A stretch of DNA of 62,451 nucleotides, counting the filler, from Hausera hauseri (lineage: Eukaryota): the NCBI GenBank assembly GCA_046269625.1. It is 13 parts of 13 records of this genome, joined end to end, with 100 filler letters (N's around TTAATTAATTAA, not from the genome) between each part and the next. Parts side by side here need not be neighbours in the genome. Positions count along the whole stretch, not along the records: positions 13,333 to 19,833 come from JBJURY010093321.1; 12 more parts are not named here. One strand, given 5' to 3'. Positions within the stretch are counted from its first letter, which is position 1. Each line of letters opens with the position of its first letter. Under the pieces are notes generated by a model, which was not told the origin of the DNA, searched no databases, and was given only the letters and a program-made list of their open reading frames with translations. This document shows positions 1 to 62,451 of this stretch, piece by piece. Made by a program: the position numbers and the translations under genes.

Positions 1-12007: not shown

Positions 12008-13232
12008 TTAAAAATCCTGGCTAAAAACAATCATAAATGGACCTCAATTCTTCCTCTTGTCCTACTCGGTTGGCGCAACACGCCATCCGCCACTACAGGT
12101 TGTGCTCCAGCTGAGGCTTTTTTTGGGACGCCAGTTCGTGTACTTTTTGAGCTCTCCAATCTTGACGAAAGTCCGTCAGATAAAGTTATTTATGCGGCAC
12201 AGTCCCACTTTGCTGATGTAAACTCGAATGCTTTCTGCCGTCTTATAAACAAAGACAAATCTTATATCCCAGAGGGCATATACTCAGACAAATTTCTATG
12301 GTTGAAGGATTCGTCACCTTCTGGTTTTCGGCCTCAATACGTTGGACCTTACAAATTACTCAATCTTTCTTCGCACACTACCACTATTTTACGCAAAACC
12401 AACCCCATAATGTACACATCTCTAATCTTAAGCCAGCTTTCTTCGTTGATGATGACCAGGCTAACAGCCTTGTTTCAAATCCTGAATCTAATTTCTCTTC
12501 CCGCGAGTCATTATCTAATTTCCTCCATAATTTTGGGCCGTCGCAGCAATCGAGTCACAATTAATCCTATTCACTTCCGTCATCGTTTACTGCTCATTCA
12601 CCACTCATTTCACCGTCATCGCCTGCACACCCACCACTCACTTTACCGTCATCTCACGATTTGCCTTCATCTCCAGTCTCGCCTCTTTCGCTTGACCCAC
12701 TTCACTCTTCAGTTTTTTCTCCAATTTCACCTCTTCATGAAACATCTTCCCGAAACATCACAAAATCTACAGCTTCTTCCCTCGAACAACCCCGCAGGCA
12801 CTAGCAACATCTAACAGATTACGTCATGTGACGTTTAGCACTTACAGAAGGGAGAAGTTCATAGATGGAGTCCAACGTCTAACACGTACCAAAATCGCAC
12901 AGGTAGAAGCTCTTCTTTTTTCCTATTATAATTTTCATTTATTTTCTTCTCTTCGTAGTCTTTGTTTTGCCACGAGGGGGTGATGTAGTGCCTAGGATGT
13001 GGTTGCACTGTTTGAGGCTGTCGAATCGGTGAGAGAATTTCCCCCACCATGTGATTATGCGACACAAAGTTTTCATCTCAGAAGATGTAAATCGCAAAAG
13101 TCAACATTATTATCGCTAGTGCAAAAGTTGTAAATTTCAGATTTACAGAGACCGAAAAGGACGAGCAGGAAGGGTATATTACTATCAAGTCAATGGCAAA
13201 CCCTCTTTTACAATGAAATGGATAATGATTAC
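12008..13232 (+). mobile_element. Ty3/Gypsy 3' part: integrase C-terminus, S/H-rich tail, PPT, LTR starting at 12984
   Basis: WTSILPLVLLGWRNTP, YVGPYK (GPY/F), VHISNLKP; gagggggtga|TGTAG. Confidence 0.85.
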
Positions 13233-13332
13233 NNNNNNNNNNNNNNNNNNNNNNNNNNNNNNNNNNNNNNNNNNNNTTAATTAATTAANNNNNNNNNNNN
13301 NNNNNNNNNNNNNNNNNNNNNNNNNNNNNNNN

Positions 13333-13480
13333 AATGTACACGGGCGTCCGATCTCACTACCCAGAGATCAGGGGAATTTTTTACTAGAAGATCCAAGAGA
13401 AAAAAATCCCAAGTGCTTCCACCGGGATTCGAACCCCGTACGTCTAGCACTCGAGGCGGACGTCCTACCTCGAGACAATA
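13333..13480 (-). mobile_element. tRNA-derived SINE
   Basis: B-box GGTTCGAATCCC followed by a T-run and a non-tRNA body. Confidence 0.6.
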
Positions 13481-14217
13481 AAGCAAGAGATAGATAAGAA
13501 AGAAGTAAAAGAGACAGGGTGGCTAGAAGGGAAAACAAGAAAAGAAACAAAATGAGGTGGTAGTTGTAGTAGTAGTAATAGATGTCGTGGTGTTGGTGGT
13601 GGTTGTAGTTGTGGTAGGAGTAGCAGTTGTAGTATTATGAGATGTAACAGTAGGAATAGTAACCGTTGAATTAGTTGCAGTTTTAATTATGGTTGTGTGG
13701 ATGGTGGTAGGCGAAGTGGTGGTTTTAGTGGCGTCATTTTTGGTAAAAGGTTATAGTGACACTGGTAGCAAGTACGGCAACAGCAATAGTAGACGCTGAA
13801 ATTTTGTGAAGCATCAAACAGAAGTAGTCGACAAAGAAGAAGAAGAAATACACAAACGAACTTTATTGTCAAAGGGTTGAGATTTAGGCACGGATGACCG
13901 TCTTACACGTCGGGAGAGGACGAGCAGATGAGGAAAGAAATAAATCACCTCACAAACGGACGTGTTACGTTTTAAAAGTCCAACAATAACTACCTCTCTC
14001 ACCGATCGTGCCACAGACATCGTGTCTTGTCTGCCCAGACAATTCTTTTTCCAGGTTAATGGGTAAGACTTCCCGGTAATGCCGTGTGGGTGAAATGCGA
14101 CAAAAATCTTGGCATTAACAACGTATGAGAATACAAATGAGAAATGGCGTCAGTAATGCAGCTTTCTCACATTGTGGAGTTTCGAATCTAAATTTTGTTC
14201 TTCCAGCCAGACCAGAA

Positions 14218-14450
14218 GCCGATGTAGCGTAGTGGATAAGTTACTCGCCCGCGGACGAGGCGTCCTGGGCTCGACTTTCTTTCTGTAATAATAACTCCTG
14301 TTGGTGACTTAGTATTTAGTAAATTGCTACCTTAGTTCCCGCTGTGGGAAGGCAGATGAATATCGATACGGTGTGCCTGCTGTGAGCGACACTAGAGTGC
14401 CTGATTAACAACTGGTTACGCAGAGCAGAGTATAAATGGGCCACTTTTGT
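14218..14450 (+). mobile_element. tRNA-derived SINE
   Basis: GCCGATGTAGCGTAGTGGATAAG (A-box) ... GGGCTCGACT (B-box like). Confidence 0.55.
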
Positions 14451-14527
14451 AACATGATGGCAAATCACATCTCACATATGTGCTGATTTCATAACGGATA
14501 ATACTCGTAATAAAATTTTTTAAAAAA

Positions 14528-14929
14528 CTAAATTGGAACAGTCAATAAAGTCAACTCAGCACCACTTTCCAGATTTGATATACTTTTTCCGCATATTTGT
14601 TTGTCATCAAATCGTGTTTTAGCTTCAGAATCATGCTGAGATATAAACACAGAAACCATTCTTAATGTTTTAAATTCTAAAATATCCATTTCATAATTTT
14701 GCATTTGTTTCTGTAAATAAGACGATTGGGACAAACCCAGAGTTTCAAGTTTCATTTGTCTTTTCTGACTAAAATTCTTCACCCCGCTTGGTGAGAATTT
14801 ACACCTCTGACCTTCAAGGTTTTCTGGATCGATTGAGACACCAATTTCTTTATAATTTTTCGCGGTTTTCTCAAAATTCACAATTGCTGATTTTGTCCGT
14901 AACATCATCTCGCGGACATTCATAGTCAT
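14528..14929 (-). CDS. Hypothetical protein, 133 aa, single exon
   Basis: Open frame with AAAAATG start context and TATATAAG about 65 nt upstream. Confidence 0.55.
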   Translation of the reverse strand: MTMNVREMMLRTKSAIVNFEKTAKNYKEIGVSIDPENLEGQRCKFSPSGVKNFSQKRQMKLETLGLSQSSYLQKQMQNYEMDILEFKTLRMVSVFISQHDSEAKTRFDDKQICGKSISNLESGAELTLLTVPI

Positions 14930-15004
14930 TTTTAATTTTTAATTTTTTTCAATATTTATTGATTCGTATTTTTAATCAGCTGCTATAGCAGCTTATATAT
15001 TGGC

Positions 15005-16440
15005 CTATATATTTATTTTTATATATATGCTGTCCGGTCTGGATGTTGTGTTTATTGAGTAAAAAGACACCCCTTTCAAATAGATGTATACCAATTTAGT
15101 ATCGACGATAATCAGAGCATAATTCACGTCGATTTTACCCATTTCAATGGAATTGAAATGCCCATTTTCATAGTCCAAATAGATTTCTCCGAGAAACAAA
15201 ACAACCGTTCTGATTTTTTCATAATCGGTATCATTATAATACGTTATAACTTGTTCATCACAATCCCACAACGTTTTGCAACTGTTATTGAAACAATTAG
15301 TGTTCCTCACGTAACCATCTAAACCGAACCGCATAGCCTCAACAGAAGTACTGTAAAGAAAGACAGTTTGACAAATTACAGTTCCATTGATGGCATCATG
15401 TAAAATGTAATTGAATTTCTCATCGGCCATTTTGTCAAAACATTCATCAAAATTTTGCAATTCATGTTCAATGCATAAAAATATACATTTGCAAATGGGA
15501 TTTAACAAGCGAATCTGAAATTCCAAAACGTCTTCATAACCGCCTATTAAAAAGGCCAAAGTATGATCCATTATGATATTCATGGACATCGATCTTATTA
15601 AAGATATTCGATATAGTGTATGGGTCGATGAGATGGCCAATTTAAGGTGTTTGTTTATCACTGATTCATCAAGTGTTGTATTAAGTAAAGCTTGTAGATT
15701 CGACAAGTCTTTGTCAAACCTTTGCTGATCTCCGAAATGCTTCAAACTGACTTCTGTAATGACGGAGTCATCAAAGATCAATTCCCTTGTCAAATGACGC
15801 AATTTATAGTAAATACTGTTCGACATTTGAGCTGTTCGATGTTTTGCCTCATCGAGAAAATCTTTGGGTATAATATCGGTGATTTTTGCGATGAGATTTT
15901 CAGGCAACTCTTGGACAAATTCACCATTTTAATATTCTAAAAGAAAGGAAATTCTTATTAAAATCGACCAACATCATATCACATTCGGTATCAGTTCTCA
16001 ATTGAAAATACTCATAGTCGTCGGTAGTATATTGATGATGGAATAATTCCAAAAATGTTTCATTTAACAAACTCCTTAATTTCATCCTATCGTTGTCATG
16101 TTCAATGTGAACTTCGATTTTTTGGATTTTAAATGACCGATTCGGTCTAACATTTAACTCATAATCTAACAGTTCGTTCAAACTTTCTTCCACAGTATGG
16201 CATATTACTGAAATGGATAATGTATTAAAACAATTTCGTATGGTTTGATGAATTTCTTTCTTAGCTTCGTCCAGAAACTCTTTTGACACATTCATACCAC
16301 TTTTATTTGTAAAATTCGTAACGAACTTCGTATAAGTATTCGTAAACATGACCGCATCACTGGAAATAAAATTTCGAACAGAGTCCAATAAAAACTTATC
16401 CGACATTTCGTTGGTATTGCTAAACGAGACGTCTTCATGC
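15005..16440 (-). pseudogene. Unknown protein with an internal duplication, one frameshift near 15910-15925; in frame with the dynein fragment
   Basis: Long open frames 15005-15907 and 15921-16613; repeats SKEFLDEAKK..LRSLLNETF and PKDFLDEAKH..LQALLNTTL. Confidence 0.6.
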
Positions 16441-17750
16441 AGTCCATTATCTTCCACAATGAAAATTTCGATCATATCTTTAGAATTTTTAGCCAACAAG
16501 TATTCGTAATCTTTGTAGATTTTTGAATACTTTATTGGAGCCTCACAGTTTAACAACAAATAGTCTTGTAATTTCTGTTTAGATTCGATTACGAATTCTT
16601 CGTAACATTTCATTGATGATATTTAACAAACATCAGGTGCTCCTGCTGAATGAACGAAGATATTTTTCCAGTCGATAAAACTGGCTAACAGATCCGATTA
16701 TGTCATTCACAAGTTGACGTAGTTGATCACATACACAATCAAAATTAGGCACAAATATGATTTGACTTTGACTACTTGTGTCAGAATCGAGCTGTATTCT
16801 AATGAAATTCAATGTCCTGGACACGGACATTCCCGAAAAGAGCTCATATTCTCCTTCATAACACACAACATCCCGATATTCTTCGAACAACAATACCAAA
16901 TCAGAAATCGATTCTTTAACAATATGACGCAATAAATGTGACTGTAATGATGCAACACGATTGAAAAAATTTTCCATTTCCCTGCATCGGCTTATCTGTT
17001 CTTTTGGCGTCATACTTTCGATGAGATCGATATGAGTTTATGATGTTTCCACAGTTTTTCATCCAATGTTCTTGGAGAAACTGACTTTGTTCTATTGAGT
17101 ACTGTATACAGAGATCTATAATTTTTGTTATTGGTAGTGGCGCCTATTTTCGAATATCAGCAATGTTTATAAGTCGTATATTCCAATGTTTTTTACTGAA
17201 ATTTTCTAATAAAGTAATGATAACGGGATGAGCTGCGTAACCCGGATTTTCTAGAAACACTTGCTGCTTTTGTACGTTCATGCCCTGGCACTTGTTCGCG
17301 TAATACTGGATGTATTACCTTCTTGGGCATAAGTATTCCTAGACGCTTCTGTTCTTTCTTGCTTAATAAAATATAATCCAAGATGGCTTTCTTAATTGAT
17401 TTATGGAAGTTTATTTCTGATTCTTTAAGAAAATTTTCTGAAAATTCTGGAAAGGCTTCAACGAAAATTAATCTACATTTGAATTTTATTTCGAATTTTG
17501 ACTCATTGGAAAGGTCAGTTAACATTGAAAGATCATCAAATGAATTTTCCAATACCATCTGGTACCGGCTTTTATAACGCTTTTCCGGAGTAGCTGGCCT
17601 GGTTAATCCGATTGTTGATGTAAACCATGGAGTAAACTGAACGCCAATGACTTGCTTCGTTTCATCATCATGTTCAGATCGATCATTTACAATGTGAAGA
17701 AGAATGGCAATTTTCCGTAATTTCACGCAGAACATTTTTCCCAATAAAAT
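16440..17750 (-). pseudogene. Intronless N-terminal fragment of an axonemal inner-arm dynein heavy chain (DNAH3/7/12-like)
   Basis: SIKKAILDYILLSKKEQKRLGI, REQVPGH, FFNRVASLQSHLLRHIVKESISDL, IIFVPNF..RLEKYL, APIKYSKIYKDYEYLL in the expected order; no motor domain. Confidence 0.75.
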
Positions 17751-17995
17751 TCTTTGTCCCCTTAAATTCGTCTTGTCGAATACTGTTCAAAATATCAGTC
17801 GTTGACCGTTTTTCTATTGAATATTTACAATGCATTTCGGAACTGTCTGACACCATTTGTAAAACTTTGTAATTTTTAAACACTGCATACGATAAATTCC
17901 AAAAAAGGTGTAGAAAAGGTGTAAATTCCAACACAGAACGAGTAGACGCTAAGAACAGCAACTTTATTTCATATATTTTAAACCTCTAACTATAA

Positions 17996-18412
17996 TCAAT
18001 TAACTGTCAATGTCAATATAGACGGAATAATAGCAGTAATAAAACTTAAAATGAGGTTTCTTTTTAAATCCTTTGAATTCAACTGAAACAAAGTTACGAC
18101 TAATACCGAACTGACAAGATAAAAGAGTATTGGCAATATCAATAAAATATAATTTTCAATCGATTCACCACCTGACAAATATCCGTATTTTGAACGATAT
18201 GGTAAAGTTAAGTTCTTCCTTTTAGACGGTAAAGTGTTGCTGTTCAGTACGTATGTATCTTCATTTCCTTCAACATCATTGATGATGTATCTTTCACTGG
18301 CAAGTGAGAATTTTCGTTCTGGAAATTTTGGAGTAAGATATGGAGACATTTCAACATAATATGTTAACATCTGCATATAGTCGTCTTGGAGTAGTTTGTC
18401 ACGCATATTCAT
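17996..18412 (-). CDS. Hypothetical protein with two C-terminal hydrophobic helices
   Basis: 138-aa open frame; YILLILPILFYLVSSVLVVTLF and LILSFITAIIPSILTL. Confidence 0.55.
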   Translation of the reverse strand: MNMRDKLLQDDYMQMLTYYVEMSPYLTPKFPERKFSLASERYIINDVEGNEDTYVLNSNTLPSKRKNLTLPYRSKYGYLSGGESIENYILLILPILFYLVSSVLVVTLFQLNSKDLKRNLILSFITAIIPSILTLTVN

Positions 18413-18438
18413 GTTGTACTTTGATAACTTCGCAATAC

Positions 18439-19833
18439 TGTGGACCGTAGTGGCGCCCGAGTCCGCGGCACCACACTACCCCAATAGCAGAGGTGAAACA
18501 ATAGGAAGAGCCAAAAAAGTGAAAAGATGGAAAGAATAATCTGTGACGAAATTAAGCAGATAAAGTAGAACGGTGTAAGCGAATATTGGGTCTTTGTATA
18601 GACGAGATGTTGGATTTTGTCGACATTCTGTTCTCTAATGCATTTGCTGAATGTGACGGTCTTGTGTTTTTTCCTTGTTGTTTAATTGTTTGCTGAGTTG
18701 GTTGGTATGAAGTTGAATTTTGTTTTGACGTGTTAGCAGCTTGAAAAGTAGTCGGTATGTTGTTTAGCATAGTGTGTTGTGTTGATGCGGGTTTTGGAAC
18801 AGCAGGTTGTCGTGGAGGTAGAACAGAAGATAGGTTGAAGGAATCAAGGAAGGTATGTGCAGAGTTAGTTGTTGGATCCGGTGTGTCATTGACGAAAAAT
18901 GCAGGTTTTACGCTAGAAATGTGCACATTTTGTTCTTTGTCGTTTTTTAGTATCGTAACCGTGTGAGAAGTCATATTGAAAACTTTAAATGGTCCTAGAT
19001 AGTTTGTTTGGAAACCGGAAGGTGAAGGGTTTTTTAACCACACGAACTTTGCATTAAATAGTGAATCAGGTAAGTATGTTTTGTCACCATGTATTATTTT
19101 GCAGAAAGATTCGTGGCTTAGCTGGACAAAATAATTTTGTGCGGACCTAATGGTTTCTTCAGTTGGTGTGTTGTCCAAATCGGTGAGTTGAAACAGTGCA
19201 CGAATTGTGGTACCAAAAAGTGATTCAGCGGGTGCGCAACCAGTGGTAGTAGAGGGCGTGTTGTGCCACCCGAGTAGAACGAAAGGAAGGATAGCAGTCC
19301 AGAATTCGTATGAGTTTCGGCCAGAATTTTTAGGGAGATTTTAAGTGTGCGGTAAAAGCGTTCCAATAAGCCGTTTGATTGCGGGTGATATGGAGTTGCG
19401 TGTATATGATTTATGCCCAGTCGATTAACTAAAGACTTAAATAGGTTTGATTCAAATTAAGGACCTTGGTCTGTAATTATATAACGCAGTGAACCGAACC
19501 GGCTAATCCAAATCCTTATGAATGCATCGGCTATGGAGTCTATATATATGGAGCGCAAAGGGTCGGTCCATCATTGTTAGAACGAATTTGTGGCCGTTAT
19601 AGGATGGTAATGGGCCGATGATATCTAGATGTACACATTCAAAACGGGGCGTGCAGAGAAAATGAAATAAAGGTGGCTTAAGATGTTTAGCTACTTTCAA
19701 TTTTTGGCAAGCCATACATTGCCTAACCCAGTCTTGTACGTCAGACCTCATCGATGGCCATGTTACGTTACGTGTGAGGAGGTGGAATTTAGATTCGTAC
19801 CTGCGTGATGTAATGAATGGATATGGTTAAATG
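18439..19833 (-). mobile_element. Ty3/Gypsy integrase remnant with PPT and a 37-bp LTR-like end
   Basis: CMACQ, HLDIIGPLP, ERFYRTLK, YLGPFK; ttggggtag|TGTGG...CCACA (18475-18439). Confidence 0.85.
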
Positions 19834-19933
19834 NNNNNNNNNNNNNNNNNNNNNNNNNNNNNNNNNNNNNNNNNNNNTTAATTAATTAANNNNNNNNNNN
19901 NNNNNNNNNNNNNNNNNNNNNNNNNNNNNNNNN

Positions 19934-22900
19934 CGATCTTGATTGGAAGCTGTCTGTTGAAACGATCGATCCGGCTGGTAATGAAGCTGGATCTGCTGGT
20001 TCTCCAGAATGACAAAGAGGGGTTCCAGTAGCCCACAGAATAAATACTGTGGCCGTGCGGTCAAAACTGCTCACAGCCTTCGACGGCCATACAGAATATT
20101 TTCCTTACTTGCTACACAAAGGCACCCGTCATTAGTTTCTTGTATTTTTCTTATTCGATGAGCTTCTTTAAGATTATGTGTGTTCCCCTTCTGATGACCT
20201 GATTTACCTTACCTCTCGGATCTTTGGGCGTTCCCTCTTATATGACAACACGCCCCTCGCTTCACTGAAATATGTTTCTTCTACTCCTGTAGACGAAACT
20301 TCTTTGTCTTCCCTCGTGTGGTGTTTATGGTGTTCTCATTGACGTGTCGTTCTGTATTCCTGCTATTTCTCTAATCTGCCCCTCACTCAACGAAAGCATT
20401 TTTCATTTCTATTTAGTTCTTATTATAATTCAGCGCTGGGGTTATCGTGTTGCGGAAATGGAAAATGTTTTCCTTGTCTCCCTTGTTTCGTATGTGCGGT
20501 TTATACTTTCTGGATGTTGAGGGTCGGGTAGATCGAATGTGGACTGGACGTCTGTGTTTCCGTTATAACCATTTCCTTGGTATGGTGTTCGGGACGCGAA
20601 TTATCTAGAGATTCTTCTTAATATGTCTTTCTGCAGATATGGTTTGTCCGTGCTGTTCGAGGATATCCCCGATAAATGGTATGCTGGCCTGTTTCTGTCG
20701 CCCGTGAATTAACCAATTCAATCGGGTCTTCATGTCTTGCACTACGTCCTGCCCTTATCATCATTTAGGGGGTGTGTGTCGATCTGATGGTGTTCCTGGG
20801 TTTCAACCGTCGGGGGGTACTTGTTGGGCCTTTCAATGGCGGGTTGCAGCGATTCATAGGAATTGGTATGTTTTGCTCCCTCACCGGTTACATTGACTGG
20901 AGGCGCCTCCGTGTTCGGTTTCCTTTTCGTGACTATGTCCACTAACTGTTTCCTTAATTTCGTGATTGTAGCCGTTTTTCTATATTTGCTGCTTCAAGTT
21001 GAATGGACTGGTTGGTCATTTCTTGTATTAATGCATCCTTTCCTCGGACCCTGTTTTGGAGTTCGTTCATTGCGGAAAATTTGCCAATCATATTTCTAAT
21101 GTATTTCATTTCTCTATCTTTTCCCTCGACTATTTGGTGTATCTCTGCAATTGTCGCGACTAGTTTTGCTTTCTCGAGTTCTGGTGTCTGGGCAGTCGGT
21201 ATTTTCGTACTTTCCCGTATCGTATTGTGTCTGCCTGTTATTCTCTCTTGCATGGCTTTGCTGATTGGGATTCGGGATCCTCTTCCGTCAATAGCCTCTA
21301 GCCTGCATCTATATTCGCTCTTCAGTGCTGCCTGGCGAGTGATTTTGCTTCGTGGTTCGTCTTCTGTGGACGGTGGTGTCCTTCATGTTTGTTTCGGACA
21401 TCGCACTATACATTCTATTTCGGATGTCTCGGTTTCGGGGTTGTCCTCGGTATTGCTGACTAAGGTGTTGTCTTCTGGTGGACCTCCTGTCGGTTGGTGT
21501 GTATTGACATTATTGCTTTCCTGTGCTTCATTATTGAGGCAGAGTTCTTTGTCATGTAATCGTCTTTTGCGTTCTAGGAGTGGTACGATGTGTCTAGCAT
21601 GTTTCGGTGTCTTTTCAACATTCTGGCTCATGCTTCTTCAAATCGTTTTCTGGCGGCTGCTTGGGTATTTGGGTATGCGGGAGCTATATCAGGCATGTTG
21701 TCTTGGGTTTGAGGTTCTTGATTCGATTGGATTCGGGACATATTTTCAGCAGTATGGGACCAATTTCGTACAGTGTGTCGCTGTCCTTATTACTTTCCAC
21801 TGTGGTTGAGTGGGTCTTAGGTGTGACCACGTATCGCGACCGTCGTATGCGTGATGGTGTATCCGCTGGTGGTTCGGTTGACCACGATTGCTCAGCATGT
21901 CTGATGTAGTCTGTTGTGGTTTTCGCTGTTCGACCCGTATAGTGGTTTTTGATGACATACGTCACTATGCCTAGTCGTTCAATAATCTAAAAGCCGGAAA
22001 TCCAACGTTTGTCGAACTTGGAATTTCTATGGTGCTTTTTGTAGTGCACCTTATCGCCAATTTGAAATTCTTGGACGACAGTATGTTTATCGCTCTTGTC
22101 TTTGCGTTGTTAGAATGCATTTTGGACATTTCCTTGATAGTGACTTCGTTTATTTTTTGTAAGAGATATTGGTGGAACTCTTCGCCGTGGTTTGGCTGTC
22201 TTAGCTGCAGTAAGTTGTCTAATGGCAGAATGGGTTCGCCACCAAAGATAATTTCGTATGGGGAATATTTACGACTGCCGTTTTCCATGAACCTCAAGAC
22301 CATGGCTGCCTTCTGTAGGTGTATGTTCCATTCTTAAGGTTGGTCTTGAACATATTTAGCGATAACATCATATATTGTCGTGTGTTGTCTTTAATTTATC
22401 CCGTTTGGGCCCGGGTTATAGTGTGCGGTAGTAATGTGTTTAATATTTAGTTCCCGCAGGGTATTATTCAGTGCTCTGTTCACAAATTCGGTGCCATTGT
22501 CGGTGATGGCTACTTTTGGACACCCATATCGAGGGACGAACCTGCTGACTAAAGTATCAACAATATTGTCTGCGGCCTTATTGGGTAGGGCATATAACTC
22601 TGGCCAACAGCTGTAAATATTGACAATATGGAAAATGTGTTGGTTTCCAGATAGTGTCTTGGGATGTGGTCCGGAAAGGTCGAGACTAATCTTTTCAAAG
22701 GGGAATGCAGCATGGTCGGGTTCCTGCATAGGGTGTTTAAGTGCTTCCATATGTCGTAACTTACAAGTCTCACACTGTTGCATGTACTCCAGGATGTCTA
22801 TGAGCATGTTTCACCAGTGATATTTTCCAGTTATTAATGAGTAGGTTCTATCTCTTCCTAAGTGTCCGAGATCGTCATGATACTGTTTAACTACTGTATC

Positions 22901-23455
22901 TCTTAGCTGTTTTGGGATACATTGCTGTATATCTCCTTGACAATTTATGTGATACAGAACTCCCTGTTGGAGGATATATTGTAGTCTATTTGCATGTCAT
23001 AACCCTGCAAGTTAATAATCCACGACTGGATCCAGCGATTTTGTATATCTGCTTTCATCATCCCTTTGAGCGGCTGATGATCCGTTCGCACCTTGAAGTT
23101 ACTGTTTTATAGGTAAAACTGAAGTTTTTGCAGTGCATAATGGATTGCGTAGGCTTTCTTTTCTGTGATGGACCATTTTCTTTGGGACTTGGGAGTCAAT
23201 AAGATAGAAAATAAATGGGTTTTTCTCGTTTCTGTATTTGGCCATTGACTTCTTCTTCACCGTCCTCTTGTGATAATACTGCTCCAATCACAAAATCGGA
23301 TGCATCGGTATATAGGTGGATTCCTTATTTGGGTCAGGATATGCTAGGAGTGGAACTACGGAAGAGCTTTCTACAAGTATTCAAATGCTTTTTGGCATTC
23401 TGCGTCCCACTTAAAGCGTACGAATTTTCTTGTCAGTGCCACGATGGGTTCGGCT
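19934..23455 (-). mobile_element. Second Ty3/Gypsy family: RNase H-integrase pseudogene (21684-23455) plus a downstream degenerate ORF
   Basis: YTDASDFVIGAVLSQ, CETC, PFEKISLDLSGP, ITDNGTEF, YSPYEIIFG. Confidence 0.85.
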
Positions 23456-24612
23456 ATTGATTGCTTGGACTTTTTCGCCATCAAGTTTCATCCCTTCTCT
23501 CTTATATATTTAAAAGGGGAGTGGGTCGACTAAGTCGGGAAGAATTAACCGAACTGAAGTGAAGGTAAGACAGACTCTGTCAAGGAAAGGGCAAACGGTG
23601 GTCTATATCAGTGCCCAAGACACTGGCAACAGTCTCTTGGGTCGTCAAAATAGACGCACCGGAGGGTAGATATACGAGCAGTTATAACACTCTGCAAGCA
23701 AGAACGTATTGAACACTGGAAATTGGGGACAGACACATAACACACTGTAAGGAGAAACTGATGATTTGTTACAAACGTCATTCCATAATACAAAAAATAC
23801 TTTTAGTGTAGACATCACATCTTTCGAAAGAAAGAAAGAAAGAAAATAATACAATTAAAAGCACGGCCATAATTTTTATGGATACATGTTAACATTTAAT
23901 TCCCAATTGGTCTTGATAACAAACGAACATATTCAAGCCCATATGACCCATGGCACGGCGGTTAAAGAACATTCGAACACTATCTGTAATAACAACATTA
24001 TGTATGCAACCACAGAGAAGTTATCAGTGGCAGTAAAGACACATAACTAAGATGAAGATAAAAACTAGTTAAGGCGTTTCTGAGAATCTGGAAATCCGAT
24101 AAGCTGAGGTTTAAAATTATAAATTATGTTGTTTAAGAGCAACGTTTTAAGCTTGCGTTGTATGTAAGCGAATATTGAAAGATGACACCAAACAGGTCAA
24201 ATACTTGACGAACAAGGTGGTCTGAAAAGAATCAAACCAATTTTCTGAACAAAATTGTAAGACATGAGGACCTGATTGATGAAATAGGAATTGAGACAAT
24301 ATCAGCAGTGATAAAGGGAAAAACGTGGCTTTTGATATGGCATATGACGAGGAAGATATAGACACCATTACAACGGACACTACAGGGTGTGAAAAGCAAA
24401 TGATCACAACTGTGGAAGTCTCTTCTCAATAGCAGCCCATAATTGGACACCACAGGTACAGAGAGAAAGAAAGATGGGAGAGAGAGAGAAAGAAATTGTC
24501 ACCGCAAAGAATNNNNNNNNNNNNNNNNNNNNNNNNNNNNNNNNNNNNNNNNNNNNTTAATTAATTAANNNNNNNNNNNNNNNNNNNNNNNNNNNNNNNN
24601 NNNNNNNNNNNN

Positions 24613-27600
24613 AATAATCAACCGTAATATGCCAATGACAACAAGTGTCCCAAAAGCAAATCAGATGTGCGGTTCCTATGTTTATTGCATACCCAAAGCA
24701 CATAATCCGCAACAGTGTCATAAAACGATGCAGCGATATTATGGATACAAATCCAAAAATATCCAATATTATATATGTCCAGGATGCGAAACTGTATGCG
24801 GTGCAGATTGCATGCAGATCTATTATGATTACAAACATCATTTGAGTCACTTTGCATTAAAGTCAAAGAAGGCCATATATAAGGAGCAATATAATATTTA
24901 TGCATCTGCTTCGCAGTATGATGCTTTGCAGTATGATGCTTCGCAGTATTAATCCTCGCATTATGCTGCAGGATCTGGTGCAGCAGCTGCGAAATAACTT
25001 AGAGAATTGAAACCCGCAGCCGCAACATGGGCATCAGGCCAATCAGGCGCAACATGCGCATCAGGCCCATCAGGACATAAGGCCCATCAGGCCCATCAGG
25101 TGTAGCGGCTCCAAAACAGTCAAAGAAAGCGGCCAGTTAATGCTGCAGCATTAAATATAAAATGCCGCAGCTATGTTATTGATACAACTGGCCAAACGAC
25201 GCTCCAATACTTTCCCTTATACACAAAGGACGAGACAGAGGGGATTCGCCAGGACAACATGGCGGAGATCAAAGCCCTTAAGTTGAATATGAAACTGCAG
25301 GCCACATACATCAATGTTGATGGAGAAGAATTCAATAGGGCCTTCAAGACCAAAAATAGACCCATATTGGAAAACAACAATATAGCAGAATGGATGCAAG
25401 AGGCGCACGAGAAGCTGATCCACAAGGCTGAGCAGAGCCAGGATAAGAAGTGCGGATGGACTCTGCAACCATCAAGAGATTGCTTATGTATGTGCACAAG
25501 TACTCTCCAATGCGGAATAGTTCACATATTCAACTTCCGGAATGGATCGTAGGAAAAAAGGCATGCATCAATGTCCTTAATGATGACAACAAGTGTTTCG
25601 TGTATGCCATTCTATCAAAACTTGTACGGGATCAACATAATGCTGCACGAGTTTGGCTATATAATAATGTGCAGCACAACTATGACTTCCAGAGTATCAA
25701 GTTCCCACCAACCATAGATGAAGTCAAAATTTAGGACGACTCAACAATATATCAATCAATATTATTGGATTGGATAAGGAAGATAAATTCTATCCTTTGC
25801 ATATATGCGATGTTGAATTGGAAGACCATAGGGATCTGCACCTACTAGATGATTGTGAAACGAAAAATTATATTTAAATGAAGAACTTTGAACGTATAGT
25901 CAAATCCCAAATTACGAAACATCATGGACAAATAAAAACATGTAAACAGTGCTTGGCCATTTTCAGTAGTAATGCAACAATGGACAAGCTTGAAGAGCAC
26001 AAGATCTATTGCAACAACAATTACTGTGTAAGGCCAAGATTTCTCAAGGGGGACTGTATTGAATTCAAGGAGTTCGAGAAGAAGATCAAGGTTCCAATAG
26101 TTATCTATTGCGACTTTGAAGCGATCCTGCGTCCAGTTCACAGCTGCACTCCCTGTCCTCAACATAACTTATAATATTGTATGTATGCCAAAGGACTGGA
26201 CAGTGAACAATATCTATTCAAAAATCCACGTGCAGCAGCACATTTCATGAAACGACTTTAAGACATGGCTCATAAGCTTGAAAACATGCTTCAGCAGCAT
26301 AAGGATAAGATGAGCATGTCGTGGAAACAAAAAGAAGAATGGCGCAAGGCAACAGTAAGTTACTTGTGCGACAAGTCCTTCACCAAGGAAAATTGGAAAG
26401 TCAAGGATCACTGCCATTTTACAGGTGCATATCGAGGGGCAGCATGCAACAATTGCAATCTTCGTTGCAAAACATGCATATATGTGCTGTAGTGTTCCAA
26501 CATCTCAGTGGCTATAATTCTCATTTCATAGTCCCAGAAATAGACAATATTGAAGGAAATGTTAAGGTGATCCCTAATAGATATGAGAAGTACATCACCT
26601 TTACCAAAAATGTTGAAAAAATCCGACTTCGATTCATAGACAGCTTTTGTTTCATATCGTCTTCACTTGACAGTTTAGTGAAGAACCTCCCTGCAGAAGA
26701 AATCTAGAACACGAAGCGATTCTTCCTGCTATATTTTACCTGGTTAAAAGAAAAGGCGTGTTTCCCTATGATTATATAACATGATGGGAAACACTGGACG
26801 AGACCTCCTTGCTAGCCAAGAAGAACTTTTACAATATCCTCTCTAATTGCGATATCAGTGATGCTGATTATTAGCATGCCCAAAACGTCTGGCATGCATT
26901 TCAATGCCAAACATTAGGGGAATATAGTGATGTATATCTCTAAACCGATGAACTGCTGCTGACAGATGTCCATGAGAGCTTCAGGGATGTTACATTGAAG
27001 AGCCACGCATTAGATCCTACTCATTTCTTTACGGCTCGAGGGACGAGTTGGGCAACAATGCTGCGCTATACTGGCACAAGGCTGCAGATAATTAAGGATT
27101 ACGACATGATCCTTATGTTCGAGAGAGGCATTAGAGGCAAAATATATCAGGCCATTCACTAGTATAACGAAGCCAACAAAAAGTATATGACTCAGTATGA
27201 TCCATCCAAGGAACTCTCAGATATATCATACCTGGATGCTAGCAACTTGTATGGATGGGCGATGAGCGTCCCATTGCCATATGATAACTTTAAATGGGTC
27301 GAGAATCCTGAAAACATCCATATATTGGACCTAGATCCCACTGGAGGTACGAACTACATACTGGAGACAGATATAGAATATCCAGTTTCTATCCACGCAA
27401 GGCATCAACAGCTGCCTTTCCTCCCTGAGAGCAAACCTCCGTCACATGAAAAGCATAGAAAGCTGCTCTGTCATTTGGGTAATAAGGAGATGTATGTAGT
27501 CCAGTACATCAATCTCCAGCAGGCAATTAGACATGGCCTTCGTATTACTATGATCCATAGAGCCCTGCAGTTTAGCCAGTTAATGTGGCTGCAGTCATAT

Positions 27601-28424
27601 ATAGATCTCAATAGGAAGCTGCGGATTAATGCCAAGAACGACTTTGAGAAGGATCAATTCAAGCTATACAACAACAACAGTGGTTTTGGCAAGACCATGA
27701 GTGAATATCCGCAACAGGATCAACATCGAACTGGTCTCTGAGTGGAAGCGAGCAAAGAAGCTCATTGCCAAGCCCAACTTCCACAGAAGCACCGTACATG
27801 CTGAGAACTTGGTTAGCATTTATATGCTAAAAACAGCATTTGTATTCAACAAGCCCATATATGTGGATATGAAAATATTGGATCTATCAAAGTCCTTGAT
27901 GTACAGCTTCCATTAGGATATAATGGTCCCCAAGTTCAAGTCCATACGCTGATGTATATGGATATTGACAGTTTCATCTACCAGATCCATACAGATGATA
28001 TTTATGAGGACTTTGCCGAATTGTCCCAACATATACCGCTGATTATCAGAAAGAACATCTCAACTATTCAATTGTCAATAAGAAAGTTCTAGGGAAATTC
28101 AATGACGAGGTGAATGGAACAATCATCTCAAGATTTGTAGATCTCAGGTCCAAAATGCATGCTCTAGACATATGTGGTCAGATCAAAAAGAGAGCCAAGG
28201 GCGTTCAAAGGGTTACACTAACCAGAAAGATTGGCTTCAATGACTATGTAAGAGGTCTGCCGGAGCAGACTAATATCATATCAAAAATGCGAAGGATCCA
28301 GTATAGGGATCGTAACATCCAAACAGTAACATTGCATAAGAAAACCTTAGATTGGATGGATGACAAGAGGCAGATCTTGAGCAATGGAATCCACATACTA
28401 CTTCAGGGACATGTGGCATTGTAA
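24613..28424 (+). pseudogene. polB: Polinton/adintovirus-type protein-primed DNA polymerase B, copy 1 (5' truncated)
   Basis: YCDFE, endonuclease VII-like KDHCHFTGAYRGAACNNCNL, GYNSHF, FIDSF, KGVFPYDY, YLDASNLYG, KLYNN..FGKT, LRSKM, DDKR; many stops and frameshifts. Confidence 0.93.
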
Positions 28425-28781
28425 ATATTGTTATTCATTGTTGTTCATTTTTTAATAAATGTTGTATAGAAATAACGTGTTGTTTTCTTGATTAAAGTAA
28501 TGTGGGATATAGGATAAGGCCAAGTAAAACAAAGTAACTACTATATAGGTTAAGACCAACTAATTTCATAGCACATTTATTTAGTACCAATATACCTTTG
28601 ACATAATGCTAAACACTTTTTAGTGTGTGTGTTTGTGCTTGTTTTTGCTTGTAAAATGTAAGTAACCTGAGAAACAACATANNNNNNNNNNNNNNNNNNN
28701 NNNNNNNNNNNNNNNNNNNNNNNNNTTAATTAATTAANNNNNNNNNNNNNNNNNNNNNNNNNNNNNNNNNNNNNNNNNNNN

Positions 28782-31380
28782 GTTATGTTATTTTATTGTC
28801 TTACGAAACGTTGTGACGATTAGGTTTCGTAATGGGATTTTGGAGGTAGGTCTGTACTAAATCTGCATTTGTCGTAGCACTTTCAGAATCATTTTGGTTG
28901 GCATTAAAGGATTAACGTTCTGATTGGAATTTGTCGCTGTCTTATGATTCAGTGATTTAAAAGGCACGGCTCCTCAATTACTCGGCTACTGCTTATGTCA
29001 TGGAGTAGAGTAGATTCCATCTTTAAAGATGAGTCTAAAGTGTGTATTGGTTCTGATTTAAAGATAATCTTCTCATATAATTCGACGGATTAAATTCATA
29101 AGGCGGGGAGTTAGACCTGACTATCGATCCGACGCGGCGATAGCGGATGCCTGGCCGTGTCCAACCAAATGGGCTAAAGGACACCTACCGCGGTGGACAC
29201 CACATCACCCCTCCCTTCGTGGCAAGGATAAACTATAAAGAGTAAAAGAGACAGAAAGAAAAAATTGCCAAACGAAAGAGTGTCAGTGTCAGCTAATCTT
29301 AGTGTGAACAAGACGTTGGGTACCTGATACTGATTTTTCCCTGCTATACATGCTAAATGTGATTCTGCGTGTTTTGTCTTTATGCGATGTGTTTGCTTGC
29401 AGAGTTTGAAGTTGGGGAGAAAGTTGTCAGATTTTGTTGTGAGTGTTGTGTTGTGCAAAACGAGTCAGAATGAAGAGAAGAAGAGGGTGAATGAGGAAGA
29501 GATATTGGCGGAGACGGATGGTTAAAGGTATTCAATAGAGTGTTAGAAGACGAAAGACTGACAAAAGGTGTAATGGCGGATGAAGAAGGAAAGACAAAAT
29601 TAAAGTAAAAATTGGACTTGTGTTAGGCGAAAGAGTAGAAGTAGAAAATGAGACAGGGGTAGTGGTAGAGATAGGAAGAGAGATAAGGATAGAAGTAGAA
29701 GGTGTAGGAAATGATGAAGCAGAGCTAGGAGCAGAAGGAGGTGGTGGAACAGGTGTAGCAATAGGTATAGGAATAGCAAAACGTGTAGGAGTGATAAAAG
29801 AGGTTCATGTGTCTATTTGTGAAATGTGTCAACAAAAAAGGAGGGTTTTAAGTTGGTGATATGCACTGTAAGTTCTTTGCCGTCATTAGAAATAATAGCG
29901 TTCTATGAATGCAGCTGCATCAGTTTATATGGCCCCAGATATCGCGGTTGGAAACCGCACGGCGTTTGATTCTTTAGTCATACGAATTTTGCCGAATACA
30001 AATCTTCGGGTAAATAAGTTTTTTCTTTATGGAGTAACCTGCAGAACGAATCTTTTCTGACCGTAACAAAGTGATTTTGCGCCGCTCGTATTGTTTCATC
30101 TGTAGGAGTGTCATCTAGGGTTGTTAGTCCAAATACTGATCGTACAGGAGCTCCGAATAAGGCTTCAGTAGGTGAGCATCCTGTAGAAGTAGACTGAATG
30201 TTCCGCCAGCCAAGCAGAACAAACGGAAGAAGATTCGTCCATCTAGTGTTGGACTCTGTAAGAATTCTTAGTGACATTTTCAATGTTCGGTGGAAACGTT
30301 CTAAAATGCCATTCAATTGGGGGTGATAAGGCGTAGTATGTATGTGGTTGATCCCCAATTGGTTAACAAGGGATTTGAACAGGTTAGATCCAAACTGTGG
30401 TCCCTGGTCCGTGATGATGAAACGAGGTGATCCAAACCTGCTAATCCATGTACGAATGAAACCGACAGCTATGGTGTCAGTATTTGTGCGCCGCAGAGGG
30501 ATGGCTTCTGGCCATTGCGAGGTACGGTCCATCATGGTGCGAATGAATTGATGACCGTTGTCTGGAGGAAGAGGGCCGACGATGTCAATATGCACGGATT
30601 CAAAACGCGATGTGCAGGGAAATTGGAATAGTGGTGGCTTTAAATGCTTAGTTGTTTTGTATTTTTGGCGAGCCACACACTCCTTAGCCCATGCCTGCAC
30701 ATCAGAACGAATTGACGGCCAAACTACTTGTCGATGGAGTAAACGAAAAGTGGCTTTAGAATCAGGACGGTGTAGCGATTGTACACTATTAAAGGCTTGC
30801 CTTTGCAACGGTGGTGCGAGGATTATTAAGGAATGGCTTGGTTTGGAAGTGTCTAAAGCCACACCGTCAACGATTGTGCATGAAGTGAAAGAAATAAGCA
30901 TGTACTGAAGTGGCTGGTTCTGTTAGAGTTGAGCTTGCGTAGAAAAGGTGAGAAATTAATCTAACTAACCGACCTAGATAAAAAGTCGGCAAACAAAATT
31001 ATTAAACCCATTAATATGTTTTATGTCGAAGTTAAATGTCGACAAGTATGATATCTGTCGTTCTTGGCGTGTGGAAGGATGTTTCATAGCCATGACGTTA
31101 AGTAAGGGTTTGTGCTTGGTTTCTAGATGCAGAATGGGCGCGGTCAGCAACAAAATCCCTTCACCGGGACAGGGAAAGCTCGTTCAATTTGTTGTTTATA
31201 TTGTTAATGGTTGCGTGTAGTGCGGTATTTTCAGCACGTAGCTGATTGAGTTGCTGTTCTAATGATGTTATTGGATTGAATGTCGTTAGGGGCAACTGTC
31301 GCCGAAACGACTAGTGGGGAATTTAATTGTAGAACATCGTGTGTCTGTTGTAATTTTATTGTACTAATATTGCTATAAAT
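28782..31380 (-). mobile_element. Ty3/Gypsy remnant, internally deleted; integrase 29978-30901; 3' LTR from 29204 toward the contig end
   Basis: DDE motifs HIDIVGP, ITDQG, LERFHR; gaagggaggggtga|TGTGG. Confidence 0.9.
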
Positions 31381-34369
31381 GAATAATTTTGGTTTACCCG
31401 TTCTGCTTACATATAATACGACATGTAATCTCAAAGTAGTGAGTCCTTCCGGCGGTCTGATCCTAAAGATCCAGCGCCTGTATAGTTATAATATTCCATA
31501 AATTGGTGCCTCAATATCTGAATACTATAGAATGTCTAAGTTGCATAGTAAGGGTAATCGGTTCGTTCCTGTCATTTATTGGTGAATCGGTATAAAGTTA
31601 TGCGTTTACCTCGATCTTACGCCTTTTAGATAATTGAATCCTGACCTTATGTTCTCGTTCGATATATGCCATTTATTTAAATACCAAAATGTTTCCTAAA
31701 CTTACCTCCCTGTTTATTATGACTATATCATTAAGGATTACCGCTCCTTGTACAGGTTCAAAAATAATTACACATCCTATATAGTCATGCTAAGTTAAGG
31801 AGTCCTGTATTAAATTATGGTATCCTGCGCCTTCGATTCAATATCAACCACGTTCCTACATCTCACCCTCTATCTTTACCTACCCTAACGTTTATTAGCC
31901 AACCATTTAATTTAATGGGATTAAACGAAGATCATTCAACCATCATCTAACCTTTACTTGTGCCCACCTATAGTGACCGGTTACTAAAAGTGTATGGTTG
32001 ACGTTCGTTACTTCAATCATTACACACGAAACCCTTGATTAGTAAATAATAGACACTATTATTTCCTCTATTTGTATGCTTTGTACATCATCCATTTACT
32101 TCTGTACTCTAGATATTTTGCATGCCCAACCATATTAATTTGACTTCTAATGGTTTTACTCAACCTATTCCCAGTGATTTCTAAACTGAATTCAAACTCA
32201 CTTCAATTCTATTTAGAGGCAATTATTCATATTCCAATAGAACCCAAAATACTTTGCGGCTATCATCATAATATCAAACATTCAGTTTGTTCAATGAATA
32301 AATGCTGGTCGCCATACATTTTCCTAGGAGACCGACCAGATTTAGTCTATTCTCATTATTACTTCAACCCTTCCCATCATCTTTGTAATTCCCCGTCTAA
32401 GTACACTCACAACTCTGTTACATTATCTGATTATTTAATAACCTATTCAATACCGGTAATGTCGCGATTCTTTTCATCATACTATGATACACTTATTACT
32501 TAAAGATTTATCTTCTGGTAAGTCGCTACGCCATTTGACCTTTAATATCTATAAATGCTTCCGCATTCCTTTTATCATCAGGATCGATTTCTTTTATTAT
32601 CAGACTCGGAGATTTTGTATATCTTTGCTACAACAGCATTCACTACAGTAATAACCATGGTCACATTTACACCGAATACTATTTCGTCAATGTGGACATA
32701 TATTGTATTGGTTTTATATTGACATTCGAAGATTAAACATAAGTGGTATGCATGAAATCCAATGGTATAAGAGCGACAACTTAAATCTACCCATTCTCTA
32801 CGTTCATGTGTGGTTGACCTATCATTTTTTGCATTCACCTTCGATATCTAAATGATTTTCGCATTATTAAGTTAGAGTTTGCCATTATCGAGAGGAAGTT
32901 CAGCTACTACCTTTACGAAAAATCAAATACAGCTATAAATAGCACAAGGATTATAATTACAAACGGTATTATATACATAAAACGGGATGGGTACCATTAC
33001 AGTCAATATTATATTGTAATCAGATAGTTCAGGACCGTTTATGAGTTTCCATCTGACTCACATATTGTCTACGGCAGGACATGTAGTTGATCATACCTGA
33101 ATTCCCTACAACCGTCAATCAGCCCAACAACAGTTCAAAACAATTTTATACAATTTACCAAATAAAATACCTCCAAACTACCATTGTCAACCTCGTTTCA
33201 AATCCGTCACTCATTACGTTTAACTTCGGGTATTAGAATTTGGTGGTAAATTCATAAATAGAGGAATGTATTTAACCCGTAAAATTGTTAAATAATACTG
33301 GAAGCAATTCATTCATAACACACAATGACATCTCGTCTGAGTCAGGGTCTTTTCACAATCGCATGTATTCAAATAATTTACTCTTCTCCTGGACGTCTTA
33401 CTGATCGCAATGCACGGTTGCCACGGCGAATATATATTGCTTTTTGAACCATGGTAGATTACACTTGGGTTTTTCTCCACGGACTGCCATTATCACGTAG
33501 AAGGCTTCCTTTGTTTCCTCACCACTTTAGCGTATTTGCTGTTAATCGCTCATAAGCCACCGACCAAGTGATTATATATTGATAAATGTCAAGCTTTATT
33601 AAAAACAAAGTGATTACATATATATACAAACTTTTGCGGCAGTAGTACCTCAAAACAATAAAATTTAATTTACCGTTTGCTTCCACTGTGGCATGGTTCA
33701 TTTAAGGATTCATTAGCCTCGACTTAAAATGAATGTAAAAATGACTGGTGATGCAAAACTGAATGAATTTCTTTATAACAGATTCCTGCCGACGTTGCCG
33801 AATATATCTTCAATAATTTATATGATAATCTGTGCAATAAGGCTATCAAATTATTATTAGATAAATCTCCTACTGCGATTCTCGATACTATGTCCTTCAG
33901 ACAATAGTTTGAGTTTCTGTAAGAAATTAATGTTCAAAGTTTGTTGAGTTATGTTGTGTATGAATTCGTGTGTTCTGCATTTTTAACTGACTTAAATACC
34001 AGTTCTATCATGCGTAGGCTACTTATGATAACACCAATTCTTTAAATTGAACACCGCATCTCACAGTGTGATTATTGACATTTTTAAAATCGCTGACATT
34101 AATCCCTTAAGCTATAACAGTGGTCATTTTCAATAATCAATCAAAATTTGACATTAATTCTATAAGCCAATTTGATAATTCACTATACTCGGCCTTCAAA
34201 GCACCAATTTGTGATATGATACTAATTTGTAATTCTAAAATTCGTAATTCTAAATCATATGTTTCATATTGTACTTTTGAATTTTACAATCTAACTCATA
34301 ATTTGTGATTCTAAATTGTTTTATTTACAATTGACTATTTCAACTATTAATTTCTAAACTACTGCCGCT

Positions 34370-34620
34370 TGGTTACAATTACGTACAACAACAGTGGAGA
34401 GAGATGATACCCATCACTCAGGGGTTTAACAAATAAAAAGAAGTAAAAGAGAATAAAAAATATAAAATTTATTTCAATATTGAATTGTCTTTTGTCAAAA
34501 TCAATTGTCTTTTGTTAAAATCAATAAAGCTAAATTTCGTCATTATTCTCGAACAAAGTTAGCTCAGTCAATCATTCGACATATGCAATAACCGATCATA
34601 ACATTTCTCCCCCTTTGAAA
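34370..34620 (-). mobile_element. PPT and putative LTR (TGT start at 34603)
   Basis: Minus strand aaagggggagaaa|TGTTATG, internal AATAAA, probable end ..GTAACCA at about 34370. Confidence 0.6.
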
Positions 34621-34716
34621 AAGAATTCGGTCCTCCGGATCCCTCTGGGTACTGACATCGATGAAACTGAGATTTCTGGGTCTAATTGTCAATGTTGCAT
34701 CGTTTACTGGATTCAT

Positions 34717-35354
34717 CTAATGGCATAATCGTTGGGTACGGTTATCGTAGGTGTAGGAGAAGTGGTAGTAGATTGATGGTTGACGGCAGTAAGGGCAGGA
34801 TATACCATTCTGAAATGTCATTCGAAGGGCATCTCTTAGATCAATGAATTGAAGGAATTGGGAACTAAGTTTGTTCAAATATGTTGCACATAGATTGTGA
34901 CTGCATTGAAATTGGACCACTGTTATTCTTTCAGTGAGACAAATCGTACACTCGTAAGTTGGAAGTTGATCGTAGAAAAGGATTTGAAATGTTGCCCAAA
35001 GATCATGCGGGGCTAGGTCGGAAATGAGGTCAATTGGACATCTGTTTAAGACTGGGAACCAATCTTCTTGTAATGACTGTGGTAGTGGAGGATTGTGAGA
35101 AATAGATGATGTAGGTGTTATTGAAGGTGCAGGTACTGGTAGTTCAGGTAATGGTCTAATAATCGGCTCAAAATAATAACGTGGATGCAATATTGAAGAT
35201 GGTTGACGTAGAAGAGACGTGACATTTATGTGGGGCAAAGGTACTTGGTAGGTAATTGGTGGTAGTCTAATTATTGTGGATGGACTAAAACGATGGATTG
35301 GAAATTTAATTCTCGTTGACAATTGTTGCTGTAATCGGAAGTATCTTGTTGGAA
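34717..35354 (-). CDS. Pro-rich protein with a C-terminal RING finger (open to the contig edge)
   Basis: CTIC..QCSHNLCATY..CPYC; one ligand Cys replaced by Tyr. Confidence 0.7.
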
Positions 35355-35454
35355 NNNNNNNNNNNNNNNNNNNNNNNNNNNNNNNNNNNNNNNNNNNNTT
35401 AATTAATTAANNNNNNNNNNNNNNNNNNNNNNNNNNNNNNNNNNNNNNNNNNNN

Positions 35455-35975
35455 CAGACAAACACTCACACAGGCAAACACACAGACATATATCTGAGCT
35501 ATACCTTTTCTCAGGTTAGTTGCACTTTACATATACATACAAGTACAAGCACATGCACACAAGCACGTACCATATAACTTAATCATTCATTTCGCAAGTT
35601 AATCACATTTCACTCACACAAGCACATACACACAAGCACAAACTATATATCTTAATCATTCATTTTTCAAGTTATTTACATTTTACATGCACTAGCATAC
35701 TGACATATATCTGGGATATACCTTTTCTCAGGTTACTTATATTTTAAAAGCACAGACATGCACACAAGCACAAACACTTACACATACACTATAAAAAGTG
35801 TTTAGCGTTATGTCAAAGTTATGTTGTTATGAAATAAATGTGTTATGAAATTAGTTGGCCTTATCCTATATAGTAGTTACTTAGTTTTACTTGGTCTTAT
35901 CCTATATCCCACATTACTTGGTCAAGAAGACAACACGATATTTTTATATAACATTTATTAACAATGAATAATAAT
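35455..35975. repeat. Conserved pPolB 3' flank with direct repeats (probable subterminal region)
   Basis: atatctg(a/g)g(c/a)tataccttttctcaggtta at about 35490 and 35706; homologous to 28425-28681 and 40290-40440. Confidence 0.65.
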
Positions 35976-35977
35976 AT

Positions 35978-38900
35978 TTAAAATGCCACATGTCCGTGAG
36001 GTAGTGTATGGATTCCATCACCCAGGATCTGCCTCTTGTCATACATTTAATCTTGGCTTTTCTTATGCAGTGTTACTGTTTGGATGTTATGATCCCTAGA
36101 TTGGATCTTTCTCACTTCCGATATTATGTGTATAATTCTCACATAGTCCTCAAAACTGATCTTCTTGGCCAAGGTCGCCCTTTAAACGCCCTTAGCTCTC
36201 TTTTTGATCTGACCACATACGTCTAGAGCATACATTTTAGATCTGAGAGCTACAGATTTCGAGATGTTTGCTCCATTCATCTCGTCTTTAAATTTCCCTA
36301 AGACTTTCTTATTGGCAAATGAAAAGTTGGGATGTTCCTTAGGATAATCCGAGGTATTTATGTGTTGAGCCAATTGGCCAAAGTCCTCATAAATGTCCTC
36401 AGTATGGATCTGATAGATGAAACTATCAGTATCCATGTACATCAACTGCATGGACTTGTATGTTGGGACCATGATATCGTAGTGAAATTTGTACATCAAG
36501 GTCTTTGATAGATCCAATACTGCCATATTCACATATATGGGCTTGTTGAATACCAATGCTGTTTTCAGCATATGGATTCCTACCAAGTTCTCCATATATA
36601 TTGTGCTGTTGTGGAAGTTAGGCTTAGCAATAAGATTCTTTGTCCGCTTCCAGTCATATACTAGCTCGATGTTGATCCTGTTGCGGATATTCTCCATGGT
36701 TTTGCCAAAACGCTGTTGTTATATAGTTTGAATGGGTCTTTCTCAAAGTCGTTCTTGGCACTGGTCCTCAGCTTTGTATTGAGATCTATGTATGACTGCA
36801 GCCACATGGATTGGCTGAACTGCAGGGCTCTATGGATCTTACTAATACGAAGTCCATGTCTATCTGTCTACTGGAGATTGATGTAGTGAACTATATACCT
36901 ATCCCTATTACCCAGATGATAGAACAGCTTTCCCTGCTTTCCATGGAGCGAAGGCCTGCTCTCAGGGAGAAAAGCCAGCTGTTGATGCCTTGTGTGGATG
37001 GAAGCCGAATATTCCATATCCACCTCCAGTATGTAGCCCGTATCTCCAGTGGGATCCAGGTCCAGTATAGGGATGTTTTCAGGATTCTCGACCCATTTAA
37101 AGTTATCACATGGCAATGGGGCGCTCATTGCCAATCCATACAAGTTGTTGGCATCCAGATATAATATATATGAGGATTCCTTTGTTGAATCGTATTCGGC
37201 CATATACTTGTTATTGGCTTCACTATACCGATGAATCGCATGGCACATTCCGCCTCTTATGCCTCTCTCAATCATAAGGATCATATCATAATCCTTAATG
37301 ATCTGCAGCCTAATACCAGTATAACACAGCATTGCTGCTCAACTCATTCCTGGAGCTGTAAAGAAATGAGCCGGATCCAAAGAATGGCTCTTCATTGTAA
37401 CATCCCTGAAACTCTCAAAGACGTCTGTCAGCAGCAGCACATCGATTTGGAGATATATATATTACCATGTTCCCCTATTTCCTTGCATTGGAATGCCTGC
37501 CAGACGTTCTGAGCATGCTGGTAGTCCACATTACTAATATCACAATTCGACAGCTGGCTATAAAAGCCCTCTTTGTCCGGCAATGAGGTGTCAACCAGTG
37601 ATTTCCATGAAGTTATATAGTCATAAGGAAACACTCCTTTCCTTTTAACCAGATCAAAGGTAGTGGGGAAGAATCGCTTCGTCTCCTTGAGTTCTTCTGT
37701 ATGGAGGTTCTTCACTAAACTATCCAGTGAAGACAACATGAAACGAAAGCTGTCTATAAAGCGAAGTCGGATTTTACCAACATGCTTAGTGAAAATGATA
37801 TACTTCTCCTCAATGTTTGGGATCACATATATTACCATCAATGTTGCCTAATTCTCGAACTATGAAATGGGAACTATAGCCACTGAGATTATGGAACACT
37901 ACAGGTACATATGTGCATGTTTTGCAGCGAATATTGCAGTTGTTGCATGCTGCCACTCGATATACACCTGTAAAATAACAGTAATTCTTGACTTTCCAAT
38001 TTTCCTTGGTGAAGGACTTGTCTCACAAGTAATATGTTCTTTTCTTGCGCCATTCTTCTTCTTGTTTCCACGACATGTTCATATTATACTTATGCTGCTG
38101 AAGCATATTTTCAAGCTTATGAGCCATGTTTTCAAGTCTTTTCATTAAATGTGCTGCTGCACCTGGATCTCTGAATAGAAATGGTTCACTGTCCAGTCCT
38201 TTGGCATACATGCAATACGATGAGAGTTCATGATATAGGTATGCCGTTGTGCTGCTGTGTTGAGGACTGGGAGTGCATGTCTGAACTGGCCTGAGAATAG
38301 CTTCAAAGTCGCAATAGACGACAATTGGGACCTTGAGCTTCTTGTCGAACTCCTTGAATTCAATATAGTCCTCCTAGAAAAATTCTGGCCTGATACAATA
38401 ATTGTTGTTGCAGTGCATATTGTGCTCTGCAAGCTTGTCCACTGCTGAATCCCTACTGTAGTGAGTCAAGCATCGCTTGCAGATCTCAATTTCCCATGAT
38501 GTTTCGTAATTTGAGATCTTACTAGACGTTCGAAGTTCTTTATTCAGATGAAATGCCTCTTTTTACCATCGTCTAGTAGGAGCAGATCCCTATAGTCTTC
38601 CAATTCAACATCGCATATCTGCAGGGGATAGAATTTATCTTCCTCATCCAATCCAAAGATATTGATTAATATATAGTTGATTCGACTGATCTTCTTGATT
38701 TTATCTAAGGATGGAGGGAATGTAATACACTGGAAGTTATAGTTGTGCTGCACATCCTTATATAGCCAAACTCGTGAAGCATTATGTTGATCTGGTACGA
38801 GTTTTGATAGAATGACATACATGAAACACTTGTTGTCATCAGTAAAAACATTGATGCATGCCTTTTTCCTTATGATCCAATCAGGAAGCAGAATATATGA

Positions 38901-39989
38901 ACTACCCGCATCGGGGAGAATCTGTGCACATACATAAACAATCTCTTGATAGTTGCCAGAGTCCATCCGCTCTTCTTACTCCGGCTCTTATCGGCTTCAG
39001 TAATCACATTCGCATGTTATTCATGCAGCCATTCTACTATACTGGTGGCTTCAAAAATTGGCCTATTTCTGGTCTTGAGGGACCTTTTAAACTCTTTGCC
39101 ATCAACATTAACGTATGTGGCCTCAAGTTTCATATTAACCTTAAGGGCCTTGGGCTTAGCTATGTTGTCTTGCATAATCCCTATTGTTGATTCCTCTGTG
39201 TACTCTAGAAACTCCTTGATGGTTGTTTGACCAGCTGCATTAATGACATAATTGTGGACTTTTCTCTTTAATGCTGCAGCATTAACTGGCCTTTGTCTTT
39301 GGCTTTTTGATGGAGCCGCTACGCCTGGTGCACCTGATGGGCCTGATGGGTCTGATGGGTCTGATGCACTTGATAGGTCTGATGCGCGTTTTAGTCTTGC
39401 ATCTGGATGTACTGCTGCATCTGGCTGTGGTACTGCAGGCTGTGCTGCTGCAACTGGCTTATGTTCATTAAAGATGATCTTTGACTTTGATGTGAAGTCA
39501 GTCAATTAATGTTTTTGATCTTCCTAAAACTGAATGTATTCGCCATCACATACAGTCTCACATCCTGGGCAAATATAATAAAGGATCCTATTGAATTTGT
39601 GGACATAATAGCTCCTCATGATATTGTGGCAATTCTCAGGGTTATGTATTGTATATGTGCAATACACATATGAACTTCACTTTTGATTTTCCTTTGACAC
39701 AAAAAACGTCATTGGCATATTGGTACTGAATATTTGTTTTTTAGATTTGTCGAAGGAAATCAAGTGCTGTTTATGAACATTGCAAAATTCTTCATATTTG
39801 GTTTGGCACACTACCTCACATGTAGGGCATATATAATAATGAACCTTGTTGTATAGAACGCCAAAGTACTTTTTCATAATACTATGGCAATTTTCAGGCT
39901 CATGGATTTGAGCCAAGCATTCTCTGTAAAGTTTGCACATCTAAAAATCAACAAATTATTTGAGGAGCACAATTTAAAAAACTTACCAT
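35978..39989 (-). pseudogene. polB: Protein-primed PolB, copy 2 (near full length)
   Basis: Same motifs as copy 1, plus YMDTDS and KKVLGKFKDE; duplicated N-terminal Cys/His domain. Confidence 0.93.
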
Positions 39990-40446
39990 TCGTTGAAATG
40001 ATTTTGGAAATAATGAAAAATATAATCATATCACCATGTACTGCCCCTCATATTGATCGGTTTTAATGCACTTTTGTTTTAATGCATTANNNNNNNNNNN
40101 NNNNNNNNNNNNNNNNNNNNNNNNNNNNNNNNNTTAATTAATTAANNNNNNNNNNNNNNNNNNNNNNNNNNNNNNNNNNNNNNNNNNNNACAAGTTTTCA
40201 ACATTTTGAAATAATGAAAGACTAATGCAAGTAAATGTCGCACTGTATTGATTTTTATTCAAATTTTAAATTTATTGATTTTATTGGTCTTATTTGGTCT
40301 TCACCTATATAATAATTACTTAGTTTTACTTGGCCTTATCCGACCTCCCACATTACTTGATTAAATAAGACAACACAATATTTTCTATAAAAGATTTATT
40401 GTATCAAAAAATAACAACAACAACAACAACAACAGTATATACATAT

Positions 40447-43400
40447 TTACAATCCTACATGCCCATGAGGTAATGTGTGTACTCCGTCTCTGAGGATCTG
40501 CCTCTTATCATCGATCCAATCCATGCTCTTTTTGTGCAGTTCGACTTTTTCGATCGAATGATCCCTGGATTGAATCCACCGCATTTTAGGTATTATATGA
40601 GTCTGCTCCTGCAGAACTGTCACACAATCCTCAAAACTGATCCTTTTGGCCAATGTTGTTCTCTGCACGCCCTTTGCCCTTTTTTGATTTGTCTACATAC
40701 GTTGAGAATGTACATTTTTGATCTTAGAGCCACAAAACGGGTGATTATCTTACCATTCACCTCGTCCTTGAATTTCCCAAGGACCTTCTTATTCATATTT
40801 GAGTAATTTGGATGATCCTTCGGATAATCCGAGGTATATATGTGATGAGACAATTGCGAAAAATTCACATGCACGTCCTCCGTATTGATCTGATAGATAA
40901 AACTGTCAGTGTCCATATACACTAGCTGTACGGACTGTTGGAATGTTGGTACCATTATCTCATGATGGAAGTCGTACATTAGGGATTTTGATAGGTCCAG
41001 TATTGCCATACCCACATATGTGGGTTTGTAGAATACTAGTGGTGATTTTAGCGTATGGATCCCTACCAAATTCTCAGAATATATGGTGAGGTGAAGGTTA
41101 GGCTTGGCTATATGCTTCTTTGCACGCTTCCATTCACATACTAGCTCGATGTTAATCCTGTTGCGAATATTCTCCATCGTCTTGCCAAAAACGCTGTCAT
41201 TATACAGCTTAAATTGATCTTTCTCGAAATCGTTTTTGGCATTTGTCTGCAACTTAGTATTTAGATCAATGTAGGACTGCAGCCACATGGACTGGCTGAA
41301 CTGGAGGGCTCTGTGGATCTTGGTAATGCGGAGTCCATGTTTAACTGCCTGATGGAGATTTATGTAGTGGACTACATACCTCTCCATATTACCCAAATGA
41401 CAGAGCAGCTTTCGCTGCTTTCCACTGGGCGGTGGTCTGATTTCAAGGAGAAAAGGCAGTTGTTCATGCCTTGTGTGGATGAAAGTAGAATATTCCATAT
41501 CCACTTCCAGTATGTATCCCGTATCTCCAGCCGGGTCCAGGTCCATGATAGGGATGTCTTCAGGATCCTCAACCCACTTGAAATTATCATATGGAAATGG
41601 GGCGCTCATTTCCCATCCATACAAGTTGTTAGCATCCAGGTAAGAAATATATGATGACTCATTTGTTGAGTCATATTCGGCCATATACTTGTTGTTGGCC
41701 TCACTATACCGGTGAATGGCTTGGCATATTCCTCCTCTAATGCCTATTTCGATCATAAGGATCATGTCGTAATCCTTAATGATTTGCAGCCTGATACTAG
41801 TATAGCGTAGCATTGCTGCCCAGCTCATCCCTAGAGCTGTGAAGAAATGAGCCGGATCCAAAGTATGGTTCTTCATTGTAACATGCCTGAAACTTTCAGA
41901 GCCATCTGTAAGAAGCAGCACATGTTTGGAGATATATATCACTATATTCCCCTATTGTTCTGCATTGGAATGCCTGCCAGACGTTCTGAACATGCTGGTA
42001 GTCAGCATCATTGATATCACAGTCCGACAACTGGCTGTAAAAACCATCCTTTGGAGGTAATGATGACTCATCCAGTGTTTCCCATGATGTTATATAATCA
42101 TAGGGAAACACTCCTTTCCTCTTAACCATGTCAAAGGTATACGGAAAGAATCGCTTCGTTTCCTTGAGTTCTTCGTCAGGCAGATTCTTCACTAAACTAT
42201 CGAGTGAAGACGACATGAATCGGAAACTATCGATGAAACAAAATCGGATTTTACCAACGTGCTTTGTGAAAGTGATATATTTCTCCTCACTGTTGGGGAT
42301 CACATCTATATTGCCATCAATGGTGCCTAATTCTCGGGCTATAAAGTGGCTGTCATAGCTGATGAGATTATGAAACATTACATGCACATATGTACATGTT
42401 TTGCAGCGAAGATTGCAGTTGTTACATGCTGCGCCCCGATATGAACCTGTAAAATGACAGTGATCCTTAACTTTCCAATTTTCCTTGGTGAAGGACTTGT
42501 CGCACAAGTAGCATGATGCTGCCTTACGGCATTCTTTTTCTGGCATTCAAGACATGCTCATGTCGTCCTTATGTTGTTGCAGCATTTCTACAAGCTTGTG
42601 ATCAATGTCTTCAAGTCTATTCATGAAATGTGCAGCTGCGCCTGGACCCCTGAATAGATATGGTTCATTGTCAATCCTTTGGCATACATACAATACGATG
42701 ATAATTCGTGATATTGGTATGCCGTTGTACTGCTGTGTTGAGGATTGGGACTCCATGTATGAACTGGACTGAGAATGGCCTCAGTCGCAATAGATGACAA
42801 TTGGGATCTTGATCTTATTCTCGAATTCCTTAAATTCGATATAATCCTCTTCAGGAAATTCTGACCTTATACAATAATTGTTGTTACAGTACATCTTGTG
42901 CTCCTTCAACTTCGCCACAGCTAACTTACCGCTGAAATGCGATAAGCATCTTTTACATATTTCGATTCCGTGTTCATTCTTTGTTATTTGGGATCTGACT
43001 AGACGCTCAAAATTCTTTATCCAAACATGATGTTTCTTATCACCATCATCTAGTAGGAACAGATCCCTATGATCTTCAAAATTCATCATCACATATTTGT
43101 AAGGGGTAGAATTTGTCCTCCCCATCCAATCCAAAGATATTGATGGATGTTGTTGATGCGGCTGAACTTCTTGATTTCATCTATGGATAGATGGAATGTG
43201 ATACACTGAAACTCGTAGTTGTGCTGCACATCCTTATATAGCCAAATCCGATCTGCTGCATGCCTTTGATCCGTTACGAGTTTTGATAGATGGCATACAT
43301 GAAGCACATGTTGTCATTATTCTGAACATTGACACATACTCTTTTATTAGCGATCCATTCCGGAAGCTGTATATATGAACTGCCTCGCATGGGGAAGTAT

Positions 43401-44445
43401 CTGTGTACATATATAAGCAGTCTCTTGATGGTTGCCAGAGCCAATCTACTCTTCTTATCCAGGCTATCATCGGCTTCACGGATCAGCTTCGTATGCTCTT
43501 CATGCAGCCATTCAGCTATATTTGTATTTTCCAATATGGGCTTATTTTTGGTCTTGAAGGCCCTATTTGATTTTTCAGCATCGACATTGACGTATGTAGC
43601 CTCAAGTTTCATATTAACTTTAAGGGCCTTGAGCTCAGTCGTATTGTCCTGGAGAATCCCCTCTGTTTCTTCCTTTGCCTATTCTAGGAACTCCTTGATA
43701 GTTGTTTGTCCAGCTGCATTAATGATGTATTTTCGGACTTTTTTCTTTAATGCAGCAGCATCAACTGGACGCTGTTTTTGGCTTTTTGGCGGAGAAAATA
43801 CGCCTGTTGAGCCTGGGGCATCTGATGGACCTGATGGGCGTTTTAATCCTAAATCTCGACGTACTGCAGGCTGTACTGCTGTATCTGGCTGTACGGCGGA
43901 TTGTGCAACTGGCCTATGCTCATTAAATATGATCTTCTTGGACTTTGATGCGAATTCAGTCAAATGATGCTTGTGATCTTCATGGAACTGTATGTATTCT
44001 CCATCACATACAGTCTCACATCCTGGGCAAATATAATATAGGATCTTATTGAATTTTTGGCCATAATAGCTCCTCATGGTATTGTGGCAATTCTCAGGCT
44101 TATGTATTGTACATGTGCAATACACATATGAACTGAACCTTTAATTTTCCTTTGACACAAAGAATGTTATTGGCATATTGTTATTGAATATTTGTTTTTT
44201 CGACTTGGCGAAGGAAATAAAGTGCTGTTTATAGACATTGTAAAATTCCTCGTACCCTGTCCTGCACACTATCTCACATGTAGGACATATATAATACTAA
44301 ATCCTGTTGAACATATGCACAGAGTATTTCATCATAATACTATGGCAATTTTCCAGCTTATGGATTGGAGCCAAGCACTCTCTGTAAAGTTTGAACATTT
44401 AAACAAAGCAATTATTTGATGAGCACAAATAAGAAAACTTCCCAT
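40447..44445 (-). pseudogene. polB: Protein-primed PolB, copy 3 (near full length)
   Basis: 440-aa open segment with YLDANNLYG, KLYNDSVFGKTMEN, YMDTDS; exonuclease and endonuclease VII-like segment at 41896-42546. Confidence 0.95.
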
Positions 44446-45122
44446 TCGCGGAAGTAAATTTGGANNNNNNNNNNATTGATGCAATAAAACAAAACACATG
44501 TACGGAAATAATTTTGATGCAGTAAAATAAAACACATGTAAAGAAGTAATTTTATTGGTGGGGTAAATTTGGCACTGCATATTGTTGCCAATATGTTGTC
44601 AACATAATGTACATTTGTTTTAAGGCATCAATTGCATAAACTTGTCACATAATTATGCCATCGTATTGCTTGTCAATATCATGCGTTTGTCTTAATGCAT
44701 CAAATGATTTAAATATGCGGCGGCGCCATATTCGAATAGGTTTTCATATATGCGGAATCGATTATAGCCATCAGATTCTTCGAATAATTCATGCTTGACC
44801 GAATATTCGAGTTTGAATCGATAATTCTTAGAGTTCGAATAATATATTCGATCATCTAATATCATATTCCCATTCGGCATATATGCTTTTTTATCTAGCC
44901 CCGCTATTAGATTTATCCATTTCCGCTTTATAGTGCTTTAAATGCACATTGTGCTTAATTAGAAATATTGATTTTATGCCCATATGGTACATTTTTATGG
45001 AATAATTTTTATGTACAAAGGGNNNNNNNNNNNNNNNNNNNNNNNNNNNNNNNNNNNNNNNNNNNNTTAATTAATTAANNNNNNNNNNNNNNNNNNNNNN
45101 NNNNNNNNNNNNNNNNNNNNNN

Positions 45123-48100
45123 CTGAAGATCTTGCAAATTACGTTTCTCTTCATTCAATGCTATTTCTGCGACATTCTTGATATTACTCACAGGATCGCT
45201 ATCATTGTATTTTGTGACTAGTAAATATACAGATTGTCTCACAGAACAGTCTTTGAAGGCACACGGTACACAATCCATCAAGCTGCTAAATAGACTGAGT
45301 ACACCTTGACACTTGTTGACAAAAAACTCCACATATGCGATTACCAACACAATGCTTTTTACAAATCTTGCCTCCACGATAGCTCTGTCAAGGCTAATCA
45401 TTGCAGCCAATTCGCCAACATTTCTAGAACTGCCTCCAAACCCAGGAAAATCACACAATCGTAACTTTTCATAATCGTTTCCAATAGGCCGGTACACGTG
45501 ACCATAAGCTGTATCTGAACTAACGAATGAATGACCAATTGTCGCGTATTCCCCCTCAGACAAATCGCTCCTTTTGAGGCGCATATGCTTCCTTCCAGCT
45601 TCCTCATATGACTCCAACGCATGCCCAATTAAGTAATTAACGACAACACTCTTTCCAGCACCAGTAGACCCAAGGAATAATACAATGTCCTTTTCTTTGA
45701 CACTTTCAACGTGTTTGAACGCATTCTCCAACACAGCCATCCACTTGAACACGGTAAGTTTCTTGTGCTTGTCAACACTTCGTGAATAAGCCGCCTCAAC
45801 AACTTGCTCAAACAGTATATCAAAGATAGTCTTGGTCATATTCATCTCCTTATACAACAGAACGATTCTCTCAATATCAGCTTTCAGCCCCTCGGGAATA
45901 TTTGTAAGAGAAACAGACTTCAGCCTCCTCCTCCGTAAATCATCTAGAAGTACATCCAAACATCCACTATTCTCCCCAGAACATAGAAATGAAAAGACAC
46001 ACTGTTTAAGTTTTCGAATATCTTCCAACCGCCCTTGTTCCCTCGACCTTTCTGAATCCTGTTTGCTTATCCGTATCTGATCCCCAATCTTCCCATAACG
46101 TGTTTCATCCCACTCAATATTCGTAAACTCATCGCAAGTGAAGCACGGCATCAGATCAAACCCTGAAATACAGACATCTTGTTTTTCTGAGTCTCTCACA
46201 AGAATGATTTCTCTGTGACCTTTGTTGTTGGTAGTAATGAGGAAAGTATAAGAGGGTTTGCATTCGCTTGTGTTAGCAAGTGTTAATTGCTGACAGCTGC
46301 GTAAGTCCTGACAATTTATGAACAAATTGGATTTGATGTTTTCCTCATGGTTGACTTCATTACAGATATCAAGTTTGGCTGTATACTTTCCAGGGGGAAC
46401 TATATAATCAGTAACGACGCCATTAAGGTCACAGTAGAGCTCTATTTCGAACGATGAGCCAACCTTCGCTTTCTTTAGTATGGTTGTTAATAAAGACTTT
46501 CTCTTGAATGAAATAGAAACGCTTAGCACATTGTTACTATCATGAACAACTCTAAAAATATTGCCCCCTCGGAGTGAAAAAACCTCAACACTCCTTCCGT
46601 CACATTCGTTAAATTCACACTCTTCTACCCTGTCGAAGACCGTGTGATTGCCGTTAGGATCAATAAACTGAAACACGCTTCCTACGACATGTTTCTTTTC
46701 TTTCTTCATAAAGGATACAAAAAGTGCACCATCATTACATTCTTTGTATATTGCACGAATGAGGGAGTATAAATCAAAGGTATTGTCTTTTTCTGCAATT
46801 TTCCGATTCAGGCCATCACGCAATTCAACTTCTGATCCATTAAAACTGTTTTTCAATATGGCAAAAATTCCGCTTCGATCAGCTGAGAAATCGTCAGGAG
46901 AATCATTCACAACAGCATTCAAGATATCGTCTCTTGAAACATGCTTGATATCAATAGCCTCAGAGGCTTGACAGAGCAAATCTATCAACTTCTGAGCAGC
47001 CTCATTGGGTAGAATCCGCCTCTGTTTGGATGGGTGCAGGGTTATTACGCTCTGCAAGTTCAATTCATCACTTTCAACTCGTACAGTTGTATCGGCTTCA
47101 TCGTCTTCAGCATCTTTCCTCGACTGAACAACTTCGACAGCGGTTGGTTGCAAACCTTCCTCGCTGCTTCCAGTAAGCATACGAGGAGTCACAGAAACAT
47201 CATTTCCACCATCAACATTATAAAAATCATTGAGCGCACCTTCAATGGAACGTTGACCAACACTATCTAGTACACAACGAATATCATTGTCGACCATATT
47301 CAGGATGCGCTTCCAATTGGCATCAAAGTAGCTAGCAAATCCATTCAAAAGGCCCAAAAGATATTCGCTCCCTGCTGCTCCTGTCAGACCCAACCCCTCA
47401 GTCCCAAGAGCAGCAAATCGCCGAAGAAGTTCAACACTGTCACGCTTGGAGCTGATAATGACTGCAAGATATAATTTCGCTTTCAGCAGATTAGTCAGCT
47501 CAGCCTCATCCTCAGCATGCATCTGGCTAAAACACTTCATGAGTTCATCATTGTTCCGAATGTCCCTCTCACATTGTTTCATATAAAACGCATACCAATC
47601 AATATGTTCGTTGTACTCCTCCAATGCACGTTCCACATTAGTATCATTCTTCGTATATCGTGAAGCAATGGCTTCTCTTTCGCCCTCTTCTAATGCTTTT
47701 TTTTTTGCATCGATAATTTCCTTCAGGAGCTTGCACTGCTTGCGTAGTCGTGAGAGTTCGGTATCTCTCTCAGCAATCTCCTTTTTAAGGGATCTTTCCT
47801 TTCCATTGATATTTACAAGTATAGCCTCGTTCACATTGGTTCTAATGTGCCCACCGCCAATAAACCGCTCCACTGATTCGAGTAAAAGAGGGAAACCTTT
47901 CGCCCCAATCACACTTTCATCAGCAATGGAATCGGTGACGAAGTTCCTGGCAGCCATCTTACGCCAGCGAATCATGCTCTTGTCTGCTTCATTCTCATCT
48001 ACAGAAAGCATCGATTGAAACACATTAATGCACACGAGTTTCTCATTGTATGTCGTGTCATTTTCCTCCAAGCACTTCACTGCAAATTCCCTAGATGCAT

Positions 48101-48644
48101 GTAGCTGCACCAATTCGTCAATATCCTTCCGATAAAGCATATTGCCTTCTTTTATTCGGTCACGAATATCTTCACGGGTTGAATCATTAGTCAATAATTC
48201 CTTCATACTGTGCAAATCTCTGTCACTCTTCAGACACTCAAGTTTTTGCACTTTAGCTTTAAGCTTAAACATAGCTTCGCTGGCATTCGCTTGCAACTGC
48301 ATAACTGATACATTTTTTTCTTCAAAGGCAGTAACTGTTGCCTTCAACGACTTAATTCTCTCTTCCAACCCCCTGATCTTGGCAGGAATCTCCTCTTCAT
48401 ATTTTCTCAGCAAATGTCTCTCCCATGTGTCAATATGCATCGAGATATACTTAGAAAGGTCCATTTTTGCAGTATTTGTATTAAATGTGGGCAAAAATTG
48501 CTTCTGAACAATCCCTGGTGATTGAAGCAACTTCCTTAAGATCTCATGTCTTTTCCGCTTATTCTGCAGATCAATGCTGAGAATTCTCTCTCCCACAGCA
48601 ATATCAAGGAGAAAATTCCAAATTTCAATCCTATCGTATGTCAT
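45123..48644 (-). CDS. Large coiled-coil protein with a C-terminal TRAFAC P-loop GTPase domain, 3' truncated
   Basis: Uninterrupted frame of more than 1170 aa; G1 LFLGSTGAGKS, G2-like SSDT, G3 LCDFPGF, G4-like VTKY. Confidence 0.85.
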
Positions 48645-48826
48645 CTAAAAGATCCCTAAATCGTCAGAGCATTCATTCCATTCAGGACGAAGAACAGACG
48701 TTATGTCCTGCTGCAGCTGAAGGCATTAGTTTTGTGTTCATTAAAATCATCATCTACTGATTAGCGTTGATCAATATCTAGTGATTAACGTTTATCTATA
48801 TCTATTGATTAACTGAGCCGTTCTGG

Positions 48827-49600
48827 TCAGATGTGTTCTTGATCCCCTTGACATTTGCTATGGGAGAGCTCCGTGATGGATGTTTGCGATGTTTTAGTAG
48901 CATTTGTCGTTTTACAGGGTAAGATACTCAGGAACGTTGCTTTGAAACTTCTGCTCATGAGCACATAGATGAAAAAGTTAACGGAGGCGTTGACGCAGTA
49001 GATGAGCTTGTAAATATGGTAAATAAACACTCCCACAGACCGGAAGTTCGGTTCCTCGGTATAAACAGGAAATGACATGAAACCGGATATAAACACCGGC
49101 AGGCCGATCGGGGCACAAGCGATGGTGTAGAAACTACACAAACACAGTAACATTTTAGTGGTACGGGTCGTCCCGGCGCCGTTCTTTGATGTATGCTTTC
49201 CCGGAGCACTATTGGTCATCTTCATGCGCTTGGTAGCTGCTAACTTAATTTTGATGCCAATCGCTACAGATCCACAGAACACAAAAATAACTAGAATCAT
49301 TAAACAGTTAACAAAAATTTCAATGATTTTATTCGCTCCTCGCTGTGTCCAATACTGGGCTGTCCTGGCGGCGTATCCGACTGTGACGTTACGGGAACTG
49401 TCCCAGAAGTACACAAACTCGAACCACGTACGGACGTATACCTGCACGCCGTAAGAAAAAACGTTCGATGCAATGATGACAACTGTTGTTCGTCGAGGAG
49501 TCACAATGGATGTAAACCGTAGGGGCAAGAACACGGCCACTAGCCTCTCTATGGTTATTAAAACTGGAATAAACAGTTGTACAATGACGAATCTAGTCTT
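48827..49600 (-). CDS. Rhodopsin-family peptide GPCR, TM3-TM7 portion (FMRFamide-receptor-like)
   Basis: ITIERLVAVFLP (DRY equivalent), TKMLLCLCSFYTIACAP (TM6), NASVNFFIYVLMSRSFK (TM7 and helix 8); in-frame stop upstream, so an exon or a truncated copy. Confidence 0.85.
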   Translation of the reverse strand, partial: KTRFVIVQLFIPVLITIERLVAVFLPLRFTSIVTPRRTTVVIIASNVFSYGVQVYVRTWFEFVYFWDSSRNVTVGYAARTAQYWTQRGANKIIEIFVNCLMILVIFVFCGSVAIGIKIKLAATKRMKMTNSAPGKHTSKNGAGTTRTTKMLLCLCSFYTIACAPIGLPVFISGFMSFPVYTEEPNFRSVGVFIYHIYKLIYCVNASVNFFIYVLMSRSFKATFLSILPCKTTNATKTSQTSITELSHSKCQGDQEHI

Positions 49601-50779
49601 CAGTCATCTTCTTATAAACACCATCAACAATCGAACAATGGGCACGTGACTGGAACGAAGTGAACCAAAAACTGCTTAGTGACATCGTACAAAACAAATG
49701 TTTCCAACAAAATCCTAAATTTAAATCCTCCCAATTTTTTAAACCGTTTNNNNNNNNNNNNNNNNNNNNNNNNNNNNNNNNNNNNNNNNNNNNTTAATTA
49801 ATTAANNNNNNNNNNNNNNNNNNNNNNNNNNNNNNNNNNNNNNNNNNNNTTATTGTGGCTTACATTACAGACATTATTGTGAACGTATTCCGATTTTTTG
49901 AATGAGCAGACATACTGTTTTTGTGGGTTTGAAATATACAACTTGTTATATTTCTATTACTGTTGTTATATCATTTCATTATCTCTGTTACACATTTGGT
50001 GGTGGTACTCATTAGTTTGTAGGCAGACTGTCACCACCTTGTGAGTACTAGTAGTAGTACTCAATTATGAGCTCGTCGTTGTCGTCGTACAAAATAAAAT
50101 TTACACGAATTTTTACAAAACGAACGCATTTTCAACAATGATGATTTTGACTTTTTAGCAATGTGTTTTTTCGTTCGTTTGTTCGTTCGTTCGGTTGGTC
50201 TGATCCATTGGTCTGATCGTGAGGCGGCTATAATATAAAATGCTCAACTACTGATGGGCTACGGGCTCAACCCATTTCCACAACCAGCAGACTTGAACAA
50301 TGGGAAATGTTTAATGGGAATATGTTTAAAAACTCAATGGGAAAATATTAAATTTTTAAACATATATAGATCGCTTGTTTAATGCACACACACTCAATAA
50401 ATTTTTGTAAATCCATGAAATTGTATACGTTGGATTTTTGTTGACCTAGTTACAGTTATTTAAACAAATCGCATGCGCTTTTTTCATGGCACCCTGTATA
50501 TTGAGTACTTTACAAAATCTCTCATATTTCGATCAAAGTGCTATTTTCCTTTATCGTCGTAAATGTGCTGATATTGTTGAGTCGACGTAAAATAGTTCCC
50601 ATTTATAGAATGTGTACTTGATAATAATGCAAAATAATCTTATTTATATTAGACACACATCCATCATCCGCCAGCCGACCTGATTCTCTACCTCTTGGGC
50701 AAATCAGTCGAATCAACAGGAAGCCCCTTATTCAGGGTCAGAGGCAGTACGGACAACCCAAGTGCAGTGGGAATATTAA

Positions 50780-50990
50780 TGAGTCAGTTCAATCGCTGGA
50801 CAAGTATTTGAAGAATTACGATTCCGACATGAAAAGTTGTGCATCCAGTGCGGAAAGGTCTAAAAAAGCCGGGGAAATTTTGGACTCTTGTATAGAAATG
50901 CTGATGATACTTGGAGCAGAGTAAATCGACTATTTTTCTTATGATGGAGCACATGTAGCGATTGATGAGCAGATTCAGATTTTCAATTTT
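50780..50990 (+). mobile_element. piggyBac transposase relic
   Basis: GAHVAIDEQI resembles the piggyBac TIDEQL catalytic-Asp motif; heavily degenerate. Confidence 0.4.
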
Positions 50991-51210
50991 ATTTCTTTTT
51001 TACAACTTTGCTTTCCTTGAATAATTGCACCATTATTCTGTGGAAAATATTGCCAATTTTTGTCTTTTGTGTACTTGTTCATATAACATTTTATTTCGAT
51101 TTTCCTTTTTATAATTTCATCGTCCGGTAACCTGTATATTGCATACCGGTAAAATGGTCATATGGCATTACGCAGAAATTACAGACTTCAAAATATGATT
51201 CAGTACTCAC

Positions 51211-51911
51211 CAAATCCTGGTATCGCAATATTGAGCAGCATACAAATCACCGCCACCGGCAGAGGCAAATAAGGAATTTTCGATTCGAAATACGTTTTGT
51301 TGGTTTTCGAATCTGCCTCGATGATGATTTCCTCCGTGAAATTCGGCAGATTGGCATTGGCAGCAACAGAAATGGATCCATACCTTTCATCACTGTCATT
51401 GGACACCCTGCTCAAGTTGGACAGGACAGATTGTCGTCTGGATGCTGCACTGTCAATCTACAATAAATTTCATAGAGTTTATGACAAATGTTCAAAGATT
51501 AAACTTCTGAATTAAGATTCATTGAATGAATAATGGACAAATGTCAACTACTATTGCTGCTGCAGCTGCATCTCTGCTCATTTCCCTTATTGTTATGTTC
51601 ATTAAATTTTACAGACTTTCTGTTATGAGGCTGATGCACTTATTTACATTCTGTGTGTGTTGTGTAATAGTACGCATCACAATACATACATACATACATA
51701 CACACATGTATGTTTCTACAGAAGATTATCTCCCATCTTTAATATTTCACTCAATGGACATTACAAACTGATAATTCCCCAAAATATACATACTTACAAC
51801 ATCAGCAATACTTACCGATGCCCTCGGTTGATCATCGGCAGTTTTCGATGGTGCCAGAAATTCTGTTGACAATCCTGATCGAACGTTCATCATTTCATCG
51901 GTACTGTCCAT
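51211..51911 (-). CDS. stum: Spliced host gene, stum/SPEC3-like membrane protein (exons 51911-51816 and 51457-51211; later exons not identified)
   Basis: Canonical GT-AG phase-0 intron joins MDSTDEMM..PRAS to IDSAAS..IPYLPLPVAVICMLLNIAIPGFG|gtgagt. Confidence 0.75.
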
Positions 51912-53933
51912 TGTCTATGTGTATACAGAGCTTATTAACTTAATGATTTATGAAATGGAACCCTCTACCGTATCCAGGAAGTAACACCGTAACAGAATCA
52001 CCAATAGAAATGTTGTCTATTCAATTGCTCCATTGTCAACTTCATTGGCTTATTAATTATCAACTGCAAACTGACTACAATTTCCCTTCATAAAAATACC
52101 ATTTAATTTTATTAATTAATTTGGGCAATAAATTACATATAAAGTAGCAACTGTCAATAAAAAATAGCAACCAAATATTAGCAGAACAACTATAATAACT
52201 ACAATAAACACGAAATTGTTGTTGAGTCATATTGGGACGTGCAGCACTTACTCACAGTCAAGTCAAATCAATAAATGACTCAGACTATCGAATATTTAAA
52301 CCGTCCACTACCTCTCATTTGTCATTAATCACAGCGCATATGTAAGTTTCGTTAATTCCTACATACGCACACACACTTACTCATTTCCTTTTGTAATATT
52401 TTATCGATCTGTCTCAACACAACATTCATATATCATGCACGACTCTCATTACTATGGATTCAATTGTCCGTTAGACAATCTTTCTCGTAAATCCCACGTC
52501 TCGTTTTCCCAATTTATCGTTCGTTTTGATCTCGATGCTATCGACATAGAGGAACAAGCGGTACTTACGAAAAGAAAGCATAATATCTGCTAAGAGATTT
52601 CCTTATTTTCATTCATTTTTCTTCAGATGACTCTAAAACGATCCAACGACACACTGCTGCATCGGTTGCGCCGAATATCTGCCGGTCTGGAATACTTACA
52701 AAAATGTAATTTTGTTCAACAAATGATGGTTCATTTTCATCATAGGTATCAGCGGCAAGAGGGGGAAATCGATGGAGTCGACGAATCACAGAAAATGTCC
52801 CCAGTCGAAGTCGGCAGCGGCTGTGGCAACTTACGCAAAGGAAACTTGTGAAGCGGTGTTGAAGCAGCTGAATTATCTGACTGTAAAAGGTAAAGACATG
52901 CGGTGTAAATGAGTCAGCAATTGTCATTCCAGATAAAGGTGTCGGTAATGTATGTAATAGTCATAACAACGGGATTGGACAAAGGAGGTTTTCGTTCAGT
53001 GAGGGACGATTGAAAACGGGATTTGATGTGGAGGCATTTCCGTCATTTCAGCAGAGTACTTGTGCCGCATTACGCATACATTTTATGTCCGTCAATTAAG
53101 GGATTACACCATCATATGGTAGTAACAGATCCATTGACTCCATTTTGCGGTTGCACGAGACTTTGGCAGTGACATCGAGATGCCGCAGTAGGAGTGAACA
53201 TACGATATTGCGGGATTGGAATTCGACTGATTTCATAAGGAATGGTAAATTGGTGTTTTGAGGTGGAGGACGAAATTGTTCTGGTTGTATTATTTATCTC
53301 ATTTTTCTGTGGATTGGGGTTATAGACTAATGATTTTGACAGATGAGTCATGTCTGTGTCATTTCGACAATTAACTACTTATGATGATTCACTCACTACG
53401 GAAGTATTCCAATAGTGGTCAGTAGGTTTTTGTAAAAATATTCACGTATGCAGACAATGCAACTTTCAGAAAAGGCTGTGTGACTAAATTAAGCGAAAGA
53501 CGGATGGGAGTAGGTAGAAATGAGCTCTCCGCCGCACTTCTCTGATTGGTCCGCCGACAAGTTTTCTCCACCTGATTGACAATTTCGAGCATTTCACTAA
53601 AATTTTTTTACGACCCCCTTCTAGGAAATGAGGTCGAACAAAGAGGTTCGGACCATGTGATATCGATAGCGCATGACGAGATGAGCAAAAGTTAATAGCG
53701 GTGCGGCTTACAGAAATGTAAGGGCGAGGAGCTAGAAGAGGAAGAAGCAAAACAGGAAATGCTCCACGTGTAACGCGAAACATGTTTCTAGCACTGAGAA
53801 AATGTGTACAAGGGGTAAATCGATATTGGCGATNNNNNNNNNNNNNNNNNNNNNNNNNNNNNNNNNNNNNNNNNNNNTTAATTAATTAANNNNNNNNNNN
53901 NNNNNNNNNNNNNNNNNNNNNNNNNNNNNNNNN

Positions 53934-56900
53934 CGGTCATCTATCTGCTACTATCACAGCAAATTTGGCAACAATGCTCAGAAATGCTGCATCGGTTGTA
54001 AATTTTACACCACCGATTTTAATACAAGTAACATCGTTTGCATCTATCACGCAAAATTTGGAACAAAAGCACAAAAATGTCTACCTGGTTGCAACTACAA
54101 CACACACAATAAAGTTAACACTATTAAACTAACACAAAATAGTAGGCCTAACTCACCAACTACAAAAACTGATTTTACCGTTAGGACACATGGCAAGTTA
54201 TAGCAAATGCAACAATCTACAAAAATCTGGCCGACACATTTCTTTTGCTCTATTCACGTTGGAAGCAGCAGTCATCACTCCAACAAAGCAAAACATTAAT
54301 TTTCTCATAGACACCGGCGCAGAAATCTCTTTACTTCCACCAACACATCACATCCAAAACAATTTTACTTCTAACAAACAACTGTTCACTGCGTCCGGTG
54401 AATTTTTACAAATTTTTGATATTACTAAATTAACTTTTACCCTACCAGATTTCCCAAACACATTCACCTGGAAATTCACAGTAACCAATGTACTCACACT
54501 TATATTGGGTTCAGACTTTCTGTCCCACTATAATTTACTCGTGGACTGTAAACGATGTTCATTAAGGAACGGAAATAATATTAATCAAATTAACAGCATT
54601 TCGGTGATCGCCGGGGCAACCGCTACCAGGAAGTCAATACTAAAAAAATGACTCCCGATTTGAATTATTTTTATACTCACTCATTTTTTAGAAATTTTTA
54701 TTACGGTGACAAATACGATATTGCGAACTGCGTGGCACCCATTACTGATAGTATATCTGCCAACAATATCTTCAATACAAACATCCTGCACCTAATATCA
54801 CCTTGTCACAACACCTCGTCTACAACTCATACTTCAACTGCATCAAGTCACGATGCATCGACACCATCTGAAAACCTTTCATCTTTGCCCTCTAACTTAC
54901 AGCAATATGTTTAGTCTTCCTGCTCTCGTTTGTCACAAAAGGACAAATCATTCGTACCACCTAAATTCACCTTCCCTCACATAGTAACAGCACATCAAAG
55001 GCCACTACGTCAAAGGGTTCGCCCACTGTCGCCTAGCCGCAGACAGTCAGTGAAGGCTGAGTTTCTCGAATTGGAAAAATCAGGAATAATCAGAAGTTCC
55101 AAATCCCCTTGGTCTTCACCACTACATGTGGTTCCAAAAAAGATGGTACCTTTCGCCCATGCGGTGATTACCTCCTGTGGTGTCCATATTTACCCAATTG
55201 GAAGAAACAAAATTATATGGACATTTCGTTTGTTGTTCAAATAAGCATGGTAGTGTGTGCGTAGTTTATTTATTTTATAAATACAATAATTTTAGAGACT
55301 TTTAAGTTCTTCATGTTTCTTGTTGCTGTTTGAGTTCATTGCAACAATCATTATATATTAGATAAATGGTCCAAAAAGTTCATATGTGATTACTGAGCAA
55401 TCTACACCGCCAACTCAACATTATAACAATAATGGATGCCTACCCTCTGCCATTAATTAACGACATCCTTCACAGGCTCCATGGTTCCATCATTTTTTCT
55501 TGCATTGATTTGCACAAGCATACCACCAAATTCCGGTGGCCCCAGCAGACATTCCAAAAACGGCTGTCATTAAACCATTCGGCCTTTTCGAATATCTTTT
55601 CATGCCTTTTGGTCTCCGTAGCGCTTTTTAGACCTTCCAAAGTCATACTGATACAGTTCTCTCAGGTTTAGACTTTGCTTATCCATATATAGATGATATC
55701 CTAATTGCATCATCTTCCTCAAAATAACACTCCGAACACCTACGTTTAATCTCCCAGCGTTTACACCAAAACAATTTGCAATTATTTTCTCCAAATGCTT
55801 TTTTTCAACATAAGGTGAAATTCCTAGGACATGTTATTAGCTCTTCTGGACATGCACCTCATTCAGAGCGCATCACACAGCTCAAAAACATACAGCTACC
55901 ACGTACATCAACAGAGATGCGTTCTTTCCTCGGAACCTTGCACTTTATTCACAAGTATATACCAGATTGCTGCACTCTAGCCGCTCAATTTGCGTCACTA
56001 AGCTCTGACAAGAAAAAAACAGCCTATTTAATGGACCGCCGAGCTAGTAAACGCCTTCGATCACCTCAAAGACAATCTAAAAGCCGTGAAAACCCTGGGC
56101 TATACATACTCGCATGCATCTACAACAGCTATAGGTGCTGTCCTCCATCAAGTTAAAAATGGATCCCACGAGCCATTAGAATTCTTTTCTCGAAAATTCA
56201 CGGCACAAGAGCAAAGATAGTCCACCTTTGATAGAGAGTTGCTTGCAGTGGTCCTTGCCGTAAAATACTTTAAGCATTTTTAACCGCACGAACTTTTACA
56301 ATGCAAACGGACCACAAGCTCTTGCTTCAAATTCTTACCATGAAATCGCCTTCTTCACGTCAGGAGAGGCCAATATCGTATTTGTCCACATTTAATTTTA
56401 AAATTAAGCAATTAAACGAAGTCGACAATTTGGTAGCTGACTTTTTGTCCCGATCGGTCAGTTCGATTGATTTTACACCAATTTTCCCTCAATCCAGAAT
56501 TCAACAAAACCAGCCACCTCCTGACATCCTTAAATCTTTTAAATCGTACAAAACTATCAACGGTGTGGCCTTTGACACCTCCAAACCTAATAATCCTAAA
56601 ATCATACTTTCTGAATCGCTTCAAAAAGAAGCATTCAACAACATCCATTTGTTGCACCATCCCGGCGCCAAGGCCACCTTTCGACTCTTACAACGCCAAG
56701 TAGTATGGCCGTCGATGCACTCTGATGTACAGGCATGGGTTAGACAGTGTGTGACATGCCAAAAATACAAAGTTACTAAGCATTTAAAGTCACTATTATA
56801 TCATTTTCCCCTGCACATCTTGTTTTGAATCTGTTCACATTGACCTTGTAGGCCCACTACCCATAGACAACAGTCATCAGTTCAGCCTCACTATGATGGA

Positions 56901-57720
56901 TCGTGCCTCGCGATGACCAGAGGCCGACTCTCTTCGGAGCACCAACACAGAAACAATCGCAGACATTTTCATCCGCACTTGGATCAGCAGGTTTGGATTA
57001 CCTTGCCACATCATCTCGGATTAAAGCCCACAGTTTGAATCCAACCTGTTTAAAGCTCTTGTCAATCGATAGAAAATTAACCATATACACACGTCATCCT
57101 ATCATTCTCCACTGAATGGCCTACTCGAACGCTTACACCGAACGATAAAAACGTCTCTTAAAATCCTTTCTGAGTCCAATCGCAGTTGGATCACACTCCT
57201 TAAGTAGGTTCTGCTTGGCTGGCGGAACACACCGTCTACTTCTACGGGGTGTTCACCTGCAGAAGCATTATTTGGTACTTCTATCAGACCATTATTTGAG
57301 CTGGCTGAGCTGGATAACATTCTTACAGACGAAACCATACAAGCGGCCCAGAGACATTTTGTTGCGATCAGCAAAGACTCATTTTGTAGACTGTTACACG
57401 GCAATAAACACTACGCACCGGACGATTTATATACTGCTAAGTTCATATGGCTAAAGAATCAGACGCCGTATGGTTTTCAACCTTAGTATATTGGCCCTTA
57501 CAAAGTAATTTGTTTACACTTCCACAACGTCATCATCATCAAGGAGAACAAAGAAGTAACAGTCCACATAAACAACGCTAATTCGGGCTTCTTCGTTGAC
57601 GATACGACCCCCGTCGAGACCATTTCTTCATCAACATTTTTACGCGACGCGCAGCAATCCAAAAATTCACTCCTTATTTCTGTTTAATCATTTAATCCAC
57701 TCTCCCCTACGGTTTCTCTT
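53934..57720 (+). mobile_element. Ty3/Gypsy gag-pol pseudogene (same family as 12008, 18439 and 28782)
   Basis: Two CxYHxKFG..AQKC knuckles, FLIDTGAEIS, SPWSSPLHVV, MPFGL, YIDDIL, RNase H and integrase in Gypsy order. Confidence 0.95.
55176..55406 (-). mobile_element. Solo LTR (231 bp) inserted into the Gypsy RT
   Basis: TGTGG...CTACA termini; 5-bp TSD CCTCC/CCGCC; removing it restores CGDYRQLN. Confidence 0.8.
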
Positions 57721-58896
57721 GTTAGGATCTCTTAATTACCCAAAAATCTGAATCAAAAAATCAAAAAATCGACCAGAATTCCAAATTGACCCTTTTGAAT
57801 TTTAAACCTTTGAGAGAAATAATCATTTCCCCAATCAACAAAATCCCAAAAAGTAAAAATCGAAACACGAGCCTGAAGAGCAAGAATCCAGCTACACAAA
57901 TTCGAAAACCGCANNNNNNNNNNNNNNNNNNNNNNNNNNNNNNNNNNNNNNNNNNNNTTAATTAATTAANNNNNNNNNNNNNNNNNNNNNNNNNNNNNNN
58001 NNNNNNNNNNNNNGATATGCAATGTTGTAAAAAATTACAACAAACGGTGAAATAAACTTCAGCTCCCCCCACCTCGAACACCGCATCTTTAACCGGCGGA
58101 TCAGGTTTGCCGATGTGGAGACCGCAACTTTAAGGCGGCGGCTCAGTCCTCTTGCTACCATAGATCGCCAGAAATATGTGCCGCGCTGGCATGGCGGCGA
58201 GAGAATTACAAATTTCATTATACTTTGACATAATATGAACAAGAAACTAAAAATAGAACTTTTGTAGAATATTGGTCGAATAATGAAAGGAACATTTTAT
58301 GAGAATTTCAAATTCCAATGATGTTAGCGGAAAATTGAACAAGTGTCAAATAATTTAACATTTGAAATCATTGAAATCCCGTTGCTTATGAGCAATATTT
58401 TAATTATTGTGACAAAAAGCATCAATAAAACTAAACCACCATTTTTATAACAATCCAGAAAAGTTAATTTTTTTAAAGAAAAAAGTAGGAAATGTTTATC
58501 TTTTCACGACAAAATTCCCCTACAAATACGACTGTAAATACGTAGTAAAACAAACAACGTAAATGATGCAAACCACAATACATTCACATGACAGAATTTC
58601 AAGATCTTTATTTACTTTTAGGTAACAAAGCTGGTTAGAAAATTTGAAAACCCACCACTTGCCAACAACAATGCAAATACTGACGAAACTCGATTGTTGA
58701 CAATTTGGGTAATTTTATTTTTAGAAACTTTACCACATTTTTGCAGTAATACGGAATTTTGTTATTTATTAATATTTGGTTAATATTTCTAATAAATTCA
58801 TCTTTGTCAGAATTTTGTCATGAATGACACATGTCAATAACACATTTTGATTGTCTTTTAGAAATGTTATATTGGAAGATATGAATGAGTTATCAA

Positions 58897-59316
58897 TTAT
58901 TCAGTAAAAATGGTTTTCGTCAAATGAGTCGTTTTCGTGTCTGTGCTGTAATTCAGAGCCGTTTCAATAAGTGCTTTGATACTGTATAGACTGGTGTTGC
59001 CTTCGATTTTGACGCTATTTAGAGTCAGTGAATTCTCATGGAGCAGTGTGAGGAAAAGGTAATTGGCCGGTGTGACAGTATCTGTTGCAGCAAAAACCGT
59101 TGATGCATCCTTATTAACAATGATTTTTACATAGAGCAGTGTATCGTTCAAATCCAGGTTTTTATTGTCCGATACCATAATGTTGAATTAAAGGTCAATG
59201 CTATCGTCCATTGAAACAGAATCAACGGAGGAGATTTCTTCAAATGCCGCATTGTCAACAACAACTTGTGGCGTCGCTTTGTCAAATATACACAATTCAG
59301 ATTTTGCAGATGCCAT
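58897..59316 (-). pseudogene. Polinton/adintovirus major capsid protein, N-terminal part
   Basis: KSELCIF..LDLNDTLLYVK..PANY..KALIETALNYS..HL; one stop; truncated. Confidence 0.8.
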
Positions 59317-59390
59317 TTGCCTATCTGTCAATCAATCAATTAATCAAAGATTGTATGATAACGACGTTTGCTTATAGTTGAGAAGCTCGA

Positions 59391-59699
59391 TCATGCACAA
59401 CGGCGTTTTCTCAAGCCACTGTCAGCGAATTGCTTTTTGACTGATTCAAAGACTCCCGGTGCAGCGCTTTTTATTTCTGACAAGGCTTGTTCCTTCAATG
59501 ATGGTAAAATCAATTTGTTTTCATATAGTACGTCCTGTGCTGTTTTTGTTGCCACGGCTTCAATACACTTCAACACCGAAAATGCTAAACGTGCCAATGT
59601 ACGCAACCATCTAGAGCCATACTGTTTAGCAACGAAATACGGCAGTTCACCGCCCTGCTGCGGTTTACTGTAAATGGAAACGATTTTGGAATCAATCAT
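59391..59699 (-). CDS. Polinton core/membrane-active protein (pVI/GasderminX-like)
   Basis: QQGGELPYFVAKQYGSRWLRTLARLAFSVLK amphipathic motif after a GG site; basic C-terminus; lies between penton and MCP. Confidence 0.65.
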   Translation of the reverse strand: MIDSKIVSIYSKPQQGGELPYFVAKQYGSRWLRTLARLAFSVLKCIEAVATKTAQDVLYENKLILPSLKEQALSEIKSAAPGVFESVKKQFADSGLRKRRCA

Positions 59700-59709
59700 G
59701 TTGTTTGAT

Positions 59710-60757
59710 TCAACGGAAATGAAGAGTTAGACTGATTGTGGTACCACACGGAAATTCAATAAACTAGCCCGTGTTACATCGGATATTCACTTCAACATTG
59801 TTTATAGATGTAGATGCCACAGGTAGGTACATTGGATTATCGAGCTTGACAGTGACATTATTGCCAGCAGTAACGCATGGAGTAGCGGTACACGTACTCC
59901 ACCGACGAAAATCTGTTCGGTGACGTTCACGTAAATGTACATTTGACTTAGTCCCGTTTTTAGTTTGGGTTTAAGTTTTGCAATAATTGCCACCTCCGCC
60001 CCTGTCTTCGTATATGATGTCTGAAACTGCTGTTTTTCAAAACCCAATATCATGTCTAAAGCTTCGTCCAATGAAATGTCGACAATATCCTTAGCCAGTT
60101 CAAATTTAAAGTACCTATTTTTATCTGACTCGAAAACTTTAAATATCCCGTTGTACTTTTTATTAGAAGAAATTGTTGACAGAGCTGTGCTAAAGATTCA
60201 CAATAAACATAGTCTCCAATCGATACGTATGACGCTAACATTCTCAGTGTTGTATAGGTAAATTTCACCGTTGTCTGGTAATATACAGGACTTAACCTTG
60301 GAGCAACTATATTTTCACTTTTAATATGATTGCCTTTGTACTCTGTATTTGAGAATCTAAATTTCTGCGCCATCTGAGCGGACGGAAAGGTAACAGTAAA
60401 TTCAAAATTTGCCATAAAAACTAAATTTTCCCCTAAAATATAAACACCAATTTTGCCGTATGAACCGGAACCTGTTTCCATCGTGCAAATGGCCGAGTCT
60501 CCAACCGTTATTTTATTATTAGTAAGTGTCAGAGGCCAAGAATGTGTTTTGGTTTTAGTAACAGTCTTGTTGTACGTAATTTTCATACTACCTTTCAATG
60601 TCATCGGTGCGTAGGAAAAGTTAAAATTTGTCAGTGCAACCTCACATTGTCCAGATAAATCCAAAGGATTGTTGCAATCTACAACGTATTCACTAGCGGA
60701 ATCGTTCGAACGAGTCGTTGGACAACTGTTGCTCGGCAACACCATGTAAATACTCAT
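59710..60757 (-). pseudogene. Minor capsid (penton) protein 2
   Basis: IYMVLPSNS..PLDLSGQCEVAL..YIYVNVTE..VGGVRVPLL..LTLHFR. Confidence 0.82.
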
Positions 60758-60811
60758 GATCTCGATGATTATGATGATCATGATGATGATCATGATGACG
60801 CAGTTTGTTTA

Positions 60812-61886
60812 TTATCGACGTTGACGACGTCGAAAATGTAACGTCAAATGTGTCGTTGACCCATATAGAAATTTAATGGGTTCCTAAAACTCATCAAACA
60901 TATACACGGAAATACTGTGCACAATATTGAGGCAATGATAAGTACATAGGTTTGAACATAATAACGCGAACAGTTTTACCCGATGATGATATTTTGTACG
61001 TGTCGGAATCCAGTTCGATAGAAGCGAGCAGTTGTTTACGTTCTCCACCAACGAGTACGGATTCGGTTAAGTCCGTTACAATGTTAATTCGGTAAAATGC
61101 TCCATAGAGTTGTGGTTTGTATTTGGCAACAATAGATCATCCAAGGATGTTTTGATAGAATTTACGTTGTGGAAAACCCAGATTCCGAGCCAATAATTCA
61201 TCAAAGGCAAAATATGTAAATTTGTCATGTTGTGTAATCGAAATACGACCATCTGCGTTTATTTCACATGTATTTACGGCTAATTCAGCCGAATTCTTGA
61301 TGTATTTACATAATTCCAGTTCCGTTTCCATTAGTAAATCATGGGGTATAATATAATAGCGAAAGACGGCTTCTGATTTAGTTTACATTACTATAATATC
61401 AGATTCCGCATTGGATGACAGGTCCAATTCTTCACCAGTTATAACATGTCCACCTAGCCGTAGACGTTTTGAGTGTACATTGACTGATTGAAAACCCCAT
61501 GCCTGAGCATTACCCATGGATTTAAACTGCATTTCCATGGTATTTCGATGCATTAGTTTCATACGGTAGTTTGAAAAGTAAGCATAAACCGAGAAATTTT
61601 CTTGCGAATAATTGCGAAGAGTATATCGGTTATTGTGTCAGATTGTCCGCAAACGAATTGAAATAAAGTTCGTTTCTTGTCTGGTAATGTAAATACCACT
61701 GTTTTGACTTATTGTAATTGTTGAAAATGTAAATGTAAATTTCGTCAAAGCCACCTCCAAGGCTCCGTGGCGTAAATCAACCGGTTGGTCGAAGTGCATG
61801 GTAAACTGTTTAGCGGTATTGTCATTGTAGTCATGTTGTGATAACAATCTGTTACTATCAAGTACCAAGTAAATGCTGATGCTCAT
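60812..61886 (-). pseudogene. Minor capsid (penton) protein 1
   Basis: IYLVLDSN..FDQPVDL..LEVAL..LVGGERKQLL..LTLHFRR; its ATG overlaps the integrase stop (ATGA). Confidence 0.8.
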
Positions 61887-62451
61887 TGAATCTGTGATGC
61901 AAAAATCCAACTCGGTGCAGTGTATCCGTGCCACTCGACGAGATATTGTTTATTCGAACCTTTAACACGTGAACGTAAAATTTCCCGAATACGATACACA
62001 TCAGATTTTTTCGCTAGTATTTGCAGTTCCTGTTCGTAAAATTTGCCACGTATTTCGTCACAATTTTCATCTTCTAAAGCGTACATAACCGGACTTTGCT
62101 TCGTGTTGATTGCCGAAATTCGGAAAACCTCATTGCTCCAGTTATGACTGGAATTCTTAATGAATGGCGTCGTACTCAGCTTTCAAATACGTACATAATC
62201 ACCGATTTTATATTTTGTGCGAAATTTAATTGCCTGTCGTCCTCGTTGTGTTGTTCGGTTGTTTTGATAAAGCCATATGTCCAAATCATCAATTGCGTCA
62301 ACCGGCCGTAATCCATTGATACCACGGTGTATCGAATGATTGTATGCATGAATAATATCCGGCAGTACATCTATCCAGCGCTTGTTGCCTTGCTTCGTAA
62401 AGAATTTGTTTAGGCGGCCGCGCAGCGTTCGATTAAATCGTTCAACGAGTG
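61883..62451 (-). pseudogene. Polinton retroviral-like integrase, C-terminal half with chromodomain
   Basis: VERFNRTL..WIDVLPDIIHAYN, GKFYEQELQ, YRIREIL..YLVEWHGY..SWI. Confidence 0.9.

Follow-up and report, generated by a model that had tools for sequence, protein, structure and literature searches.

An intron-free cassette in Hausera hauseri as a probable patchwork of captured RNA fragments between a Gypsy integrase and a BEL/Pao LTR reading frame

A compact run of same-strand reading frames without apparent introns, at positions 14528-18412, raises the question of what kind of element assembled it. The run lies on contig C93321 (13333-19833) of the fragmented 869-Mb assembly of an animal, Hausera hauseri. 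The window, that is the whole stretch of DNA analysed, is 62,451 nucleotides long and is a pack of 13 stretches of this genome. The initial annotation proposed that the cassette is cargo carried by a giant transposon, or by a large DNA virus now endogenous, that captures host mRNAs. Our analysis supports a mobile element that captures intron-free, same-strand gene pieces, but the features of the carrier are those of an LTR retrotransposon, namely an integrase, a purine tract and a TG start, to which the sister BEL copies add a tRNA primer site and a CA end. We consider it probable that the cassette, which starts at the start of a Gypsy 3′ LTR, is a patchwork of intron-free fragments likely captured from co-packaged RNAs by switching of the reverse transcriptase, and that it ends in the cut-off ORF of a BEL/Pao LTR, likely acquired by the same route. 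The window copy is broken and probably inert.

The features of the locus, in coding-strand order, are given below; L numbers denote sister loci.

18491-19833, minus: 3′ end of a Gypsy (Ty3/Gypsy) pol, a broken integrase and 3′ region (Integrase_H2C2 at 19506-19751 with E 2e-4, which falls short of the curated cut-off)
18476-18490, minus: degenerate polypurine tract, a G-run immediately ahead of the TG start, longer in sister copies
18441-18475, minus: Gypsy LTR head, 35 nt, with TG start and hairpin fold
18420-18440, minus: head extension found in a few sisters (88% to L007 over 18416-18475; similar in L166 and L169)
18181-18419, minus: cargo A, C-terminal part of an ORF (92-93% to L005 and L007, with other neighbours there; no Pfam family)
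17847-18180, minus: cargo B, hydrophobic fragment fused to A, the two forming the 'membrane protein' (no sister among the fetched loci)
17781-17846, minus: cargo C, 66 bp, continuing as cargo D in L021 (92% to L021)
16484-17772, minus: N-terminal fragment of an axonemal dynein heavy chain, intron-free, split over three ORFs (weak collinear matches)
15577-16483, minus: cargo D, coding sequence common to a BEL-headed LTR (92% over 908 bp to L021; no Pfam family)
15039-15576, minus: cargo E, coding fragment fused to D (no Pfam family)
14930-15038, minus: upstream region of the BEL core, with AT-rich run, TATA-like box and palindrome (common to L004, L010, L016 and L019)
14978-14993, no strand: 16-bp palindrome, a conserved hairpin at the same position across copies, with differing stem sequences
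14535-14929, minus: the '133-aa orphan', which is the BEL core ORF cut off after its first 131 codons
13908-14534, no strand: sequence behind the cut (self match only, in 40 scored of 170 candidates)
13850-13907, minus: 3′ tail of a separate high-copy repeat (39 other contigs match, ending in simple repeats)

Reading frames, cargo blocks and the Gypsy boundary

Six ATG-started minus-strand ORFs cover 84% of the cassette, in agreement with the same-strand tiling first described, but the gaps between them measure 260, 179, 19, 94 and 75 bp and are not all below 100 bp. Nor do the frames represent separate genes: the dynein-like piece spans three of them, and the ORFs of 230 aa and 273 aa, like the 'membrane protein', are fusions, the pieces of which match different sister loci. 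Blastn blocks against these loci were observed at 18181-18419 (L005, L007), 17781-17846 together with 15577-16483 (L021), 17425-17772 within the dynein piece (L003) and 14533-15038 (many loci). A Pfam search of the cassette ORFs returned no family; the hallmarks of a large DNA virus or Polinton (capsid, PolB, packaging ATPase, terminal inverted repeats) have no such Pfam match in the six ORFs, and the PolB remnant that was tested lies on another contig. The 75-bp gap does contain TATATAAG (14999-14992), the palindrome and an AATAAA, as annotated. On the coding strand, the TATA-like box and palindrome come first and the AATAAA is downstream of them, so that a layout of poly(A) signal followed by promoter does not apply.

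On the left, the cassette is adjoined upstream by a Gypsy integrase on the same strand, and the claim that these contigs hold no hallmark gene therefore fails. The pol 3′ end in the window shares 67-70% DNA identity with the pol of L119 and L134, and an rve-bearing relative is present at 29981-30922 of the window. The region 18400-18640 gave at least 46 matches in the 40 scored of 249 candidates. The order is that of Ty3/Gypsy, with a pol carrying its integrase 3′ and then a purine tract and a TG-starting LTR (at 18475 and in 18 sister loci). The Gypsy reverse transcriptase would fall beyond the contig end, and the contig holds one LTR only. The 35-nt head, found in 18 of the 24 fetched sister loci, is followed by about 13 different continuations, each common only to a small group; a sister head folds at -16.8 kcal/mol (a single fold, raw energy), and in 9 of the 11 loci long enough to test, the sense strand carries the longest ORF that follows the head. 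Taken together, the integrase, the purine tract, the TG start and a shared head with diverging sequence behind it place the cassette in the 3′ LTR position of a Gypsy family. None of the 18 Gypsy-headed sisters has a BEL core behind its head within the fetched sequence (at most 1.5 kb), and of 88 core loci only the one in the window is Gypsy-headed.

Matches of the dynein fragment to axonemal heavy chains are weak but collinear. Two of its parts match DNAH3 at 279-337 (E 0.08) and 423-529 (E 0.0013), and a third matches a dynein heavy chain with E 0.12; a search against proteins of 236-2000 aa, a length range too short for a heavy chain, gave no homologue. A parent-like exon on a separate contig, 96% identical over 80 nt of the piece, is followed by GTAAG at the point where the window stays in frame, which indicates that one intron position is missing from the window copy. 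In L021, cargo C and D are joined by approximately 420 bp, in place of which the window carries the dynein piece, and run X1 also contains a contig without it. A few letters are shared at two of the window joints, including the return joint, a raw observation that may be at chance level. Dynein between C and D is the pattern that a template switch out and back would leave in the sequence. For the 307-aa frame of D and E, the homologue search was blank. Cargo A, B, D and E being without a matched source, their host origin is assumed.

Two further intron-free cassettes of the window had been grouped with this one. At 2729 the first stretch has an LTR head of a third kind (2319 candidates), preceded by the RING ORF and followed by the ORF at 3850-4314, while a search of the dUTPase stretch for the three LTR heads and the leader found none of them. 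With heads that are different or absent and no common sequence, the three cassettes do not form a single element. The host gene of the window (first named stum) does look spliced, as stated, since a GT donor closes its exon at 51400-51211. A carrier of Terminon/Penelope type was dropped, as an Rfam scan of 1-19833 yielded neither a hammerhead nor any other family.

A BEL/Pao LTR family with variable cargo

The supposed 133-aa orphan belongs to a high-copy family, and the multi-copy expectation was borne out in 150 of 150 scored matches among 586 candidates. This core ORF spans 300-450 codons, and in the window it is cut at 14535. Stops occur in 19 of the 150 scored matches; among 75 copies with long matches, 70 are open in the core frame and none in the other two frames, and dN/dS comes to about 0.64 in 2415 pairs that are not independent. 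The core frame is kept open under weak constraint, with the reservation that protein-based picking favours open copies. A homologue search with the full core ORF (183-583 aa only) was blank, and Pfam on 35 aligned cores found nothing except two single weak matches. Its AlphaFold model is poor (pLDDT 45), with one long helix at 68-114. Behind 14535 the right end (CA) of the window LTR was not found in the 40 scored of 170 candidates, and the repeat tail at 13850-13907 is one which we take to be LINE-like.

Comparison of 88 BEL core loci, chosen by score and long flanks, gave the order of the LTR as a 340-bp arm, a leader-like motif, variable cargo, a hairpin, the core ORF and a tRNA-iMet site. 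The arm was observed upstream of the core in 34 of the 88 loci, at a distance of 0.5-2.3 kb, and in 21 of the 26 with at least 2 kb upstream; it was never antisense there. The arm begins with TGTTG, and many right ends read CAACA or TACA. A purine tract precedes the arm in 7 of the 88 loci; in L022 a Pao peptidase A17, an integrase and DUF5641 lie ahead of purine tract and arm, and pol is also present in L002 and L021. All seven arms preceded by a purine tract lack internal sequence behind the core (four extend far enough to test), and the three arms with internal sequence behind all have ordinary flanks.

At its far end, the core ORF enters tandem units complementary to 16-28 nt at the 3′ end of the tRNA-Met encoded in this genome. 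Beyond these units there is either a CA end followed by unrelated DNA or, in nine loci read by eye, a conserved internal region; the primer site itself is an 18-19 nt match to tRNA-Met, followed by the conserved internal sequence. Seven of the nine copies that reach the internal region keep the frame in register across the primer site. In L070 the frame runs for 717 codons with a ubiquitin domain at 658-717, no other domain being recognised there, where contigs end early. Its position suggests that the core ORF is likely a gag N-terminal extension starting inside the LTR. In Ty1, gag likewise starts inside the LTR, ahead of the primer site. A strong, GC-containing hairpin is found at most 170 nt upstream of the core ORF in 36 of 85 copies, against 2% of shuffles, and lies mostly 55-85 nt ahead. 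The palindrome may be an RNA dimer signal or a pause site, by analogy with PAL1/PAL2 of Ty1.

Between arm and core, the copies carry differing intron-free coding pieces, among them COG7, EGF repeats, MFAP1 and GPP34, and CLUAP1, cyclase or WD40 pieces occur in core loci for which no arm was fetched; Pfam matches in the cargo overall comprise COG7, EGF, MFAP1, CLUAP1, GPP34, cyclase, WD40, TBC and bromodomain. An intron-bearing COG7 parent gene was not found in the assembly. Approached from the arm side, the core was present in only 3 of 16 BEL-flagged contigs, which had been selected through the leader, and 4 of 40 leader contigs. Nine contigs have no core despite at least 2 kb downstream, implying that cargo is often longer or that the arm pairs with other right ends.

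The BEL arm ends in a 44-nt motif which closes in ATG, and the 25-nt end of this motif has 181 exact matches in the genome. In 67 cases its placement was 45 times arm-linked and 15 times free at the start of other pieces, with 7 unsorted; in five loci it stands directly behind a second Gypsy head. Behind the motif, 49 of 61 cases (sisters counted) have their longer ORF in sense orientation, and the motif ATG opens at least 40 codons in 20 of the 61, the other frames doing so in 6 and 10 (sisters counted, one frame being TGA-biased). Several of these ORFs begin near protein N-termini, as in MFAP1 (12 to 12) and synaptophysin (5 to 13). The motif ends like the published Macrostomum leader, and all flatworm leaders are reported to end in ATG (PMC12582326). 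The motif is likely a spliced leader and, on this resemblance, the host is likely a flatworm. None of 13 pattern matches in the fragmented assembly was an SL RNA gene with GT donor and Sm site, and the leader is absent from the window's own cassette.

Assembly of the cassette: proposed mechanism and alternatives

The window reads, in order, Gypsy integrase, purine tract, TG head, cargo and BEL core. L021 has BEL pol, purine tract, BEL arm, cargo C-D and then Gypsy gag and protease. Contigs of run X1, used as a check of the joints, cross those between pol and head, A and B (without any difference), C and dynein, dynein and D, and E and core, and one links the core upstream region with D and the last part of E. 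The head/A joint lies outside the listed X1 pieces; L007 links head and A. Since X1 may itself be the source sample, these contigs count against misassembly only.

We propose that minus-strand synthesis would begin at the primer site and pass through the core. The reverse transcriptase would then jump to a cellular mRNA via short homology and copy it to its 5′ end, after which the nascent strand would transfer to the 3′ end of the element; in the BEL family, the spliced leader would offer a common landing sequence for this transfer. The cargo would thereby be inherited by both LTRs, and successive rounds would stack and swap pieces, including between Gypsy and BEL RNAs that share cargo. Against this proposal stand the target-site duplications missing from the BEL loci, the weak link of arm and core when approached from the arm, the lack of a BEL core in the Gypsy-headed sisters, the right end of the window LTR, the SL RNA gene and the COG7 parent that were looked for and not found, the unmatched cargo A, B, D and E, and the absence of a leader from the window's own cassette. 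A more specific version, to which we give somewhat less than an even chance, is that the BEL/Pao LTR has built in the host spliced leader as its strand-transfer repeat. Trans-spliced mRNAs would then be copied 5′ first, with their start codon, into both LTRs, and the resulting cargo LTRs of 2-4 kb would form a pool for swaps of LTR halves between Gypsy and BEL, as in the window and its apparent reciprocal L021.

An alternative that we hold to be rather unlikely accepts that cargo entered the LTRs at the RNA level and makes the Gypsy-to-BEL join a later event, through DNA recombination of two elements with cargo D or through local misassembly. L021 resembles the reciprocal product of such an exchange, with BEL pol and arm, cargo C-D and then Gypsy gag-protease. 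A target-site duplication is missing in all four testable, solo-like BEL loci (both ends, no internal region; a small sample), which is consistent with recombination between elements. Misassembly is opposed by the X1 contigs across most joints, including the sister that links D and E to the core upstream region. Recombination at the DNA and at the RNA level gives the same picture here, so that this alternative overlaps with the reading we prefer.

It is much less probable that the fragments are retrocopies made by LINEs, or pieces captured as DNA in the manner of Helitron or Pack elements, inserted into existing LTRs. The genome is rich in LINE-like tails and remnants of DNA transposons, and intron loss is expected of retrocopies by either route, but the cargo begins at a fixed point after head or leader in many loci, has the sense bias described above and retains the 5′ rather than the 3′ ends of genes, and a poly(A) tract is absent at the inspected joints. 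An endogenous large DNA virus, or a giant DNA transposon, that left compact genes behind would find room in cargo D and E, which have no homologue, and in the Polinton-type PolB remnants on other contigs of the pack, but is scarcely credible given that the cassette ORFs are fused, broken fragments flanked by LTR hallmarks, that the orphan is a member of the BEL LTR family, that the three cassettes share neither sequence nor a single head, and that the integrase-purine tract-TG junction and the sister loci contradict it.

Capture of mRNA by LTR elements has so far been regarded as an occasional accident in the interior of the element. On our preferred reading, that of capture by template switching, at least three LTR families of one genome seem to capture mRNA routinely at the LTR, where cargo would double and gain a promoter ahead of it in every cycle. 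If the spliced leader is indeed the transfer repeat, this would account for the leader-plus-LTR loci discarded by flatworm SL surveys and would provide a general route to 5′-complete retrogenes and exon shuffling in trans-splicing animals. The locus is also a warning that cargo mosaics in LTRs imitate compact viral cassettes and will contaminate gene annotation.

Comparison with known systems

In a literature search that covered few subscription journals, no description was found of cargo within animal LTRs, of a leader serving strand transfer, of this BEL architecture or of a Gypsy-BEL chimera. The closest process is LTR-mediated retroposition in metazoans, for which Tan et al. (2016; PMC5131818) describe pieces of mRNA, partial, intron-free and frequently from several genes, that template switching at short similarities has joined to Gypsy or Pao elements, as well as secondary copying and one family with a fixed switch site. 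The window shares with these the lost intron (one position) and short similarity at two joints, which may be at chance level. In that process the retrocopy takes the place of some of the internal ORF sequence flanked by the LTRs. Here the cargo lies at the LTR itself, after purine tract and LTR start and ahead of the primer site; a fixed head stands in front of it, and in the BEL family the leader-like motif is its immediate upstream neighbour.

For parasitic flatworms, 597 leader-bearing loci near LTR or LINE elements have been reported, and trans-spliced element transcripts were proposed by the authors (PMC12582326). That account does not appear to include a leader fixed within the LTR ahead of variable host cargo, the arrangement suggested here. 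The 5′ RNA of yeast Ty1 has a tRNA-iMet primer, extra tRNA-pairing boxes and 5′-UTR palindromes for RNA dimers (PMC6844567), and the BEL family resembles it in its tRNA-iMet primer, its added tRNA-pairing units and the palindrome in its 5′ region. Ty1, however, is of Copia type with a short, fixed LTR and no cargo, whereas 300-450 codons lie ahead of the primer site here. The giant LTR elements Burro of planarians and Ogre of plants are oversized and carry extra domains, with Ogre LTRs of 1.9-6.5 kb (PMC6431247); on that account their extra domains are fixed and belong to the internal region, whereas the extra DNA here is in the LTR and varies between copies. The finding is thus a variation on LTR-mediated retroposition, with the leader-tailed BEL arm and the exchange across families as its notable parts.

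Elements and repeats in the window

Several further features were identified in the window:
2729 (+) and 29204 (-), Gypsy LTR heads of a second family
13333-13476, repeat containing a tRNA-like segment
18077-18315, 239 bp identical to a contig of sequencing run X2
24613-28681, 35455-40089 and 40190-45022, three broken regions of Polinton-type polymerase B, each on a contig of its own
34720-35352 (-), RING-finger ORF
45126-48644 (-), uninterrupted ORF of 1173 aa

The tRNA-like repeat, which we take to be probably a SINE, has matching sequence in two other loci (L116 and L059). Run X2 is labelled as another organism, and the identity may reflect either contamination or a close relative. Within the last of the polymerase B regions, positions 40623-41951 match the Pfam family PF03175. 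The RING-finger ORF shares its contig and strand with a Gypsy integrase. The 1173-aa ORF gave a weak match to P-loop GTPases, and is possibly of non-host origin.

Members of the second Gypsy head family were also found in L189, L232, L235, L238 and L240. The sequence downstream of these heads is variable, and in five loci the leader-like motif lies directly behind the head.

Cargo of BEL LTRs

Seven or more contigs (L023, L242-L252) share the same 5' piece of COG7, located behind the arm and the leader, but its 3' end differs among them. In L025, a pair of BEL cargo LTRs is placed in facing orientation, the right end of one adjoining the region upstream of the other's core, inverted. L062 carries an intron-free beta-lactamase-family ORF (2412-3380 (-); PF00144, E 7e-19) in sense orientation, with a BEL core 400 bp downstream. 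This ORF is possibly bacterial; captured bacterial RNA, an old transfer and a misjoin were considered as its source.

Tandem primer-site units

The LTR end and primer site are repeated as tandem units of 60-70 bp in L024, L025, L070, L072 and L117-L144. These units look like relics of primer mis-processing that occurred repeatedly. Many of them pair with 28 nt of tRNA-Met, compared with the usual 18 nt.
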